A DNA stretch of 58,317 nt from a virus (lineage: Duplodnaviria > Caudoviricetes), in the IMG/VR virus record IMGVR_UViG_3300031774_000014, positions 1 through 58,317 of that record, one strand, 5' to 3'. This document shows positions 1 to 58,317 of the stretch, one piece after another. The notes under the pieces were generated by a model that ran no database searches, was not told where the DNA came from, and saw nothing but the letters and a program-made list of their open reading frames with translations. The translations under genes were made by a program, and so were the position numbers. Position 1 is the first letter of the stretch, and the number at the start of each line of letters is the position of its first letter.

Positions 1-73
1 CCATAATAGGCTCTTGCCCTTCTTCAGCCAATAGTACGGGCACATCTTCATATCTGTAAAAAGGTTTTCCCAT
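1..73 (-). CDS. Partial ORF (N-terminus MGKPFYRYEDVPVLLAEEGQEPIM..., runs off window), probable tail/baseplate protein
   Basis: ATG at 73, 2 nt past the stop of the 640-aa tail gene; open to window edge; tail-module context. Confidence 0.55.
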   Translation of the reverse strand, partial: MGKPFYRYEDVPVLLAEEGQEPIM

Positions 74-75
74 AA

Positions 76-1998
76 TTATACTACTGGACGTTTTTCTTTA
101 TAGGTGTGATCTTCTGGCAATAAATCTACAAACCCCCATTTGTGAGCTAAATACCCTTGAGTTCTGAATATTTCACTATCAGGAATAAAGCCACTAACAA
201 CCACATTCTCTGCTATGAATCCATTGATAGTAGATTCCATTTCATTCATAACTGAACCGATGGAAAAAGCTTCTACTTTATTGAGGCCTAAAGAGCCTTC
301 GACTATTGCAGATCTTCCATTTATATCTAAATATGAATTATCTCCATCAATTAAAACTGTTATTATAAATTCCTCTACCCTAATAGTGTCTGCACTAGAC
401 GAAGCACTCTGATAGCTTTCTTTTATTCCTCCGTCAACAATGTCATCTCCTTTGCTTTTTATTGAGCCAGTTTCTTCTAATACTCCATCCGGCCTTCTAG
501 TTTGAGTAGATACCTTTATATTGTTTGTGTCTAACCTCTCTATCAGGAGCCTATCAAATTCTTGATGAAAATCAACGCCCAGTGTATCCACCAAAACAGC
601 CCGCTTATTCATATCCTTAAACTGACCAGCTATAAAGACATAATAAGGCTCCCCCCTGTTTATATTAATATCTCTAGTGGTTAAAATACTTTTGCCGTAA
701 AAATTAATAGCAGGTTTTTTATTAAATATATATTGAGTAAACCTTGGATCAAAACCCCCGCTTGAAGATTCCAATACGGCATCATTAGGTCCCTTACTCC
801 TCCATCCCTTTACAGCATATCCATCTAAATTTAGATAGTTTTTATCTAAAGCATCATTCCATAAGGTTGGTCTCAAAAACGAAGGGCTCCACATTGCTTC
901 GGTAAAATTGCTATTTGTAAAATCTTTAGAGTGGGGTAGTTTTCCCCTTTTATTATAATAAGATTTATACTGAAGATTTACAGTTAATCTTCCATCTACA
1001 GAAGATGAAACAGATTCCCCAATAAGCCTAGCTTGCTCGATAGTATAATGTTGAATTGGATCCCCAAAGCAATCATTAATCTTTATAGCGATATCTTCTA
1101 CAGTGGGTGTGAACATATACTTCCTAAGACTTTGATATTTGTATTCATCTATCTCAAGGGTAAACGAAGTATCTGTAATAATTGGCCAATTAACATCGAC
1201 CTGAGCAGCATATGCTGACCCAACAACATATATTGGCTCTATGCCTACATTAATTGAATGGTTAAATGCCACAACTCTATCTGTCTCTGAGCCTGCACAT
1301 TTTATGCTTATCGATCCTTGGTCGGGAACTCTTATCTCTGGGAAAGGATTGTCGCCCTTAGCATTATACTCTGGTTTATTATAATATGAATCTTCCAGTA
1401 TATAAGCAAATCCATTTTCATCCAGCACGGAAAATTGATCGTTTTCCTTGTCAACGAAATTTGGCGAACCACCTATGTCCCCAAACACTCTTATACTTGT
1501 CGATGTTGACGGAACCTGACCTATGGCACATGATACTGTATGACTAGTAATATAACCACTATGGAACCCAAAATACTCATGGCCATGATGCAAACTTCCA
1601 GTAAATGGAGTGTCACCCAAAAATTGTATAAAAAAATCTTCACTTACTAGCGTTGAATTTATTGAGAAATTTCCTTCTAGTGGCGCATTCAATACCGCCA
1701 TCGATTTGGGATCAGGGCACCTCCTCGGTCTGTCTTCGGGGCAACTAAGAACATCTTCTTGTAATAAATCAAAAAGCCCATGCTCTTGAATCACGAAGCC
1801 GTAGCAACTATCTTCTGGTTTATTTTCAATTTCTATTTTAGGCTCTGGTGGATAATAATCTTCTCCAACTAGCCCCCAGCCTAATACATTAATTGGTTTT
1901 TCTTGTATAGAGTACGAACCCTCAACGCTCTGGATACCAGACATTTGAGTTCCATTAATAAAAAATTTCTGCTCGTGAGCTAAGAATGCTTGCTTCAT
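76..1998 (-). CDS. Tail-tube-fold (distal tail/hub-like) protein with C-terminal LamG/ConA-like domain
   Basis: Directly downstream of TMP; N-half shares motifs with the two tube paralogs (GIQS, GYITSHTVS, ARLIGESVSSS); C-terminus ends GFIAENVV...QGYLAHKWG, as in phage LamG-like domains. Confidence 0.6.
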   Translation of the reverse strand: MKQAFLAHEQKFFINGTQMSGIQSVEGSYSIQEKPINVLGWGLVGEDYYPPEPKIEIENKPEDSCYGFVIQEHGLFDLLQEDVLSCPEDRPRRCPDPKSMAVLNAPLEGNFSINSTLVSEDFFIQFLGDTPFTGSLHHGHEYFGFHSGYITSHTVSCAIGQVPSTSTSIRVFGDIGGSPNFVDKENDQFSVLDENGFAYILEDSYYNKPEYNAKGDNPFPEIRVPDQGSISIKCAGSETDRVVAFNHSINVGIEPIYVVGSAYAAQVDVNWPIITDTSFTLEIDEYKYQSLRKYMFTPTVEDIAIKINDCFGDPIQHYTIEQARLIGESVSSSVDGRLTVNLQYKSYYNKRGKLPHSKDFTNSNFTEAMWSPSFLRPTLWNDALDKNYLNLDGYAVKGWRSKGPNDAVLESSSGGFDPRFTQYIFNKKPAINFYGKSILTTRDININRGEPYYVFIAGQFKDMNKRAVLVDTLGVDFHQEFDRLLIERLDTNNIKVSTQTRRPDGVLEETGSIKSKGDDIVDGGIKESYQSASSSADTIRVEEFIITVLIDGDNSYLDINGRSAIVEGSLGLNKVEAFSIGSVMNEMESTINGFIAENVVVSGFIPDSEIFRTQGYLAHKWGFVDLLPEDHTYKEKRPVV

Positions 1999-4900
1999 CC
2001 GCTAAGCTCTCCACCTATTCGCTTCTCCTCTCGAATAACTTCGAGTACCTTTGTCTTTATCTTCATGGCAAGTTGTTGCTCTTGCTCGTATGTTCCTTGT
2101 GCCCCTTCGGTGGAAACCTTTTCATTTCCGGATTTGTCAATTGTTACATTGACATTTATATTGTTTGTTACTTCTGTATTTTGATTTGTCGCAGCAGTTT
2201 CTGTTTGGTTTGCTTGTGTTCCTTCTAATAGAGAGCTTATCCTATTCTCTACTACAGGAGCAGGCTTTGATCCTGATGTTGTCTGTGGGGTAGAAATGGA
2301 AGAACTAGGAGAGCTTGCTGTACCAACTATGCCGCCCTTATAGTATCCTTTTTCTGCCTTGCGAAATCCGTCTGGATTTTGCATTGCAAACTTCATCATG
2401 TTTGGGTTGTCTCGAAGTAACTTATCTGTAGAACTTCTTCTTATGATAAAATCTCCTTCGCTTAGTCCAACTGGACCCACATTATCTACACCTCCCGGTC
2501 CATCAATGATGGGGATTGATCCAGTGCGATTCATTTTATTTAAATTGTCATAACCTATGCGCTTCGCAATTGGTGCTGGTATAAAAGATTCTCCTGCAGT
2601 CAACATGGCTGGAATTTCTCCACCCGAAAATACTTCTAATGGCTTGCCCCTGTCTATTCCCGTGATGGCTTCAGTGGACCTTGGCCGCATTTTCACCTTT
2701 TCCATTTGAGTAGAATTTATCTTATTTTGCAAATCTTGAGCGGTAGCGCCCCTATAATTAGGATTATTCGCTTCTGTCTTTTTAATTGACTCAAACCAGC
2801 TTCCATGCTTCTTCCCACCCCTAGCCCTAAACTGGAAATTGCTCACTTCATTGCCTTTTGCATTGGATGCAAAATCACTACCATACAATTTGCCATTATA
2901 CTCAAGAGGTTTTCCGGATTCTATACTGTCTGCTATATCCTTATAGTTTACATTATCCAGTCCAGCCTTTCTTGCGGCCTTAAATGCCTCAGAGTGCTTA
3001 CCTATCCCACTATGGCCAAGAGCTACATTTTTACCCTTTTCTATAAGTGCATTAAGTGGCTTTGCAGCCAAGGAAGTTAATTGACTAATCGCAAAACTTG
3101 CCACGGTTCCTACAATCGATCCAATTTTCGACATTCTTTTACTGACATCTTTATTTTTCTGCGCCGCACGATATGAAGCTACATCTAATAAATGCCCCCG
3201 ATACTCTTCCATAACTGGATCTTTAGCTAGAAGCTTCCCACTTGATCTAGGGTCTCCTCTTGAAATTGAAAGTGTAGAATCCAAGTTCAAATTCTTAAAC
3301 TTGTTCATATCAAATTCAGGTGGCTTGTCTTTGTGGGCATCCTTGTCTTGCATTTTCTTGGCAACATATCTCGCTGCTTCTTGCATCGCAAATCCCTGGG
3401 CTAATCCGGTCGCTCCGGCCTTCACTCTTTGAGCAACACCACCCTCCTCAAAGTGTTGCAATATGCCGCCATCTTTTAATGCCTTTGCTGCCTTTTTAGG
3501 TACAACAAATTCTCCTGCAGTGAGCATGGCTGGTACTTTATCAACCCCGGGCTCGCCCTCAACAAATCCACCTTTTGCAAATTTTTGTATTTTGCCGCCG
3601 AAAAAATCCGTTCTTGGTTTGGCAGCTGGAATTGTTATTTCATTAAATGGTTTATATGAACTAAAATTTTGTTGATTAGCATTTTTTAAGTTTTGGGTCA
3701 CAATATCAATTTGTTGACCTGCAGAAACAATTGATGAAGTAAGGCTTGAGATTTCCTGTTGAGTTAATTCACTAGCACGACCCCTCTTTATAAGCTCCAT
3801 GTTTATTTTTTTTAAGTTAGACTTTAACTGGTTTATTTCTGTAGCCAATTGAACATTTGCTGTTTTTGTAGCATCAACTCCATCCATTGCAACCTTCAAA
3901 GACTTACCCTCATCAGTGTGCGGATTAGTGGCTGCATATTTTTTCTCTAAAGTGCCAAATTCTGGATCATAATTTGCTTTTTGTAAAAACTTCTTATTTC
4001 GTTGAAATTCATTTTCTTTCTCCACTATTAAACGTTCAACCTCTCTTTTTTGCCTACCTGGCTCTAACTCTGGCATGTTTTCTACCTTTAGGTCACTGCT
4101 AGCAAGTTCGTTAGGGTCATAATCTTTATCCCTTAAACCAAACCTCGACCTATCTGGATTCGCTGCTATATCTTCTGCTCTCTGTCTCTCTTGGGCATTT
4201 TTTGCCTGTCTAGCTAACTCAGCAAGGTGTTCTTTTTTAGCCTGCTCTTCCATTTGCCTATGAAGTATATCTTCGCGCGCTTGGGCATCTATTTCAGCGC
4301 CTCTTTTTGTGTTTGGATCTGAGAGAGAAATATCATTAGGGTTTACTCCTGTTTTTGTCACACCAATATCAGCCCTACTTGCAACCTGCCCCTCTACTGC
4401 TCTTTTTTGTCCTTCTACGGACATTCTTAGTGCATCAAGCGAACTAACCAACTTCTGATTTTCACTAATCAGATTATTGTTCGATGAAGCCATTTTCTCG
4501 GCTTCAGAAAGTGCATTCTCTCCAGTAAATGCAAAAGTTAAATTTTTAATAATCTGATCGATATTGTGCTCCATCATGCGGTCAAGCAAAACATCTGCCA
4601 ATCCTAAACCAAAGTCAGACCATGCTTCCTTTGCACTTTTTGCACCGCTTCCAATATCTTTAAAGAGTTGCTTCATGCCGCTCCTAGTTTGATCTAGTCC
4701 TATGTCAACTAAATCAGCTCCAAGATTTTTGGCGGCCACATCCATCTCCGCAATTTTCGTACGCATTCTATCAAATGCACGCGATCCAATTTGTAATTGT
4801 TTGTTTGTTTCTTCTAGCGACTGAGAGAAGGCCAGGGCATCTTCTGGGCTGCCAGTTATCGTTGCCCTCATGCCGGCTTCTCTTGTTCCTCTAATTCCAG

Positions 4901-7900
4901 TGGCCCTTTCTGTCGCTATATCTGTACCAACACTTAACCTTAACTCTTGCTCGCTTACCGCAGCTTTTCTTATCGCATTCTCTAACCCGATTAATTTATT
5001 AGAAGATTCTTGCAATTCATTTGCTTGGCGCAGTAATTCTCCTTGTTTACCCATTGCACTTAATATTAATGCTTTCTCGCTATTAACTAAGGCGGATGAT
5101 TGAGCTGAAGTTATTTCTTCTTGAATCTGTAAGTCTACTTGTTTTCTTAACTCTTCAGATCCTGCTAATAATTTTAATTTAGTAAGATTATTTCTTGCGG
5201 TTGTTTCGAGGGTAGTAGTTTCTTCGCTTATTTGCGACTGAACCAAAGACTCTCTAGTTTCGTTATAACTTAAATATTCATTCCTGAATGCTGCATCTTT
5301 GGCAGCTGCACTAGCCCCAAGAACTTCACTTTGTATCTTAGCTATTTGAATAATTTTAAATTCATCGGTATCCCGAAGTATATTTTCTTGAACTTGTAAT
5401 TGCTTAAGGGACAATACAGCAGCTTCTGCATCTGTGCGGTTTTTAGCTGTTTGTTGTTCATAGGCTTTGTCATCAAGGGCTCCGCTCTCCATGATCTTTT
5501 TAAGGCTATCTTTTCTAAAATGATTAATGACAGCCAGAGTGTCAACTTCGCCCTGTAAGTTTTCAAGCATGGATTCTGCGGGGTTCTTTTGCTCGGCAAA
5601 AATCATAGCTAATTCCCTAGCACCTTCGACTGTTTTTTGTTTTATTAAATTTAAAGCCTTTTCGTTTTCTAATCCAGCTCTAGCTACTTTAGCATTTGTT
5701 TCTGCTGTTTGCTGCGATCTTCTAAGACTATCACCAGTTTTCTTGAGAGCCTCTATGTTTTCTGGCAGTATAGTAGTAAGCTTCATATGATGTTTTGCCA
5801 AAAGCACAGACATTGATAAAATTGAATCTTGATTATCTCCATATTTTTCGACAAGCTTATTTATAATTTCTTGATTATCTGTATGATCTTTAATTTCTTT
5901 CCCTAATTCCTTGAAGAATGTATTTAGGTCTTGAATTTGACCTTTATCTAATCCGCCTAATGAATCGCTAACTTCGGCAATCATCTGAGGGTTTAATCCT
6001 TTTTTAATTGCATTTTTAAGTTCAGCGACACCAGTTTGAGCATCTTTAGCATCGCTATTAAATTGAGAGCTTAAAGCGGTAATGTTTACATATTTTTTAC
6101 GAATAGCCTCAAGGCTATTTAATGCTTCATTATTTGCTTTTAATTTATCCGACTCAAGTTTTTCAGTTATTGTTGCGCCATCTAAAGCTGATTTGTTCTG
6201 TATAGCAGTAGAGCGACTCATCATTTCATATTCACTCTGTAAATCAATCAATCTACTATTAATCTTTCTTTTAGACTGAGTAATAATATTATCTAATTTG
6301 TTTTGATGAATTATTTCTTCTCTTTGCTTTTTATAGTTAGCTACTATTTTAGTATATTCAGTTAGTAGTCCAGACTTAGCTTGTTGGGCTTTCTTGGTCT
6401 CCTTGTGCTCTCTTTCTGATACTTTGATTTGTTCATTTAATGCATTAATGAAAAACTTTTTCTTTTCTGCAGTTTCTAAATCTAAAGACTCTAGTCCGGA
6501 AATGCCTTGAATATTTCCTGCTTCTAGGTTTTTCTTCATCGCTTCTTTTTTCTTAGGGTCAAGGCCTACTGTTATTTCTGCAATTCTATTTGCTAAAGAG
6601 TTCAGTTCATCTTTTAATTCTTTACTAGGAGAGCTTCCTTCAAACATTCCGAATTCGCCCTCAGTTTTCTCGCCGAAATCTTTAATGGCTGTAGCGAAAG
6701 CCATTTGAACCGCTTCTTGCTTTGCTATTTTCTCGAGTACACGGATCAATGTTTCTGTACCTTTAACTTCTCCAGACTTGGCCTTATTGATTTCATTTAT
6801 TAAATCCTTGTTTTTGAGATTGGCTATGTCTACTTGTGCAAGTTTAGACTGCAAACTAGTCTGCTGCTTGATTTCTTTTATTCTCAGGCTGATTAGTTCT
6901 TTTTCTTGCTTTAATGTTCTACCCGACCCAATAATTTCTAGTTTAGACATTTTGTCTCTGGTCGAGGAAAGGCCATTTGCTACATCTAGTGCTGACTGTG
7001 TTTTTTCTGCAGACTCAGAGAGCTTTTCTAATTTATCTGCGGCTTTATCCGCATTATCCTTAAAAAGATCAAATATATCTATACCAGCAAATTTCAAGAC
7101 TTCGTTTAGCACACTAAAACCAGTAATTAATTGGCCAACCGCAGGAGCAAGCCTCAATAAGCCTTTGCCGAATTTTGCAATACCACCTATCGTCTTAGCG
7201 ATTTTATCTAAACCTAATCCCTTGCCTTTTCCTGCTCCCCCAGCACCCCCAGTAACTTTACCAAGCAAGCCTCCAAGACCAACTTCTTTGCCTTTCTCGA
7301 CCCCTCCCATCTCTGCGAGTTGGCTTGCAAATTCTTTAGTAGCGATCATGGTGGACACAACATTGCTAACCCCTAATCCAAGTTCAGCCATTGTTTTGGT
7401 CGTCTCTCCGCCTGTCTCTGCAAATTCCTGAAGGAACCCACTAGCCATACTAATGCTTGATTGAAGGTAAAACAGCCTCTGCAGTCCCTCCATATTTGAA
7501 GTGGTATGCTTATCCACCCCTTCTTCATTATCCTTTAAAGAATTAGTGGTCGATTCTACTTGATTTTCAAAATCTTTAAACTTTTGACCCGCCGGTCCTC
7601 CAGCCGCACCACCAACTACAAAGTTAGGCATAAATCCTCCGGCCGCACCATGGCTCTTAGGATCGATTCCCATGCTTTTTGCCCGCCTGATCCCCTGGCC
7701 AACCCCAGCAGGCTCATCTCTTGTATTAGTAACAGCAAGACCCATTGGGTTTCCGGGCCCTTTTAATTGATTACTTTGTTCAATTTTTATATTGCTCGCT
7801 GGAATTCCGGCGGCCTTTTCTCGCTCCACCGCTTCTGCTAATGGGTCTGCAAAATTAGGAACAAAACCGCCAGATAATATTCTATAATCTTCTGGATATT

Positions 7901-10900
7901 TTTTTAAATCCTGCAAGGTTTTTCTGTCATAAAATTTAGACAAAAATTGAAGCATAGTTTGCCCGGGCCTGAATTGAGTTTCACCCCCTGCAAATTCCTT
8001 TAAGTATTCTTGATGCATCAAGTTTTTTGACTTGATTGTTTTCTTCTTAAAAGGTACAGCATTATCAAAAGGAACTATATCTGCAAAGTTGGGAACGAGG
8101 CCGCTTGATGCATCACTAAAGGAACCTAAACTTCTACCGCTATTATACCTCTCGACTTTGTCTTTAAGGTTTTTAATAAAAATACCATTTAAATCAATCG
8201 TGCCTTTTCTGTCTTGAATCGCAGCTTTTGATGCATAATGTTTAGCACCCTCCCTTCCCATAGATGGGCCGCCAAGACCCTTTAGGTCTTTATTTGCCCT
8301 TGCTTTAAACCCTTGAGTTTGTTTATTTATTTTTGCAATCTCTTGTGGTTTGGTGTCCGTATGGTTTTGCAAATAATTAGCAAAATCCGTTAAAGTAAAA
8401 TCATCTCCCCGAAGGCCCCAGCCATTTGGACCTTTAGACCATTTGAGAAATTTTTGCCAGTAATGAAAGTTTGGCACAAAGCCTTGATTGTTAAATTTAG
8501 ATTGTATATCCGAAAACTTTCCGGTCTTCCTTTTTATTAAATCAGCATCCTGCTTAGATAGATATTTATTTATGTCTTGAAAGGTTAATTTATTTAAATC
8601 AATATCATCTACATGATAATCATAGCTTATTTTTTTATTTAATTCTTTTTTGCTTTTTATAGATTGATCAATCGCCTGTTTTGTTAATGGTTTTGATTTA
8701 GATCTTATATCACCAAGAGTAGTAGTTAAGTTCTTCTTTGGTCTAGCATCTGCCCCTTCGGCTATAATATCTACAAATCGGCTACCAGGTAGTTCGACTT
8801 TCCCTGATTGACTCAAAATCTGACCAAGTTTCCCTTGATCAGCTAACTCTCTAAGAACTTTAGTTCTCATTAATTTGGCGCCATGCCCTGTTCCAGATTC
8901 TGTATCTCCGTAAATAATTGAGTCTTGCAGTCCTATTTTTTTTCTGAGCTCACGAGGCACCCTAATTCTCCTACCTCGAGCTTCGGAAAAATCTAAAGCG
9001 TCTGTGCCTTTCTTAAATGGCTGACCAGCTAACATAGAGAAAACTTCCTCAAATAAGTCTCCTTTTATTCTGACATCACTTAAGTGACCGGTTCGGTCTT
9101 TAACTTCATTATATATTTTTTTAGCATTATTAAATTTTTTATCACCTAGCGCTTTCCTCATTCCTGATTGCCGGGTATTATATTTTTTTCCCTTTACGGT
9201 TTGAGTCCTTGTTTGCTCTTTGAGGTAATTTAAAAAAGATGGGCCTGACATACCAAAAACATCTTTGTATATATTTTTTGGCGTTTTAATTTGGCCTGCT
9301 TCATACTTTTTGATTAAATCATTGTAAAGAGAATTCCAGTCTTTTTTGAAATTCGGAACAAACCCTTCACTCATGCCCCACATATCCGCATCAGATTCAG
9401 AAAATTCTCCACCCTTGCCTGAACCCTTGATCCCCATCTTACCTGCGAGTTTTTGGGCTCCGCTCAAATTTTTTCCCTTTAACCCCTTTCCACCACTTAT
9501 TTTATTTGCAGACATCCAACCGCTTAATTCGCGATCAGAAGCCATTCTTAAACTTTTTGATATTATGTTTGCCGCACTTAATTTTCCGCTCTTTACCTCA
9601 TGAGCCCCACCAGGACCAATAATATCTACAGGATAATTCTGTACTCCTTTTTTTGTTTTTGGATCGTATGTTAATTGATTCCCGCCAACTTCTTTATTTA
9701 ATAAATTAAGAGATTTTCTTTCTGCAAATTGATCCCGACTTAACTTACCCTTACCCTTGCCCCCTGGAATCGGAGGTCTTACATTAAACGTTCTTTCAAT
9801 TGAATCAATACCCGCGCCGGATAATGCACTGAATGCTTCAAATAATGTCTCCTTACCTGATATCTTTTGCTTTCCACCATCTGAAGACATAATGATATCT
9901 TTTAGGCTTGCGGACATTTTTACCGGTTGCCTACTAGCAAATAATTTCTCTATTTCTTTATAATTGACCCCAGTTGCTCGTGCAATATCCATAGATCCGC
10001 CAAACAATGTAAGTTTGGACTTATCCATAACCAAATTTTTACCCATAGCTGTTGCGAAATTAGGCACGAATCCGTCGCTTGCGTATGGATCAAACCCATG
10101 CTTTCCTTGAAATGCTTTTTGGTATACCGATCCAGCCCTACTATTCTCAGGAGGCATAATTGCAGGTTGCTTCATTCCTGGAAATTGTTTTACTGTTTCA
10201 GCTTTATTATAGACTACATCCCCCACTCCCTGTACCCGCATTGAGTCAATAGGTCCAGCACCATATCCACCCATAGCGGCCCCTTTTCTTTCTTTCCTCC
10301 TTGATGCTTCTGGAACCAGCCCTCCTGATGCCCCAAGGTCCGGGGATACTCCTTTTGCGACCAAGGGTCCAGCTAAAGATTGAGCGATCCTTCTTTGCTG
10401 TTCCATGGCATCTGTTTGAGCCTCTATAATACCCAGCATGAATTTTTCTTGAGCTAATCGATCTCCCTCTAAATTGTTTAAAGATTGCTGAATATTATGG
10501 TTCCTAGATAATGCATCCACAATAGAATCTTCCATCTGTTTTATTCTATCTTTTTGGCTGACAACACCAAGAACATCCTTCATTGAATTAGAAGCGAACT
10601 TGGCGATATTCATGAATAGCTTGATGAATATAGCTCCAAATGCGATTGCCGCAGGGCCCGATATGACATTTCCAATGCCCCTAACTAATCCTTTACCAAA
10701 AGTGCTACCTTCTTCTTCTCCTCCTCCTAGGGCTCCTCGTATTTCTTCGATTCTTTCGTTTACAAACTCAAGGGCATCTGCCATTTGTGGGCCGATAGCT
10801 AGTTGCCCTATAGTCGCTGCTAATTCTTGAAGGTTCGTGCCGGCTTGACTCGCTAATGCAGAAACCGTCTTGTTTAATAATTCATTTTTCCTGGCAGCTT

Positions 10901-11963
10901 CTCCGGCTGCATCTGCAGATATTTTAGTGGCTTGAGCATGTAAGCTATTCTCTTTTGATAGGTCTTTTAATGCTGCCCTAAACACATTGGCTTGAAATAT
11001 TCCTGCTGAAAACTGAACCACATTAGATTGCTGGGATTGGGTTAAACTATCGAAAGTCTTAGACATATTAAGCAAAACTTTATCTGCAGGTAAAATTGCT
11101 CCACTCAAGTCTCTTACAACTATTCCCATTTGCTCTAATTGATTTAAAGCCTCCGGCCTTTGTATTCTCGTGAAAATTGTTTTTAAACTATTACCAATAA
11201 CCGCGCCACCTCTAGCTGTAGTTTGTTGAAGCGCCGCAACAATACCAACAAGGCTATCAAACTCGACACCAGCATCAATTGCAACGGCTCCCGCACGCTG
11301 CAAAGCATTAATTAAATCCTCAGAACTAACTGCGAAGTTAACATCTACCGCTGATAATTTATCAATAATATCAGTCGTAGTCAATCCGGCATCCCCAAAA
11401 GCATTAACCGCTGCCGTTAATCCAGCTACAGCATCCGCAGCCTTCAGGCTCGTTAACCTGGTAAGTATTAAAGCATCATTAGTTCGCTTTATGACTTCCT
11501 CTGTAGATAAACCTTGCCTGGAAAACTCTAGCGCAGCTTCCGCCGCAATATTAAACCCTTGGGCAGTGTTCCTTGCCGCATCAAACAGTCCCTCCCCAAA
11601 GGATCTTATCTGAGAGTTTGATAAGCTTAGTACCGCATTAATATCAGCAAGGGTTTTCTCGAATGCTACAGCCTCTGTAACCAAACTTTTGAAAGCATTG
11701 CTTATCCCGTCAAGGATTGCAACCGATGCACCAAAAGCTATAACACGAGCATTTGAAGCCTCTAAAGATTTCGTAAACTCGTTGGCAGACGCGTTGATTC
11801 TACCAAGTGGCTGCGTAAAGCTTTTTTCGTTAACACTGAACCCTACATTCTTACCACTAATTTTATTAACAACCTTGTTGATTTCATTAGTGGCACGATC
11901 CAGGCTACGCTTAACACCCTGAGTGTTAACGCTTAGATCAATATCTGCTCTTATTCCTGCCAT
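1995..11963 (-). CDS. Tape measure protein, 3322 aa
   Basis: TP901-type N-terminal core (EFSRQG, IGNSLKTIFTRI), long helical/coiled-coil body, C-terminal GG..G.PG.D.VPAMLTAGE motifs; position in tail module. Confidence 0.93.
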   Translation of the reverse strand: MAGIRADIDLSVNTQGVKRSLDRATNEINKVVNKISGKNVGFSVNEKSFTQPLGRINASANEFTKSLEASNARVIAFGASVAILDGISNAFKSLVTEAVAFEKTLADINAVLSLSNSQIRSFGEGLFDAARNTAQGFNIAAEAALEFSRQGLSTEEVIKRTNDALILTRLTSLKAADAVAGLTAAVNAFGDAGLTTTDIIDKLSAVDVNFAVSSEDLINALQRAGAVAIDAGVEFDSLVGIVAALQQTTARGGAVIGNSLKTIFTRIQRPEALNQLEQMGIVVRDLSGAILPADKVLLNMSKTFDSLTQSQQSNVVQFSAGIFQANVFRAALKDLSKENSLHAQATKISADAAGEAARKNELLNKTVSALASQAGTNLQELAATIGQLAIGPQMADALEFVNERIEEIRGALGGGEEEGSTFGKGLVRGIGNVISGPAAIAFGAIFIKLFMNIAKFASNSMKDVLGVVSQKDRIKQMEDSIVDALSRNHNIQQSLNNLEGDRLAQEKFMLGIIEAQTDAMEQQRRIAQSLAGPLVAKGVSPDLGASGGLVPEASRRKERKGAAMGGYGAGPIDSMRVQGVGDVVYNKAETVKQFPGMKQPAIMPPENSRAGSVYQKAFQGKHGFDPYASDGFVPNFATAMGKNLVMDKSKLTLFGGSMDIARATGVNYKEIEKLFASRQPVKMSASLKDIIMSSDGGKQKISGKETLFEAFSALSGAGIDSIERTFNVRPPIPGGKGKGKLSRDQFAERKSLNLLNKEVGGNQLTYDPKTKKGVQNYPVDIIGPGGAHEVKSGKLSAANIISKSLRMASDRELSGWMSANKISGGKGLKGKNLSGAQKLAGKMGIKGSGKGGEFSESDADMWGMSEGFVPNFKKDWNSLYNDLIKKYEAGQIKTPKNIYKDVFGMSGPSFLNYLKEQTRTQTVKGKKYNTRQSGMRKALGDKKFNNAKKIYNEVKDRTGHLSDVRIKGDLFEEVFSMLAGQPFKKGTDALDFSEARGRRIRVPRELRKKIGLQDSIIYGDTESGTGHGAKLMRTKVLRELADQGKLGQILSQSGKVELPGSRFVDIIAEGADARPKKNLTTTLGDIRSKSKPLTKQAIDQSIKSKKELNKKISYDYHVDDIDLNKLTFQDINKYLSKQDADLIKRKTGKFSDIQSKFNNQGFVPNFHYWQKFLKWSKGPNGWGLRGDDFTLTDFANYLQNHTDTKPQEIAKINKQTQGFKARANKDLKGLGGPSMGREGAKHYASKAAIQDRKGTIDLNGIFIKNLKDKVERYNSGRSLGSFSDASSGLVPNFADIVPFDNAVPFKKKTIKSKNLMHQEYLKEFAGGETQFRPGQTMLQFLSKFYDRKTLQDLKKYPEDYRILSGGFVPNFADPLAEAVEREKAAGIPASNIKIEQSNQLKGPGNPMGLAVTNTRDEPAGVGQGIRRAKSMGIDPKSHGAAGGFMPNFVVGGAAGGPAGQKFKDFENQVESTTNSLKDNEEGVDKHTTSNMEGLQRLFYLQSSISMASGFLQEFAETGGETTKTMAELGLGVSNVVSTMIATKEFASQLAEMGGVEKGKEVGLGGLLGKVTGGAGGAGKGKGLGLDKIAKTIGGIAKFGKGLLRLAPAVGQLITGFSVLNEVLKFAGIDIFDLFKDNADKAADKLEKLSESAEKTQSALDVANGLSSTRDKMSKLEIIGSGRTLKQEKELISLRIKEIKQQTSLQSKLAQVDIANLKNKDLINEINKAKSGEVKGTETLIRVLEKIAKQEAVQMAFATAIKDFGEKTEGEFGMFEGSSPSKELKDELNSLANRIAEITVGLDPKKKEAMKKNLEAGNIQGISGLESLDLETAEKKKFFINALNEQIKVSEREHKETKKAQQAKSGLLTEYTKIVANYKKQREEIIHQNKLDNIITQSKRKINSRLIDLQSEYEMMSRSTAIQNKSALDGATITEKLESDKLKANNEALNSLEAIRKKYVNITALSSQFNSDAKDAQTGVAELKNAIKKGLNPQMIAEVSDSLGGLDKGQIQDLNTFFKELGKEIKDHTDNQEIINKLVEKYGDNQDSILSMSVLLAKHHMKLTTILPENIEALKKTGDSLRRSQQTAETNAKVARAGLENEKALNLIKQKTVEGARELAMIFAEQKNPAESMLENLQGEVDTLAVINHFRKDSLKKIMESGALDDKAYEQQTAKNRTDAEAAVLSLKQLQVQENILRDTDEFKIIQIAKIQSEVLGASAAAKDAAFRNEYLSYNETRESLVQSQISEETTTLETTARNNLTKLKLLAGSEELRKQVDLQIQEEITSAQSSALVNSEKALILSAMGKQGELLRQANELQESSNKLIGLENAIRKAAVSEQELRLSVGTDIATERATGIRGTREAGMRATITGSPEDALAFSQSLEETNKQLQIGSRAFDRMRTKIAEMDVAAKNLGADLVDIGLDQTRSGMKQLFKDIGSGAKSAKEAWSDFGLGLADVLLDRMMEHNIDQIIKNLTFAFTGENALSEAEKMASSNNNLISENQKLVSSLDALRMSVEGQKRAVEGQVASRADIGVTKTGVNPNDISLSDPNTKRGAEIDAQAREDILHRQMEEQAKKEHLAELARQAKNAQERQRAEDIAANPDRSRFGLRDKDYDPNELASSDLKVENMPELEPGRQKREVERLIVEKENEFQRNKKFLQKANYDPEFGTLEKKYAATNPHTDEGKSLKVAMDGVDATKTANVQLATEINQLKSNLKKINMELIKRGRASELTQQEISSLTSSIVSAGQQIDIVTQNLKNANQQNFSSYKPFNEITIPAAKPRTDFFGGKIQKFAKGGFVEGEPGVDKVPAMLTAGEFVVPKKAAKALKDGGILQHFEEGGVAQRVKAGATGLAQGFAMQEAARYVAKKMQDKDAHKDKPPEFDMNKFKNLNLDSTLSISRGDPRSSGKLLAKDPVMEEYRGHLLDVASYRAAQKNKDVSKRMSKIGSIVGTVASFAISQLTSLAAKPLNALIEKGKNVALGHSGIGKHSEAFKAARKAGLDNVNYKDIADSIESGKPLEYNGKLYGSDFASNAKGNEVSNFQFRARGGKKHGSWFESIKKTEANNPNYRGATAQDLQNKINSTQMEKVKMRPRSTEAITGIDRGKPLEVFSGGEIPAMLTAGESFIPAPIAKRIGYDNLNKMNRTGSIPIIDGPGGVDNVGPVGLSEGDFIIRRSSTDKLLRDNPNMMKFAMQNPDGFRKAEKGYYKGGIVGTASSPSSSISTPQTTSGSKPAPVVENRISSLLEGTQANQTETAATNQNTEVTNNINVNVTIDKSGNEKVSTEGAQGTYEQEQQLAMKIKTKVLEVIREEKRIGGELSG

Positions 11964-12031
11964 TTTTCCTTATACCTTATAATAAAACCTTAAAAGGTTA
12001 TTACACCTAAAATTTTTATATTTAAACTACA

Positions 12032-13426
12032 TTAATCCATATTTATTATTTGCCTGTCATCGTCTGGACCTCCATGACAAGTTGCTGGTTTATTATTGCC
12101 ATATGTACCGCTAGCAAAAAGACCTTCTCTTGCATTCATTTCAAAAGAAAAATTACAATCAACCGTTCCGTAGTCTCCGATTCCTTGGCTTAAAGAATAT
12201 CCATCAAGCCTAGCATTATCTATTGTGAATTTCATCGCTTTTTGTCTTTCATATTCTGGAAAACAGTGAAACGAGCATTCATTGGTCAACTCGATCTCAA
12301 TTTCATACTCAGTGTCCCCGCAAAATATATCAATAAACCTACCACTTTCAAATGTGCTAGATAATAAAGACATAGACAATGTGCCCAGCTGTGGGTACTT
12401 CAATTTACTAGCATACATATGCATAGACTCGAAACCTTCAAGATCTTCTCTCTCAAAAGGTATGTTAACATTAAAAGATTGAATGTTAGCGGAGCTCTCA
12501 AAACAAGAATCGCCATCAGGTTCAGTGTTTAGTGTTGGACCTCCTATATTTAAATTTTTTATTTTTAGATTTATTCCATGTGGAGGTATAGCAGTAGCTG
12601 CTGACTTGTATAGTTTTGGCCTAAAGGTAAGTGCGGGAAATCCTATTTTATCTAACGGTGTTCCTTTATTTATTAAGTCTAGGGAAGGGTTCCTGATTGC
12701 ACCTATTTTTTGGTATTCTAAATCCTTATCTAATTGTATCTCACTTCCGTCCTGGAATAAAATAAAATCTACATCATTCTGATCTCCTTGCCATAATAAG
12801 TTACCTAAAGTTTCTGTTATTTTTTCCCAGTAAAACCCTCCGCCCGCATCCATGCAGTCATAATTAAAATCGGAAGCCGTAAATGAAACCGAAGCTTTTG
12901 CTATATCTCCGACTGATGCTGAGAATGAATAGCTTGATATATAGCCATTACCTATACCTAGTACATTAGTACCCTCTAAACCCAGTTCCCTTTTATCGTA
13001 TGCAGTCAAATCATGTCCTTCGTCACCTAAAACAAAAAACATGGATTTATTTTCTTTTAAATTATTGTATATAGTTCCACTATCCTGTACATTTAAATTG
13101 TATGCAGAGCCCTCTTCGTCGTACTTTACACTGGGCCCTAATATATTCAAGCCTAATAAACTTTCTTCGTAACCATCTGTAAGTAAGTAATCAAAACTAA
13201 CATTTATCGAACCATGCTTAACCATGGTCCTTGCGACATAATGATCGCTTCCAATTTGCTTGATATTTTCTCTATTTGTATCTACTGAAAATTGAAAGGA
13301 CTGAAGTTTATTGAAAAAACTGACTTCGGTTTTTGCGACATCATCCTCCCTGCTGCTATCAGAAACTGAATCCGCAAGGAAAAGCCCCACCGAATTGTAC
13401 CTGATAACATTTCTGGTTTTTGCCAT
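12032..13426 (-). CDS. Tail tube paralog (minor tail protein)
   Basis: Collinear motifs with 13490-15001 (RNVIRYNS/RNRVIYQS, GNGYISSYS/GNGYITDYS, NARLDG/GARLES). Confidence 0.65.
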   Translation of the reverse strand: MAKTRNVIRYNSVGLFLADSVSDSSREDDVAKTEVSFFNKLQSFQFSVDTNRENIKQIGSDHYVARTMVKHGSINVSFDYLLTDGYEESLLGLNILGPSVKYDEEGSAYNLNVQDSGTIYNNLKENKSMFFVLGDEGHDLTAYDKRELGLEGTNVLGIGNGYISSYSFSASVGDIAKASVSFTASDFNYDCMDAGGGFYWEKITETLGNLLWQGDQNDVDFILFQDGSEIQLDKDLEYQKIGAIRNPSLDLINKGTPLDKIGFPALTFRPKLYKSAATAIPPHGINLKIKNLNIGGPTLNTEPDGDSCFESSANIQSFNVNIPFEREDLEGFESMHMYASKLKYPQLGTLSMSLLSSTFESGRFIDIFCGDTEYEIEIELTNECSFHCFPEYERQKAMKFTIDNARLDGYSLSQGIGDYGTVDCNFSFEMNAREGLFASGTYGNNKPATCHGGPDDDRQIINMD

Positions 13427-13433
13427 ATATATA

Positions 13434-13465
13434 AATACACCACAGCCCGAAAACTGTGGTGTATT
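13434..13465 (-). terminator. 12-bp stem hairpin after major tail tube gene, overlapping a GTGTA late motif
   Basis: AATACACCACAG-8nt-CTGTGGTGTATT perfect inverted repeat. Confidence 0.5.
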
Positions 13466-13489
13466 GTTGTTAAATAATTTTTATTTTAA

Positions 13490-15001
13490 TTATGCTCGAT
13501 ATCCAAATAGGTATCCACTTACAGCATCTTCAGTGCTACCATTGAGCCCTGTCCATGCTGGGGGGAGTCCGTTGTTACCCTCGGTTGATTCTTTGCCGTA
13601 TAAAAATAATCCATTATGCAGGTCATCTGCGCCACCAATTTGAGTGGTAAATGTAAGGTCGACAGTTTTATTATCACCAAGACTGCTGCTGTAGTTTTCA
13701 GATTCTAAACGAGCACCCTTAAGAGTAAATCCCATTGCTTTAGTTCCTTCCTTTACTGTGCAGTCGTCGCACTGAGGATCGTAGATGTCAAGTGAAACAT
13801 TATACTCTTCACAGGAGCATAAAAAGTCGATCAAATTATCTTCTTTCATGTCTGCGACTAATGCAGAAACACTCATAGTTACGGTCAATGGAAGGTCCAT
13901 CGCCTTAGAGAATCCAAATGTTGATCCAAGTCTCTGAAGAGTAGTTCTCCCCATTGGGACAGAAATACTTGCGGACTGCACGTGGGCACTTCCTACTAAA
14001 GGTTGGTTTTGAGCACCAGATACTGCTTTGTGCATAAGGGATGCATTTTGTAAATTAACAACTACATCTCCTGGGCGCAACGCTGCAACATCTTGCCCAC
14101 AACCATCGTAACCACTCATAGTTGGAGGAAGCGAATAAAGTCCAGTACATCCATCTGAACCTTTAGAGACTCTGTTGCCTTGAGCATCCTTATTCCATGC
14201 ATTACTTGTTTTAGAGCCATCTTTCATGTCCATGGCGGGGACATCATTACCGGTAGTCCCCAGGTCACTCTTGATGTTCATTCCTTCAACAGTTACACTG
14301 GCAGTCGGAATTGATCCTACAGATACATCTACACTGTAGTCGGTTATATATCCATTACCAAGAGAGATTACGGATTTGCTGTCTTCCTTGCCTTCTTCAT
14401 GTATATTAGTGTCTCCATTTACAGCATCTCTTGCTTCTGGAGTTGTTAGTATAAAGAAGTTATTTCCAGCTTGGTATAACTCTGGCGATAATGCTCCGCT
14501 TAATGTATTAGTCTGACCGTCTGTAACAAACTCGAGCAAGCGCTCGTTTCTACCATCCACTAAATAATAAGAAAAATCTAAATTAACAGTTGGTGACTCA
14601 ACTACGATTGAGTCAAGACGGGCTGCATGACCAAATTGGTTGATGTCTTGACGATTAACTGTGAAACCATAATTCGCACTTTGAACACGCTCTAATTGCT
14701 GGATAATACTTCCATGGGCTTTTGCAAATGCAGGATTATCTCCCTTAGGGTTCCACTCTGGCCAGGCATCTCCTTCGGCCCATCCAGCCAATTGACCATT
14801 ATTAGTCCTGGTTGGCGAATCTAATTCTCCACCAAACACTTGAGATGAGTCAACCGGAGGGGTTGCAAGTCCAAATGGACCGCTTCCTACTCCCTCAATT
14901 GGGCTACTAGCTTTTGCTCCTGTAAAATGATACCCAGTGGAGTCGGGGCTAATAAATAACGCTTCTGATTGATAAATTACTCGATTTCTATGTACGGCCA
15001 T
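13490..15001 (-). CDS. Major tail (tube) protein
   Basis: Strong SD (AAGGAG), beta-rich tandem tube-like pattern, lies between neck genes and TMP, followed by hairpin. Confidence 0.7.
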   Translation of the reverse strand: MAVHRNRVIYQSEALFISPDSTGYHFTGAKASSPIEGVGSGPFGLATPPVDSSQVFGGELDSPTRTNNGQLAGWAEGDAWPEWNPKGDNPAFAKAHGSIIQQLERVQSANYGFTVNRQDINQFGHAARLDSIVVESPTVNLDFSYYLVDGRNERLLEFVTDGQTNTLSGALSPELYQAGNNFFILTTPEARDAVNGDTNIHEEGKEDSKSVISLGNGYITDYSVDVSVGSIPTASVTVEGMNIKSDLGTTGNDVPAMDMKDGSKTSNAWNKDAQGNRVSKGSDGCTGLYSLPPTMSGYDGCGQDVAALRPGDVVVNLQNASLMHKAVSGAQNQPLVGSAHVQSASISVPMGRTTLQRLGSTFGFSKAMDLPLTVTMSVSALVADMKEDNLIDFLCSCEEYNVSLDIYDPQCDDCTVKEGTKAMGFTLKGARLESENYSSSLGDNKTVDLTFTTQIGGADDLHNGLFLYGKESTEGNNGLPPAWTGLNGSTEDAVSGYLFGYRA

Positions 15002-15044
15002 GGTTTTTTTCTCCTTTTTATTTAAAAATAAGTGTTTGGTTATT

Positions 15045-15071
15045 ATTACATCTTTATAATGTATATGGGAA
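15045..15071 (-). promoter_or_regulatory. TTCCCATW-TACAT-N7-ATGTAAT motif, copy 1 (upstream of major tail protein)
   Basis: 19/20 non-spacer positions identical to 22953-22979. Confidence 0.6.
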
Positions 15072-15079
15072 ATATTTTT

Positions 15080-15991
15080 TTAGGCCCTAGGAAACCTTGG
15101 TTGACTGATTTCAAAATCCACAAAGCCCAAATATAATCCTGGATTTATTTTTTTTGATAATTTGTCATTAATTTTGGAGGATCTAGTGTCTTCTATAAAC
15201 ATTAACGGTTCGCATTTTGTGTTATTTTTAACTTGCTCTCTATAACTGTAAAATCCTGTCTTTAGATCCCCAAATTCATTAAAAGGATGACTGTTGTACC
15301 CTATGTTTTTTATTGCCAAATTATATGCGTCCGTACATAAAGACATTATTCCATCCAATTGATATAGGTCTTCAGTGAAAAATATCACCCTATAGTTTAA
15401 TGTGGTTAAGTCTTCCCCGCCAAAGGCAAAGGGTTCGTTATGGGACCTTTCCATAGAAACAAATGCTGCTGGAGAAACTTTCTCGTATGGAAGAATTCCA
15501 GTGTTGCTAAGAAGCTCTGGGGTGGTTCTACTATTTATATTGTATTTATTTTCAATAACAATGTTTTCTTCTGTATCATCTGCGAGGTATATATTTATAT
15601 CCTTAACGGAGAATTCCGCCTCTACATTTAATTTATTGTAATTTTCTCCAAAATGCCTTCCCTCGAACAATACCCTACCGTTATCAAAATCAATAATTAA
15701 CCCGCTTTGACCTCTGCTGCAAAAATTATATACTCCATCGCCTGTGTCAACATAAACCCCCGTTGGAATAACTGCTCCCTCTATATCGCTATTATAAACC
15801 CATTGCTTGTAGGGGCTATTATAAGATATGTATCCGTTGTGGTCATCTTCCGGATAGGAAGGTAACCTTTCATCCTCATGGTAGTAGAGGCTATCAAAAT
15901 GGTTCGAAAAAGCCTCCCCTTTACAGGTTAAATGCTGGTCTAACCATAATGCGAAACTAGTGTTTGCTTCATGTTGGAATTGAGGTTTCAT
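15080..15991 (-). CDS. Probable tail terminator/completion protein
   Basis: 303-aa ORF immediately upstream of tail tube; synteny only. Confidence 0.45.
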   Translation of the reverse strand: MKPQFQHEANTSFALWLDQHLTCKGEAFSNHFDSLYYHEDERLPSYPEDDHNGYISYNSPYKQWVYNSDIEGAVIPTGVYVDTGDGVYNFCSRGQSGLIIDFDNGRVLFEGRHFGENYNKLNVEAEFSVKDINIYLADDTEENIVIENKYNINSRTTPELLSNTGILPYEKVSPAAFVSMERSHNEPFAFGGEDLTTLNYRVIFFTEDLYQLDGIMSLCTDAYNLAIKNIGYNSHPFNEFGDLKTGFYSYREQVKNNTKCEPLMFIEDTRSSKINDKLSKKINPGLYLGFVDFEISQPRFPRA

Positions 15992-15995
15992 AGTA

Positions 15996-16619
15996 TTATT
16001 TGGATAATTTAATGAATTCTTTTTGCCACTTATTAATAAATCTGGATATGTATGGAGTATTGGAGAACTTGCCCGACCTTAGTCTACTACTTGATTGTAT
16101 TCCTCCTCCGGACCTGCTAAATGTAGAATTTGTTTTCATGTACTGACCCAGTCCAGATAATCCAGTTTCGATTCCTTTCGCCCAACTGATCCCAGTTGCC
16201 CATGGCAAGGGTGTTACAGCAAAAATATCTTTTGGGCTTGGCATTTCTATCCTTATTCTGGTTGTACCTCTCGAGGTTAAACCGGTAAACTTAATATCTG
16301 TTTTTTGCAATAAATCAATGATTGGCGATACAGGGCTCGATCCACTTTCGAACCCTATAAAACTAAAAAGGTTTCCGTATCCTCCCAATGTACCACTAGT
16401 ATTGCTTGCTCGCGGACCTGCCAGTAACTCTCTGGTTATGGGTAAGTTTAAAAACTCTTGAATCATTCTTTTTTTTTGTTCTTCAAACTTCTTGTATACA
16501 AGTTTTCCGGATTTGTCTTTTAAATTATTTTTTAATTTAGTCGCATTTGCTCTTTTAGACATGGACGACTTTATTTCTTTATCCAGCTCTCTTTGATTAA
16601 CTTTGAATCTTACTTTCAT
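15996..16619 (-). CDS. Probable neck/tail-completion protein (basic)
   Basis: 207-aa basic ORF in head-tail junction; synteny. Confidence 0.4.
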   Translation of the reverse strand: MKVRFKVNQRELDKEIKSSMSKRANATKLKNNLKDKSGKLVYKKFEEQKKRMIQEFLNLPITRELLAGPRASNTSGTLGGYGNLFSFIGFESGSSPVSPIIDLLQKTDIKFTGLTSRGTTRIRIEMPSPKDIFAVTPLPWATGISWAKGIETGLSGLGQYMKTNSTFSRSGGGIQSSSRLRSGKFSNTPYISRFINKWQKEFIKLSK

Positions 16620-17068
16620 TAATCTGTTGGTCTTAAGTAGTAAGTAAAGAATTTGGGGCTAAATAATCCATGTTTTTTTACATCCGTAACCTTAAACATA
16701 AGGCGGCCATCAATTTCTATACGTTTAGCATCTTTAAGGTAATCGTAACCTTCTGCATCTAGTTTTATTCTTACCTCTCCTATATCGTGGCTAACTTTTA
16801 TTTGCGCCCCAACATCAGCGTCATATGAAACTTCGCTCTGCTTGTCCATATACATTATCCTTGCTTTTATGGCTTTAAACTGAGTCCTATTAAGTACTTG
16901 CTTTACTCCTTTCACATTATTATATAAATAATTAAAATTAGGATCTGTGCTTATTATTATTTTTTTTGATTCCTTATAAGCGAATATCGATCTAGCAAAA
17001 GTATCATGCATATTTTGCATAACAGACTCAAGTGCTTCTTTCTCTTCTGAATTAAAATAAGATGGCAT
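16619..17068 (-). CDS. Probable head closure/adaptor protein
   Basis: 149 aa; beta-rich C-terminus (RIEIDGRLMFKV); synteny; GTGTA motif upstream. Confidence 0.45.
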   Translation of the reverse strand: MPSYFNSEEKEALESVMQNMHDTFARSIFAYKESKKIIISTDPNFNYLYNNVKGVKQVLNRTQFKAIKARIMYMDKQSEVSYDADVGAQIKVSHDIGEVRIKLDAEGYDYLKDAKRIEIDGRLMFKVTDVKKHGLFSPKFFTYYLRPTD

Positions 17069-17136
17069 GTTAAAATATATTACACATAGCTTGTTAATTC
17101 ATTGGAAAAAATATTAAGATAGATTACTATAGTTAA

Positions 17137-17421
17137 ATGACACCGGACGAACTTATTAATTCTGCTTACTCGAAAAATACAAAAATTTTGTTTAAATCTT
17201 TTTTGGTTTTAATTGAAGATCTGCATAAAGACCATTCGATCAATTTCGAGAAACTAAAAAAATCCTTACCCCCAGAGTATCACTCGTTAATAAAGCAGGC
17301 TGATTACTTTGATGATCAAAAGTTACAGTACTTAAGAAAAAAGATACTAGACATGGGTAATGAGACAATAAGAGAAACAGAAAACAGTTTTGAAAATTTT
17401 ACTATAAGTTTTAAGTTTTAA
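17137..17421 (+). CDS. Hypothetical protein (94 aa)
   Basis: First of three co-oriented plus-strand ORFs inside the structural module. Confidence 0.7.
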   Translation: MTPDELINSAYSKNTKILFKSFLVLIEDLHKDHSINFEKLKKSLPPEYHSLIKQADYFDDQKLQYLRKKILDMGNETIRETENSFENFTISFKF

Positions 17422-17457
17422 TTTTATTATAAATAAACAAAGGTATAAGGAATATAT

Positions 17458-18222
17458 ATGAATAAAAAAGTAATCTATCAATTTAAAATCGCCAAAAGCG
17501 AAGAGGTTGAAAAGGAAGAGGTTTCTCAAGTAAAAAACAAAGAAACCGGTGAGGTGGAAAAAATCACCAAAACTAAAAAAGTCAAGCAAGATACTCCGTA
17601 TGACATTATCATACACGAGCCATCTCGCAGGCAAGTAGAGGATGCTGATATGGAATTCAGTATTGAAATGAGTAAGTGCATTAAAAAAGGCATACTTACA
17701 AAAGCTATGCTAGCTAAGAAATATAGCGATAGTGGGGGACTCTTAAGTGAAGAAGACTCCAACCGATTAATTCGTCTTTATCAAGAATTAAATGAAATTA
17801 ATAATTCCCTTGGTCGTCTTTTAGATAAAAAGCAAAAAAACGAAAAAGAAAAATCTAGAGAGGCCGAACTATCTAAATCTTTTGCTTCTACCAGGAAAGA
17901 GATTGTAGATCTTGAGACCGCATACCAGAATGTCTTTAATCATACGGCGGATACTAAAGCTCAAAATAAAGTTATTTTATGGTACCTGTTAAATCTCTCT
18001 CATTACCAGGCAGAGGGTGGAGAAGTTTTACCCTTATTTCCAGGTCAAAGCGCGGAAGAAAAAGAAGAGTCCTACTATGAAATGGACGAAGGTGGCAATG
18101 ATATTTTTGATCTATCGAGAGATAAGTTAATGACATTCATTAGTTTTTGGTACTTCAGTCAAAATCCAACTGAGAAAGAGTTCCAGGATCTAGAGTCAGA
18201 TATTGATTCAGGTAATTTGTGA
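17458..18222 (+). CDS. Hypothetical helical protein, possible tail assembly chaperone
   Basis: 254 aa, acidic coiled-coil; shares 13-nt RBS element with TMP; function inferred. Confidence 0.5.
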   Translation: MNKKVIYQFKIAKSEEVEKEEVSQVKNKETGEVEKITKTKKVKQDTPYDIIIHEPSRRQVEDADMEFSIEMSKCIKKGILTKAMLAKKYSDSGGLLSEEDSNRLIRLYQELNEINNSLGRLLDKKQKNEKEKSREAELSKSFASTRKEIVDLETAYQNVFNHTADTKAQNKVILWYLLNLSHYQAEGGEVLPLFPGQSAEEKEESYYEMDEGGNDIFDLSRDKLMTFISFWYFSQNPTEKEFQDLESDIDSGNL

Positions 18223-18225
18223 TGA

Positions 18226-19212
18226 GTGGATTCCCGCAACTACAGAAAAATATTTAAAGAAATCTCTGAAGGGTTTTCTTCCTATTTTATAGGGGAAGAA
18301 AGAAGGTATATAAAGCATCAGTCATTTCATGATGTTGTAGATTTTGACGACATCTATGACATGCATCTAGAGAGAGCTCAAAAAAAAGGTCTACCTACTG
18401 AAGCGGAGATCTTTGAAGAGCTTAAAAAAGATGAAGTGTGGACCGAAAAAGATGATGCTGAAATAGAAAAGCAATCTTTTTATGTCGATAGCTTGATTAA
18501 GAATAAAAAGAATATATACCTCAAAAGTGCCCTTGATCAAATAAATAAACAGATAACTGAAGCTGAAGAGAAACTATCACGCATTCAGTCAAAAAAACAA
18601 GATCTCGTATCTAATAGTGCTGACAAGTATGCATTGAGTCGAGCGAATGATTTCTATATAGTCAATAGTTTTTACAAGGATAAGGGGTTGCAGGAAAAAC
18701 TGTACTCAGAAAAGGAATTTGAATATGCGTCCACGACGGAAGTCTCTAACCTTGTAGTGACATACAATGAGTTTCATAAGGCTTTCTCTGATAACAATAT
18801 AAAACATTTAGCAATACAAGATTTTTATAAATCCTATTATAGTTTCATAGAAAACTTAACTGATTTTTTTGGAAAACCCGTGGTTGAATTAACTAACTTC
18901 CAGCTAAACTTAACACTTTACACAAAGATATATAAAAATATATTTGAGCAGTATAGCGAAGATATACCTGAGAGAATTAAAAATGACCCAGACGGCTTAT
19001 TGGATTTCGCAAACTCATCGGAAAGTAGAGAGAAAATTAAGCAGGAAATATCTAAAGACTCTGGTGCATCTACTATTGTTGGGGCAACAAAAGAAGACAT
19101 GGATGAATTGGGGTTATCTCAACCAAAACAAGGGAGAACCCTAGAAGATTTAGCTAAAGAAAAAGGAGGTTCTCTCTCAATGAAAGATTTAATGAACCTT
19201 AGTGGGGCTTAG
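18226..19212 (+). CDS. Hypothetical helical protein, possible tail assembly chaperone
   Basis: 328 aa, GTG start; KKGLPTEA resembles KKGILTKA of upstream ORF. Confidence 0.5.
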   Translation: MDSRNYRKIFKEISEGFSSYFIGEERRYIKHQSFHDVVDFDDIYDMHLERAQKKGLPTEAEIFEELKKDEVWTEKDDAEIEKQSFYVDSLIKNKKNIYLKSALDQINKQITEAEEKLSRIQSKKQDLVSNSADKYALSRANDFYIVNSFYKDKGLQEKLYSEKEFEYASTTEVSNLVVTYNEFHKAFSDNNIKHLAIQDFYKSYYSFIENLTDFFGKPVVELTNFQLNLTLYTKIYKNIFEQYSEDIPERIKNDPDGLLDFANSSESREKIKQEISKDSGASTIVGATKEDMDELGLSQPKQGRTLEDLAKEKGGSLSMKDLMNLSGA

Positions 19213-19871
19213 TTATATAAACCCATACCCGTAGGGCTAATTCCTGAAAGATCGACACCAGAAGGGCTAACTCCCGTCTCCGTTAGAAGATGTCCTGAAT
19301 AGGGTGTGTCAGCGTCTGTTTGGCATAATATATAATCTATATCCGGGGCATCTTGTCCCGCTACTTGCCTTGGCGTAGCTCCATACATATTATATGCATA
19401 TGCTAAGTCTTTAATTTTTTGTTCGGACTCTGAAGCTAAAGCCTTGAAGTTTTTACTTAAATCTAATTTGTTGGTAAATAATCCCGGAATCGCTGACACC
19501 GGTCTTTTTATCGTCGTGTCTCCTTCCCTAAGCTCCGTCCAGTTTGATTGTCCGCCTCCGTCTATTCCGGAAATTGTGCTATCATAACTGCCCCTTAATA
19601 TTTTCCTGGCTTGTTTTGTGTTGTAATCCCTCAGGTACATTTCTTCCAGTATAGAGGATTCCTCATCTCCTAGCCTTGGATAAGGGTTACCATCTACCCC
19701 GGTAAAGCAAAATTTTTGATTTAATATTATATTAAGCTCTCCAAGCTTTCCGCTTAAAGAGCCCGATATACTGAGTAATTCAGCCTGCTGTTCAGTAGGG
19801 TCTTCTATGAAGTCAAATTCATATTTTAATATACCACTAGCTAGCTCACCAATTTGATTAAATGAATGCAT
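19209..19871 (-). CDS. Probable head-tail connector protein
   Basis: 220 aa downstream of MCP; LREGDTTIKR beta-hairpin resembling adaptors; GTGTA motif upstream. Confidence 0.45.
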   Translation of the reverse strand: MHSFNQIGELASGILKYEFDFIEDPTEQQAELLSISGSLSGKLGELNIILNQKFCFTGVDGNPYPRLGDEESSILEEMYLRDYNTKQARKILRGSYDSTISGIDGGGQSNWTELREGDTTIKRPVSAIPGLFTNKLDLSKNFKALASESEQKIKDLAYAYNMYGATPRQVAGQDAPDIDYILCQTDADTPYSGHLLTETGVSPSGVDLSGISPTGMGLYN

Positions 19872-19895
19872 GTAATTAAGTACACGTGAAACAAA

Positions 19896-20294
19896 TTATT
19901 GATTTAAAATCTTTAGGATATCTTTTTCTTTTTGAGAGCCAGGTTCTACCATTGGCTTCGTAATTTGAATTGATTTTAATGCTCCCTGTGCTTGTTGCTT
20001 ATATGCTTTAATTAATTTAGACTTCAGTGTAACTTTTGTTCCTGATGGGAAGACCCCTGCACTTACTGCTAATTCTTGCATTTCAGTCAATTGCATGCTA
20101 GCTAAACTTGCCTCGAATTCTTCAATTGTATTAGCCCCAAAAGGATTTTTTTGCTTTCTGCCAATCATATGTTCTAGGCTCCTTGCATAACTAGCCTCTT
20201 CCTTTATGTGGTTTTTCCCATCACTGAATTCTTGTATTTTTTTAGATGTCTTCTTTGCGGGCTTTTTTGCATTTACATTTTTTTTATTTTTCAT
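19896..20294 (-). CDS. Hypothetical protein (132 aa)
   Basis: SD (GGAG/AAAGG) upstream; follows MCP terminator. Confidence 0.7.
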   Translation of the reverse strand: MKNKKNVNAKKPAKKTSKKIQEFSDGKNHIKEEASYARSLEHMIGRKQKNPFGANTIEEFEASLASMQLTEMQELAVSAGVFPSGTKVTLKSKLIKAYKQQAQGALKSIQITKPMVEPGSQKEKDILKILNQ

Positions 20295-20343
20295 AATTTA
20301 CCTTTCTCCTTTAATCTATATATATATGATAATGTTTATAAAC

Positions 20344-20370
20344 AAAAAATCCACCGCTATGGGTGGATTC
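20344..20370 (-). terminator. Intrinsic terminator after major capsid gene
   Basis: Minus strand AATCCACC-catagc-GGTGGATT followed by T-run. Confidence 0.75.
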
Positions 20371-20397
20371 TTTGAAGTCCTTTTAGAGACGCTCTTA

Positions 20398-21480
20398 TTA
20401 TAGAGTGATTCCTGTAAGAACTCTGTTGTCGAGAATCATACGACCCTCTTCCATGGAACCGTAGTATCCAATTTTTTGTTGACGAACGCTGTATTGGTCG
20501 TCAGCAAGAAGACTAAGCTCGGATCCGCTTTCTGCATCAAGAGCAATAGCACGGAACAAGGATTCACGGCCACGGTCAAGACCGATAACCAAATCGTTGT
20601 CAGTACGAGAGCTAAGTGCATTCCAGGTAGCAAGGAATTTTTGAGCGGTACCATTAGTAGTTCCAAGCTCATTGATTTCCATGATGCTAATTCCGTAGAA
20701 TTCAGGAATTCCTCCGTTACTGTAAATAGAGTTGCGCATTTCGTCGGTTGCTGGAATAGCAGTACCAGCTCCAAGTCCCGGCTCAGTATTAATTGGGTTG
20801 TAAGCCATAGCACGAAGACCTTCTACTGCCTCAGGAGACATAATCAAGTCGGTAACACCTTTAGAGCGTCCACCTTCTGGGGCTCCACCGGTCCATGCTG
20901 TGTTAATGCGCTTTGCAAGGGTCAATAACTTATTGAAATCGTCAAGGATTAAGTTACCTCCGCTTGCGGAAACTAAGTGGTCTTGTCCGTTAGTTTGAGC
21001 ATCAGCTAAAGATCCAAGGATCAAGTTTGCAGATGTATCTTCTTGGCGAAGCAAGATTTCTTGAGCAATACGTGTAAAAGTCTTTCCAATTACATCCATG
21101 CGGGATTTAGCAGCATAACGTTTGTCAAAGTCAACAGCACTATCAAGGCGATAGGTGTTAAACTTCATTTCAGAAACGGTAGGCGTTACAGTGTTGGTGG
21201 GTAACCCGCCAGGAACCGTGGTGCTGTAAACCTTAACATAGTCTGGAGCAGTTACATCATAGTAAAGGTCCAAGGGAATGCTAGGGCTATCCATCTCGTT
21301 GAATTGAAAGCTCGTGAAAAGATTGCTTAAAGTAGGAGCTTGGCCGATAACTTCGGACAATACTGGCCCGATGAATTCAGCTAATGCTTGCTGAGCCTCG
21401 TAAGCGACATCTCTGTTACGAGAGGCCATGGCTTTTACAAGTTCTACTTGTTCTTCTGTTCTCTTAAGTGTGATTTTCAT
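20398..21480 (-). CDS. Major capsid protein (HK97 fold)
   Basis: 360 aa; order portal-protease/scaffold-decoration-this ORF; AGAGGAC RBS; DLIMSPE and capsid-like C-terminus; strong terminator after. Confidence 0.85.
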   Translation of the reverse strand: MKITLKRTEEQVELVKAMASRNRDVAYEAQQALAEFIGPVLSEVIGQAPTLSNLFTSFQFNEMDSPSIPLDLYYDVTAPDYVKVYSTTVPGGLPTNTVTPTVSEMKFNTYRLDSAVDFDKRYAAKSRMDVIGKTFTRIAQEILLRQEDTSANLILGSLADAQTNGQDHLVSASGGNLILDDFNKLLTLAKRINTAWTGGAPEGGRSKGVTDLIMSPEAVEGLRAMAYNPINTEPGLGAGTAIPATDEMRNSIYSNGGIPEFYGISIMEINELGTTNGTAQKFLATWNALSSRTDNDLVIGLDRGRESLFRAIALDAESGSELSLLADDQYSVRQQKIGYYGSMEEGRMILDNRVLTGITL

Positions 21481-21510
21481 GTTTTTTTGTGTCCTCTCTT
21501 GACTTACAGA

Positions 21511-22185
21511 TTAAAGATCAATTTTGATGATATAGTATGATCCAGTTGAACCATCTCCAGCAAAGTAGTCGGCGGATTGAGGATCGTAGACATCTCCACG
21601 GTTTCCTACTCCAAGGCATTTTCCAACAACTGTGTTTCCGCTGCCACCTTCTGCACGGAACTTTCCTCCGGCTCCCAATGCGACTAAATCTCCGACTGAA
21701 GGCTCGTTACCTGCAATGACTGCGCTTGCTGCAACCGTGATAATACCCTTAGTGAGTACTGGTACAACTTCGCCTGGAAGTACAGCTTGAAGCTCGAGTG
21801 CTTTTTGGCGATAGTAAAGAAGCTTTTCTCCATTTTCGTCGAATGCTAAAGTTTGATTCAAGGTAACACCAAGAACAATGTCGGTTCCGCTTGCTACTTC
21901 AAATTTTGGAGCGGCTTCAGGATTAACGTTACGCCCTACATGGGGGTAACCAGTTTCACCAAGATAAGCATTAAGCTCTGTAGATCCTTGGCCGTCACTT
22001 CCGTAACCGGCTGGTTCTCCAGCTGCCCAACTGCCATCAGTAACCTTTACTAAGGTACCTGCATCGTGAGCTCCTGAAGCTGCGTGAGTAAAGCCACTTA
22101 AAGTAGCACCACTTACGTCTAGTGAAAACAAATTCACTACGAAGTGTTCGTTGTATTGTCTGAATGGTAGTAGTCTATTAGCCAT
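21511..22185 (-). CDS. Head decoration/cement protein
   Basis: 224 aa Gly-rich, between scaffold and MCP, same AGAGGAC RBS. Confidence 0.6.
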   Translation of the reverse strand: MANRLLPFRQYNEHFVVNLFSLDVSGATLSGFTHAASGAHDAGTLVKVTDGSWAAGEPAGYGSDGQGSTELNAYLGETGYPHVGRNVNPEAAPKFEVASGTDIVLGVTLNQTLAFDENGEKLLYYRQKALELQAVLPGEVVPVLTKGIITVAASAVIAGNEPSVGDLVALGAGGKFRAEGGSGNTVVGKCLGVGNRGDVYDPQSADYFAGDGSTGSYYIIKIDL

Positions 22186-22201
22186 TTTTTATGTCCTCTT
22201 T

Positions 22202-23794
22202 TTAGTATTGAATTTGTACACCGTCCTTAGAGAAAGATTTTTTAAACTTTTCCCTTAAAGAAATTTCTTCTTCGATTGACTCGCTATTATTATTCGCAAC
22301 AGCTTCTTCTTCGGTCTCTGCGGATTCGATAACTTCTTCTGCGGCTGCCTCTGTTTCTTCAGCGGTTTCTGCCTCAGCTTCGGTTTCGTTGGCGAGAGAT
22401 GCAAGACGTTTTTGAACCTCTTCCTCAATCTTTTCATTAAAAATCTTTTCTTGCTCTTCTTTGAAAGCTTTTGTCTTATGTTTCCATACTACATTTAATT
22501 TTTCTTTGTATTGAGCATAAGCCTCTTCGGATGAATCAAGTTCTTTAAGCTCTGAAGCTAAAAGGACTCTGTCTTCATCTTCTAGCAAAAATTCACTATC
22601 AAGTTCGGTCATTCTTTCGTTGAACCTCTCGGATTCTTGTTGTGCAGCCACTTCAGTTTTGATAGTAGCAAGCTCTTCGCTAACTTCAGAAAGCTTTACT
22701 TTCATATCTTCAAGATCTTGATCGGAAACCTCTTGAGCTTTAGCAAGCTCTTCTTTTTCCTTCTGAAGGTCTTCTTTTTCTTGCTGCCATTTTTCGCTCT
22801 TGTCGATAATAGCATCATGAAATACTTTAGTAATATTAGCAATAGCCTCTTCAGACAATTTCTTGGAAGAAGCTTGAGCCTCGAGTGTTTCGGTTACTTG
22901 ATTTAGAATTTCTTTGTCCATAATGTGCTTTAGTTTATGATTCTTGTTAATGATTACATTGCCTTTATGTAAATGGGAACTTTTTTCTTGTAAAAAATTA
23001 TTTTTTATTTTCAATACTTCTATCGATGCCTCAGTTTCTTTATCATCTTCGTTTTGCAACTCATCCTCTGTTAATAAAACCACCCCTTTGACATCAGCCG
23101 CAGGATTAGATGTAAAGCCTATACCGATTGGGTAAATGTCTCCAACTATTAACCTATGAACTTCTTCACCTTTGTCGGTTCTGCCATTTCCCCCATATGC
23201 TTTAAGGAATTTTGAATATTCGTCTCTTTGCTCTCTTGGGATGATTGTTGCCTCTTCTAAATTCTCACTGCCTACCGCAATAACATAATCGTTAAATCCA
23301 ATTTCCCAGCTTGCAGACACGGTTTGGTAAAGCTCGCTTTCCTTGTCTGTTGATTTTTCGACCAGTTCCGCAAACTCTGGGTTAACTGTTTTATACACTA
23401 CGGCAGAGAGAGCTATATTAAATGGCTTTGCAGTTAATGAAGCATCTTCGGTCGCCAAAACTTCGTTACTTCCATAAGATGACAATGATGCACCTACGAT
23501 ATGGCCCACTACCTTTTGCTTTTGATGTTCAATATTCGTAGGTTTATGAATAAAGTAATCCTTGATAGCTAATGCCGTGGCGGTATCTATTCCGTCGCCG
23601 TTTTTATTAAACCTATTAGCTACAGCCGCATTAAATGCAACCCCAACTAAGTCGATGTTTTTCTCGAAGTCAATATTGTCAGGGGCCAGCTCTTTCAGTG
23701 AATCAAGTGATGCAGAACTTATTAGTTGATCACTATCGTTATTTTGTACAGCTATACTCTCTTCAAAACTAGTTATATATTTATATGGAAGCAT
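22202..23794 (-). CDS. Prohead protease fused to scaffolding domain (probable nested scaffold start at 22921, MDKEIL)
   Basis: N-half with NKNGD, NIEH..VVGHI and SASWE, as in herpes/HK97-type maturation proteases; C-half acidic coiled coil. Confidence 0.75.
   Translation of the reverse strand: MLPYKYITSFEESIAVQNNDSDQLISSASLDSLKELAPDNIDFEKNIDLVGVAFNAAVANRFNKNGDGIDTATALAIKDYFIHKPTNIEHQKQKVVGHIVGASLSSYGSNEVLATEDASLTAKPFNIALSAVVYKTVNPEFAELVEKSTDKESELYQTVSASWEIGFNDYVIAVGSENLEEATIIPREQRDEYSKFLKAYGGNGRTDKGEEVHRLIVGDIYPIGIGFTSNPAADVKGVVLLTEDELQNEDDKETEASIEVLKIKNNFLQEKSSHLHKGNVIINKNHKLKHIMDKEILNQVTETLEAQASSKKLSEEAIANITKVFHDAIIDKSEKWQQEKEDLQKEKEELAKAQEVSDQDLEDMKVKLSEVSEELATIKTEVAAQQESERFNERMTELDSEFLLEDEDRVLLASELKELDSSEEAYAQYKEKLNVVWKHKTKAFKEEQEKIFNEKIEEEVQKRLASLANETEAEAETAEETEAAAEEVIESAETEEEAVANNNSESIEEEISLREKFKKSFSKDGVQIQY
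22953..22979 (-). promoter_or_regulatory. TTCCCATW-TACAT-N7-ATGTAAT motif, copy 2 (internal, upstream of nested scaffold start/decoration/MCP)
   Basis: Near-identical to 15045-15071; about 30 nt upstream of in-frame ATG 22921. Confidence 0.55.
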
Positions 23795-23836
23795 AATATT
23801 TTTTTAAATTAAAAATGATACTTTATATAGATACAC

Positions 23837-25846
23837 TTATTTTTTATTTTTTTTACTATGATACAGTATAGCCGCAGGATAAGATACTATTTTATGCTCT
23901 TCTCCAACCTCTAATACTTCAGGCATAATATTTAAATCTTCTATATTATTAAAATCTTTAATGCATTCGCTTGCCTTGCTTTTCCAGCAGTCCATATTGG
24001 AAGACATGACTATACTTTCAGAAAGACTCTCTATCATTGTTTTATGGTTTTTAGATAAACGCTTCTTGTCGTATGCTTTCTTGAGTTCAGATTCCATATG
24101 TTTACCCAAGTCTTCAATGGCATATATAACGGACTGTATGTCAGCTCTACTGTATGAATCTTCTTTTGCGAGTAAATTGTTTGTTTTTGTTTTTGTGCCA
24201 GCGGGTCTTCCTGTTTCTTGCTGGGTGGATTGTTGTGGCTGGCTTTGATCTAGCTCCTGACCTTCTGGTAAAATAGGCTGAGCGACACTCAGGGGGGTAT
24301 AAAAACCCTGCTCCCTTTGTTCTACGAATTTTTCTTGGGCAGACTTTAAGTCGGAAGGGTTTGGGTAAACGCCTTGCTTGAGGGCAGTCATTCCTTGCTC
24401 TGGGGTTATGATGCCCATCTCGATAAGTCTAGAAGTTACTCTATGCATTTGCACTTCATCTTTAATATCTATCTCCACAAACTTCGCCTTGGGGTAGTTC
24501 TTGAATCCCATGGCCTTGCAAACCTCTTTTATTTGTGGCTGTAAAATGTCATTAAGGAATGTGTTCCTTGCTTCTTTTAGCCTCTCGAGAAATATTTGAG
24601 CTTTAACTTGAGTGCTGGAGTAGTTTTCTTTACCCACGATAATATTCTGCAAACCCTCCTTGATGTCTTCGTTAACTATATCGTATTTATCGGATCCAAG
24701 AACTTTGTTTAGGTCAGGGATTACAAATTCCGCCTTTGTGGTATAGTCTGCTATTAATGCTCTACCTATGCTTTCATTTTGAAATAAATCCTGCATAGCC
24801 TTCAAGTTGTTTGGGTTTATTCCTCCTTTGTCAGGAGTATTACCCATTGTAACTAGTAATATAACATTTTCAATAGTTCGAGTAATTGCCTGGTCCACTT
24901 TCTTGAGTTCCATCTTCCAGTTTATATCATCAAGAACCGGAAACCCAAAGGGAGTAGCAAACGGCTCGTAGTCTTGTTTTTTGTAAAAAGAGAATATAAG
25001 TTTGGATGGATCTAGACTAATTAAAACTCCTTCTTGATTAAACTGGCTACCATTAATCGCTTTTTTAGCATCCTCAGGAAGGGCATCAAATACTTCTTGG
25101 TCGTAATCTGTCTGGGGGTGCTTAAGCTTTTGAATATCGTATTCGCTTAATATTTTCTTATAGACTCCGTCTTGAGCATCAAAAGATAATACCCTATCAG
25201 CTACAAAATCATAAGGGTTTAAGAATACATACTTAACTGGAATTTTCCTATTAGGCAATACTTCTTTTTCAGCAGCATATACTTTATTTAATTTTACTAA
25301 GTCTTCTGGAGTGAACTTAGCATTTAACTTATACATAAATACATTGCCAGACCTATAATATTCTCTAAAATACTGATCTTTAAGTTTCCATATTTCTATT
25401 CTATCCATCCATTTCTCTATAAAGTTTCTTGCTTTTTCAGACCCCCCTTCTAGGTATATGTCAGAATTTGAGAACTCAGACATTACATCGATAGCATTTC
25501 TAAAGATCGCTATATTCGCATAAGCCTTTTGGCATAGCAATATTGAGGATCGAGGGCTAATGTAATTCTTCTCATTACTGTAAGAAAGTGGACAGTCCTC
25601 TATATTCTTATATTTATTTTGTTTTTGATTTGTCGAAATATAGTTTCGTCTTGTTCTTGTTCCGTCTTCACACCCAGGCTGATTTACATTCCTGTTGCGA
25701 GATGCCTCTGCATAATATGCTTCCCCAGCACTTGAGGGTTTTACTTCTTCATCTTTTAATGGTAGGGAGTTCTGACTTTCTCCGGCCCCATTTGCAGTAT
25801 TAAAATTATTCCAATAATCCGATTTTTTTACATATTTTCTTGGCAT
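23837..25846 (-). CDS. Portal protein
   Basis: 669 aa between terminase and protease; portal-like FREYYRSGNVF segment. Confidence 0.8.
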   Translation of the reverse strand: MPRKYVKKSDYWNNFNTANGAGESQNSLPLKDEEVKPSSAGEAYYAEASRNRNVNQPGCEDGTRTRRNYISTNQKQNKYKNIEDCPLSYSNEKNYISPRSSILLCQKAYANIAIFRNAIDVMSEFSNSDIYLEGGSEKARNFIEKWMDRIEIWKLKDQYFREYYRSGNVFMYKLNAKFTPEDLVKLNKVYAAEKEVLPNRKIPVKYVFLNPYDFVADRVLSFDAQDGVYKKILSEYDIQKLKHPQTDYDQEVFDALPEDAKKAINGSQFNQEGVLISLDPSKLIFSFYKKQDYEPFATPFGFPVLDDINWKMELKKVDQAITRTIENVILLVTMGNTPDKGGINPNNLKAMQDLFQNESIGRALIADYTTKAEFVIPDLNKVLGSDKYDIVNEDIKEGLQNIIVGKENYSSTQVKAQIFLERLKEARNTFLNDILQPQIKEVCKAMGFKNYPKAKFVEIDIKDEVQMHRVTSRLIEMGIITPEQGMTALKQGVYPNPSDLKSAQEKFVEQREQGFYTPLSVAQPILPEGQELDQSQPQQSTQQETGRPAGTKTKTNNLLAKEDSYSRADIQSVIYAIEDLGKHMESELKKAYDKKRLSKNHKTMIESLSESIVMSSNMDCWKSKASECIKDFNNIEDLNIMPEVLEVGEEHKIVSYPAAILYHSKKNKK

Positions 25847-25870
25847 ATTTAATAGTACACCAAAGTTATT

Positions 25871-25903
25871 GAAAGTCTACTTTAAAGTTAAAAGTCGACT
25901 TTC
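25871..25903. promoter_or_regulatory. Tandem AAAGTC(G/T)ACTTT palindromes upstream of portal
   Basis: aaagtctacttt at 25872-25883 and perfect palindrome aaagtcgacttt at 25891-25902. Confidence 0.4.
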
Positions 25904-25907
25904 TGTT

Positions 25908-27782
25908 TTAAATCATCATCGGGGCAAATGTCGCAGCGGTCGGGTCTGTTTTTGCCATAGTAAAGTCATAGTAAGTCTTAATCATCCAGTTACCTAATAC
26001 TAGTGCAGAATAAGAATCTTTTCTTGTTTTTCCTGGACCTGTTTGACGTCTCAAGTTACTGGGCAGTCCAAATGTTTGAGTTCCCTGCGTAGAGGAAGAC
26101 ACTTGTATTAATGCACATTGGTTTTTTGTATAATTAACCATGTCATACTGGTGATCCAGGAAATCTATAATCTTAGAGGCTCCAGCATTTTTTAAAACTT
26201 CTTTTTGGTTTGGCAGAAATGTTAAACCGTCAATAGGTACTTTGGCTTTTACTTGTTGATGATAACTTTCATCTAATGCCCGGCACCCAAATGATATCCT
26301 CTTATGGTCAAAATTAGCTTGCAATAATTCGTTTGCTCTTCGAATCCAGTCGGATGTAGCTTTTCTTAATACACATATTCTTTTGTCCTTTATATTGTAT
26401 TGATTCTTGGCCTGCAATAAAACATCTTGATATTTCTCTAGGTCATCAAAGTTGGCTGTAATCTCACCGATATTAATACCGCTTTTATTAAACTGCTCGC
26501 TAGCATTTGCGGCCTGCATAAACTGAACACCTCCACCATAGTCACCAACAATAGCTACTATATTAAAATTTGTTAATAAATAATGAAAATAATTAATATG
26601 ATCTTGCATTTTTAAACCAGGCATTGCATAACTATGAATTAATGTCCCTGTCTGGGTATTATCGTTTAATTTAAACACATGTATAGCAAAGTCATCAGAG
26701 CTTTCTGATTCTGCCCAACTAGGGTCAAAAGCTAGCAAATATTTAGAGTCCCTATCTCCAGATATTTCTAGGTGAGGCCCCTCTCCATCCTTGACGGTAC
26801 ATTCCGCCATGGTAGATGTCTTAAAGTACCCAGAACTATCATCGGTAAATACAGCATTAAATTCCCTATCGAATTGAGATTGACTCATGGTCTGTTTTGA
26901 TTGATTAATCAAGTTTTGATCATAAAGAGCTTTTGGGGCTACATCATAGCTAAAATGCATAATAACTCTCTTAGAAGTATCTAAGCTATTGTCAGGCATG
27001 CCATTTAATATCAAATCTTCAAAAGTTTCATATACTTTATATAAGTATTCGAATTTATAACTAGCAGAAGATAAAGCTATTAATTTATTGTTTGGCCATT
27101 GATATCTGTCTGCTTCTTTCATTTTTCCTTGAGCTATAAGGTCGTCTTCAAGCTTCCTAACCTTTTCACGTTCGGTAGGGTTTTGAACAACACTTAAGAA
27201 CGGCAAGATAACTTCGTTGTATATATGCTCAGGCATTAAAAGAAACTCGTCAATAATAATCCTATGAAACCTAAAACCTCGAAGCTTTGACCCGTCGCCT
27301 AATGGTAATGCGATAATCCTGGACTCTCCAATTTCTAGTGTCCATTGGTCATTCTTTTTAGATTTTTTTGTTATGCATTGTGCTAAAAACTGGGCCTCTG
27401 GTTTATTGGCAATGTCTTCGATTTTTTCAAATATCATTTTTGACTGCCTGAAAGTAGCTGCCATAATACCTATTTGGACCCCTTGATTAAATATAGCATC
27501 GAGAAATGCATATATAGCGGTGCTGAAAGACTTAGACATGCCCCGGCTCCATATACCCAGGAAATAATCTGTTTCAAGCATTGATTTAATTGCAAGGTGC
27601 TGAAATGGGAATAAGTCCACCCCAGCAATAAGGTTGGTAGTAAAGGTTATATTTTCTCGCAAGAAATTATGTAAATGATACTTGGCATCTTTCTCTTCAA
27701 GATGCCCTGTTATTTTAAGTAGCTCCTCATTTATATTCGGAGTATTTTTCTTAATTAAGAATTTACCTTCTTCCCAGGACAT
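25908..27782 (-). CDS. terL: Terminase large subunit
   Basis: LFPFQ adenine motif, Walker A SRGMSKS, Walker B IIIDE, coupling motif LSSA, nuclease LAFDP and RKDSYSAL. Confidence 0.92.
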   Translation of the reverse strand: MSWEEGKFLIKKNTPNINEELLKITGHLEEKDAKYHLHNFLRENITFTTNLIAGVDLFPFQHLAIKSMLETDYFLGIWSRGMSKSFSTAIYAFLDAIFNQGVQIGIMAATFRQSKMIFEKIEDIANKPEAQFLAQCITKKSKKNDQWTLEIGESRIIALPLGDGSKLRGFRFHRIIIDEFLLMPEHIYNEVILPFLSVVQNPTEREKVRKLEDDLIAQGKMKEADRYQWPNNKLIALSSASYKFEYLYKVYETFEDLILNGMPDNSLDTSKRVIMHFSYDVAPKALYDQNLINQSKQTMSQSQFDREFNAVFTDDSSGYFKTSTMAECTVKDGEGPHLEISGDRDSKYLLAFDPSWAESESSDDFAIHVFKLNDNTQTGTLIHSYAMPGLKMQDHINYFHYLLTNFNIVAIVGDYGGGVQFMQAANASEQFNKSGINIGEITANFDDLEKYQDVLLQAKNQYNIKDKRICVLRKATSDWIRRANELLQANFDHKRISFGCRALDESYHQQVKAKVPIDGLTFLPNQKEVLKNAGASKIIDFLDHQYDMVNYTKNQCALIQVSSSTQGTQTFGLPSNLRRQTGPGKTRKDSYSALVLGNWMIKTYYDFTMAKTDPTAATFAPMMI

Positions 27783-28884
27783 GATTATCGATAAAGTATT
27801 GGAGGTCTGTTTCCCATAGTTTTTTTCCGTACACTAATAACTTAGGTATGATATTTTGAGATTCGATGCGGGCATCTGCGACATACTTTTCGTATGCCGG
27901 TTCGAATATTTTTTTTCTCATAACCCACATTTTTTTACTAATTTTACTGGCACGGTCTTCGTTCTTGACTTTTTTTAAATTAATTAATAAATCATTTAAT
28001 TCATTATATTCATTATAAAAGTCAGAGTCGAGCTGGTCAAATAAATTTTTACCATTTTTACCAGTAAATATAAATTGACAACGACCAGCATATTCGTGAG
28101 ACAATATTCTCATGTTATGCCAAATAAAAGACAAGTTAGACCTAGAACCAAATAATATATTATTTTTTATAATTGATTCTATAGAGCCTTCTACAACAAC
28201 AAATAAAAAAGCATCAAAGTGTTTGGCACGGTCAAGTTCTCGCTTGAATCGTTCGAAGCCCGTGGTTAATGTGCTCTTGAAGTCGCTTTCGTCCTTTCGA
28301 TCAACATAAGTATAGTTGTAATAAGGATCACCCACGGCATAATCACCGAAGTCTAACTTTAAGCTTGTACTTTTCTTAAACTCTAATGGTTTTCGCTCGC
28401 GAGTATCAATCATAATCTTCACATCATCCAGTTCTGGATTTGAAGCAAAAAAGTCTTTCATCAATCCTTTAGGGTATAAAGGAGGAACTCCAACCTCTTC
28501 ACAAGCTTTAGAATAGGATCCAAAATACTCTCTAAACATATCGATAGAAGGCATCTTATTGAGACATAATTCAAGATGCGGAGGGGCAGACTTCAGTTCT
28601 TTGCCCGTTACACGGGCTTTGAGCTGTTTCAGCATCAAACCCCGAACTTCTTCAATTTTAGTATTTTTAGCCCAACTTATAAAATTATTTATATTTTTAA
28701 AGTCTCTATTAAAGTAATCAGTAAAGTCTTTAAACTCTAATAGTTCTCCTGTATGCTTATCTCTCTTCTGATATACTTGTATATAGTATTCTGGTATTGT
28801 AAGCTTATGTATTCTGGACACATGGGAATGAAGGCCTTGCTTGTTTTTGCAGACCTTGCCGCATATCTTACAGGTTAGGGACAT
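27763..28884 (-). CDS. C2H2 zinc-finger + ERCC4/XPF-family nuclease
   Basis: CKIC...HVSRIH finger; IDTRE, GDY, DRKxxxD motifs; start reassigned to ATG 28884. Confidence 0.75.
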   Translation of the reverse strand: MSLTCKICGKVCKNKQGLHSHVSRIHKLTIPEYYIQVYQKRDKHTGELLEFKDFTDYFNRDFKNINNFISWAKNTKIEEVRGLMLKQLKARVTGKELKSAPPHLELCLNKMPSIDMFREYFGSYSKACEEVGVPPLYPKGLMKDFFASNPELDDVKIMIDTRERKPLEFKKSTSLKLDFGDYAVGDPYYNYTYVDRKDESDFKSTLTTGFERFKRELDRAKHFDAFLFVVVEGSIESIIKNNILFGSRSNLSFIWHNMRILSHEYAGRCQFIFTGKNGKNLFDQLDSDFYNEYNELNDLLINLKKVKNEDRASKISKKMWVMRKKIFEPAYEKYVADARIESQNIIPKLLVYGKKLWETDLQYFIDNHVLGRR

Positions 28885-28934
28885 AGTTCGTTTACTGTGA
28901 GCCCGAATAATAAGCAAGGGCAGGGCCCCAGAAA

Positions 28935-29174
28935 TTAGACTGATTGCTGGGCGGTTTCCTGAACCTGAGCAGTTTCTTCTTGAGCTTTTTCTTGTGATTC
29001 GAGCTCAGAAAGAATCTTACCTTTAGTTTCGTCGTCTAATTCTTCAAATTTAGCTTCTGCCTCTTTAATGCAATAAAACTTTGCTGCATGTATAAGTCCA
29101 TTAAGGTTTAGTGACTGAAAAGTCGCATTAGCAAGAGATTGAATAATTTTTTGGTTTTGTTCTTCAGTGGTCAT
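28935..29174 (-). CDS. Hypothetical protein (79 aa)
   Basis: Overlap-coupled ORF in operon. Confidence 0.7.
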   Translation of the reverse strand: MTTEEQNQKIIQSLANATFQSLNLNGLIHAAKFYCIKEAEAKFEELDDETKGKILSELESQEKAQEETAQVQETAQQSV

Positions 29175-29428
29175 AATTTAAAATTTACATTACCTGTGTC
29201 TAATGATTTATCTTCAGGTTCTTTAACTTTTTTATAGATTACTTGGTCTGTGTCTGCTTGTCCGCCGACATCCTTCTCTATTAAGTTATTAGGGTTAATG
29301 ATTTGCTTTAAGGCTTTTATTATAACAAAGTCTTTTTCGTTGACTGGAAGAAAGTCTTTTTCGTTTTGAAAAATCTCTTCAATTTGACTATATTCAAAAT
29401 CACCTATTAATAATTCAATTTTTTTCAT
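29171..29428 (-). CDS. Hypothetical protein (85 aa)
   Basis: Overlap-coupled ORF in operon. Confidence 0.7.
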   Translation of the reverse strand: MKKIELLIGDFEYSQIEEIFQNEKDFLPVNEKDFVIIKALKQIINPNNLIEKDVGGQADTDQVIYKKVKEPEDKSLDTGNVNFKL

Positions 29429-30477
29429 ACTGCATCGTTTTTTGATATTCCTAATATTCTTGCTTTCCAGCTTTCCATATTATCAAGTCTAGTTACCTCT
29501 TCTTCAACTAATTTTTTCTGCATCTCTGCTATTTCAACCATTCTTCTTCTTTCAGATTCAGCTTGAAAGTTTTTAACTAGAGATATAATGGTTGCATTGT
29601 CTTGTCTGCGGTTCTTTAATCGCTCTGCACGGTCACCGTTGAGTTTTTTAATGAGAGACTCCATTCTCTTCTCGCATTTATCGTATTCGTCGGTTTTTGA
29701 TTTTAATACTTCAGCCAACCTAACAGTCATGTCTTGTTGGTCTTCAACTTCATTAAACATAGTATTTAACTTTTCGATATGATAGGTAATATTTTTTAAA
29801 TTAATATAATCAACACAAACATTAATATATAAATTAATCTCATCACTTGTTAAGTCTGGCTTATCCCATGTAGCCCTTATAAACTCTGCTTCAAACAATT
29901 CTCTATCCTTCATGCTTGTATAGTTGCTTATTACTTGAATAAGGCGGGGGGCAGAGAGGCTCCTAAGTAAAGCATTAATGCAATCCTCTTCCTCGTGAGT
30001 TAACCTGTCTTCTTGGAGCTCTATCATTGTATACATGTTTATTTTCTTGAGGCATGTAATATTTAATTTGGGGGGGCTGTACACCCTATTAACCGCACTC
30101 TCACTGTCATGAACATAAGAGGGTTCATAATGCCGCAGGAATTCAAGGACAGTTAAATGCTCCTTGCATAACCTTCTGACATTAGAATCAGGAAAGAGTA
30201 TTTCAGCAATTTGATAAGCACTTAGCCCATTTTGAGCCTGAGCTTTTATAAATTCCCTTTGGTGGTCATTTAACTGGATGTCTGGCACTTTGTCTTTTTT
30301 TGTAGTTCGGTACTCCAAGTTTTCTTCGGCCAAAAACTCCCTTACAGATCTACCCTCTCGACTTCTTCCGTCAATATCAGGGTTATCAAATAACTTGCGG
30401 GTCAACTCTAATAAGTCTGGAGTCTCCTTAAAGTTATCCCTAATGAATTGTTTTTGCTCGTCAGTTAAGTTCATCAT
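29425..30477 (-). CDS. HTH + coiled-coil protein, candidate terminase small subunit
   Basis: GLSAYQIAEILF HTH-like segment, long C-terminal coiled coil, upstream of terL; function inferred. Confidence 0.4.
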   Translation of the reverse strand: MMNLTDEQKQFIRDNFKETPDLLELTRKLFDNPDIDGRSREGRSVREFLAEENLEYRTTKKDKVPDIQLNDHQREFIKAQAQNGLSAYQIAEILFPDSNVRRLCKEHLTVLEFLRHYEPSYVHDSESAVNRVYSPPKLNITCLKKINMYTMIELQEDRLTHEEEDCINALLRSLSAPRLIQVISNYTSMKDRELFEAEFIRATWDKPDLTSDEINLYINVCVDYINLKNITYHIEKLNTMFNEVEDQQDMTVRLAEVLKSKTDEYDKCEKRMESLIKKLNGDRAERLKNRRQDNATIISLVKNFQAESERRRMVEIAEMQKKLVEEEVTRLDNMESWKARILGISKNDAV

Positions 30478-31231
30478 CGCCTAAAAATGCTATTCCTTTC
30501 TTGTTTAAAATTGCAGCGGCCTTATCCTTTAAAGTCTTTTTTAAGTTTTTGATCTGTTTGTATCCGGCTTTTCTCCCTGTCTCTGTACTCTTGAAACCCA
30601 TCTCGTGGGCAACTTCTTCGTCTGTCATGTTTTTAATAAATAATAATTCAAAAGCTTGAAACTGTCTAGGATTTAATTGTTTCTTTAATTCTTTTATTAA
30701 TTTTGCTGATGCCACGTCTATGTCTGTCCCAAGTACATTATCTGAACGTGCATCTATTTGATTTATGTGATTTTCTAAAGATAATGTTATTTTGATATTA
30801 TATGCATTCTTCTTGCTCTTAGTCCACTTTTTGTATAGCGGGCATGTGCAGTCTTGCTCTCCAGAGGCTGTAAAACTGCAAAGATTATACTCTGAATCTG
30901 AATTAAATGGGCAATTTAAGCATGGCCTCGCATAATTACTATAATGATTCCTTAGGATATTTTTCATCTGATTGGCGATGATTTTGTTTATCCATGGCTT
31001 GATGGGGCGAGACTGATCCCACTGACTCCATTTATTAAATATATGAGCTCGAATAATCTGGCAAACATCGTCGAAGTCAACCCAGGCAACTGATGTTAAA
31101 AACCAATTCTTCCTTCTTTTGGACAGCTCTTGATCTATTAAGTCTGAGTGATCTTCGTATGTTTGGGTTTCTGGATTGGACGAGGTATCTTTCTTTGAAT
31201 TATTTTCCGGGTTTCTGCTCTGGTTCGACAT
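30461..31231 (-). CDS. Phage RNA polymerase sigma factor (ECF-like) with Cys-rich insertion
   Basis: Region 2 (DFDDVCQ...WINKIIANQMKNILR), region 4 HTH (LNPRQFQAFELLFIKNMTDEEVAHEMG); likely start ATG 31231. Confidence 0.75.
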   Translation of the reverse strand: MSNQSRNPENNSKKDTSSNPETQTYEDHSDLIDQELSKRRKNWFLTSVAWVDFDDVCQIIRAHIFNKWSQWDQSRPIKPWINKIIANQMKNILRNHYSNYARPCLNCPFNSDSEYNLCSFTASGEQDCTCPLYKKWTKSKKNAYNIKITLSLENHINQIDARSDNVLGTDIDVASAKLIKELKKQLNPRQFQAFELLFIKNMTDEEVAHEMGFKSTETGRKAGYKQIKNLKKTLKDKAAAILNKKGIAFLGDDELN

Positions 31232-31514
31232 TGACAATATCTCCGAATTTGTAAGTTTTGTTGCCTGATCCTTCATGAGCTAAATCATAACTCAATCTCC
31301 CAATGCTTGGAACATAGTCAATGTCTGTTTCATCATCTTTCAACGGCACTGAAGCTTTGGATTGCGATGTCTTTTTATTCAGGTTCACTTTTGTCTTTGT
31401 GCTCGACTGAGTTGACACTCCTCCAATAGGTGAGCCGCATGAAGAACAAAATTTAGGTTTAGCCCCAGAGTATGAGACCTTACCTCCACATTCAGTACAA
31501 TATATATGTTGCAT
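31200..31514 (-). CDS. Zinc-ribbon protein
   Basis: CTECG...CSSCG; start reassigned to ATG 31514. Confidence 0.7.
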   Translation of the reverse strand: MQHIYCTECGGKVSYSGAKPKFCSSCGSPIGGVSTQSSTKTKVNLNKKTSQSKASVPLKDDETDIDYVPSIGRLSYDLAHEGSGNKTYKFGDIVNVEPEQKPGK

Positions 31515-31554
31515 ATTATTATATAATAATTGACTGCAAAAAAAAATCAATTAT

Positions 31555-32196
31555 TTATATTAAGTATCCACCTATTGCTCTTGCTTGTGCTTTTATAAAT
31601 TTAAGTAAATAAAGTTCGAAGTCTTCTTCTCCAAATTTTTCCCGAATCTTCACTAGGTCAACATTCCCCTTGACATAGTCTACTCCAAGAATACCTATAA
31701 TGTTGCCATTAAGAGTCTTGATTGGTACATTGAAAATTGACTTAACCCCCTTGGAATGCAGAAGAGATGAAAATGCATGGTCATCTAGACTGTCGGAGTC
31801 AAAACTAAAAAACTTTCCGTCATCAATTAAATGGCTTATATAAGAGTGGTAGTTTGATACTTTATATTCTTGCATCTCGATACATTCTCTACTAGTTCCT
31901 TCTGTGACAATCTCATGAGTACAGCTAAATTTCTGCTGATGCCTGCCTGATAAGTAACTGTTTCCATTGTGGAACTCAATCACATATGCTCTGTCTCCAC
32001 CTAACTCGGTTAAAATGAACTCTAATGCTTTGTATACGTTCCTGCTTTGAAGAGTGTCTTTAATGACCGGGTCCTTGCAGTCAGAATCACAGGAGGCTTG
32101 ATTCCTGTTTTTAAATATTCTATGTCCGAATATTACACTGCTTAATGTAGCCAGTGCAGTAATCACGGATGCTATTATTGTGGACCAATCTATCAT
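31555..32196 (-). CDS. N-terminal TM helix + GAF-like domain (possible holin, T4 gpT-like architecture)
   Basis: Hydrophobic residues 6-24; DRAYVIEFHNG and VPIK..G.IIGILGVDY GAF-like motifs. Confidence 0.5.
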   Translation of the reverse strand: MIDWSTIIASVITALATLSSVIFGHRIFKNRNQASCDSDCKDPVIKDTLQSRNVYKALEFILTELGGDRAYVIEFHNGNSYLSGRHQQKFSCTHEIVTEGTSRECIEMQEYKVSNYHSYISHLIDDGKFFSFDSDSLDDHAFSSLLHSKGVKSIFNVPIKTLNGNIIGILGVDYVKGNVDLVKIREKFGEEDFELYLLKFIKAQARAIGGYLI

Positions 32197-32217
32197 TTAA
32201 AAAAATAGTACACTAAT

Positions 32218-32937
32218 TTATTTGTTTTTTAATTTTTTGACTATATATTTAAGTATTTCACTCCTAAAAATATCTGACTCGTTAAATTTAAAGCAATAAA
32301 TCCCCCTGTCTCTGCTTTCATCGTCGTCAAACACTTTAATCATGTCATTAAAACCGCTCTTTCCGTTGATGTCGCTCTGCATTGTGTCGCCACATACAAA
32401 GAGTTTCGTGCCTTCACCAATTCTGGTGATTAACGTAACAAGCTCTCTGAATGTAAAGTTTTGTGATTCATCAGCTATAACGATTTTGTTTAACCAGCTT
32501 GCTCCTCGTAAGAAATTGATTGGCATCGCTTGAACTCTACCGCTTTTAATGAGCTCTTGCTTGATAGTCGTTGTTTTTGGCAACATCTCGTCGAGCTTAT
32601 CTTCTAGTGGAGCCATGTATGGATTAAACTTATCCTCTATGGTGCCAGGAAGGGCTCCAAGGCCTTTTTCCGCACTCTCTATAGCTGTCCTCACATAAAG
32701 CAGATCAAGTTCGCCATCCTGCCTTAGTTGCCTAAGGGCAGCGAAAACCGCCATGTATGTTTTAGTGGATCCGGCTGGTCCAGAAACAAAAATTATTTTG
32801 CATTCTGGATCTAATGCTATATCTACAAATTTTTTTTGTTTTTCACTCAGTTTCAATCCTTTAATTCGGATCTTAGGCTGAAAGGCGTTATCGTTAATGA
32901 TTTCAATCTCTTCTTGATTAATTTTTTTTCTTCCCAT
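32218..32937 (-). CDS. phoH: PhoH-family ATPase
   Basis: GPAGSTKT P-loop, LGALPG, FLRG, DESQN, ITRIG, GD..QSD. Confidence 0.92.
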   Translation of the reverse strand: MGRKKINQEEIEIINDNAFQPKIRIKGLKLSEKQKKFVDIALDPECKIIFVSGPAGSTKTYMAVFAALRQLRQDGELDLLYVRTAIESAEKGLGALPGTIEDKFNPYMAPLEDKLDEMLPKTTTIKQELIKSGRVQAMPINFLRGASWLNKIVIADESQNFTFRELVTLITRIGEGTKLFVCGDTMQSDINGKSGFNDMIKVFDDDESRDRGIYCFKFNESDIFRSEILKYIVKKLKNK

Positions 32938-32996
32938 ATGTTTTTGTTAGGATTGTATATAATTACACAAAGTTTAGTGTATAATATATATATTAT

Positions 32997-33194
32997 ATGG
33001 GAAATTTATCAAAATACGACGTACTTAATTTATTGTCAAAGAAAATGCCTTTTTTTGCGGCCACACAATGGCTAAAAAATCCACATCCAGAATTTGACGG
33101 AAAGGCTCCGTCTGACTTGATGAAAGAAGGGGAGATCGAAGCTGTTTATGCTCAATTAGAAGCCGACCTCAACGCTAAAAAGAAAAATGGGTAG
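32997..33194 (+). CDS. Stand-alone Xre/MbcA/ParS antitoxin C-terminal-like domain
   Basis: A..WL..P...FDG..P.DL...G....V...L signature. Confidence 0.7.
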   Translation: MGNLSKYDVLNLLSKKMPFFAATQWLKNPHPEFDGKAPSDLMKEGEIEAVYAQLEADLNAKKKNG

Positions 33195-33669
33195 AGAATT
33201 CGCCAGATTTTCGGTAAAACTGAGCGAGACCTTCGATTTAGGTGAAGGCCTTGATACTGAGTCCCCGGGGGTAACTTCTGCTAATTTTTATGGCCCAGGT
33301 GGCTCCCACACTGATGTCACTAATTCCCTTGAAAGCTTGAATGCGCTTGCATCTAATAATACTAAGTATACTATTATTGATATTAAAGACGAAACTCAAG
33401 AGCCTCAAGTTGCTGCAAGAGTCATAGCTCAAGGATTAGCATCAGGAAACACTTCAGGAAATTGGACTTTGATCAGCGGCATAGGTTGCACTATTGAGGG
33501 TTTTGGTCAAGGGGGTTTCAAAATTACCCCTACTGAGTCAATGGGTCGCTCAATTATAACTTTTGGAGCCGGAGATGGCGTCGTACTATCGGTTGGAAAA
33601 AGCAGTGAGTCCTTTACGGTCAATACTCGTAATGGAAATAAAGCTGTCTTCTTTGTGATAACAAAATAA
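33187..33669 (+). CDS. Hypothetical, probably virion-associated beta protein
   Basis: 160 aa G/S/T-rich; coupled to neighbours. Confidence 0.6.
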   Translation: MGREFARFSVKLSETFDLGEGLDTESPGVTSANFYGPGGSHTDVTNSLESLNALASNNTKYTIIDIKDETQEPQVAARVIAQGLASGNTSGNWTLISGIGCTIEGFGQGGFKITPTESMGRSIITFGAGDGVVLSVGKSSESFTVNTRNGNKAVFFVITK

Positions 33670-33681
33670 TACTCATTTGAA

Positions 33682-34878
33682 ATGAAAATCAATATTATAT
33701 GGGGCAAGTATGTGGTCTACGATTATGGCCGCGAAGATATATCCACCGCAATAGGAGAAAAATCCATAGACATCAAAGATTCAACAGGAACAGTCGTCTC
33801 GAAACTTAAGATCGATACAACAAATAACCAGATTTTAAAGCTACCCACATTGTCACGAGATGTTTCTTATGATATCGAAATAGACGACGGTATCCTTGAT
33901 GTTCAAAGCGATCTACCTTCGGAAGATGAAGAGCCAGAGCAAGACGGTATAAAAATTAGCGAATTGCCAGCCACATCTGCCCTACAGCAAAGCGATTTGT
34001 TTGCAATATCCAGGGACGATGCGGAAGATGGCAGCTATAATCGAACACTGCATGTTACCTTGACTGATTTAATCGCCTCAATCAACCCATTGGCTACATA
34101 CATTCTGACCGTTAATGGCGTCACTGGGGGCGCAGTAACTCCTTTGGCTCCAGAAAACTACCAAGAAGGTGCGACTGTTACCGCCGGTATAACAATGGAA
34201 CCAGAGTATAATTTTCTATCTTGGACCTCTGATTGGCCCACTCTAGATGGATCAACTGATGCAAGTTTAAACTTTCAAATGCCCGCGCAAGATGTCACTT
34301 TAACACCAAATGTCGAGGTCGCTGACAATAGCACATGGGATCATACTATAAATGAGGCCGGGGCCTTAGGCTTGGGATGGCCTGGATATGATCCGCCTGC
34401 TTTAAGATATTCTAACGAAACTACAAAAACCAGCGATTCTAACGATTTCAAATTCTTCTATCATAATAATAGCACATTTACTTATACATCTATTCTTGTA
34501 TTAGATAACGAGTTTGATTGGGTAAAAACAGAAATTCAGTCTAATCCATCAAATTTACTAGTTGAATATATCGATAATACCGGAACCGTGCTGCAGGATT
34601 CTTCCTTGCAAGATTTATCTTATACCGGGCTAGGGATTGAGACTAAATGGTTTGGTGCGAGCTCTAACAATATACAAACAGGCGGGATTCGAGTATTGGG
34701 CATATCTGACGACACAGGGGGAGGATTTCCTGGTCAAGTGTATCTCGGCATGCAATATGATCTACCATATCCGCATGTACAAGCTAGGATCACAAAAATA
34801 GATACCAACGATACCTTGACCTCACCAAAACTTATAGTATATGATCGTAATGATCCTACATTTGGAGTAGGAGTTTAA
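33682..34878 (+). CDS. Virion/fibre-like protein with InlB B-repeat-like domain
   Basis: KISELPATSALQQSDLFAI fibre motif; YILTV...Y.EG.TVT...Y.F..W...F.MPA.DVTLT B-repeat pattern. Confidence 0.6.
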   Translation: MKINIIWGKYVVYDYGREDISTAIGEKSIDIKDSTGTVVSKLKIDTTNNQILKLPTLSRDVSYDIEIDDGILDVQSDLPSEDEEPEQDGIKISELPATSALQQSDLFAISRDDAEDGSYNRTLHVTLTDLIASINPLATYILTVNGVTGGAVTPLAPENYQEGATVTAGITMEPEYNFLSWTSDWPTLDGSTDASLNFQMPAQDVTLTPNVEVADNSTWDHTINEAGALGLGWPGYDPPALRYSNETTKTSDSNDFKFFYHNNSTFTYTSILVLDNEFDWVKTEIQSNPSNLLVEYIDNTGTVLQDSSLQDLSYTGLGIETKWFGASSNNIQTGGIRVLGISDDTGGGFPGQVYLGMQYDLPYPHVQARITKIDTNDTLTSPKLIVYDRNDPTFGVGV

Positions 34879-34882
34879 TCTC

Positions 34883-35122
34883 TTACTTTTTATTTAAAAA
34901 AGAGCGGTACCAATATTCTCCACCTTGCCTCAAGCTGTCATTGCTTTCCCTAATATATTCAAGCAAAGAATCAATCAATAATAATTTTTCTCCTATAAAG
35001 TAATTATTTGTTTCGTCCCTGACTTCCTTTATAATATCTTTTGCGAAGTCTATATACGGACATGTATTTGTTGGTATTTGTGGGGCATCTGCCTTGTAAT
35101 CTTCTATTGTTTTGCGTTTCAT
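34883..35122 (-). CDS. Hypothetical protein (79 aa)
   Basis: GTGTA motif upstream; P.TCPYID motif. Confidence 0.7.
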   Translation of the reverse strand: MKRKTIEDYKADAPQIPTNTCPYIDFAKDIIKEVRDETNNYFIGEKLLLIDSLLEYIRESNDSLRQGGEYWYRSFLNKK

Positions 35123-35140
35123 ATAATTTATTATACACGC

Positions 35141-35165
35141 AAAAAAAAGCCCTCTGTAGAGGGCT
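35141..35165 (-). terminator. Intrinsic terminator
   Basis: AGCCCTC-taca-GAGGGCT + T-run on minus strand. Confidence 0.8.
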
Positions 35166-35179
35166 AATAATTTATAATA

Positions 35180-35410
35180 CTATACAACCTTGTTGCCAGG
35201 AGGTAAGTCGGCGATTTTGTAAACTTCTGCGGGGTCTTGTTCGGTGACCGTTTTAGTGCAAACATAAAGGGCGGGGCTAGCTCCTGTCACAAGAAGCATT
35301 TCTCCGGCTATGGCGTCACTTAAACTGTTTTGTATGTCGGAGCCTGTCCGGATTTTAACACGAAACTCTTTGTTATCTAAGTATTGCCCACTGTATCCTA
35401 TGTTTTGCAT
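35180..35410 (-). CDS. Hypothetical protein (76 aa)
   Basis: ORF directly after the 277-aa gene, followed by terminator. Confidence 0.65.
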   Translation of the reverse strand: MQNIGYSGQYLDNKEFRVKIRTGSDIQNSLSDAIAGEMLLVTGASPALYVCTKTVTEQDPAEVYKIADLPPGNKVV

Positions 35411-35414
35411 CTAA

Positions 35415-36248
35415 TTATTTACTTTTTTTCTTTTTCCAACCGCTGTCAGAAACAGGTACACATTTGCCGTCTTTTTCTACATATCCCTCGTTGCATTTGG
35501 GAGGGTAACCAGCTTTTTCGTCAGCCTTAGATTCTTTTTTTTCTTTGCTTGATTTTTGAGCTTTTTTTAATGCTTTAGGGTCTGGATAGTCCTTGTCGCC
35601 TGGTTTGGCAGGCTTGTAATTCTTGCCTTCACGTTTTTTCTTGTCGCGAATATTTTCCCAAAGACCTTTTTTTGCGTCAGACTCTTTCTCTGTTTTCTTA
35701 TCACCGCCCTTTTTCTTATCGTCGCTTTCTTTCTTGTTTCCACCTTCTTTCTTATCTTTTGAGTCTTTGCTTGTTTTACCTTGCTTATCTTCGATCTTTT
35801 TCTGGATTGCAGGTGGAAGCTTTTTTTGTTTGTCAGTCAAAGCCTCTGATTCGTCTAACTCGTTCAATAATTCATCTTCGGCAGAGCTACCTTTGGTAAC
35901 TTTAGTGACACTCTTCTTGCTCCACATCTTGCAACTCCAATACTTTGCTTTTGTCTTGGGTCCAGGATTATCACAGCCATGACGAGCACGAAAGCTTTTG
36001 CGGCGAGCAGGGTCGTCACGCTTGATTTCCATGTTGGGGTCGCCAAAGTTTACTTTTACGACATTGCCTTTTTCGTTTTTGACATATACTGAGAATTTCT
36101 TAGGCCCTCCCGAAGTTCTAAATGGCTTGTTTAATTTTTTACCCTTTTTTTCTTCGGCCGCCCAGGATTCCTGGGAGATTTCTTCCGCGTTACCCTCTTC
36201 AGCTTCTAGTTGAGCCCGTATTTCTTGTGTGAAGTCTAGTTCTTTCAT
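35415..36248 (-). CDS. Lys-rich modular protein, probable internal head protein
   Basis: Modules V.FGDP...RRKSFRARH.C...YWSC, LT.KQKKLP, GLW.NI..K, YPPKC..GY....GKCVP, each preceded by ESxA. Confidence 0.6.
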   Translation of the reverse strand: MKELDFTQEIRAQLEAEEGNAEEISQESWAAEEKKGKKLNKPFRTSGGPKKFSVYVKNEKGNVVKVNFGDPNMEIKRDDPARRKSFRARHGCDNPGPKTKAKYWSCKMWSKKSVTKVTKGSSAEDELLNELDESEALTDKQKKLPPAIQKKIEDKQGKTSKDSKDKKEGGNKKESDDKKKGGDKKTEKESDAKKGLWENIRDKKKREGKNYKPAKPGDKDYPDPKALKKAQKSSKEKKESKADEKAGYPPKCNEGYVEKDGKCVPVSDSGWKKKKSK

Positions 36249-36300
36249 TATATTATAATGTATATTAAATTATAAATTTTCTATTTTAAATTATTAATTT

Positions 36301-36804
36301 TTAATTAAATTCACCCATTAGGCAAGGGTCACGAGCCACAATAGCGGAATATCGGGGAGTGTCTCTAACCGGGTTCACCCAGTGCATCGCACCTTTTTCA
36401 ATGTGTAGCACCCGACCAGGAATGTCATTGTAGAAATTGAATCTTTTGTTGTGTTTGTCCTCTATCACAATACCATCATGTTCCGATGATGTGAACACCA
36501 TCAAAGCATGCCATGGCCAAGGATCATGGTGTGGTGGTATGTAATCTCCTTGATCGTACCTGTTCACACCAACATATGACCAATCATCAGGTATGTCGAT
36601 TTCTTTAGCGAATTGAGACAACACCCAATCAACTAGTTGAGGAGTCATGTTATTCAAAGGTTGTTTATCTTCTGGGAGAACCTTTATTGCGGATGACTCG
36701 CGATAAGCTAAATTGTAACGTGGATACTTGACGTGATCCATTGAAGACTCAAGTGCTGGGCGATGCCATTGCACATTTTGTTCTATTCTATCAATGAAAC
36801 TCAT
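36301..36804 (-). CDS. 2OG-Fe(II) oxygenase
   Basis: NRY..GD.I.PHxD, distal H (HWV), RYS motif. Confidence 0.8.
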   Translation of the reverse strand: MSFIDRIEQNVQWHRPALESSMDHVKYPRYNLAYRESSAIKVLPEDKQPLNNMTPQLVDWVLSQFAKEIDIPDDWSYVGVNRYDQGDYIPPHHDPWPWHALMVFTSSEHDGIVIEDKHNKRFNFYNDIPGRVLHIEKGAMHWVNPVRDTPRYSAIVARDPCLMGEFN

Positions 36805-38297
36805 AATCTACCTGCGATCCTGGTCCAAGAGTATTTATTATTAGCATTATCATCAAAAAGACTGTAATTTCCTTGACCGATTCCGAACAAATGACCTTTT
36901 GCATCTACATACACTGCAAAACCAACACCATCACCATATGCACCAGTGTAACATCTGAACTGAACCGGTGTGGTTGGTGTGTTGGACCGTGTAAATATTA
37001 ATTGAGCGCTGGTTATACCATTTCCTATCTGTCCGTATCCATTGTTACCAGCAGCATACAGTTGTTTATCATCGCTGAGAGCGTAAGCTGTTGTTTCGGA
37101 GCCATAATTGCACAAGAACATTTTGGTGATATTTTTGTCGCTCAAATCTGGTACCAACTCCCATGTGTTTCTGCTGGTAGTATCACCAAGACCAAGTTGT
37201 CCGTATGAATTGCGACCACAACTGTATATGTTACCATCTGTCTTCAACACATACGCACTGGCAGAACTTCCACCGGCAACCCAAAAATCAACCACGTCGT
37301 TGGTTACTGTGATTTGAGGAGTTCCGGAATGTGTGGTGTTTCCAACTCCCAGTTGACCATAAGCGTTGTAACCCCATGCGTACAACCGACCAGTGGATGT
37401 TCTTACATACACAGTTGTGGCGTGACCGTTAGTAACTATTTTCATGTCCACAACTTGTTGGTCTATCATACCTCCTTGAATAACTTTGTGCCAATTTTGA
37501 TGTTCAGCTTCTGTACCGGTACTAGTTGTACCATCACCTCGTTGACCATAACTATTACAACCGGTGGTTTCAACAGTACCGTCGTGTTTCAACACGAATC
37601 CACACTGACCGTAATATGTGTTTGTATGACCAATACTCGTGGTGGTCCACTGACGACCACCGATGTATGCTTGCTTTACATTGGTATTGATCAACGCTGG
37701 TGCTGGCCCCAACGTATTCATTTGATTATTATTTATACCCAAACCAAACAGATAACCATGTGGATTGTGACCTGAGCCATACAAATCACCATTTTCCATC
37801 AAATAGTAAAATGTTTTATGATTGTGGGATCCAGTGGAAACGTGGATACATTTCAGATCTTCTGGTAAATCCACTTGACCAATCCAATTATTAGTCATGT
37901 GGGTTCCATCCTTGTAACCCAATTGTCTATTGTCATTTAAACCAGTGGCGTAACATTTACCTGTTTTGGAAATTATAAACATATTGTCATGACCTTCGAA
38001 CACCTTGTCCGCTAGTTCACCGTCTGGTAAAGGTAAATTAAGGAAGGCACCATGATTGCTGCTATTACCAGCGCAATGATAGCTTGTGCCACCAAAAACA
38101 CGAGCCTGATGCGCTTGATCGATCAACGCCATTTTATGAGTATGATCGTGCATTATACCGTCACCATGTCCAAATTCTGAGAATTTTTCAACAAGCGTGG
38201 AGTCTAGTTGTCCACCACCGGTGTCGTCAAGAGTTAATTGATAAACAGGATCTGATGCCGTACCTATGTTCTTGTAACTTTTTCCAAATTTTTTCAT
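36801..38297 (-). CDS. RCC1-repeat beta-propeller protein (probable fibre/receptor-binding)
   Basis: Repeated G.(L/V)Y.WG.N.YGQLG.G motifs (about six). Confidence 0.85.
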   Translation of the reverse strand: MKKFGKSYKNIGTASDPVYQLTLDDTGGGQLDSTLVEKFSEFGHGDGIMHDHTHKMALIDQAHQARVFGGTSYHCAGNSSNHGAFLNLPLPDGELADKVFEGHDNMFIISKTGKCYATGLNDNRQLGYKDGTHMTNNWIGQVDLPEDLKCIHVSTGSHNHKTFYYLMENGDLYGSGHNPHGYLFGLGINNNQMNTLGPAPALINTNVKQAYIGGRQWTTTSIGHTNTYYGQCGFVLKHDGTVETTGCNSYGQRGDGTTSTGTEAEHQNWHKVIQGGMIDQQVVDMKIVTNGHATTVYVRTSTGRLYAWGYNAYGQLGVGNTTHSGTPQITVTNDVVDFWVAGGSSASAYVLKTDGNIYSCGRNSYGQLGLGDTTSRNTWELVPDLSDKNITKMFLCNYGSETTAYALSDDKQLYAAGNNGYGQIGNGITSAQLIFTRSNTPTTPVQFRCYTGAYGDGVGFAVYVDAKGHLFGIGQGNYSLFDDNANNKYSWTRIAGRL

Positions 38298-38721
38298 ATC
38301 TTAATATAAGATTACACAAGAATCTTATTTTCGGCGGCATATTCTGTCGCCAATCTCAACACGACCCCCACACTCATGCCAGACATTATTTCTTTTTTTG
38401 TTTTTTTATTCAACTATACAGTATTTATTATAAAATATTATAAAATTTGTATTGTTTTATTTTTTGCTATACATTTTTATCCCCTTCCAATTTTTTTAAA
38501 AACCCTTTTTTGATTTTTTACCCGCCGATTTTTTTTGATTTAGTAAATTATATAAAGTTATAATATTCAAAATTGAGAATGAAGATACCCACCCCCCCCG
38601 CTATTTAGAAAGTCATACCTTCGTATAAATTCAAAAAAGTACCCCCGGGGTCGGATTAATTTTCTTTAAAATAAATGCCAATTAGTTTGACGTCACCTCT
38701 TTTTTGCCTTACCTTGTATAT

Positions 38722-39045
38722 ATGAACTTAATAATAGATAACTTAAAAATTGATCAAGTCGAGCATATCGAGTCTAACCTTGTAAATGTGTTTTGTGAGC
38801 TTGACTCAGGCAAAGACTGCTACGAAGGTGGTGTTGACGTTGACATAGTAGTAAGAGGAGATGACGACCGCATTCTTGTTGACGCTGTAAAAATTAACTG
38901 CGTAGAAGACGAAAGCGGTAATGAAGTTGAGGCTACTTTTAATGCAAAGGCGTTAGAAAATAAGTTTGAAACCTTACTTGGTAAAGTTCTACATAGTAAA
39001 TTCACTAACCAAAACGAAAGAGAACTTGTTGAGGCATTAAGCTAA
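38722..39045 (+). CDS. Hypothetical early protein
   Basis: TTGACG-17-TACCTT-6-ATG leaderless promoter fixes start at 38722. Confidence 0.75.
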   Translation: MNLIIDNLKIDQVEHIESNLVNVFCELDSGKDCYEGGVDVDIVVRGDDDRILVDAVKINCVEDESGNEVEATFNAKALENKFETLLGKVLHSKFTNQNERELVEALS

Positions 39046-39097
39046 AATAATTGCCAATAAGTTTGACGTAAGTTAAAAAATATACGATAGTAGTAAT

Positions 39098-39331
39098 ATG
39101 AACGAATTAGATATAATAAACACAGAAGCACGGATCAAACACATTAAATCCGTAATAGCAAATACACGTAAGAACTCAACGAACGTTGAAGCCGATGAAA
39201 TTGCCATTGAAGAACTTGCCTTGCCCGAACTAGCAAGAGCAGAAAAGAGGCTTGCCGAACTTAAGGCTAGCAGTGCAAAGCTTGACAAGTTCCTCGACAA
39301 GTTGGAAGCGCGCCATACTCACTTAAAATAA
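39098..39331 (+). CDS. Hypothetical coiled-coil early protein
   Basis: TTGACG-17-GATAGT-6-ATG. Confidence 0.75.
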   Translation: MNELDIINTEARIKHIKSVIANTRKNSTNVEADEIAIEELALPELARAEKRLAELKASSAKLDKFLDKLEARHTHLK

Positions 39332-39368
39332 GTTTGACACAATTAACTAAATAGACAATAGTAATAAC

Positions 39369-39521
39369 ATGACAGAACAATTAGAAACATTCATGACAGA
39401 AGAACTCGGTATCATCGACCGCTTGGGCAGAGACCCACTTGAGGGACTTGACCTCTTCGAGGACGTAGGCGGTAACATATGGACACTTGACCAAATCATC
39501 CACGAATTCAATAACCAATGA
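39369..39521 (+). CDS. Acidic 50-aa hypothetical protein (not in ORF track)
   Basis: TTGACA-17-AATAGT-6-ATG; MTEQLETFMTEELGIIDRLG...; ATGA overlap with next ORF. Confidence 0.7.
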   Translation: MTEQLETFMTEELGIIDRLGRDPLEGLDLFEDVGGNIWTLDQIIHEFNNQ

Positions 39522-39736
39522 GCGCCGAAAGAGTACCATACCCCGAACTTGATTGCTCCATTGCAATGAGCAAGGCACGCGGCAACCTAAACTTTCTTGT
39601 GAATAGAACTAAGGAAGAATGGAGCGAAACCTTTACCACAGCGCAAGCCATACAAGATGCCCATGCTGCGCTTGTACTAGCACAAGAAGAATACGAGAAA
39701 GTCTTGACTTTACTCAGAGAATCTACTAAATTATAA
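39518..39736 (+). CDS. Hypothetical protein (72 aa)
   Basis: Translationally coupled to upstream ORF. Confidence 0.7.
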   Translation: MSAERVPYPELDCSIAMSKARGNLNFLVNRTKEEWSETFTTAQAIQDAHAALVLAQEEYEKVLTLLRESTKL

Positions 39737-39738
39737 GC

Positions 39739-39939
39739 ATGAAATTAGTTCTCACAACAATAGGTCAAGGCAAGGTCGCCATAGTAGAAAGCGCCGAAAA
39801 GGCGGATGAACGTAAAGGGGAAATGTACATCAGCCATGCAGTAGCAAGGTACAATGTGGAAAAAGGCAACTTTGTAGATGTATCAGCCAAAGGATGGAAT
39901 CCCGAAGGTCGTCTCTATGTGCTAGCCGAAGACATGTAA
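39739..39939 (+). CDS. Hypothetical protein (66 aa)
   Basis: TTGACT-17-TAAATT-6-ATG; stop codon is the first TAA of repeat copy 1. Confidence 0.7.
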   Translation: MKLVLTTIGQGKVAIVESAEKADERKGEMYISHAVARYNVEKGNFVDVSAKGWNPEGRLYVLAEDM

Positions 39940-40003
39940 GTCGTTGAGTATCAGGCGCTTATGGCGCCCTGGCCCGCCTAAGTCGTTGACTATCAGTGGG
40001 TTA
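39937..40003. repeat. 67-bp double-dyad element, copy 1 (between convergent genes)
   Basis: TAAGTCGTTGAGTATCAGGCGCTTA-TGGCGCCCTGGCCCGCC-TAAGTCGTTGACTATCAGTGGGTTA. Confidence 0.95.
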
Positions 40004-40008
40004 CGGGT

Positions 40009-40263
40009 TTAATTACACCATTCGGCGTCTTCTCCTTGTTCGTCCATTAGCCACTCGTCTAGTGCGTAGGTGTCAAGGTCAGGATCGTTATAGCTCACCC
40101 CGTCAGGGGTGACAGGGGTGCCGCAATCTACTAGCGCTTGAGCTAGGTCTTTGTAGTGAACGAACCGACGCGCCTTCTTATAAAGACTCCGGTCGTTGCC
40201 TAGCCATAGCGCTACGTTCCAAGTCTCCCAATTCTTCCATCCGTTGTATGTTGTATCTGTCAT
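40009..40263 (-). CDS. Conserved phage hypothetical protein
   Basis: YNGWKNWETWNVALWL.ND motif typical of a widespread phage family. Confidence 0.8.
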   Translation of the reverse strand: MTDTTYNGWKNWETWNVALWLGNDRSLYKKARRFVHYKDLAQALVDCGTPVTPDGVSYNDPDLDTYALDEWLMDEQGEDAEWCN

Positions 40264-40265
40264 AA

Positions 40266-40469
40266 TTAACTTTCTTTGAATTCTTTTATAATTTGTTCCA
40301 TTTGTGAAAGTACAGATTTTTTGTTTCCTTTGAATCCGTACTCAGTTTTTGCGATTGAATATGCTGATTGACCTCTTCCCTTCATTCCAAGACACTCTAA
40401 CTTGAGCGCGGATCTTATACTGAGAAATCGAAACATATCAATTTGTTCGGGTGTTTTTAATACTAACAT
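40266..40469 (-). CDS. Hypothetical protein (67 aa)
   Basis: TTGACA-17-TAGATT-6-ATG. Confidence 0.8.
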   Translation of the reverse strand: MLVLKTPEQIDMFRFLSIRSALKLECLGMKGRGQSAYSIAKTEYGFKGNKKSVLSQMEQIIKEFKES

Positions 40470-40505
40470 AATAATAATCTAGTTGAGTTTTTCGGTTTTG
40501 TCAAA

Positions 40506-40691
40506 TTAAATAACAAGGCAATTAGCGATAGCCATTTGGTCAATAGCATCACAAATCTGTTCTTTCTCAAGTTCTGCATTGATGATTGTACCTTGTGACC
40601 AATTACAACCTGCATCTGCATCGATTTTCTCTGAGTCGATAATTTGTTGAAGTTGGTTAATTCTTTCGTTGAGTTCTTTTAATGTTGTCAT
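40506..40691 (-). CDS. Hypothetical protein (61 aa)
   Basis: TTGCTA-17-TAGTTT-6-ATG; repeat copy 2 at -66. Confidence 0.8.
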   Translation of the reverse strand: MTTLKELNERINQLQQIIDSEKIDADAGCNWSQGTIINAELEKEQICDAIDQMAIANCLVI

Positions 40692-40756
40692 AATAGTAAA
40701 CTAACACCCTAACCTAATTATAGCAAGAAAAAAGTTAAATTAAATGCATGTTGCCA

Positions 40757-40823
40757 TAAGCACTTGACTATCAGGCACTTATGGCGCCCCGGCCCGCCTA
40801 AGTCGTTGACCATCAACAACTTA
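40757..40823. repeat. 67-bp double-dyad element, copy 2
   Basis: TAAGCACTTGACTATCAGGCACTTA-TGGCGCCCCGGCCCGCC-TAAGTCGTTGACCATCAACAACTTA. Confidence 0.95.
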
Positions 40824-40835
40824 GGGGGGATTATG

Positions 40836-40946
40836 CTACTTTTCCCAAGTGTCGTCTTGCCCAAGCATACATTGAAACATAAGAAAGAAAGCAAAGAATG
40901 TGGGCGTCAAGAAGAAAAAGTAAATAATAAATTCTAAAATACTCAC
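40836..40946 (-). CDS. 36-aa single-TM peptide (not in ORF track)
   Basis: GTG overlapping upstream stop; MSILEFIIYFFFLTPTFFAFFLMFQCMLGQDDTWEK. Confidence 0.55.
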   Translation of the reverse strand: MSILEFIIYFFFLTPTFFAFFLMFQCMLGQDDTWEK

Positions 40947-41209
40947 TTGTAAAGTCCTTTCATTTGGTCGCTAATACCAAGATCCAAATCCTCTTCGTCA
41001 ATCGACTCGGCAGTAGGGTTGTAATCAATAAGAGACATCTCGTCTTCGATGTCATGCTTTTGATTGTCAAGTAATCCATGCTCGCCCAAAACCTCTTGAG
41101 ACTTAATCTCTGAAACAAAATCTTCTAGAGACTTGTTGAGACCAAGACCTTTAGGCGATTGGACGGCGTGCTTAATGATGGATAATCTTTGTTCTTGTGT
41201 TAATGTCAT
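40943..41209 (-). CDS. Acidic hypothetical protein (88 aa)
   Basis: Coupled ORF; N-terminus resembles that of 41206-41472. Confidence 0.75.
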   Translation of the reverse strand: MTLTQEQRLSIIKHAVQSPKGLGLNKSLEDFVSEIKSQEVLGEHGLLDNQKHDIEDEMSLIDYNPTAESIDEEDLDLGISDQMKGLYK

Positions 41210-41472
41210 AGTTTTAATTGTTTTAATTGTTTATCATTTATAGACTGTCTCATTAAATAAGTCAATTCATTATCATACTTTTGTTGCTCTTTAGCTGACT
41301 CAAGAGCATAATTTGCTTCAATACCGCATTTAACTAAAAGATTTACTTGTTGAAATGTTTCTAGTCTTAGTTTAGCTTTTGACTTTCTATAATTAGCTTG
41401 AAGTTTGTTTTGTTTTTGTCGGGTTGCTTCTTTTTGGATAAGCGAGATTCTTTCTTGTTTTTTTAATGTCAT
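41206..41472 (-). CDS. Hypothetical protein (88 aa)
   Basis: TTGACA-17-TAATTT-6-ATG. Confidence 0.75.
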   Translation of the reverse strand: MTLKKQERISLIQKEATRQKQNKLQANYRKSKAKLRLETFQQVNLLVKCGIEANYALESAKEQQKYDNELTYLMRQSINDKQLKQLKL

Positions 41473-41481
41473 AATAGTAAA

Positions 41482-41709
41482 TTAGTTTAATGGTAATGCT
41501 TTGTCAAGCCTTGTGATAACAAATCGCCTAATGTTTTTAAGCACATCTCTTAATTTTATTTCAACCCTTGCTCTACTTACATCAATCTCTTCCCCTATCT
41601 CTCTGAGTTTCATCTTATGCCAATAGCGCATTTCTAATAGTTCTGAGTCTTCATTGTTCAAGCGAGCCATAACTTGCTCGATGTAATCTTTTGTTTCGTA
41701 TGGTGTCAT
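41482..41709 (-). CDS. Stand-alone sigma70 region-4-like HTH protein
   Basis: L...D..LL..RY...M.LREIGE...VSR.RV pattern; TTGCTT-17-TACCTT-6-ATG. Confidence 0.75.
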   Translation of the reverse strand: MTPYETKDYIEQVMARLNNEDSELLEMRYWHKMKLREIGEEIDVSRARVEIKLRDVLKNIRRFVITRLDKALPLN

Positions 41710-41729
41710 AATAGTAAGGTAAATTAGTT

Positions 41730-42086
41730 TTAGGAGTTAAGCAAGCTTTTTTCTTCACGAATTGCAACGAGTAAATCTTCGTGAGCTTTTCCGTCAAGTT
41801 GAAATTGTCTCATGAGTTTAGAAATGTCAATAGGTTTTTGCCATCCTAGCACATCATCATATAAAGAAAGAGGAACTTTCTTTCTGTCTCCGCCCTCATC
41901 AAATTGAGCACCAAACACTGCAACTTCAAAAGTTTCATGCTGATAAGTACCATAAGGCAAAGACCAATCGTCTTCTATGTCGCCCGCAATAACAGAAAAT
42001 AAATATCCGTTGTCAAGCTCAAGTGATGCAGTCCATCTTTTAATATCTTTGTGGTGTGTGAATTTTAAATCATTGAATGTTTTCAT
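41730..42086 (-). CDS. Conserved phage hypothetical protein
   Basis: MKTF.DL.F...NGY..SV...YG....FEVAV...DDVLGW pattern; TTGACA-17-TAGTTT promoter. Confidence 0.8.
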   Translation of the reverse strand: MKTFNDLKFTHHKDIKRWTASLELDNGYLFSVIAGDIEDDWSLPYGTYQHETFEVAVFGAQFDEGGDRKKVPLSLYDDVLGWQKPIDISKLMRQFQLDGKAHEDLLVAIREEKSLLNS

Positions 42087-42119
42087 ATAATAATAAACTA
42101 AATTAGTTTGTTTTGTTTG

Positions 42120-42512
42120 TCAACTATTATCTTCAAGGCTTGCCCACTCTGCTTCGCCCGCAATAATATCCATGATGTCAGAAATAACTTGATCGTAAAT
42201 TTTAGCATCCATTCTGTGATACTTGTTAAGCTTTTTATCAAATTCTTTACAAGCCTGACTTATAAAACATGGAGCATGGTCAACGAACCGATTAAAGAGT
42301 CCGTCATCTGTGTGAATGACATTTTTTTTCTTGCCCGATTCTATAATCTCTTCCAATTCACTTTCTATCCAGTCTTCATGCTCTTCGGAAATTTCACCAC
42401 AATCTTTGTAATATTGTTTTTTTCTTTCTCCTATTAGTTCTTGATGTAATTTTTTATGCTCAATCAAGTCGTCTCTTAATTCAAATAATTTTTTAAAAGT
42501 TTCTTTTTTCAT
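42120..42512 (-). CDS. Hypothetical protein (130 aa)
   Basis: Start reassigned to MKKETF using upstream TTGACA promoter. Confidence 0.75.
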   Translation of the reverse strand: MKKETFKKLFELRDDLIEHKKLHQELIGERKKQYYKDCGEISEEHEDWIESELEEIIESGKKKNVIHTDDGLFNRFVDHAPCFISQACKEFDKKLNKYHRMDAKIYDQVISDIMDIIAGEAEWASLEDNS

Positions 42513-42517
42513 AATAA

Positions 42518-42757
42518 TTATATAACTTCTTGTAAGTCTTTTGTCAATGCTCTTTCTGCATCTACTTGTTCTTGTAATAAGTTGAGTTTGTTTAGTAAGC
42601 CTTTGTAGCCGATATAGTCGCCACGAAAGTGACCTTTCCATACTCCGTCAACTCGTTGAAATGTGATATCCCACTTCGATTTATAGTCATAAGTTCTTAG
42701 CAAGCCATTTGGCAAGCGCTCGAAGTAGAATTCTTTTCCGTTGTCTTTAATTGTCAT
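42518..42757 (-). CDS. Hypothetical protein (79 aa)
   Basis: TTGACA-17-TACTTT-6-ATG fixes start MTIKDNG. Confidence 0.75.
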   Translation of the reverse strand: MTIKDNGKEFYFERLPNGLLRTYDYKSKWDITFQRVDGVWKGHFRGDYIGYKGLLNKLNLLQEQVDAERALTKDLQEVI

Positions 42758-42788
42758 AAATATAAAGTAGTTTAGTTTTTGCTCTGTG

Positions 42789-42971
42789 TCAAATAGAAAC
42801 ACGAATAAATTCTGTAGTGCTGTTACCCACATCAGCGCGGATAAAATGAATCAAATCTTCCTCCAATGCTTGCTCGACTGTGGCGAGGTGATCTTTGAGT
42901 TTGCTACTGTAGAGCCAAATCTCTCCGTCCTGGGTTGAATTGATAAGTTCGATTAGTTCTTTTGTTGTCAT
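42789..42971 (-). CDS. Hypothetical protein (60 aa)
   Basis: TTGCTA-17-TAGTGT-6-ATG; repeat copy 3 at -66. Confidence 0.75.
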   Translation of the reverse strand: MTTKELIELINSTQDGEIWLYSSKLKDHLATVEQALEEDLIHFIRADVGNSTTEFIRVSI

Positions 42972-43036
42972 ACCAATACACTAAGGCATCCGGCTAACTA
43001 TAGCAAGAAAAAAGTGAAATTAATTTAAGATTGTCG

Positions 43037-43103
43037 TAAGTCGTTGACTGCCAGACACTTATGGCGCCCCGGCCCGCCTAAGTCGTTGACTATCAGCGGG
43101 TTA
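43037..43103. repeat. 67-bp double-dyad element, copy 3
   Basis: TAAGTCGTTGACTGCCAGACACTTA-TGGCGCCCCGGCCCGCC-TAAGTCGTTGACTATCAGCGGGTTA. Confidence 0.95.
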
Positions 43104-43114
43104 TAAGATTAATA

Positions 43115-43143
43115 AATGTAGTTGAGTTTGTCGCTCGTGTCAA
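43115..43143 (-). promoter_or_regulatory. Orphan sigma70-type promoter pointing into repeat copy 3
   Basis: TTGACA-17-TACATT with no ATG at +1. Confidence 0.6.
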
Positions 43144-43152
43144 ATTAAAAGA

Positions 43153-43767
43153 TCATTTTTTTTCTTGAGCTTTGTAGTCGGCAACCATGTCATCCGCCTT
43201 TTTTTTGTCAGATTTCTTAAGTTTGCCGATCTCTTCCAGGAAAACTATAGTGCAACGAGATAATTCTGATTCTTTCCACTCTTCAAATATCATATTCAAG
43301 ATTTCTTTACCAATATTCAAAATATTCTTCCACTCAATATCATCATTACGACGCCAAAGTTTATTCCCATAGCTGTTGTAGTATGCTCGATTGACGTATA
43401 AAGAGTCAATATATTCAAGTAATGTATAATTGATTGCATCCTCAGTTCCTGAATCAAACGTGATAAATGCATTGCAAAAATTTTCCAATGTCAAACTCAA
43501 CCCTTGGCCGAAAACACCTTGTCCGATTATAGATTCTTGAAACATATCGAATACTGAGCAAACCCTTGAATTCTCTACTTTAGGAAAGTTTTCTTGCTCT
43601 TCATCTATTAGTGAAAGGTAATCAGCTTCTACATCATGATCAAGTAAAATGTAAACATCTTCTTGTTTTTTAGCAAGCAAGTGCCTGAACAATTCTGACA
43701 TGAAATAGATTTGCCTGTGAGTTAATTGTTGGTAGATTTTTCTGTTGCTTTCTATTGTTGTTGTCAT
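43153..43767 (-). CDS. Hypothetical protein (204 aa)
   Basis: TTGCTA-17-TAGGTT-6-ATG; repeat copy 4 at -66. Confidence 0.85.
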   Translation of the reverse strand: MTTTIESNRKIYQQLTHRQIYFMSELFRHLLAKKQEDVYILLDHDVEADYLSLIDEEQENFPKVENSRVCSVFDMFQESIIGQGVFGQGLSLTLENFCNAFITFDSGTEDAINYTLLEYIDSLYVNRAYYNSYGNKLWRRNDDIEWKNILNIGKEILNMIFEEWKESELSRCTIVFLEEIGKLKKSDKKKADDMVADYKAQEKK

Positions 43768-43832
43768 AATAGTAACCTAACACCGCCACCTAACTATAGC
43801 AAGAAAAAAGTAAAATTAAATGAATGTTGTCG

Positions 43833-43899
43833 TAAGTCGTTAACTATCAGGCACTTATGGCGCCCCGGCCCGCCTAAGTCGTTGACTATCAACAACTTA
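43833..43899. repeat. 67-bp double-dyad element, copy 4
   Basis: TAAGTCGTTAACTATCAGGCACTTA-TGGCGCCCCGGCCCGCC-TAAGTCGTTGACTATCAACAACTTA. Confidence 0.95.
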
Positions 43900-43920
43900 G
43901 GAGACTTTTTGGGGGTTGAC

Positions 43921-44649
43921 TTAGTGGGCTAAGTACGCTATGCCCTTTTTGCATCCCTTAATAAAGCAAAGGTTGCAATTATGCGCTTGACAAGTTGCAA
44001 GAATCTTGCCGTCCTCACCCTTTACATAAGTTGCGGGGCAAACAAAATGTCCGTCTTGCTCGGCTTGCTCTTTGCTAGTATAAACCGAAGTGCCCGCGTC
44101 GAGTCCGTCCACTTGAGGGGCTGGCTCGTCAACATAAATTGCGCTTGGCTTAATGCAAACGTTTTTGAGACTAGCTAACTTTTGCAAGTGGGGAAGTTGA
44201 GAATCGCGCTTCCATTCCCTAGTTGGAAACCAAAATTTGATAGTTGGAAATTGTTCGCAAATCTTAATCCACGCGGTAATATACTTAGGCGAAAATAGGT
44301 CGCCTGAATCATGAACTCGAAACAAATCTGTGTTTGTCTTTTTGAGTTGCTTTTTGTTTCCGTGCTTGTCGAAATACTTTGCGCGAATTTGCTTGCACAT
44401 CTCGTCAATAAAGGTTTGCCCGTTGTCTTGATGTAAAGACTTTGTAATAAGATCCGCCTTGCCTTGTAAACTTGCCTTGACATTGGAAAACATATAAAAG
44501 CCCTTGCAAGCATAGCAAGAATCACAAATAAACTTTTTGCCCGCTTCTTTAATCTTTGCTAATAGCTGCGCGGCAGGGCAATACTTGAAAGCGGGAATGT
44601 TGAACGAATAGCAAGGCATCTTGCTTGGATTGGATAATAAGTTAATCAT
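43921..44649 (-). CDS. GP88-family (radical-SAM-like, Cys-rich) protein
   Basis: LS.PSKMP..SF.IPA..CP, C..CYA.KG.Y, FR.HDSGD, W.PTRE, C-terminal CPA..C...C..C. Confidence 0.8.
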   Translation of the reverse strand: MINLLSNPSKMPCYSFNIPAFKYCPAAQLLAKIKEAGKKFICDSCYACKGFYMFSNVKASLQGKADLITKSLHQDNGQTFIDEMCKQIRAKYFDKHGNKKQLKKTNTDLFRVHDSGDLFSPKYITAWIKICEQFPTIKFWFPTREWKRDSQLPHLQKLASLKNVCIKPSAIYVDEPAPQVDGLDAGTSVYTSKEQAEQDGHFVCPATYVKGEDGKILATCQAHNCNLCFIKGCKKGIAYLAH

Positions 44650-44687
44650 GTATAAAATATAGTTGAGTTGTTTTGAGATTGCAAGCT

Positions 44688-44879
44688 TTAAGCAACTAAA
44701 TCTTCAAAGAAGTCAGGCTCAAGAGAAAATTCACTTACAAAATGATTTTCCCAATCCGATAGTGTACCGCCTTGTCCGATATCTAGCCACATTGCTGAGT
44801 TAAACGCGACCACTTGATCCTCCGCCTCTCGATGAGTTAATCCGTCGCGGTTCATTAAGGTTTTAATTATTCTGTTCAT
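44688..44879 (-). CDS. Conserved phage hypothetical protein (63 aa)
   Basis: I...LM.RDG....EA...F.LEPD motif; TTGTGT-17-TACTTT-6-ATG; repeat copy 5 at -66. Confidence 0.8.
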   Translation of the reverse strand: MNRIIKTLMNRDGLTHREAEDQVVAFNSAMWLDIGQGGTLSDWENHFVSEFSLEPDFFEDLVA

Positions 44880-44944
44880 AAATATAAAGTACCACCAAAC
44901 CTAACCGAACACAAGAAAAAAGTGAATTAAATCGAAAGTTGTCG

Positions 44945-45011
44945 TAAGTCGTTGGCTATCAGGCACTTATGGCGCCCGGGGCGCTGTAAGTCGTTGACTA
45001 TCAGTGGGTTA
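44945..45011. repeat. 67-bp double-dyad element, copy 5
   Basis: TAAGTCGTTGGCTATCAGGCACTTA-TGGCGCCCGGGGCGCTG-TAAGTCGTTGACTATCAGTGGGTTA. Confidence 0.95.
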
Positions 45012-45029
45012 TACAACTTATACCCCCAC

Positions 45030-45059
45030 AAAAAAGCCCCTCCGACAACGGGAGGGGCT
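45030..45059 (-). terminator. Intrinsic terminator
   Basis: AGCCCCTCC-cgttgtc-GGAGGGGCT + T-run. Confidence 0.85.
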
Positions 45060-45078
45060 GTATTTGGCAAGATCGTAT

Positions 45079-45237
45079 TTATCGTCCTCGCTTTTCCAAT
45101 TGATACAATTTATCCAAAAGGCCCATATGCTGAGATTTTAGGTTATAATAATCCGGAGTGTTCTCTCCGTAAATCTCGCGCACTGCGAGTTGATATCCAA
45201 GTTTACGAATGTTGTCCTGTAGTGTTTTAATTGACAT
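45079..45237 (-). CDS. 52-aa hypothetical protein (not in ORF track)
   Basis: MSIKTLQDNIRKLGYQLAVREIYGE...; fills gap between WYL-like ORF and terminator. Confidence 0.65.
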   Translation of the reverse strand: MSIKTLQDNIRKLGYQLAVREIYGENTPDYYNLKSQHMGLLDKLYQLEKRGR

Positions 45238-45242
45238 AATTT

Positions 45243-45476
45243 TTATCCTCTGTTAAGTGAAATGACGCGATCATAGCGAAAAGAACGGATTCCGCCTTTG
45301 TTGAAGCAATAAGCTCTAAAGCCCGCAACCGAAAGACCTTCCTTCGAATTGCCGAACTCGTTCTTGTGTTTTGGTTTAGTGATGGTGTACATCTGAGTGA
45401 CTCCGTTAGCCTTGGTATAAAGCACTTGGTAGCGCGCATTAAATAGACTAAGAATTTTGTTTAATAACTTCTTCAT
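45243..45476 (-). CDS. Small WYL-like (SH3-fold) domain protein
   Basis: Y.K.NG N-terminal strand and AYC....IRSFRYDRV motif; SD GGAG before ATG 45476. Confidence 0.6.
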   Translation of the reverse strand: MKKLLNKILSLFNARYQVLYTKANGVTQMYTITKPKHKNEFGNSKEGLSVAGFRAYCFNKGGIRSFRYDRVISLNRG

Positions 45477-45699
45477 TTTCTTCTTCTCCTGTGATAGGGT
45501 TTTGATTGTAGTGGTTGTAAGCATCAGTCACTTCTTGTGCTGATTCGAAACTTACAGAAATAATATCTCTTGTGTTGTATGGGTGGTAATCTGTGGAAGA
45601 CTCTTCAAAGAATAACTCCCAAAGCTCGCTTACTTCATCCCATGTTGGTAAATCTAGTGGTCTGCCGATGCAGGTTGCTTCTATGTAATTGTTTTTCAT
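45448..45699 (-). CDS. Hypothetical protein (83 aa)
   Basis: Coupled ORF. Confidence 0.7.
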   Translation of the reverse strand: MKNNYIEATCIGRPLDLPTWDEVSELWELFFEESSTDYHPYNTRDIISVSFESAQEVTDAYNHYNQNPITGEEENEEVIKQNS

Positions 45700-45956
45700 T
45701 CTTCTATATTATATATGCCGAAGTGGTTTGCAAGCTTTAAAATGTTAGAATCTTCATTAAAAAAGTGGTAAGCATATGTGAGTAGTGCCTCTTTACTCCT
45801 GTCGTTGTAATCTCTAATCTCATCATAAATCTCAAAAATATTGAGATTCCAATTCCATGATTCTACTATGTCTGACACTTTCTCTCCGTCTACCAAGAGA
45901 GAGCCTGTCTGATCCATAGCTTGTTGCTTTGTTAATTTTGTATAAGTAGTAGTCAT
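45696..45956 (-). CDS. Hypothetical protein (86 aa)
   Basis: Coupled ORF. Confidence 0.7.
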   Translation of the reverse strand: MTTTYTKLTKQQAMDQTGSLLVDGEKVSDIVESWNWNLNIFEIYDEIRDYNDRSKEALLTYAYHFFNEDSNILKLANHFGIYNIEE

Positions 45957-46180
45957 AGTGATGCCCCTTCCATTGAGCCGTTAAGGCATAGTTCGTATTC
46001 TAGTGATTGTAAATCAACAATAATGTCCGCAAGGACTTCTTCTGCTGATTGTACTGTGAATCCATCCACGCCAAGTTCTTGTCCGCGTTCGACATTAGCC
46101 TTGTCCATAGCATCTGCATATCTAAGGTTTCCGTCAACGAGATGGCGAATGGTTTGTATAACTTTTTCTTGTGTCATCAT
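45953..46180 (-). CDS. Hypothetical protein (75 aa)
   Basis: TTGACA-17-TATATT-6-ATG. Confidence 0.75.
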   Translation of the reverse strand: MMTQEKVIQTIRHLVDGNLRYADAMDKANVERGQELGVDGFTVQSAEEVLADIIVDLQSLEYELCLNGSMEGASL

Positions 46181-46194
46181 ATAAACAATATAGG

Positions 46195-46398
46195 TTATCT
46201 GAGTGCGGTTGTCAACTCATTTTGAAACTTTTTTGCTTCAACTAAATCTTTTAAGTCGAAGCTAATAGATACAAGGTTTTCATTGATGTTCTTCATTACC
46301 TTGACGAGATCCTCCATGTTTGCATGTCTGCGGTGTTCCAGCATCTCATCGCTGAGTCCGTCAATGGCGGTTTTAATTGCATATATTTCTTCTTTCAT
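46195..46398 (-). CDS. Hypothetical protein (67 aa)
   Basis: Coupled ORF with GGAG SD. Confidence 0.7.
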   Translation of the reverse strand: MKEEIYAIKTAIDGLSDEMLEHRRHANMEDLVKVMKNINENLVSISFDLKDLVEAKKFQNELTTALR

Positions 46399-46596
46399 TT
46401 AACTATACATTACTCCTTCTAATTCTGATTGCAACCATAATATGGCTTTTTGTCTGATGTCACAGTGTGAGACTTCAGTAAATACATTGTCATTGACTCG
46501 AAGATAAAGATCGTTTCCGTTCTTTTTCTCTGTCTCTAGGTCGTTTTCTTTATACCACTTTTGGGCATAATCTATCATTCTTTGTTCGTGGCTCAT
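46399..46596 (-). CDS. Hypothetical protein (65 aa)
   Basis: Coupled ORF with GAGG SD. Confidence 0.7.
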   Translation of the reverse strand: MSHEQRMIDYAQKWYKENDLETEKKNGNDLYLRVNDNVFTEVSHCDIRQKAILWLQSELEGVMYS

Positions 46597-46597
46597 T

Positions 46598-46702
46598 TTA
46601 ATCCTCGCTGTTTATGTAAGCATTGTATAGTTTTAATAAATCTGCATCAGATCCATGTTCAATGATGCTCATTAGGTAGTCGACAATTTCTTCTTTGTTC
46701 AT
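46598..46702 (-). CDS. 34-aa hypothetical peptide (not in ORF track)
   Basis: MNKEEIVDYLMSIIEHGSDADLLKLYNAYINSED; ATGA overlap upstream, 1-nt gap downstream. Confidence 0.6.
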   Translation of the reverse strand: MNKEEIVDYLMSIIEHGSDADLLKLYNAYINSED

Positions 46703-47112
46703 GATATATAGGCGGTTACTTGGTTGTGTGATAATAAAACTTCATCTGCATAGTATACAAAACTTTCATCCTTCTTGTCAACAAAAGTTTCATACTTATA
46801 GGGGTTGTATGTTACCTCAACTTCTCTAGTGGCAACTTGGGGATTGCGGGATACATTCTCAGCATCCTGAAGATAACCCTTGACAAAAGCATGGACATTC
46901 TTACGCTTCTCACGAAGAACCTTTTCTCTGCCCTTGATGTCAACATGGAAATAGCAATCCCAAAGTCCAATACTTTCTCCCCTGGGAATGTGAGCCTTAA
47001 CTAAACCATGTTGCTTGATGCTCCAACAATCCTTGTGTAGATTCTTGTAAACATATACGGGGCGATTCTTTTTAATCGTGTATCTTGGGTCTTGTTGGTT
47101 TCTCTTAATCAT
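46699..47112 (-). CDS. Conserved phage hypothetical protein (137 aa)
   Basis: VY.NLHK..WSI, GR..VL.EKRKNVHAFV.G, V.YNPY motifs; repeat copy 6 at -66. Confidence 0.85.
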   Translation of the reverse strand: MIKRNQQDPRYTIKKNRPVYVYKNLHKDCWSIKQHGLVKAHIPRGESIGLWDCYFHVDIKGREKVLREKRKNVHAFVKGYLQDAENVSRNPQVATREVEVTYNPYKYETFVDKKDESFVYYADEVLLSHNQVTAYIS

Positions 47113-47177
47113 ATAACTACAATAAGGTAGTTTTTTAATAACTGCAAGAAAAAAATGCGATTAAATGAAAATAGTTG

Positions 47178-47244
47178 TAAACCGTTGAGTACCAACACTT
47201 TATGGCGCCCGGGGCGCCGTAAGTCATTGACTATCAACAACTTA
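47178..47244. repeat. 67-bp double-dyad element, copy 6
   Basis: TAAACCGTTGAGTACCAACACTTTA-TGGCGCCCGGGGCGCCG-TAAGTCATTGACTATCAACAACTTA. Confidence 0.93.
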
Positions 47245-47260
47245 TGAAACTATGTGGCAC

Positions 47261-47288
47261 AAAAAAACCCCCTCCCGAAGGAGGGGGC
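47261..47288 (-). terminator. Intrinsic terminator
   Basis: CCCCCTCC-TTCG-GGAGGGGG + T7. Confidence 0.9.
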
Positions 47289-47310
47289 GAACCAACAACA
47301 TATAACTAAC

Positions 47311-48183
47311 CTATAAAACCTCTACCAACTCGCCTTCTTCAACCTCCATGTCAAGAGTATTGTCGACATGATTATTGATATCGAAACTAACTTCGCCATC
47401 GAGAACAGAATGCAAAGCATCTGACCTATTAGGAAGCTGAACAAGATTGCCCTTGTACACTTCTGTGAAAGCATTGTAAAGAGAATTAACATTGCGATCC
47501 CAAAATTCGGGATGATCGGAAGACTCCCATTGATCGACAACATCAATGATTTTAGATTTCGGCAATGCCCCTGCTTTGCAGGCGCGAATTACTATATCAT
47601 TAGCTTGTGCATTGCTAATCTCTAAATTCTTGTAAGCCTCTATTCTTGAGTCTTGACCATGCCAAAAGCCAAAAAGCTTACCGAGTGCGCGATTGATTGT
47701 AAAATCAAGATCGTTAAGAATGTTTCGAGTATGACGACGCGCAAGCTTGATCGTATTGGTAAAAATTAAATTGTCACAAACAAATGGCGCGTCACCTGCA
47801 CACAATCCCGCAGGAAAAGTTTTGTCGTGAGAATTGCGGATGCCAACTACACAACCACGATCAGTTGAAACCCTGTTAGGGTGATCAACCGAAAATAATC
47901 CGAAGTAATGCTTGCGATCCCTAGCAAGAGAGTGAACCTCATCTTGAATCGTAAAACCATTGGAATCAAGAAACCCTTTGGTGCGCTCAACTACATCATG
48001 GTGAGCGATAGGTTGGTAAGAAACGGCTCGCTCGCCATTGGCATTTTCTTTTTTGCGATACTCTACGGGTGGAGTAGGAACTCCAACAACTTGGTCAAAT
48101 TCTACAAGAGTACGATTACCTCCGCAGATGTTAAGGTTAACAGATTTGCGAGGAGCGGTAGTGATGTTTTGTTCGTTATTCAT
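47311..48183 (-). CDS. DUF932-family protein
   Basis: YQPI.H, IRNSHD, G...FVC.N, RRHT motifs. Confidence 0.75.
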   Translation of the reverse strand: MNNEQNITTAPRKSVNLNICGGNRTLVEFDQVVGVPTPPVEYRKKENANGERAVSYQPIAHHDVVERTKGFLDSNGFTIQDEVHSLARDRKHYFGLFSVDHPNRVSTDRGCVVGIRNSHDKTFPAGLCAGDAPFVCDNLIFTNTIKLARRHTRNILNDLDFTINRALGKLFGFWHGQDSRIEAYKNLEISNAQANDIVIRACKAGALPKSKIIDVVDQWESSDHPEFWDRNVNSLYNAFTEVYKGNLVQLPNRSDALHSVLDGEVSFDINNHVDNTLDMEVEEGELVEVL

Positions 48184-48227
48184 AATGTTGATAATATAGT
48201 AATGATTGTTTTTGTCAATGGTTAATT

Positions 48228-48461
48228 TTAATTGTTGTAAGTTTTTTTTAGTTGGTCGTAGGCATAAGCTTTTCCTGCGATACTTTCAAAAACTTCTTTT
48301 AATAAAGAGTAGCCTAATAAATCCCTAGCATCTAAATCTGCTTTGTCAATGATATTGGTCTCTAATAATTCAGTCGCTGTATCCATTGCTTGTATGGAAT
48401 CTAAATTACTAAAGTCGATCTCTGTGTCGTCTTCGTTGTGTGAGTTAGGTATATAATACAT
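48228..48461 (-). CDS. Hypothetical protein (77 aa)
   Basis: Acidic ORF overlapping upstream 41-aa ORF. Confidence 0.7.
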   Translation of the reverse strand: MYYIPNSHNEDDTEIDFSNLDSIQAMDTATELLETNIIDKADLDARDLLGYSLLKEVFESIAGKAYAYDQLKKTYNN

Positions 48462-48570
48462 AATTTTTCTTGTGTTTAAGTTTGCGGTCTAAAACTTTGT
48501 TATTCATCTTGAAGGCTCTTGCCTTAGTGAAAAGGATTGGTTTTCTTACTTTTACTTCTCTCGCTTTCAT
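48445..48570 (-). CDS. 41-aa highly basic peptide (not in ORF track)
   Basis: TTGCTA-17-TAGTAT-6-ATG; MKAREVKVRKPILFTKARAFKMNNKVLDRKLKHKKNYVLYT; repeat copy 7 at -66. Confidence 0.75.
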   Translation of the reverse strand: MKAREVKVRKPILFTKARAFKMNNKVLDRKLKHKKNYVLYT

Positions 48571-48635
48571 ATATACATACTAGGCTAGTTTTTTAATTAT
48601 AGCAAGAAAAAAGTTCGACTAAATGAAAATAGTCG

Positions 48636-48702
48636 TAAGTCTTTGGCTATCAGGCGCTTATGGCGCCAGGGGCGCCGTAACCCCTTGACTATCAAAACTT
48701 TA
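48636..48702. repeat. 67-bp double-dyad element, copy 7
   Basis: TAAGTCTTTGGCTATCAGGCGCTTA-TGGCGCCAGGGGCGCCG-TAACCCCTTGACTATCAAAACTTTA. Confidence 0.92.
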
Positions 48703-48930
48703 TAAAACTTAATTTTAAAAAACAAAAATTTTAATAATAATTATTTTATATATTATTATGTATTGTATTTATTACATTGTATGTGTTGTTATTATGTATA
48801 TTTGGGAGTGATGTATTTAATGGTGAGGTATTTGTAAGCAATAGAGTTATTGTTTACAGAGTATAGTTGCGATAACGAGAGTGAGAATAATTTTAATGCA
48901 GATAATCATTAATAATTTTAATTGTAATTA

Positions 48931-48966
48931 AAAAGAAAACCCCGCCCCCAAAAATAGGGACGAGGC
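48931..48966 (-). terminator. Intrinsic terminator
   Basis: GCCTCGTCCCT...GGGGGCGGGGT (with G-U pairs) + TTTTCTTTT. Confidence 0.65.
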
Positions 48967-48979
48967 ATACATCATACAA

Positions 48980-49273
48980 CTAAAATGCTCTTAAAGATTC
49001 AATGGCTTGCTTAACTGCAAAAGGTACAAATGGAGAGGTGCTCATGCCATCTAATGTTCTTGCTGGAATTGATACATCACGAACATAGTCGCCCGCTTCC
49101 TCGACATAGTCCATTCGAGCTTTAGTGTCGCAAGCTTGAGCGATATATCTGTCGCATCCGCATCGGATAAGAAGTGGAAGGTTAGGCATCTCAACTTCTA
49201 ATAAGTCGAGATCTTCTTTAGTAACGAAACCAAATTGTTGTTTGGAGAGAACTTTTAATAATGTTTTAATCAT
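48980..49273 (-). CDS. Hypothetical protein (97 aa)
   Basis: TTGACG-17-TATTGT-6-ATG. Confidence 0.8.
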   Translation of the reverse strand: MIKTLLKVLSKQQFGFVTKEDLDLLEVEMPNLPLLIRCGCDRYIAQACDTKARMDYVEEAGDYVRDVSIPARTLDGMSTSPFVPFAVKQAIESLRAF

Positions 49274-49310
49274 AAGAACACAATAACGGATTGAACGTGT
49301 CGCGTCAAAT

Positions 49311-49356
49311 AAAAAACCCCTGAATAGGAATTAAATTACTGACCTACTCAGGGGTT
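49311..49356 (-). terminator. Intrinsic terminator of putative ncRNA
   Basis: AACCCCTGAGTAGG-loop-CCTATTCAGGGGTT + T-run. Confidence 0.75.
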
Positions 49357-49373
49357 GGGTGATGGGGAAAGGG

Positions 49374-49661
49374 TGTGGGGAGGGACTACTAAATACCCTC
49401 GACTTTCGGTGTGAACTTTAGTTCAGTGGTTATCCTAATCGAACTACACTTGGATTGGTCATCCTACTTCAGACATTTGTCCATCAGTACCCCGCCACAG
49501 AGAAGCATATACCTTATCTCGAACACAAAGAGATTACTCGGTCACCCACAGGAAGGATTATAAGCCCTTCCAAAGTTTATTTGAACTAAAATTAATTCAA
49601 ATTTAAAATGTAAAAGATCAATTATTTTATTTACTTGAGTTTGTTTCTCAATTTTGATTAT
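49374..49661 (-). ncRNA. Putative structured non-coding RNA (family not recognised)
   Basis: Own promoter (TTGACA 49691-96, TATTAT 49668-73), boxA-like TGATCTTTTACATTT, several hairpins, closing UGUGGG/CCCACA helix, terminator, no ORF. Confidence 0.6.
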
Positions 49662-49704
49662 GTATATATAATACTATATATTTGGTTATTTGTCAAGTAT
49701 TGTT

Positions 49705-49896
49705 TTAAGCTTTTGCTAACTTTAATGCTCGCGCGGCTTTGATTTCCTTGAGCCTACGATCTGCTTCGCGTTGTTGTGCGAAGATACTATCGGTAACTAC
49801 CGATCCGAAGTTGGCGAACTTTGCTCCACGGATATAACTTCCGCTTTTAACATTGTTCATAATTGAAGTGGCTTGTGCGCATTTTGCTATGTTCAT
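49705..49896 (-). CDS. Basic hypothetical protein (63 aa)
   Basis: TTGACA-17-TATAGT promoter with short leader. Confidence 0.75.
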   Translation of the reverse strand: MNIAKCAQATSIMNNVKSGSYIRGAKFANFGSVVTDSIFAQQREADRRLKEIKAARALKLAKA

Positions 49897-49960
49897 AATA
49901 ATATTGTGTGAGTGATTGATGGTTAATATAAAACTACTATAATAGAGGATATGAGATGTG

Positions 49961-50398
49961 TCAAGTGGGAAAATACTCTAATTTATCTAAGCATGGTTCA
50001 TGCTTGTCGATATGATCTAGGTATCTTTGAATTTCGTGTTCAACGCGAAACCAACTCTCATTGGATGCAAAGAAAGATAATTCGCTCACAAAATTGCACC
50101 AATTATCGCAAACTGAGTAAACAAGGCGATCTTCTTCTTTATCTTTGGGATGATTATATATAAATGGTTTGGCGCACCAATTTCCACTATCTTCAAATGA
50201 TAGACCTAGTCTCGCATAAGGAGAAAGAGTTGATGCCCAATCGATTTCTGTTGCAAACAAAGCATCAGTAAACCATTCTTTCTTATCTTGTGAATCGAAT
50301 TCATTCCAATCAGGAGTTTCTTCGTCTTGCTCAATCCAAGCAACTTCTTTGTGGCAAATCTCTTTAATTTTATTTACAATTAATTTTATGTCTCTCAT
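49961..50398 (-). CDS. Hypothetical protein (145 aa)
   Basis: TTGACA-17-TATAGT promoter, AAAGGA SD. Confidence 0.8.
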   Translation of the reverse strand: MRDIKLIVNKIKEICHKEVAWIEQDEETPDWNEFDSQDKKEWFTDALFATEIDWASTLSPYARLGLSFEDSGNWCAKPFIYNHPKDKEEDRLVYSVCDNWCNFVSELSFFASNESWFRVEHEIQRYLDHIDKHEPCLDKLEYFPT

Positions 50399-50455
50399 AT
50401 TTTCCTTTCGTTGGTGATTAATGAAACCCTACTATATAGGGGTGCAGAAGTAATG

Positions 50456-50713
50456 TCAACCCCCTTTTTGTAATAATCTGCATTCTTTTAGGATTTGTTT
50501 CAATTTAAAAAATGCTTGGTCGGGCGGAAACAACTTAGCGTTAGCTTCAGAAGTGGTCGAGCGATATAAATCTTCCACGAACTCCTCTGCTTTAACCAAA
50601 TTAATTAAAGTAATTTCTTTTGTAGTTAATTTATCATACATCTCTTCTTTTGAATCGAATAGACCTATGTTTTTAATTTCTTGTTGTTCTGCTATGTTTT
50701 TAATTTCTGTCAT
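50456..50713 (-). CDS. Hypothetical protein (85 aa)
   Basis: TTGACA-16-TATAGT-7-ATG. Confidence 0.75.
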   Translation of the reverse strand: MTEIKNIAEQQEIKNIGLFDSKEEMYDKLTTKEITLINLVKAEEFVEDLYRSTTSEANAKLFPPDQAFFKLKQILKECRLLQKGG

Positions 50714-50801
50714 ACCTACTACTATATGGAGTTATATTTTAATGTCAATACCTTTTATTAAATAAAGTTAAATCAAATCAAATTTAATTTTAATTAACTT
50801 A

Positions 50802-50826
50802 TAAGTTATTGATTATTAAGGCTTTA
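50802..50826. repeat. Single degenerate 25-bp dyad box of the 67-bp family
   Basis: TAAGTTATTGATTATTAAGGCTTTA matches TAA-N4-TTGA-N3-TYAR-N4-TTA. Confidence 0.5.
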
Positions 50827-51094
50827 TGATGCCCTAGAGTAAACTAAAATGTTGTGTCCCCTGTGTCCCGATTATTTATTTGCAAAAATTTCTTTTACAA
50901 TTATTTCGGGGCGTGTACTATTTGGCATGAGACATATTATAATTCGTTATTTAGTGAAAGAACTAAAAAAAGGCATGATCCATTATGAAGTTAATGGAAC
51001 TCCAGAAAAGAGGATGTTTAGAATAAATTCGTTAGCGGTATATCAATACACAAAGCTAACTAAAATTAAAAAATGTAAATTATTTATTAAAATT

Positions 51095-51391
51095 TTATTC
51101 AAAATTATTTTGAACAAGTAGTTTATCTTGTATCATATCATTAATATAATACTCATTATCGAATAAACCTTTAATGCTTTTGCCGTTATTTGTGAGTTTA
51201 TTTAACTCGTTTTTAACTTGAGTTATTTCGACTTCTGCGAGTTCTAATACCTGTTTCTTGGTTATTTTCTCGCCTGTCTCTTGGTTTATTAATCCCTTGC
51301 GACCATCGACTTCCTTGTGGAGTCGTTGAGCTTCCGCTTGTAAGGTCAACAGATCATCAAGACATTTATTTATTTGTTTTGCAGTATTCAT
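51095..51391 (-). CDS. Hypothetical protein (98 aa)
   Basis: TTGACA-17-TACATT-6-ATG. Confidence 0.8.
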   Translation of the reverse strand: MNTAKQINKCLDDLLTLQAEAQRLHKEVDGRKGLINQETGEKITKKQVLELAEVEITQVKNELNKLTNNGKSIKGLFDNEYYINDMIQDKLLVQNNFE

Positions 51392-51494
51392 AATTCAAAT
51401 GTACACAACAGATAGTTATTTGTCAAGCCCCGAATAATATATTATATTTAAAAATTATTAAACAAAATTTTAATTTAAATTATTTGGGTGCTAT

Positions 51495-51740
51495 TCATTT
51501 GTATTTCTTTATATTAAATGGGGGGCATAAGCATACTATGTTATTTGGGATGTCTAGTATTGGTTCTATAATCAATGTGGCATAAACCTCCTCATCGTTG
51601 TCTGCTTCATACCAATCAACACTATTAAGGATGTGTGTCGGCTCGATAGGGTTATCGCCCTTAGCCCCGAAGATATGCACGAACTCTGCCCCTAGGCAAG
51701 CCTCTACATGGGCTACACTCGCTTTTCCTGCATCATCCAT
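51495..51740 (-). CDS. Hypothetical protein (81 aa)
   Basis: Higher-GC ORF in AT-rich surroundings; weak promoter upstream. Confidence 0.55.
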   Translation of the reverse strand: MDDAGKASVAHVEACLGAEFVHIFGAKGDNPIEPTHILNSVDWYEADNDEEVYATLIIEPILDIPNNIVCLCPPFNIKKYK

Positions 51741-51824
51741 ACCTAAGTATACTAAATTATTATTTGGCTTAAATCAATTAAAATATGCCAAACTACTCTA
51801 AAAGATATTAAAACAAATTAAAAT

Positions 51825-52134
51825 ACTTTATTTGAATTAAAATTTATTATAATTATTTGGGGGCTATTCAATATACTTTGTTCAGACTTGTTACCTCTTG
51901 CCCCGCCACTTTATTTGAATTGTTTTTATTTAAAGTTAATTTTTAATTAATATATATGCACAAAATATTGTTAAAGCTATTGTTATAAACACTTTATTTG
52001 AATTAAAATTTATTCAAGTTATTTTGTTTATTGCTTTTAACTTCTTTATCTTCCATTATTGGATAGCCAAATTTATTATATTTTATTTTTTGTTCAATTA
52101 TTTCGGGGCTATTATTTTTATTTGAATAAAATTT
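51825..52134. repeat. AT-rich direct repeats ACTTTATTTGAATTAAAATTTATT and variants
   Basis: Identical 24-mers at 51825-51848 and 51991-52014; partial copies at 51908 and 52117. Confidence 0.7.
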
Positions 52135-52638
52135 TTGTTTAATTAATTTATAAAAGCTATTGAATTTTGTTTTTAGTTTGTTTGTTTTCATTGAGTAGAT
52201 TTTTTTTTTAAGTTAAAAAAGTTAATTTGAATAAAATTTTGATAGAATTAAGTCCGCCACATCACATTTTAACCTATTTTTAATATTCACACAGGGATTT
52301 TTGTATTTGGTCTATATATAGTCTATTATACTAGGGGTAATGGATGTGTTGTTATCATTGAAGGTAATTATAAAGGAATTATAAATAAGGTTCAATGAAA
52401 TTATAAAAAAGGTTTCCGCTTTTATGTGGTTACGGAATAGGCGATGAAACTAACCACAAGCAACAAATAACTCGCGCCACAATGCCTTGTTGGAAGATTA
52501 AATAGGAGTATAATCAACCAAAATTTTTATTATATATTTACAATTTTAATTTTTTAATTATTGTTATTTTGTTTTTTATTATCTTTATATGTATAAGCCC
52601 TAATATTAGAGAATAGTTTTCTTACTATGTAGGTTAAA

Positions 52639-52914
52639 CTACTTGTTATCATCTCTAACGATTCCATTTATGGCATTATATTCATCCACTACTTGTATAA
52701 GTTTGTTCGTAGACTCTACCATTTCTCTTTCAGCTTCGATTGCTCCTTCGTGCTTCTTTAGGAAAGCAAGAAATTCGGGAGTAGGTTCTTTGCCGTCAAA
52801 TTTAAAGTTTCGCTTTTGAGCTTCCTTGATCATTTCACCATGACCACTCATTTTAAAGGTAGCGTTACGAAATGCAACCGCACTTTCCACAATTTTATCT
52901 TTAATATCAGACAT
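52639..52914 (-). CDS. Hypothetical protein (91 aa)
   Basis: Directly downstream of rIIB. Confidence 0.75.
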   Translation of the reverse strand: MSDIKDKIVESAVAFRNATFKMSGHGEMIKEAQKRNFKFDGKEPTPEFLAFLKKHEGAIEAEREMVESTNKLIQVVDEYNAINGIVRDDNK

Positions 52915-52916
52915 AA

Positions 52917-54026
52917 TTAATTAATCTCAAATAAATATAATGGTTTATCTTCATTTACTAATACATTGTAATCTGTATCATTGTCAACTATATCTTTGAT
53001 TTGAGAACAAGTTAAATTTCTATCTCTTGATGCTTTAATGTCGGCAAGATGTTTTAATGTCACCTTTTGCCCCGAAGTTAGACGATTACCAATATAAATA
53101 TTATATGTAGTAACTAGATCAAGGTCTAAGTTATCATCTTCTTCGTAATCATCTTCTTCATCTACATAATCATAGTCATCTTCATAGTCATCTTCTTCAT
53201 CATCGATAAAGTTTATATCATTATCTGACCCATAGATAGGTTGATTAGCCTCATAGACAGGTCTACTTAACTCTTTCTTTTGGTCAGTAATGTCTGCGAT
53301 CACATTATACTTGGAAACTCGCAATTTTTGGAAGTTGCAATCAGTAGGAACTGAAACTGCATCAGCAGGATCAAACTCTACAAGAAGCAATTTACCATCT
53401 TCGCCCGACCAACCACTAGCATAATCGAAACTACCAACATGAAGACCGAAAGAACAATGATTGTCCTTGTTGTCATCTACACAACGACGTGCAACCTCGA
53501 TAGTCGCGCCAACTTCATTGAGAATTTGGTGACGTTCATTGGTTTCACCTTGTACAACAATGGTATCTGCATTGCCTGTTGAAGACCAATAGTCGGATTG
53601 TACACCTTTGTAGCCCAAAACTTTACCTTCGGGAGTGGTTGGAAGAGACTTGTAGCCCAAAAATGTATACAATTCCGCAACACTATTAGCACTTGGATTG
53701 GCTTGCAATCGAGTAATAAAGTTTACGATTGGAGCAGAATCTTTCATTCCACTACGAAGCATATCAATAAGCTTGTCGACAACAACGCCATGCAAGCGAT
53801 GACCTTTATAATAAACAACCTCATCCTTGATCTCAATATCGCCTTGAACAAAGTTCTCGATTGACTTTTTAATGTCGAGCAGATCACCTAGATCGTCATA
53901 TCTAGCTTCAAGCAATGCTTTGTTAGCTAGTTCAAAGTTGGCATTTTCCTTACGTAATGTATAAGGTTTGCCTTCCCAAAAGATGGTGAGTGAATTTTCG
54001 CTTGTAATATATGGTACTTGTTTCAT
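52917..54026 (-). CDS. rIIB: rIIB-like protein
   Basis: NPS......ELY.FL, P.T..G..L.YK.V, V...R..VDD.....CS.GLH.G, P.D.VSVP.D....K.R; adjacent to rIIA. Confidence 0.88.
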   Translation of the reverse strand: MKQVPYITSENSLTIFWEGKPYTLRKENANFELANKALLEARYDDLGDLLDIKKSIENFVQGDIEIKDEVVYYKGHRLHGVVVDKLIDMLRSGMKDSAPIVNFITRLQANPSANSVAELYTFLGYKSLPTTPEGKVLGYKGVQSDYWSSTGNADTIVVQGETNERHQILNEVGATIEVARRCVDDNKDNHCSFGLHVGSFDYASGWSGEDGKLLLVEFDPADAVSVPTDCNFQKLRVSKYNVIADITDQKKELSRPVYEANQPIYGSDNDINFIDDEEDDYEDDYDYVDEEDDYEEDDNLDLDLVTTYNIYIGNRLTSGQKVTLKHLADIKASRDRNLTCSQIKDIVDNDTDYNVLVNEDKPLYLFEIN

Positions 54027-54120
54027 AATTTTTAATCTGATTGTTTAATTGTTATATATCCTACTATATAGATTAATGTTGTTTTGTCAATAGTTTTTTT
54101 TCTGATTTCTGTTTTTTTTA

Positions 54121-54160
54121 AAAAGTTTGGGGAAAGGGAGCAATCACTCCCCCTCTCCCC
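54121..54160 (-). terminator. Hairpin/terminator at end of rIIA
   Basis: GGGGAGAGGGGG...CTCCCTTTCCCC followed by AAACTTTT. Confidence 0.45.
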
Positions 54161-56426
54161 TATTTTGGTCACACAAGGAAATATAGTCAAGAACATTTTG
54201 CATAATGTTACCGAAATTACGATCTTCAGTTAGATTAGAACTATAACTTACTGAACTAGCAACCATCTTGAGCAAAGGATAATTAGCTTCAATTTCCTTG
54301 TAATTATTCTCGTAGGCATCTACATCTACATTTAAATTTAAGAAATTTTCGAGCCAATTAAAGTCCTTATGAGTCACAAGACACACACATTGATTAAGAA
54401 AATGCTTGACATTATCCAAGTTTCTTGCCTTGTAGTCTATGAGAAAACGATTTAACACATGATCTTCACCAAGTGAACTTGTATCAAGCGAGCGATTGGA
54501 AAGAAAATTATTCCAATGATAGTCCATATGGACATCAGCTTTATCGAGTTGATTTTTACGTACAATTAACTTTGCATCATTCTTTTTTGAGCGAATGTGG
54601 TTTTTGGCGAAATCGACATACATATCTTCCCAAGAAATCCATAAATCAGTATCTAGTTTAGATACATCCTTTGAGCGAATGCCATAGACATCTAGCATTG
54701 GATCATTTTCATCTGCTTGTAAATTCTTGCGAATTAACTTTGTAGTCTTGAGAACTTTTTCATTGTCGAATTCATCACTATCAACTTTGTAGTTCTTGAT
54801 GGCAACATAAACATTCTTACCCTTGTAATTAGATTGACCATCAAATTCTAGGCTTGACAATGGTGCTTTTACGTCTTCCCAAAAATCTGCATTGCGATAT
54901 GGTTGATAACCATTAAAGTTCATTTTGAACAAAGGAACATTTGCACGACTTTGACCTTTACCACTAGCAACACGATTAGGTTTTTCCTTCTCGACTTCAG
55001 AACTATTGAAAAGATATTTTTCGTTAATTAAGTCACGATGACATTCATCATCGAACCATGCCCAACCCGAACCATTTTTGGGGTGAACAATATAAACATT
55101 CTTTAGTTCGGAGTCATTGTTCATCATTGTACGAACTCTAAGATTGTTGCCATGAGAAGAATCTAAATCTTGAATCAAGATTGCGGTATCATCTTGACAA
55201 ACAACTCTATTAGTCTTTTGACTTTGCACCTTGAAACCATTACGCGCATCTTTATCTTCATTTTTTTGCGATAAAGTAATAATTACATCGTCATGCAAAT
55301 CGTATGGACGATCAAAAGTTGAAGAGTTAACACTATAACCTTGCCATTCAAATGCTTGACCAAAGCTAGAACGAATGCCATAAGGTAAACTATTTAGTAC
55401 GATTGCATAGTTGCGTTTAGCATCAAAGTAGCAAGTAGAACTTGAAAGTTTTTCGACTGCAATTACTTTTATATCTTTAGCAACTTTAAACAAAATTTTG
55501 CACAATGATTTTTGTGTTGCTTTGTTGTACTCTAAAGCCTCACGACTATGATGCAACTTTACTGAACCAAGTGGCACACGAAATACAAAGTTGCGATCAC
55601 TAATTAATTCAGTAACAATTTTGCGGATTTTTTCATCAGCAATAAAGTTGTCTACATTGATTGCATTGGCATCGAGTTTGTACTTGACTCTACCCATAAG
55701 AATAGAAGCATGATAATGACCATAACCATAATGATTCCTATCCTCTTCAACAAAGAACCATGAATCATCATCTGCACCGAAAGATTTCTTGACTTCGGGA
55801 ATAAAATGCTCTTCTACACCAAGAAACTTGGGCATATCTTTTTGTGGAAAGAATCGGAAGAAGTCTTGCACAACGTTACGAAATTCACTAATGTCACTTT
55901 CTGCAACTGCAACTTCGATTGACAATCCTGTTGGCTCATTAGTTGGCTCGGAAAACAATTTGGAAATCTTGGTATCGTCATCATCATTAACAAATACATT
56001 GTAAGATGTCTTGAGTCCACCATGATAAGAAACACAAGTAAAGTTTTCACCATAAGACAATGGAGCAAACTTACCGATACCGAAAGCACCGATATAGTTA
56101 TTAGATTCGCGCTTGGTGCTTTTACCATACTTGGAATAAAGACCGAAAACATCTTCTTCACTAAGTCCACCCCCGAAATCACGAACCGCAAAGGTTGGAC
56201 TTAAAGAGGTTGGTACTTTGATTTCGATTTGGCACGTAGAATTTGCTTCTCTGTTCGCGTCGATTGCATTGGCACTAATTTCGCGTACTACTGCGAGTCG
56301 AGTGTTGGAATAATTGTTTCTTAGTAGCGAAGCTACATAACGCATATCTTCTGCATCTATTGTGCAGTTGACACTTTCAAAGTTGTGACTACTTGTGACT
56401 TGTGTTTTTTCTTGTGTGATTATCAT
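54144..56426 (-). CDS. rIIA: rIIA-like protein (N-terminal GHKL ATPase)
   Basis: VREI.ANA.D, VRDFG.GL, Y..YG.STK..SN..IG.FGIG.K, SRE.L.Y motifs. Confidence 0.9.
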   Translation of the reverse strand: MIITQEKTQVTSSHNFESVNCTIDAEDMRYVASLLRNNYSNTRLAVVREISANAIDANREANSTCQIEIKVPTSLSPTFAVRDFGGGLSEEDVFGLYSKYGKSTKRESNNYIGAFGIGKFAPLSYGENFTCVSYHGGLKTSYNVFVNDDDDTKISKLFSEPTNEPTGLSIEVAVAESDISEFRNVVQDFFRFFPQKDMPKFLGVEEHFIPEVKKSFGADDDSWFFVEEDRNHYGYGHYHASILMGRVKYKLDANAINVDNFIADEKIRKIVTELISDRNFVFRVPLGSVKLHHSREALEYNKATQKSLCKILFKVAKDIKVIAVEKLSSSTCYFDAKRNYAIVLNSLPYGIRSSFGQAFEWQGYSVNSSTFDRPYDLHDDVIITLSQKNEDKDARNGFKVQSQKTNRVVCQDDTAILIQDLDSSHGNNLRVRTMMNNDSELKNVYIVHPKNGSGWAWFDDECHRDLINEKYLFNSSEVEKEKPNRVASGKGQSRANVPLFKMNFNGYQPYRNADFWEDVKAPLSSLEFDGQSNYKGKNVYVAIKNYKVDSDEFDNEKVLKTTKLIRKNLQADENDPMLDVYGIRSKDVSKLDTDLWISWEDMYVDFAKNHIRSKKNDAKLIVRKNQLDKADVHMDYHWNNFLSNRSLDTSSLGEDHVLNRFLIDYKARNLDNVKHFLNQCVCLVTHKDFNWLENFLNLNVDVDAYENNYKEIEANYPLLKMVASSVSYSSNLTEDRNFGNIMQNVLDYISLCDQNRGEGE

Positions 56427-56512
56427 TTTTGTTTCCTTTGTGATTGTTAAGTATGATTGAAGTATGACAGATTTTTAGGTTATGTCAACACCTTTTTTAA
56501 AATTTCTTAATT

Positions 56513-56725
56513 TTATCTGCTCCCCCCATTTATACCTTCTAATCTATTATATTGAGCTTGATAGTTATAACCTTCAATAATTTCTTGTTCAACTAAATCA
56601 TTGATTCTGCTAACATCTTCTATTTCTATATCGAAATATGTTTCAATAGCATGAGCTATATCTTCAACACAATCGTTGAATGCTTCGGTTTGAGTAAATC
56701 CATTTTTTGTTTTTGCAATTTTCAT
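56513..56725 (-). CDS. Hypothetical protein (70 aa)
   Basis: AAGGAG SD. Confidence 0.7.
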   Translation of the reverse strand: MKIAKTKNGFTQTEAFNDCVEDIAHAIETYFDIEIEDVSRINDLVEQEIIEGYNYQAQYNRLEGINGGSR

Positions 56726-56784
56726 GTCGATATTTTCTCCTTTTGTAAACGTGTTGTTGATAATATGTACTCAACATAAACAGA

Positions 56785-56973
56785 TTAATTAGAGTTGTCA
56801 ATACTTAAATGCATTTGTTCAAAAAGAGCAGAATCTTCCTCTACTTCTTTGATCTCTACTTTAATATCGGGTAAATCTTCATTGTTTTTAAAAGTAAATT
56901 CCAATGGTTGCCCCCCTAATAACCCTACGATTTCTTCGTGAGTTATCCCTAATTGTATCTTGTATTTATTCAT
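56785..56973 (-). CDS. Hypothetical protein (62 aa)
   Basis: Coupled ORF. Confidence 0.7.
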   Translation of the reverse strand: MNKYKIQLGITHEEIVGLLGGQPLEFTFKNNEDLPDIKVEIKEVEEDSALFEQMHLSIDNSN

Positions 56974-57169
56974 TTTCGTGTTTGTCTATTAAATCTTCCA
57001 AGTCCCATTCAGATAAATGCTCGAAATTTTCTGTGGATTTAAATGACCCATCTAAATAGGTTGCTCCACCCATGCCATCGTTACATATTTCGACGCCATC
57101 TATATTTGTTTTACATTGATAACCAATGCCTTTGTTGGTTTGAAAATATCTTATGCTTGTTACTTTCAT
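56966..57169 (-). CDS. Hypothetical protein (67 aa)
   Basis: Coupled ORF; I.NDG.GG.T motif. Confidence 0.75.
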   Translation of the reverse strand: MKVTSIRYFQTNKGIGYQCKTNIDGVEICNDGMGGATYLDGSFKSTENFEHLSEWDLEDLIDKHENE

Positions 57170-57396
57170 GCTATTTCCAATCTATAATATTCGTTCTCTA
57201 TTAGTTCTGCTTCGGTAAGGCTATCAAGACCATTATAATTTTCATAAACTTCACGAATGTAATCTAAACCTTTTCCAACATAAAATGCAGGAGTATAATC
57301 TTCTTCTTCGTGCAAACCATTTAATCTGTCTACCTCAAGGATATAATCTAACATTTTTTGTGGCTCGATATTCCAAACTTTTCTTACATATTTCAT
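57166..57396 (-). CDS. Hypothetical protein (76 aa)
   Basis: Coupled ORF. Confidence 0.7.
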   Translation of the reverse strand: MKYVRKVWNIEPQKMLDYILEVDRLNGLHEEEDYTPAFYVGKGLDYIREVYENYNGLDSLTEAELIENEYYRLEIA

Positions 57397-57659
57397 TTTA
57401 TATATTCTCTTTCTCTTAAATTTTCTTCAAACTCTACGCGGAAATGATTAAGCCAATTAGGGCAATCTTCAGCAATTTCTGCGACAATCTTCCAAGGATC
57501 ACCTATAAAATTGTCAATGTCAACATCATAATAGAATTTAATTTGTTCTACTAATGGCATATCTTTTATGTATTGTTCGTATGTTGGTAATTCCATGATT
57601 ACATTATCATAGTATTCGCACTCATCTTCATTTGTGCCATCATATATTGGTTGTTTCAT
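57393..57659 (-). CDS. Hypothetical protein (88 aa)
   Basis: TTGACA-17-TAGTTT-7-ATG. Confidence 0.75.
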   Translation of the reverse strand: MKQPIYDGTNEDECEYYDNVIMELPTYEQYIKDMPLVEQIKFYYDVDIDNFIGDPWKIVAEIAEDCPNWLNHFRVEFEENLREREYIK

Positions 57660-57770
57660 ATTTTCTAAACTAGGTTAATTTGCATGATATGTCAAGCATT
57701 TTTATGTGTTTTGGGTAAAAAGTTTGTATTTAAGTATGAAAACTATTATTCTGCATCTTTTATCATGCAA

Positions 57771-58004
57771 TTATTGTAATCTACCCCCTGCATCTAATAC
57801 ATTGCGAAGACAACTAGATTGACCTGCGCGAGCAGTAACTTTCTTGGCATGGGCGAATGCACTTGGATCATTAAATGTTTGCATGACCATAGTCGATTTG
57901 TCAAGATAAACATTAAGACCCTTCTTGGGGATCGAGTTGGCAACCTTGGTTGCATTGGTGATTGATTTTTGTATATCTGCTAAGAATGCTTGCGCGGTAT
58001 CCAT
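57771..58004 (-). CDS. Hypothetical protein (77 aa)
   Basis: Start reassigned to MDTAQAF; TTGACA-17-TATTGT promoter upstream. Confidence 0.7.
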   Translation of the reverse strand: MDTAQAFLADIQKSITNATKVANSIPKKGLNVYLDKSTMVMQTFNDPSAFAHAKKVTARAGQSSCLRNVLDAGGRLQ

Positions 58005-58069
58005 AATTTTTCTTTTGTTAGTGTGATTAATAAGAAAGACAATAAATGAAGTGATTGCTATTGTCAATA

Positions 58070-58252
58070 CTATTTTACATATTTTTTAATTTCACCATTT
58101 TTTAAACTCAATTCACTTTCTATATTTTCCGCCATATTTTGACCGACAGATATTTCGTGATCTTTAGACAGGGTATTTAATAATTGAGCTAAATTTTTAC
58201 CTGTTTTAATTCTATAATCTTGTCCTGCAAGAAATAAATTTTCAGTAGTCAT
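58070..58252 (-). CDS. Hypothetical protein (60 aa)
   Basis: ORF co-oriented with early cluster. Confidence 0.55.
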   Translation of the reverse strand: MTTENLFLAGQDYRIKTGKNLAQLLNTLSKDHEISVGQNMAENIESELSLKNGEIKKYVK

Positions 58253-58317
58253 CAAAGTAAGATCATCTATCTTAATTAAAATGTAATTTACTGAATCTGT
58301 GCTACCTCGTACTCCTA

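What the first reader, a model, noticed from the sequence alone, without database searches (positions are those of the whole stretch)
39937..48702. Seven 67-bp double-dyad elements; six are fixed to leaderless promoters at exactly -66, partitioning the early region into cassettes
Seen: copies start at 39937, 40757, 43037, 43833, 44945, 47178 and 48636, all in the same orientation. Each is box A (25 bp) + a 17-bp GC-rich linker (TGGCGCCCCGGCCCGCC or TGGCGCC-N3-GGCGCYG) + box B (25 bp). Each box is a dyad of consensus TAA-N4-TTGA-N3-TCAR-N4-TTA, and the boxes start 42 bp apart (about 4 helical turns). In copies 2-7, box A begins exactly 66 bp from the downstream ATG (40691, 42971, 43767, 44879, 47112, 48570) and exactly 30 bp from the -35 hexamer, with a phased A/T tract between. 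These six promoters all have non-consensus -35s (TTGCTA x4, TTGTGT, TTGCAG), whereas most unlinked promoters here have TTGACA/TTGACG. The N positions vary without compensation while spacing stays rigid. The upstream genes' stops or terminators lie just beyond box B. Inference: a 132-bp enhancer-promoter module bound by two protein dimers on one DNA face. It may double as a recombination site that shuffles 0.8-2.3 kb cassettes, conceptually like the promoter-stem-loop cassettes of T4-type phages but with a different architecture. I do not recognise a described system with this geometry, and no recombinase is in the window.
Basis: partly seen in the sequence, partly recalled or inferred. Interest (0 to 1): 0.88.

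Follow-up and report, generated by a model that had tools for sequence, protein, structure and literature searches.

The report
Double-palindrome cassette boundaries in marine phages
Seven copies of a 67-bp unit, two palindromic boxes that look like protein-binding sites around a GC-rich core, punctuate the early genes of an uncultured marine phage, and the same box recurs in many related ocean phages at the points where gene cassettes have been reshuffled.

Summary
There are seven 67-bp units, 14 boxes in all, all on the + strand and nowhere else in the window. Six sit in exact register 66 nt from a leaderless-type ATG. The unit is not specific to this window. The record is a 45%-complete fragment of a roughly 130-140 kb uncultured marine siphovirus-like phage. 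The 17-base box core occurs in at least 117 IMG/VR stretches, and 65 of those hold box-GC core-box units. The box is a palindrome of about 29 bp. Its arms change without compensation, which fits a protein site better than a hairpin. The core is GC-rich, and its length and sequence are uniform within a genome but differ between genomes. Units lie between terminators and promoters, in either orientation, and are confined to one 11-13 kb early region in three near-complete relatives. Cassette transposition, loss and inversion between relatives break at the units. No binder, recombinase or host regulon was found. Best reading: a PeSL-like regulatory cassette carrying a conserved operator, which also serves as a substrate for homologous recombination. 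This is a new variant of a known kind, and its function is inferred, not shown.

The parts
39937..40003 (+). Unit E1: box A 39937-39961, GC core 39962-39978, box B 39979-40003. No promoter; lies between convergent ORFs 39739-39939 (+) and 40009-40263 (-).
40757..40823 (+). Unit E2 (box A, 17-nt GC core, box B).
40689..40756 (-). Promoter module of E2 on the minus strand: 30-nt A/T tract 40756-40727, -35 TTGCTA 40726-40721, -10 40703-40698, ATG 40691-40689 (ORF 40506-40691).
43037..43103 (+). Unit E3. An orphan TTGACA-N17-TACATT promoter-like site (43143-43115, minus) abuts box B.
42969..43036 (-). Promoter module of E3 (-35 TTGCTA; ATG 42971-42969; ORF 42789-42971).
43833..43899 (+). Unit E4, 21 nt after the stop of ORF 43921-44649 (GP88-like).
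43765..43832 (-). Promoter module of E4 (-35 TTGCTA; ATG 43767-43765; ORF 43153-43767). This cassette is missing in relatives.
44945..45011 (+). Unit E5. Its core is a 6-bp stem with a 3-nt loop, extended by box ends to 12 pairs with two G-T pairs on the + strand.
44877..44944 (-). Promoter module of E5 (-35 TTGTGT; ATG 44879-44877; ORF 44688-44879).
45035..45059 (-). Intrinsic-terminator-like hairpin plus T run, 23 nt upstream of E5 in the direction of transcription.
47178..47244 (+). Unit E6.
47110..47177 (-). Promoter module of E6 (-35 TTGCAG; ATG 47112-47110; ORF 46699-47112, L5 gp82-like).
47267..47288 (-). Intrinsic-terminator-like hairpin plus T run upstream of E6, after ORF 47311-48183 (DUF932).
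48636..48702 (+). Unit E7.
48568..48635 (-). Promoter module of E7 (-35 TTGCTA; ATG 48570-48568; ORF 48445-48570).
47245..48635 (-). DUF932 cassette between E7 and E6. It lies on the other side of the gp82-like block in 7 of 7 relatives where both are seen.

Best explanation
The 67-bp units are composite inter-operon cassettes of the early, hyperplastic region of a large clade of uncultured marine siphovirus-like phages. Each box is a DNA-level operator, a palindrome of about 29 bp with two 13-bp arms around a 3-bp TA-containing centre, for a dimeric sequence-specific protein that is still unidentified. That protein may be phage-encoded with an unknown fold, or a host protein. Two boxes flank a GC-rich core of genome-specific length, which is often hairpin-prone. 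The unit sits after the preceding operon's terminator and, in one conserved module class, exactly 30 nt upstream of a weak -35 (TTGCnn) leaderless promoter. There it most likely tunes initiation, either by activating it or by timed shut-off. Because the units plus promoters are repeated, near-identical stretches of 67-174 bp, they also serve as substrates for ordinary homologous recombination. That recombination moves, deletes and inverts the gene cassettes between them and homogenises the copies within a genome. Shown: repeat anatomy, family-wide conservation, uncompensated arm variation, context, and rearrangement breakpoints. Inferred: protein binding, the effect on transcription and the recombination mechanism.
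For: The repeats are real and non-random. The family logo from 558 unique contexts is palindromic beyond the bases used for recruiting, at positions -1, 0 and 18-27. The centre triplet is NTA or TAN with no preferred orientation once the recruiting CTA is set aside: 69 versus 80. In 661 unique boxes the arm pairs give 5766 consensus cells, 2147 broken, 434 wobble and only 246 compensated, against 213 +/- 13 for shuffled arms. This is the pattern of a protein site, not of a maintained hairpin. Orientation relative to flanking genes is free: 22 (-,-) against 18 (+,+). Boxes are confined to one 11-13 kb region in 3 of 3 near-complete relatives of 138-170 kb. Context of 138 units: terminator-unit-promoter 25, promoter only 47, terminator only 25. 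The promoter register is exact in 6 of 6 window copies. The same distance class (64-69 nt to the ATG) recurs in 19 unique modules of relatives with a conserved upstream tract, and 15 of these 19 have a non-TTGAC -35. Unlinked window promoters are TTGACA. Rearrangements: the DUF932 cassette is transposed relative to 7 of 7 relatives; the 43153-43767 cassette is absent in L100 and in contigs of two runs of one study; the 39739-like gene is inverted relative to 4 of 4 relatives. All of these break at units. Core length and sequence are uniform within a genome (similarity 0.73) and differ between genomes (0.54).
Against: No binding protein was identified. Pfam found no DNA-binding domain in the 10 early-region and adjacent plus-strand small ORFs scanned. 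One search found only weak sigma-70 region 2/4, zinc-ribbon and zinc-finger matches in the middle-gene block (27763-32937), and nothing in the two early ORFs it included. No HTH_3, and no HU/IHF above cut-off, occurs in 4 of 4 records. The proteins shared by the box regions of distant relatives (DUF932 and gp82-like in all four records, GP88-like in three) show no known DNA-binding fold. Box spacing is out of helical phase in about a quarter of pairs, and 25 of 138 units have neither a promoter nor a terminator nearby. The 17 core positions were the recruiting criterion, so their conservation is inflated. The promoter and terminator calls are pattern matches only. RNA-library contigs cross E7, so the unit can be transcribed, or DNA was present in the library. 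The exact 66-nt register within the window may reflect recent duplication of a 174-nt module rather than selection.
Confidence: 0.5

Rival explanations
1. RNA-level element. The three consecutive hairpins (box, GC core, box) act on the transcript as an attenuator or terminator, a 3'-end stabiliser or an RNase processing site, like the stem-loop of PeSLs. The boxes would then be conserved for structure.
For: Units lie at operon 3' ends, and at convergent more often than divergent junctions (8 versus 2, plus E1). The 67-nt units fold with z of -1.3 to -4.6 on both strands. Several cores are perfect 5-7 bp stems with 3-nt loops extended by the box ends, some using G-T pairs. The PeSL stem-loop was shown to terminate transcription (PMC2839356, section 13).
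Against: Box arms do not covary: 2147 broken against 246 compensated cells. In the window the right arms pair poorly with the left arms. There is no T run after the core on either strand. 58 of 138 units already have a canonical terminator beside them. Core palindromy is only slightly above shuffles (mean z 0.56), and the hairpin z relative to shuffled cores has a mean of -0.7. There is no Rfam match.
Confidence: 0.13
2. Active cassette mobility. The boxes are recognition sites of a site-specific recombinase or nuclease of a new kind, so the array is an integron-like gene-cassette system, and excised circles move cassettes between co-infecting phages.
For: The sequence is strongly conserved at cassette ends. 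Cassette permutation, loss and inversion have junctions inside or within 40 nt of units (18 of 74 HSP ends; about 7% expected by length). Cores are homogeneous within a genome. Units are retained where no promoter follows (E1 and its counterparts in L043, L050, L072 and L025). PeSL mini-circles are a precedent (PMC2839356, abstract).
Against: No tyrosine recombinase, serine recombinase or Y1 transposase occurs in 4 of 4 records, three of them 90-100% complete, and the controls rang. Joints between non-adjacent copies in the laid contigs have sides of only 20-28 nt, meaning only a box matches, so they are not evidence. HSP ends fall at gene boundaries in any case. Homologous recombination between 67-174 bp repeats explains the same data.
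Confidence: 0.12
3. A selfish or neutral repeat. The unit would be a MITE-like or gene-conversion-maintained repeat with no regulatory role, tolerated in intergenic DNA.
For: Many copies per genome (up to 31 boxes in one 9.4-kb locus). Evolution within genomes looks concerted. Orientation is free.
Against: The box sequence is kept across lineages whose proteins are only 35-60% identical. Invariant positions exist (T of TTGA in 661 of 661). Units are confined to one region. The register with a conserved promoter class is fixed. No unit-only insertion polymorphism was seen, and no transposase was found.
Confidence: 0.08

Closest known systems
PeSLs (promoter-early stem-loop cassettes) of T4-like myoviruses (PMC2839356: abstract and section 13 read; PMC4122927: abstract read)
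   Same: A small repeated intergenic cassette that combines a sigma-70-like early promoter, an A/T-rich tract upstream of -35 and a G/C-tract stem-loop. It is concentrated in a hyperplastic region of small ORFans, and indels and replacements between relatives break at the cassettes.
   Different: PeSLs have no conserved flanking palindromes. Here two boxes of about 29 bp are the most conserved part, shared across a whole clade. The genes are leaderless rather than carrying a Shine-Dalgarno site. The phage is siphovirus-like and marine. Units also occur without promoters. Promoter, terminator and circle activities are untested here.
Cluster K mycobacteriophage ESAS and Cluster O 17-bp palindromes (PMC3203893 and PMC4351075, passages read)
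   Same: Many copies of a conserved inverted repeat in intergenic positions of one phage clade. In ESAS the left half is closer to consensus than the right. The function is unknown, and in Cluster O a repeat flanks a gene indel.
   Different: The sequences are unrelated. ESAS is tied to translation starts, and Cluster O sites are single 7-3-7 palindromes spread genome-wide. Here the boxes are paired around a GC core and confined to one 11-13 kb region.
Stoperators of Cluster A mycobacteriophages (search listing and abstract of PMC9283540 only)
   Same: Many repressor sites distributed between genes that act beyond the promoter.
   Different: By that abstract, stoperators are asymmetric and bound by a monomeric immunity repressor of temperate phages. 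Here the sites are palindromic, orientation-free and paired, and no integrase or HTH_3 repressor is present.
Integron attC gene cassettes (recalled, not checked in a paper)
   Same: Imperfect palindromic sites of 57-141 bp with conserved ends and a variable centre at the 3' end of each cassette, arranged as arrays of small ORFs.
   Different: No integrase. Each cassette has its own promoter. The boxes are direct copies, not an R''/R' pair.
T4 MotA-dependent middle promoters (PMC2988021, passages)
   Same: A second promoter class in which the -35 is replaced by a TGC-containing motif. The linked promoters here read cTTGCnnTA.
   Different: The motif lies 15 nt, not 12 +/- 1 nt, from the -10. 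No MotA C-terminal domain was found, but the control was silent, so this test is inconclusive.

Membership tests
PeSL regulatory cassette | sigma-70-like promoter with an A/T-rich tract upstream of -35 | tested here: met
   6 of 7 window units; exact register. Pattern match only; activity untested.
PeSL regulatory cassette | G/C-tract stem-loop within the cassette | tested here: inconclusive
   Core GC has a median of 0.92. G is enriched in the first half and C in the second. Perfect hairpins occur in some genomes, but the mean z against shuffles is only -0.7.
PeSL regulatory cassette | located in a hyperplastic region; indels and replacements between relatives break at the cassettes | tested here: met
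PeSL regulatory cassette | terminator and promoter activity; mini-circles | not testable with these tools
   Needs reporters, PCR or long reads.
PeSL regulatory cassette | T4-like myovirus genome | tested here: not met
   3322-aa tape-measure-like protein. TerL is at most 27% identical to any of 50,697 named phages.
Integron attC / gene cassette | IntI-type tyrosine recombinase | tested here: not met
   PF00589 found in 0 of 4 records; control rang in 14 of 14.
Integron attC / gene cassette | promoterless cassettes read from one common promoter | tested here: not met
   Each cassette has its own promoter-like module.
Intrinsic terminator | GC hairpin directly followed by a T run | tested here: not met
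   The scan calls no terminator inside any unit. Separate terminators lie beside E5 and E6.
Structured RNA family | compensatory changes keep the pairs; match to a curated model | tested here: not met
   246 compensated against 2147 broken cells. No Rfam hit to any unit at E up to 1 (the only match, sroH at 43643-43703, E 0.44, lies outside the units).
REP/BIME with RAYT | Y1 transposase (RAYT) in the genome | tested here: not met
   PF01797 found in 0 of 4 records. The REP features themselves are recalled only.
Operator of a lambda-type or Xre repressor | HTH_3 repressor gene in the phage | tested here: not met
   PF01381 found in 0 of 4 records; control rang in 14 of 14.
IHF/HU (TF1-like) site | phage- or host-encoded HU/IHF protein; asymmetric consensus | tested here: inconclusive
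   The right half of the box resembles the recalled IHF consensus, but the centre has no preferred orientation. No phage HU/IHF above cut-off. The host is unknown.
Hairpin promoter of an N4-type virion RNA polymerase | single-subunit RNA polymerase gene | tested here: inconclusive
   PF00940 found in 0 of 4 records, but the control was silent. Pfam matches only a tail-protein domain (residues 134-316) in the giant protein and leaves the rest unassigned. The promoter features are recalled.

The most novel reading that the evidence does not exclude
The boxes are the recognition sites of an undescribed sequence-specific protein. It may be one of the three early proteins shared by the box regions of distant relatives: DUF932 and L5 gp82-like, found in all four records compared, and GP88-like, found in three. 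This protein would both control a second class of leaderless promoters and catalyse or target cassette exchange. That would give lytic marine phages an integron-like, recombinase-family-independent gene-cassette system, with the genome-specific GC core as the crossover or specificity region.
Probability: 0.12. Interest if true: 0.85.

Novelty: new variant of a known kind. Interest (0 to 1): 0.6.

Why it matters
The clade is abundant in ocean metagenomes. Its TerL has 2053 relatives at E up to 1e-30, none carrying a product or phage name, and the window region is held by runs of many marine studies. None of its regulatory logic is known. A conserved 29-bp operator paired around a GC core, tied to a distinct class of leaderless promoters and to cassette breakpoints, gives three things. 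First, it is a searchable DNA marker for the clade's early region. Second, it gives a concrete bait for finding a new DNA-binding protein. Third, it is a second, independent case, outside T4-like myoviruses, of repeated regulatory cassettes driving modular gene shuffling. That would make PeSL-type evolution a general phage strategy rather than a T4 peculiarity.

Tried and rejected
Named relatives: megablast of 10.5 kb and blastn of an 80-nt unit against 50,697 phage records found nothing. The sigma-like protein also had no tblastn hit.

Literature: a full-text search for the 11-base arm gave 6 unrelated papers, in which it occurs as a primer or by chance. A keyword search for marine phage intergenic palindromes gave nothing relevant in the 15 papers listed. 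I therefore found no description of this element in print, within those two searches.

Bacterial genomes: the double-arm pattern hit 78 stretches. Most are unrelated tandem repeats that happen to hold the 11-mer, because a pattern of two direct copies is biased towards tandem repeats. True units occur only on a few MAG contigs. Those MAG contigs are phage DNA. Boxes sit on a few contigs only. The 210.8-kb 'Cellvibrionales' contig is a circularly permuted relative of G001 with uniform GC of 0.32-0.38, not a prophage.

Host regulon: among 400 further sampled genomes of that MAG's class, 4 had any full-palindrome hit. Three had a single site each and one had 3 sites on one small contig; control hits occurred in 2 genomes. 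No host regulon was seen in those searched. Other classes were not searched and the host remains unknown.

Binder hunt: Pfam and PHROG scans of 35 window or locus ORFs gave nothing that points to a box binder: a weak sigma-70 region 2/4 match, weak zinc-ribbon and zinc-finger matches, and otherwise PhoH, an ERCC4-like nuclease, DUF932, gp82-like, GP88-like and a cell-wall hydrolase. PDB sequence searches gave nothing significant. The Atlas search returned only GP88 clusters. The AF2 model of the gp82-like protein (pLDDT 90.3) and of DUF932 (pLDDT 79.2) gave no Foldseek PDB match at E up to 0.001. A 100-aa family with an acidic C-terminal motif that is common near boxes has no window homolog.

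Promoter reading of the box (conserved 17-mer followed by a purine): rejected, because all window boxes are antisense to the genes and orientation is free in relatives.

IHF reading: kept only as a lead.

Sequencing runs: only assembled contigs were available, so transcript starts and ends could not be read. Gaps in RNA cover and the joints with sides of 20-28 nt are not evidence.

Supplementary files of the PeSL and mycobacteriophage papers were not seen. PeSL figure S1, with the reporter data, bears on the terminator comparison.

Full report
OBSERVATION. The repeat finder returns a 7-copy family of 78 nt (67-100% identity) and a 6-copy family of 174 nt that adds the promoter and the first codons of copies 2-7. 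The 17-base core of the box, with up to 3 mismatches, hits 13 times on the + strand and never on the - strand, and the reversed control gives none. A PWM from the 14 boxes scores them 24.3-37.4, the best other site in 58 kb scores 13.0, and shuffle maxima are 8.7-15.9. So there are exactly 14 boxes in 7 pairs, 42 nt apart, all in one orientation.

In copies 2-7 the register is identical in 6 of 6. It runs box A, then 30 nt ending in CTTTTTTC, then -35 (TTGCTA four times, TTGTGT, TTGCAG), then 17 nt, a TAnnnT -10, 6 nt and the ATG. Copy 1 has no promoter. It fills the 69-nt gap between convergent ORFs, and its first three bases are the stop codon of the + ORF. Canonical terminator-like hairpins with T runs lie 21-23 nt upstream of E5 and E6. 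E2 and E7 are 119 and 236 nt from the preceding stop.

WHAT THE WINDOW IS. The window is a whole IMG/VR record, rated 45% complete. It encodes a T4-type large terminase, a 3322-aa tape-measure-like protein, PhoH, a weak sigma-70-like protein (regions 2 and 4), an ERCC4-like nuclease and many small ORFs. No named phage is close: there was no nucleotide hit, and TerL is at most 27% identical. TerL has 2053 relatives at E up to 1e-30; none of the 120 listed carries a product or phage name, and several come from ocean surveys. The region itself is held at 0.6 or more of its words by 15 runs of marine, seawater or viral metagenomes. A 137.7-kb record rated 100% complete (G001) is syntenic with the whole window, with window 76-58255 matching G001 37.9-118.3 kb.

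THE BOX IS A CLADE-WIDE MOTIF. By my count of the contig names, these lie on 108 contigs. Some are single chance or coding hits, but 65 of 117 loci hold at least one pair of boxes 38-55 nt apart and 20 hold three or more. In total 634 boxes (up to 3 mismatches) were found. Another 16 loci carry a single box about 16 nt upstream of a conserved TTGTGA-type promoter. In three records rated 90-100% complete (138, 144 and 170 kb) all boxes fall within one stretch of 11-13 kb, and the reversed-pattern control hit once across the three records.

ANATOMY. The logo of 558 unique contexts extends the conservation beyond the recruiting 17 bases: C and G before the box, and A-n-G-A-C-T-T-A-C-G after it. 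The site is therefore a palindrome of about 29 bp with 13-bp arms. The 17 recruiting positions are inflated by ascertainment. The 3-bp centre is NTA or TAN. Without the recruiting CTA the two orientations are equal, 69 against 80, which argues against an intrinsically asymmetric site. In 661 unique boxes chosen by a symmetric criterion, arm pairs are consensus in 5766 cells, broken in 2147, wobble in 434 and compensated in only 246, against 213 +/- 13 when right arms are shuffled. Invariant or nearly invariant positions are the outer TAA/TTA and the inner TTGA/TCAA. This is how a protein-binding palindrome varies, not a selected hairpin. In the window the left arm is near-consensus in all 14 boxes and the right arm is always weaker.

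The core between boxes is GC-rich, with mean 0.85 and median 0.92 over 129 unique cores, in genomes of 35-39% GC. It is only slightly more palindromic than its shuffles, with mean z of 0.56, and hairpin energy has mean z of -0.7. Several genomes nonetheless have perfect 5-7 bp stems with 3-nt loops that the box ends extend. Spacing is not universal: 41-42 in 71 pairs, 48 in 18, 50 in 18 and 52-53 in 18 of 146 unique pairs. It is uniform within a genome, for example 12 of 12 at 42, 7 of 7 at 50 and 9 of 10 at 41. Core sequences are more alike within a genome than between genomes, 0.73 against 0.54.

CONTEXT. Relative to flanking genes the box-sense strand is antisense in 22 units and sense in 18. 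Eight units lie at convergent junctions and 2 at divergent ones. Of 138 units, 25 have a terminator reading in and a promoter reading out, 47 have a promoter only, 25 a terminator only, 25 neither, and 8 have promoters on both sides (pattern matches only).

Leaderless-type promoters leave from either side equally, 36 against 37 of 129. Distances to the ATG cluster at 65-68 (18), 51-53 (10) and 41 (4). The 64-69 class comprises 19 unique modules from 10 loci. They share the upstream tract (CAAC..TGCA..CTTTTTTC) and mostly non-consensus -35 hexamers, 15 of 19 lacking TTGAC. The unlinked promoters of the window are TTGACA-N16-18 with 11 of 12 matches. So there are two promoter classes, and the weak -35 class travels with the boxes.

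REARRANGEMENTS. In the window the transcription order is 48980, E7, DUF932, E6, gp82-like block down to 45079, terminator, E5, 44688, GP88-like, E4, 43153-43767, E3, 42789 and onward, E2, 40506-40009, E1. In 7 of 7 relatives where both blocks are visible (L100, L043, L051, L062, L067/G001, L085 and L077), the DUF932 cassette follows the 45xxx block instead of preceding it, with a unit on each side.

At nucleotide level the E5 module (44875-45081) matches both L100 units that flank DUF932, and window 47145-48673 matches the L100 cassette from one unit to the other, the match ending inside E7. The 43153-43767 cassette is absent in L100. It is also absent from contigs of two metatranscriptome runs of one study, which join 43104 to 43921 with 4 other letters between and sides of 36-38 nt. 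The 39739-like gene is co-directional with the early genes and followed by a unit in 4 of 4 relatives (L043, L050, L072, L025), whereas in the window it is inverted with E1 at the junction. In G001 the 40009-like and 40506-like genes are inverted, with units at the border. Of 74 HSP ends, 18 lie in or within 40 nt of a unit, against about 7% expected by length. Intergenic ends are expected anyway, so this is weak by itself.

WHO BINDS OR CUTS. None of the following is present in the window or in the three near-complete relatives: tyrosine recombinase, serine recombinase, Y1 transposase or HTH_3. The controls rang for all of these. HU/IHF gives only a sub-threshold hit in one record. Searches for T7-type RNA polymerase and for the MotA C-terminal domain found nothing, but their controls were silent. 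Across four distant genomes the box regions share DUF932 and the gp82-like protein in all four, and the GP88-like protein in three. None of them has a known DNA-binding fold or a solved relative.

Boxes in bacterial MAGs sit only on phage-like contigs. Among 400 further sampled genomes of one class, 3 show a single chromosomal site each and one shows 3 sites on a small contig, close to the control level. The binder is therefore unidentified and the host is unknown.

MECHANISM. I commit to the following, at 0.5. The boxes are operators for a dimeric DNA-binding protein. Paired boxes with a stiff or hairpin-prone GC core form an inter-operon unit that sits after terminators. In the conserved module it lies 30 nt upstream of weak -35 leaderless promoters, where it modulates initiation. 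The repeated units are passive substrates for homologous recombination, which shuffles the cassettes and homogenises the copies within a genome. Anatomy, distribution, lack of covariation and breakpoints are shown. Binding, the regulatory effect and the recombination route are inferred. The rivals are an RNA-level hairpin cluster (0.13), active site-specific mobility of a new kind (0.12) and a neutral repeat (0.08).

COMPARISON. Functionally the nearest described system is the PeSL of T4-like phages. It combines a strong sigma-70-like promoter, an A/T tract and a G/C-tract stem-loop, is enriched in hyperplastic regions, and mediates modular shuffling and mini-circles (PMC2839356 abstract and section 13; PMC4122927 abstract). 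The present units meet the promoter, A/T tract, location and breakpoint criteria. They differ in the two clade-wide palindromic boxes, the leaderless design, their occurrence without promoters and the unrelated phage lineage. Repeated intergenic palindromes of unknown function are also known from Cluster K (ESAS) and Cluster O mycobacteriophages. The membership features tested for integron attC sites, intrinsic terminators and Xre-type operators were not met; stoperators were compared from one abstract only.

LIMITS. All relatives were recruited with the exact 17-mer. Promoters and terminators are consensus matches. Only assembled contigs of RNA libraries could be laid, so no transcript end was seen.

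Noticed in passing
window 38317, 32213, 25860, 19885, 17085, 13440 (minus strand) and 50913 (+): A second promoter-like motif, GTGTA[ACT]T, lies 14-20 nt upstream of the ATG of large middle or late ORFs. 8 of 17 motifs precede an ORF start, against 0-1 in 20 shuffles. One of the 8 is the E3-linked early ORF 42789-42971, 10 nt away. It is a candidate promoter class for the phage sigma-like protein (30461-31276), again with almost no leader.
   Followed up: partly
whole window, minus strand: Only 9 of 30 ORFs of at least 120 aa have a Shine-Dalgarno-like motif. Many genes start 6-8 nt after a -10 hexamer, so leaderless translation seems to be the rule in this phage. That says something about its unknown host.
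   Followed up: partly
window 43143-43115 (minus): An orphan TTGACA-N17-TACATT promoter, homologous to the leaderless promoter at 40504-40476, abuts box B of E3 with no ATG after it. It looks like a recombination scar.
   Followed up: no
L009, L010, L037, L039, L041, L046, L048 and others: Another group of IMG/VR contigs carries a single box followed by a stretch of about 75 nt that is nearly identical between contigs and contains a TTGTGA-N16-TAGATT promoter-like site. The downstream ORFs include a cell-wall hydrolase-like protein.
   Followed up: partly
L009:5544-5852, L027:6347-6679, L036:2897-3226 and 14 more loci: A family of about 100 aa with a very acidic conserved C-terminal motif is common within a few kb of boxes. 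It has no Pfam match and no window homolog. It could be a DNA mimic or anti-defence candidate.
   Followed up: partly
window 1995-11963 (minus): A 3322-aa ORF in which only the first 435 residues or so match tape-measure or minor-tail families. If it is a tape measure, it implies a very long tail.
   Followed up: partly
G004 contig 4 (L214-L224): A 210.8-kb contig filed in a 'Cellvibrionales' MAG is a circularly permuted relative of this phage with uniform low GC. About 87 kb of it has no match in G001. It is phage DNA binned into a MAG. IMG/VR labels G001 and G002 'provirus', although they have no integrase and no host-like flank in GC.
   Followed up: partly
L127, L145, L152, L175, L187 and other genome loci: The 11-base arm also sits inside unrelated tandem or dispersed repeats of several bacterial MAGs (Acidobacteriaceae, one Verrucomicrobiia MAG with 4 copies, a Betaproteobacteria MAG), some with box-like continuation. 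I took these as chance plus search bias, but did not test that.
   Followed up: no
window 36801-38297 (minus): A 498-aa protein with RCC1-like repeats lies next to the early region.
   Followed up: no

What the first reader, a model, noticed from the sequence alone, without database searches (positions are those of the whole stretch)
49311..49696. Independent ORF-free transcription unit: candidate novel structured phage ncRNA
Seen on the minus strand: a TTGACA-17-TATTAT promoter (+1 near 49661), then TGATCTTTTACATTT (49606-49620), which resembles the rrn boxA antitermination element. A GC-richer core follows, with hairpins GGAAGG/CCTTCC, ATCTC/GAGAT, TAGTTC/GAACTA and GAGGG/CCCTC, and a long-range TGTGGG (49545-50)/CCCACA (49374-79) closing helix. 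An alternative TGGGTGA/TCACCCA pairing is possible, and a strong terminator ends the unit. No ORF fills the roughly 350 nt, although neighbouring promoters feed genes. It does not look like tRNA, tmRNA, RNase P or SRP RNA to me. Inference: an abundant stable RNA of unknown class.
Basis: partly seen in the sequence, partly recalled or inferred. Interest (0 to 1): 0.72.

Follow-up and report, generated by a model that had tools for sequence, protein, structure and literature searches.

The report
Stand-alone manA RNA gene in phage
The ORF-free stretch encodes a copy of the already catalogued manA RNA, but in this marine phage it has its own promoter and terminator, which fits a free-standing structured RNA better than the gene switch it has been assumed to be.

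Summary
The claim of an unknown class does not. Window 49370-49571 (minus strand) is a full-length match to Rfam manA RNA, RF01745 (65.1 bits, cut-off 55.2, E 2.4e-14). manA is a published orphan riboswitch candidate of marine phages.

The genomic context is new as far as my searches reach. I screened 93 distinct manA copies from viral contigs.
- The window belongs to a divergent subclass (44 copies). No match was found in 50,697 cultured-phage records.
- 35 of 42 assessable subclass copies end in a strong intrinsic terminator.
- 35 of 42 have a TTGACA-type promoter upstream.
- 29 of 42 carry a boxA-like motif within one mismatch of the published consensus (background 1.6%).
- In 28 of 35 the terminator runs straight into a separate promoter for the next gene.
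- No structure competes with the terminator (33 of 35).

In cyanophage-type copies, 14 of 47 lie 0-12 nt from tRNA genes. 25 of 47 lie 18-51 nt upstream of an ORF.

Best reading: a stand-alone, probably abundant structured RNA, not a switch. A 2026 preprint shows that manA RNAs self-assemble into cages in vitro. The biological function is still unknown.

The parts
49668..49696 (-). Sigma-70-type promoter: -35 TTGACA (49696-49691), 17-nt spacer, -10 TATTAT (49673-49668). The predicted start is near 49661.
   Evidence: scores it 11 of 12. A TTGACN-16..18-TANNNT site lies in the 200 nt upstream of manA in 35 of 42 window-type relatives. The start site is inferred, not mapped.
49635..49651 (-). 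5'-proximal hairpin: TTGAG, loop AAACAAA, CTCAA. It begins about 10 nt from the predicted start.
   Evidence: Read and folded. Relatives keep it with compensatory variants TTAAG/CTTAA and TCGAG/CTCGA (leader listing).
   Evidence: It has 2 mismatches to the published gamma-proteobacterial consensus GYTCTTTAANA (PMC5725501). The homologous motif is within 1 mismatch in 29 of 42 window-type leaders, against 1.6% of 26,656 background windows. It is the only minus-strand match to the looser pattern in the 58-kb window.
49579..49603 (-). Small A/U-rich hairpin between the boxA-like motif and manA. This is a variable spacer; relatives have either nothing here or a 50-110-nt insert.
   Evidence: Fold; leader listing. 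Coordinates are approximate.
49370..49571 (-). manA RNA core (Rfam RF01745), model positions 1-192 of 192.
   Evidence: 65.1 bits against a gathering score of 55.2, E 2.4e-14. 13 of 34 consensus pairs show compensatory changes among 31 window-type sequences.
49355..49369 (-). C/U-rich 3' tail or linker (TTTCCCCATCACCCA).
   Evidence: Relatives have similar linkers, such as ATTTCTTAATCAT and ATTTTCTCTCATCCC. No conserved pairing with the core was found.
49311..49354 (-). Intrinsic terminator: 12-bp stem, 14-nt loop, T6.
   Evidence: Read; -22.5 kcal/mol. In the context of the full manA plus linker, the mean pair probability of the stem is 0.94. 35 of 42 relatives have a terminator within 60 nt.
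49280..49308 (-). Separate promoter for the next gene: TTGACG-17-TATTGT. It starts inside the terminator's T/A tail, and the ATG at 49273 lies 6 nt after the -10.
   Evidence: scores it 9 of 12. The same terminator / TTGAC / -10 / 6-7 nt / ATG arrangement occurs in 28 of 35 relatives.
48980..49273 (-). Downstream 97-aa protein of unknown function. It is a neighbour, not shown to be regulated by manA.
   Evidence: A homologous protein follows manA in 28 of 34 window-type loci and is 17-91% identical to the window's. It has no Pfam, PHROG or PDB match. The AF2 model has pLDDT 91.7 and no fold match.

Best explanation
The locus is a self-contained gene for a manA-class structured RNA (Rfam RF01745, a divergent 'window-type' subclass).

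Proposed mechanism:
1. Host sigma-70 RNA polymerase starts at a near-consensus promoter, near 49661.
2. The transcript opens with a short 5' hairpin and a boxA-like sequence. I infer that this leader recruits the host NusB/NusE antitermination complex. That would protect an untranslated transcript from Rho and might help it fold.
3. The 202-nt manA core follows, then a C/U-rich tail.
4. Transcription stops at a strong, unregulated intrinsic terminator, giving an RNA of about 350 nt.
5. The next gene is transcribed from its own promoter, which begins in the terminator's tail.

The RNA therefore acts as a free molecule, not as a switch in a 5' UTR. The only activity known for the family is self-assembly into closed homo-oligomers in vitro. 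I take that as the most likely molecular activity, with its role in infection unknown.

Shown: family membership, the promoter, terminator and next-promoter architecture and its conservation, and the absence of a competing structure or an ORF.
Inferred: the transcript ends, abundance, Nus recruitment, action in trans, and oligomerisation in vivo.
For: Membership:
- Full-length Rfam hit above the gathering score.
- 13 of 34 consensus pairs are compensatory in 31 window-type sequences.

Stand-alone unit, among 42 assessable distinct window-type copies fetched by patterns inside the core only:
- 35 have a terminator within 60 nt, and 3 more at 89-109 nt.
- 35 have a TTGACN-16..18-TANNNT promoter upstream.
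- 29 have a boxA motif within 1 mismatch of GYTCTTTAANA, against 1.6% of background windows and 0 of 48 cyanophage-type leaders.

No sign of a switch:
- The terminators are 28 different hairpins among 35. They keep a mean pair probability of 0.9 or more in 33 of 35 when folded together with the whole manA and linker. Losing them costs 10-29 kcal/mol in 34 of 35.
- 28 of 35 terminators are followed at once by TTGAC., 16-17 nt, a -10, 6-7 nt and ATG. The next gene thus has its own promoter and a leaderless-looking start with no room for a ribosome-binding site.

Family-wide context that a 5'-UTR switch cannot explain:
- 14 of 47 assessable cyanophage-type copies lie within 15 nt of tRNA genes (actual gaps 0-12 nt). 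Ten are flanked on both sides, and two also sit beside a permuted tmRNA.
- In cultured phage S-SSM7, manA abuts tRNA-Gly.

Other:
- A July 2026 preprint reports manA decamers, octamers and a 60-mer cage in vitro.
- Contigs of 4 of 4 RNA libraries laid cover parts of the core. This is a weak hint only.
Against: - 25 of 47 cyanophage-type copies lie 18-51 nt upstream of an ATG ORF with no terminator. One example is talC in P-TIM40. This is the context that led the discoverers to call manA cis-regulatory.
- Aptamer, terminator, gene is also the classic layout of a transcriptional riboswitch. The same small-protein family follows manA in 28 of 34 window-type loci.
- The window's own boxA-like motif has 2 mismatches to the consensus. 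14.5% of background windows score exactly 2, and 16.1% do as well or better.
- The host is unknown, so its boxA consensus and Nus factors are unknown.
- There are no transcript ends, no strand information and no expression level. The RNA-library data are contigs, and DNA carry-over is possible.
- The core's folding energy is unremarkable: z = -0.22.
- The sampled contigs are related phages, so the counts are not independent events.
- Oligomerisation has been shown only in vitro, at 10 mM Mg and about 3 mg/mL RNA, and not for this subclass.
Confidence: 0.6

Rival explanations
1. It is a transcription-terminating riboswitch. The manA core would be an aptamer for an unknown ligand. Ligand binding would decide whether polymerase stops at the 49354-49311 terminator or reads into the conserved downstream small-protein gene.
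For: - The discoverers rated manA 'cis-reg Y, switch y' (PMC2864571, passages read).
- The layout is aptamer, terminator, gene.
- 28 of 34 window-type loci share the downstream protein family.
- 25 of 47 cyanophage-type copies sit 18-51 nt before an ORF.
Against: - The terminator is separated from the core by a 14-nt linker.
- No competing pairing is predicted: stem probability is 0.9 or more in 33 of 35.
- The terminator arms are not conserved in sequence (28 variants among 35), although the aptamer they would have to pair with is conserved.
- The downstream gene has its own promoter. Its ATG lies 6-7 nt after the -10 with no ribosome-binding site, so read-through mRNA would be poorly translated (inference).
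- Synteny is not specific to the downstream gene. The upstream 63-aa gene is found in 32 of 43 loci and the 290-aa gene in 24 of 43.
- Copies wedged between tRNA genes cannot be 5'-UTR switches.
- No ligand has been reported since 2010 in the papers I could search.
Confidence: 0.2
2. It is a cis-acting or protein-partnered RNA without a small-molecule ligand. For example, it could be an RNA that works together with the conserved neighbouring small protein as a ribonucleoprotein. It could also be a structured insulator or stabiliser between early transcription units.
For: - The manA / small-protein pairing is conserved across 17-91% protein identity.
- The protein has a confident fold that matches no known structure.
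- In 25 of 47 cyanophage-type copies the RNA stays attached to a coding region.
Against: - Nothing links the protein to RNA: there is no RNA-binding family or fold hit.
- Cyanophage-type copies have other neighbours, such as talC, tRNAs and gp23.
- General synteny explains the pairing equally well.
Confidence: 0.12
3. The region encodes a small protein, most plausibly on the antisense (+) strand, where frames are unusually open. The RNA structure would then be incidental.
For: 13 of 31 window-type cores have an antisense stop-free frame over at least 90% of the core. The window has + strand ORFs of 50 and 44 aa.
Against: - Core lengths range from 200 to 211 nt and fall into all three classes modulo 3.
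- 17 of 31 cores have no complete ORF of 40 aa or more.
- The alignment has single-base indels.
- Substitutions are compensatory in stems.
- Its neighbouring genes in 47311-51740 are all on the minus strand.
- Solved manA RNA structures are reported.
Confidence: 0.02

Closest known systems
manA RNA motif, Rfam RF01745 (Weinberg et al. 2010, Genome Biol 11:R31, PMC2864571; passages read)
   Same: Full-length match to the covariance model above its gathering score. It has the same multi-helix junction closed by the GGG.G/C.CCC helix and the same conserved GUGAC.GA.UAA and GGUAU..AGUA.UCCC segments. It has the same habitat, marine phages.
   Different: This subclass scores 61-93 bits, against 118-135 bits for cyanophage copies. 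It has a different 5' hairpin. It matches none of 50,697 cultured-phage records. It stands as its own promoter-to-terminator unit with a boxA-like leader, not in a 5' UTR.
manA RNA homo-oligomers: decamers, octamers and a 60-mer T=1 cage (Ren et al., bioRxiv 10.64898/2026.07.01.735769; abstract, section 8 and passages read)
   Same: Same Rfam family. The window copy keeps the loop nucleotides that could form a loop-loop contact: UGG in the GUGGCG loop and CCA in the GACCA loop.
   Different: The preprint worked in vitro with other variants and still calls manA putatively cis-regulatory. Its main text does not contain 'tRNA', 'terminator' or 'in vivo'. I could not map its loop numbers (L5, L7 and so on) onto this sequence because figures and supplements are not available. 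Covariation of the candidate loop-loop pair is inconclusive.
rrn-type antitermination leader, boxB-boxA-boxC with NusB/NusE (PMC10250234 abstract in the listing; consensus GYTCTTTAANA from PMC5725501, passages read)
   Same: A hairpin followed by a boxA-like sequence lies at the start of an untranslated transcript. 29 of 42 relatives are within one mismatch of the consensus, and 4 are perfect.
   Different: Position 2 is usually A, not C or T. The window copy also has T at position 8. No binding or function has been tested and the host is unknown. From recall, not from any call: boxA elements also precede some CRISPR arrays.
Stable RNAs of unknown function inside the phage T4 tRNA gene cluster ('species 1 and 2'); recalled from memory, no call
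   Same: Phage-encoded structured RNAs co-transcribed with tRNAs and presumably released by tRNA-processing enzymes, as in the 14 tRNA-adjacent manA copies.
   Different: No sequence comparison was made. The window copy itself is not in a tRNA array, and the window has no tRNA gene.
Transcription-terminating riboswitches in general
   Same: The order is structured domain, intrinsic terminator, gene.
   Different: There is no overlap or predicted competition between the domain and the terminator. The gene has an independent promoter, and no ligand is known.

Membership tests
manA RNA (Rfam RF01745) | A score at or above the curated gathering score, over the whole model. | tested here: met
   65.1 bits against 55.2, model positions 1-192 of 192, E 2.4e-14. 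The same search found nothing in 14 control genomes.
manA RNA (Rfam RF01745) | Helices of the consensus are kept, with compensatory changes among relatives. | tested here: met
   In 31 window-type sequences, 13 of 34 RNAalifold pairs have changes on both sides. The closing helix is invariant. The outer stems P4 and P8 were not recovered by RNAalifold on the MAFFT alignment.
manA RNA (Rfam RF01745) | Conserved unpaired and junction nucleotides of the model. | tested here: met
   The cmscan alignment shows GUGAC.GA.UAA, UAAGGU, GUGG, ACCA, GGGUAU..AGUA.UCCC and CC.C.CACC matched.
manA RNA (Rfam RF01745) | Position in the 5' UTR of a protein-coding gene (the Rfam type is 'Cis-reg'). | tested here: not met
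   A terminator and a separate promoter lie between manA and the next ORF. This is a contextual annotation and not part of the covariance model, so it does not undo membership.
manA RNA (Rfam RF01745) | Homo-oligomerisation into closed assemblies (2026 preprint). | not testable with these tools
   This needs native gels, SEC or cryo-EM. Only the presence of the loop nucleotides was checked.
Riboswitch | An expression platform whose structure is mutually exclusive with the folded aptamer. | tested here: not met
   Terminator stem probability is 0.9 or more in 33 of 35 full-context folds. The alternative pairing is at chance level, 1 of 34.
Riboswitch | Specific binding of a small-molecule ligand. 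| not testable with these tools
   No ligand is reported in the papers found.
boxA / Nus-factor antitermination leader | A match to the boxA consensus GYTCTTTAANA on the transcript. | tested here: inconclusive
   The window has 2 mismatches (GATCTTTTACA). Relatives are within 1 mismatch in 29 of 42, against 1.6% background.
boxA / Nus-factor antitermination leader | Binding of NusB/NusE and resistance to Rho-dependent termination. | not testable with these tools
   The host is unknown, and the large terminase is at most about 28% identical to that of any cultured phage.

The most novel reading that the evidence does not exclude
manA RNAs are not riboswitches. In this reading, marine phages make them in bulk as free RNAs. 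Some come from tRNA arrays, cut out by tRNA-processing enzymes. Others come from dedicated units that borrow the host's ribosomal-RNA antitermination and folding machinery through a boxA leader. The RNAs then self-assemble in the infected cell into the closed pentamer-based shells seen by cryo-EM. That would make them a natural RNA-only compartment or scaffold used during infection.
Probability: 0.2. Interest if true: 0.85.

Novelty: new variant of a known kind. Interest (0 to 1): 0.55.

Why it matters
manA has been an orphan riboswitch candidate since 2010. Since July 2026 it is also the first natural RNA reported to form an icosahedral-like cage in vitro, with no biological context for that behaviour.

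A whole subclass is built as a stand-alone unit with a strong promoter, a boxA leader and a terminator. Other copies sit between tRNA genes. Together these shift the family's likely biology from sensing a ligand in a 5' UTR to being made as a free RNA.

This gives experimenters a natural cassette with predicted ends to express and probe. It also gives concrete predictions:
- a discrete RNA;
- constitutive termination;
- dependence on Nus factors;
- release by RNase P from tRNA arrays.

On the practical side, at least one cultured phage genome annotates a protein over manA (S-SSM7, SSSM7_180).

Tried and rejected
- Cultured relatives: blastn of the locus and of a relative's manA unit against 50,697 phage records found nothing. 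The large terminase is at most about 28% identical to any isolate, so no host could be inferred.
- Prokaryote genomes: the 3' pattern gave 62 matches, of which only 2 are real manA. Both are in MAG contigs. This search was limited by the pattern, so it says little about how often bacteria carry manA.
- The two 15-base patterns also fetched many chance loci. 126 of 224 loci passed the nhmmer screen.
- The cross-class MAFFT alignment A1 misaligns the variable middle and was not used for pair counts.
- Kissing-loop covariation: UGG and CCA are invariant. The fourth candidate pair is compensated once (L007) and mismatched in 7 sequences, the window among them. Inconclusive.
- Weak DUF2693 RNA hit over the leader: 22.3 bits against a cut-off of 81.3. 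Not a member.
- Folding energy of the core alone: not different from shuffles.
- Antisense ORF: rejected.
- Downstream protein: no family, PDB sequence, Atlas or fold match.
- Idea that the 7 repeated hairpin elements are N4-type virion-polymerase promoters: rejected. The 3322-aa protein is a tape-measure protein.
- RNA-library contigs: none of the four runs laid has a contig over 49294-49365. With contigs, this shows nothing about where transcripts end.
- Supplementary files of PMC2864571, PMC9964418 and the preprint could not be seen. They may list gene contexts, including tRNAs.

Full report
**What is there**

The window is a complete IMG/VR virus record of 58,317 bases, with a CheckV completeness estimate of about 45%. 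It encodes a large terminase, rIIA and rIIB, and a 3322-aa tape-measure protein. It has no tRNA gene.

The features, in order:
- a TTGACA-17-TATTAT promoter;
- a short hairpin, TTGAG-AAACAAA-CTCAA;
- TGATCTTTTACATTT;
- a GC-richer core;
- a strong terminator.

The sense strand has no ORF of 21 aa or more. The promoter scores 11 of 12 in the consensus scan.

**Identity**

A scan against Rfam 15 gives one hit in the whole window: manA RNA, RF01745, at 49370-49571 on the minus strand. It scores 65.1 bits against a gathering score of 55.2, with E 2.4e-14, and covers model positions 1-192 of 192.

TAGTTC/GAACTA is not one of them.

manA was described in 2010 as a riboswitch candidate. It was found almost only in marine metagenomes, T4-like cyanophages and two gamma-proteobacteria, usually upstream of genes (PMC2864571, passages read). 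Later papers repeat this description (PMC9964418 and PMC12197685, passages read).

**Relatives**

Three short patterns taken from inside the core fetched 223 viral-contig loci.
- Rfam confirmed manA above its cut-off in 26 of the first 35 loci.
- An nhmmer profile built from 21 distinct confirmed copies found manA in 126 of 224 records, the window included.
- 107 of these are full-length, and 93 are distinct when the flanks are counted.

The copies fall into two classes.
- The 'window-type' class has 44 copies. It is marked by GUGGGUGAC and scores 61-93 Rfam bits.
- The 'cyanophage-type' class has 49 copies and scores 118-135 bits.

Within 31 non-redundant window-type sequences, 13 of 34 consensus pairs show compensatory changes. 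No cultured phage among 50,697 records matches the window-type unit.

**Context of the window-type class**

Of 42 copies with enough 3' sequence:
- 35 have an intrinsic terminator starting within 60 nt;
- 3 have one at 89-109 nt;
- 4 have an ATG ORF within 60 nt and no terminator;
- none touches a tRNA.

The 35 terminators begin with 28 different sequences. When each is folded together with its whole manA core and linker, the terminator stem keeps a mean pair probability of 0.9 or more in 33 of 35. Forbidding the stem costs 10-29 kcal/mol in 34 of 35.

In 28 of 35, the terminator's T-run leads directly into TTGAC., then 16-17 nt, a -10 hexamer, 6-7 nt and ATG. The next gene thus has its own promoter and looks leaderless.

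Upstream, among the 42 window-type copies with at least 150 nt of upstream sequence, 35 have a TTGACN-16..18-TANNNT promoter. Most have a hairpin that varies by compensatory changes: TTGAG/CTCAA, TTAAG/CTTAA and TCGAG/CTCGA.

**The boxA resemblance**

A published consensus for gamma-proteobacterial boxA is GYTCTTTAANA (PMC5725501, passages read).

| Best match in the 150 nt upstream of manA | Window-type leaders (n = 42) | Background windows (n = 26,656) |
|---|---|---|
| 0 mismatches | 4 | 0.09% |
| 0 or 1 mismatch | 29 | 1.6% |
| exactly 2 mismatches | 11 | 14.5% |

None of 48 cyanophage-type leaders is within 1 mismatch.

The window's own motif, GATCTTTTACA, has 2 mismatches. On its own it is not significant, but it lies at the homologous place. 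It is also the only minus-strand match to the loosened pattern in the window.

The hairpin-then-boxA order matches the boxB-boxA order of rrn leaders (PMC10250234, abstract in the listing). Binding of Nus factors is an inference, and the host is unknown.

**Context of the cyanophage-type class**

Of 47 assessable copies:
- 25 have an ATG ORF starting 18-51 nt after manA with no terminator, which is the classical 5'-UTR look;
- 14 lie within 15 nt of tRNA genes (actual gaps 0-12 nt);
- 3 have a terminator;
- 5 fall in none of these groups.

Ten of the 14 are flanked by tRNAs on both sides. The orders seen include Thr-manA-Ala-Asn, Thr-Ala-manA-Asn and Thr-manA-Asn. In two contigs a permuted tmRNA sits in the same array.

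Cultured phages show the same mix.
- In S-SSM7, manA abuts tRNA-Gly and a hypothetical CDS is annotated over it.
- In P-TIM40 it lies 32 nt before talC.
- In S-SSM4 it lies 18 nt before a hypothetical gene.
- In P-RSM1 it follows the major head gene.

**Interpretation**

A riboswitch explains the ORF-proximal copies. It could also explain the aptamer-terminator-gene order. It does not explain several other findings:
- copies wedged between tRNAs;
- terminators that neither overlap nor compete with the conserved domain;
- a next gene with its own promoter and no ribosome-binding site.

A free-standing structured RNA explains all three contexts. Such an RNA can be released from tRNA arrays by tRNA-processing enzymes, which is an inference. 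It can be made from its own unit, as here. It can also simply be co-transcribed ahead of an ORF.

The boxA-like leader suits an untranslated transcript that has to escape Rho. This rests on established knowledge of Nus-factor antitermination and was not tested here.

A July 2026 preprint reports that manA RNAs form octamers, decamers and a 60-subunit T=1 cage in vitro through kissing loops and a GNRA-receptor contact (abstract, section 8 and passages read). Its main text does not contain 'tRNA', 'terminator' or 'in vivo'. Self-assembly needs high local concentration, which fits a strong dedicated promoter.

The window copy keeps UGG and CCA in the two loops that could kiss. Covariation there is inconclusive, and I could not map the preprint's loop numbering.

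**Expression**

The stretch is near-identical in public marine, seawater and viral metagenomes. 14 of 22 listed runs hold at least half of its sampled words, and two of those may be the source of this DNA.

In 4 of 4 RNA libraries laid, contigs at 90-99% likeness cover parts of the core:
- X15: 49418-49574;
- X17: 49398-49545;
- X18: 49382-49543;
- X16 has pieces in several places.

Several contigs diverge from the window just 5' of the core, at 49574-49576. These are contigs from libraries that may carry DNA. They show presence only, not transcript ends or levels.

**Against my reading**

- More than half of the cyanophage-type copies look like 5' UTRs.
- The same small-protein family follows manA in 28 of 34 window-type loci. 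However, upstream and further-downstream genes are also syntenic, in 32 and 24 of 43 loci.
- The window's boxA motif is imperfect.
- The core's folding energy is ordinary: z = -0.22. The whole unit gives z = -2.83.
- The sampled contigs are related phages, so the counts overstate independence.
- No transcript has been mapped.

**No hidden ORF**

Antisense frames are unusually open: 13 of 31 cores have an antisense stop-free frame over at least 90% of the core. Even so, core lengths of 200-211 nt fall into all three classes modulo 3, and 17 of 31 cores have no complete ORF of 40 aa or more.

**Literature limits**

Searches for 'manA RNA', 'manA motif', 'manA RNAs', 'manA riboswitch' and RF01745, and combinations with tRNA and cyanophage, found no paper that describes manA in tRNA arrays or as a stand-alone unit. 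The library lacks most subscription journals.

**Verdict**

This is a real, conserved, structured RNA gene of a known family. It belongs to a divergent subclass whose genomic architecture argues that manA is made as a free RNA. Novelty: a new variant of a known kind. Interest: moderate, 0.55.

Noticed in passing
window 48705-48560, 47243-47109, 45003-44912, 43898-43791, 43095-42995, 40822-40715, 39995-39936 (all minus strand): A 60-146-nt intergenic element occurs 7 times. It holds two copies of GATAGTCAACGACTTA-like sequence around a GC-rich palindromic hairpin (GGCGCC, 3 nt, GGCGCC or variants). In six of the seven copies an A/T stretch, TTTTTTCTTG and often CTATAAT follow, before a gene start. 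Relatives L172, L165, L182 and L023 each hold 3-5 matches to the spacer that carries it. It is possibly a phage-specific promoter or regulator cassette. It is not an N4-type virion-polymerase promoter set, because the giant protein is a tape measure.
   Followed up: partly
window 49308-48980 (minus strand): The gene after manA starts 6 nt after its -10 hexamer with no ribosome-binding site, so it looks like a leaderless mRNA. This holds in 28 of 35 relatives. Its 84-101-aa product is a conserved family with a confident AF2 model (pLDDT 91.7). It has no Pfam, PHROG, PDB-sequence or PDB-fold match.
   Followed up: partly
L021 4480-5177 (minus strand) and L030 7853-8551 (plus strand): These cyanophage-type contigs carry a compact stable-RNA array: tRNA-Thr, a permuted cyanobacterial-type tmRNA, tRNA-Ala, manA and tRNA-Asn. 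Gaps are 0-2 nt around manA.
   Followed up: partly
L287 (NC_015287.1, Synechococcus phage S-SSM7) 151441-151572: The annotated hypothetical protein SSSM7_180 lies entirely over the manA RNA and overlaps the following tRNA-Gly. It is probably a mis-annotation.
   Followed up: no
window 1995-11963 (minus strand): A 3322-aa tape-measure protein (PHROG tape-measure families, Pfam PhageMin_Tail). This implies an exceptionally long tail for this uncultured marine phage.
   Followed up: partly
Leaders of L019, L132, L003, L020, L014, L139, L158, L131, L199, L204, L189, L182 and L036: Between the boxA-like motif and manA these relatives carry a 50-160-nt insert with its own hairpins. The window has only a 25-nt A/U hairpin there. 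This may be an extra RNA domain.
   Followed up: no
window 49370-49571, plus strand, and relatives: The antisense strand of manA is unusually free of stop codons: 13 of 31 cores have a stop-free frame over at least 90% of the core. This is probably a composition effect of the purine-rich sense strand.
   Followed up: yes
window 49514-49619 (minus strand): The leader weakly resembles the conserved single-stranded 5' end of Rfam DUF2693 RNA, GAUCUUUGACAU (22.3 bits against a cut-off of 81.3). That family may also start with a boxA-like motif.
   Followed up: no
L277/L292 (MAG contig labelled Candidatus Neomarinimicrobiota) and L258/L291 (MAG contig labelled Spirulinaceae): These are the only two real manA copies among 62 pattern matches in one-genome-per-species prokaryote contigs. 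Both are in metagenome-assembled bins and may be binned phage DNA. The first is window-type (84 bits).
   Followed up: partly
window 49936-49964 and 50431-50459 (minus strand): Two more near-consensus TTGACA-17-TATAGT promoters lie just upstream, each feeding a small gene. The region is an array of short, strongly promoted units, of which manA is one.
   Followed up: no
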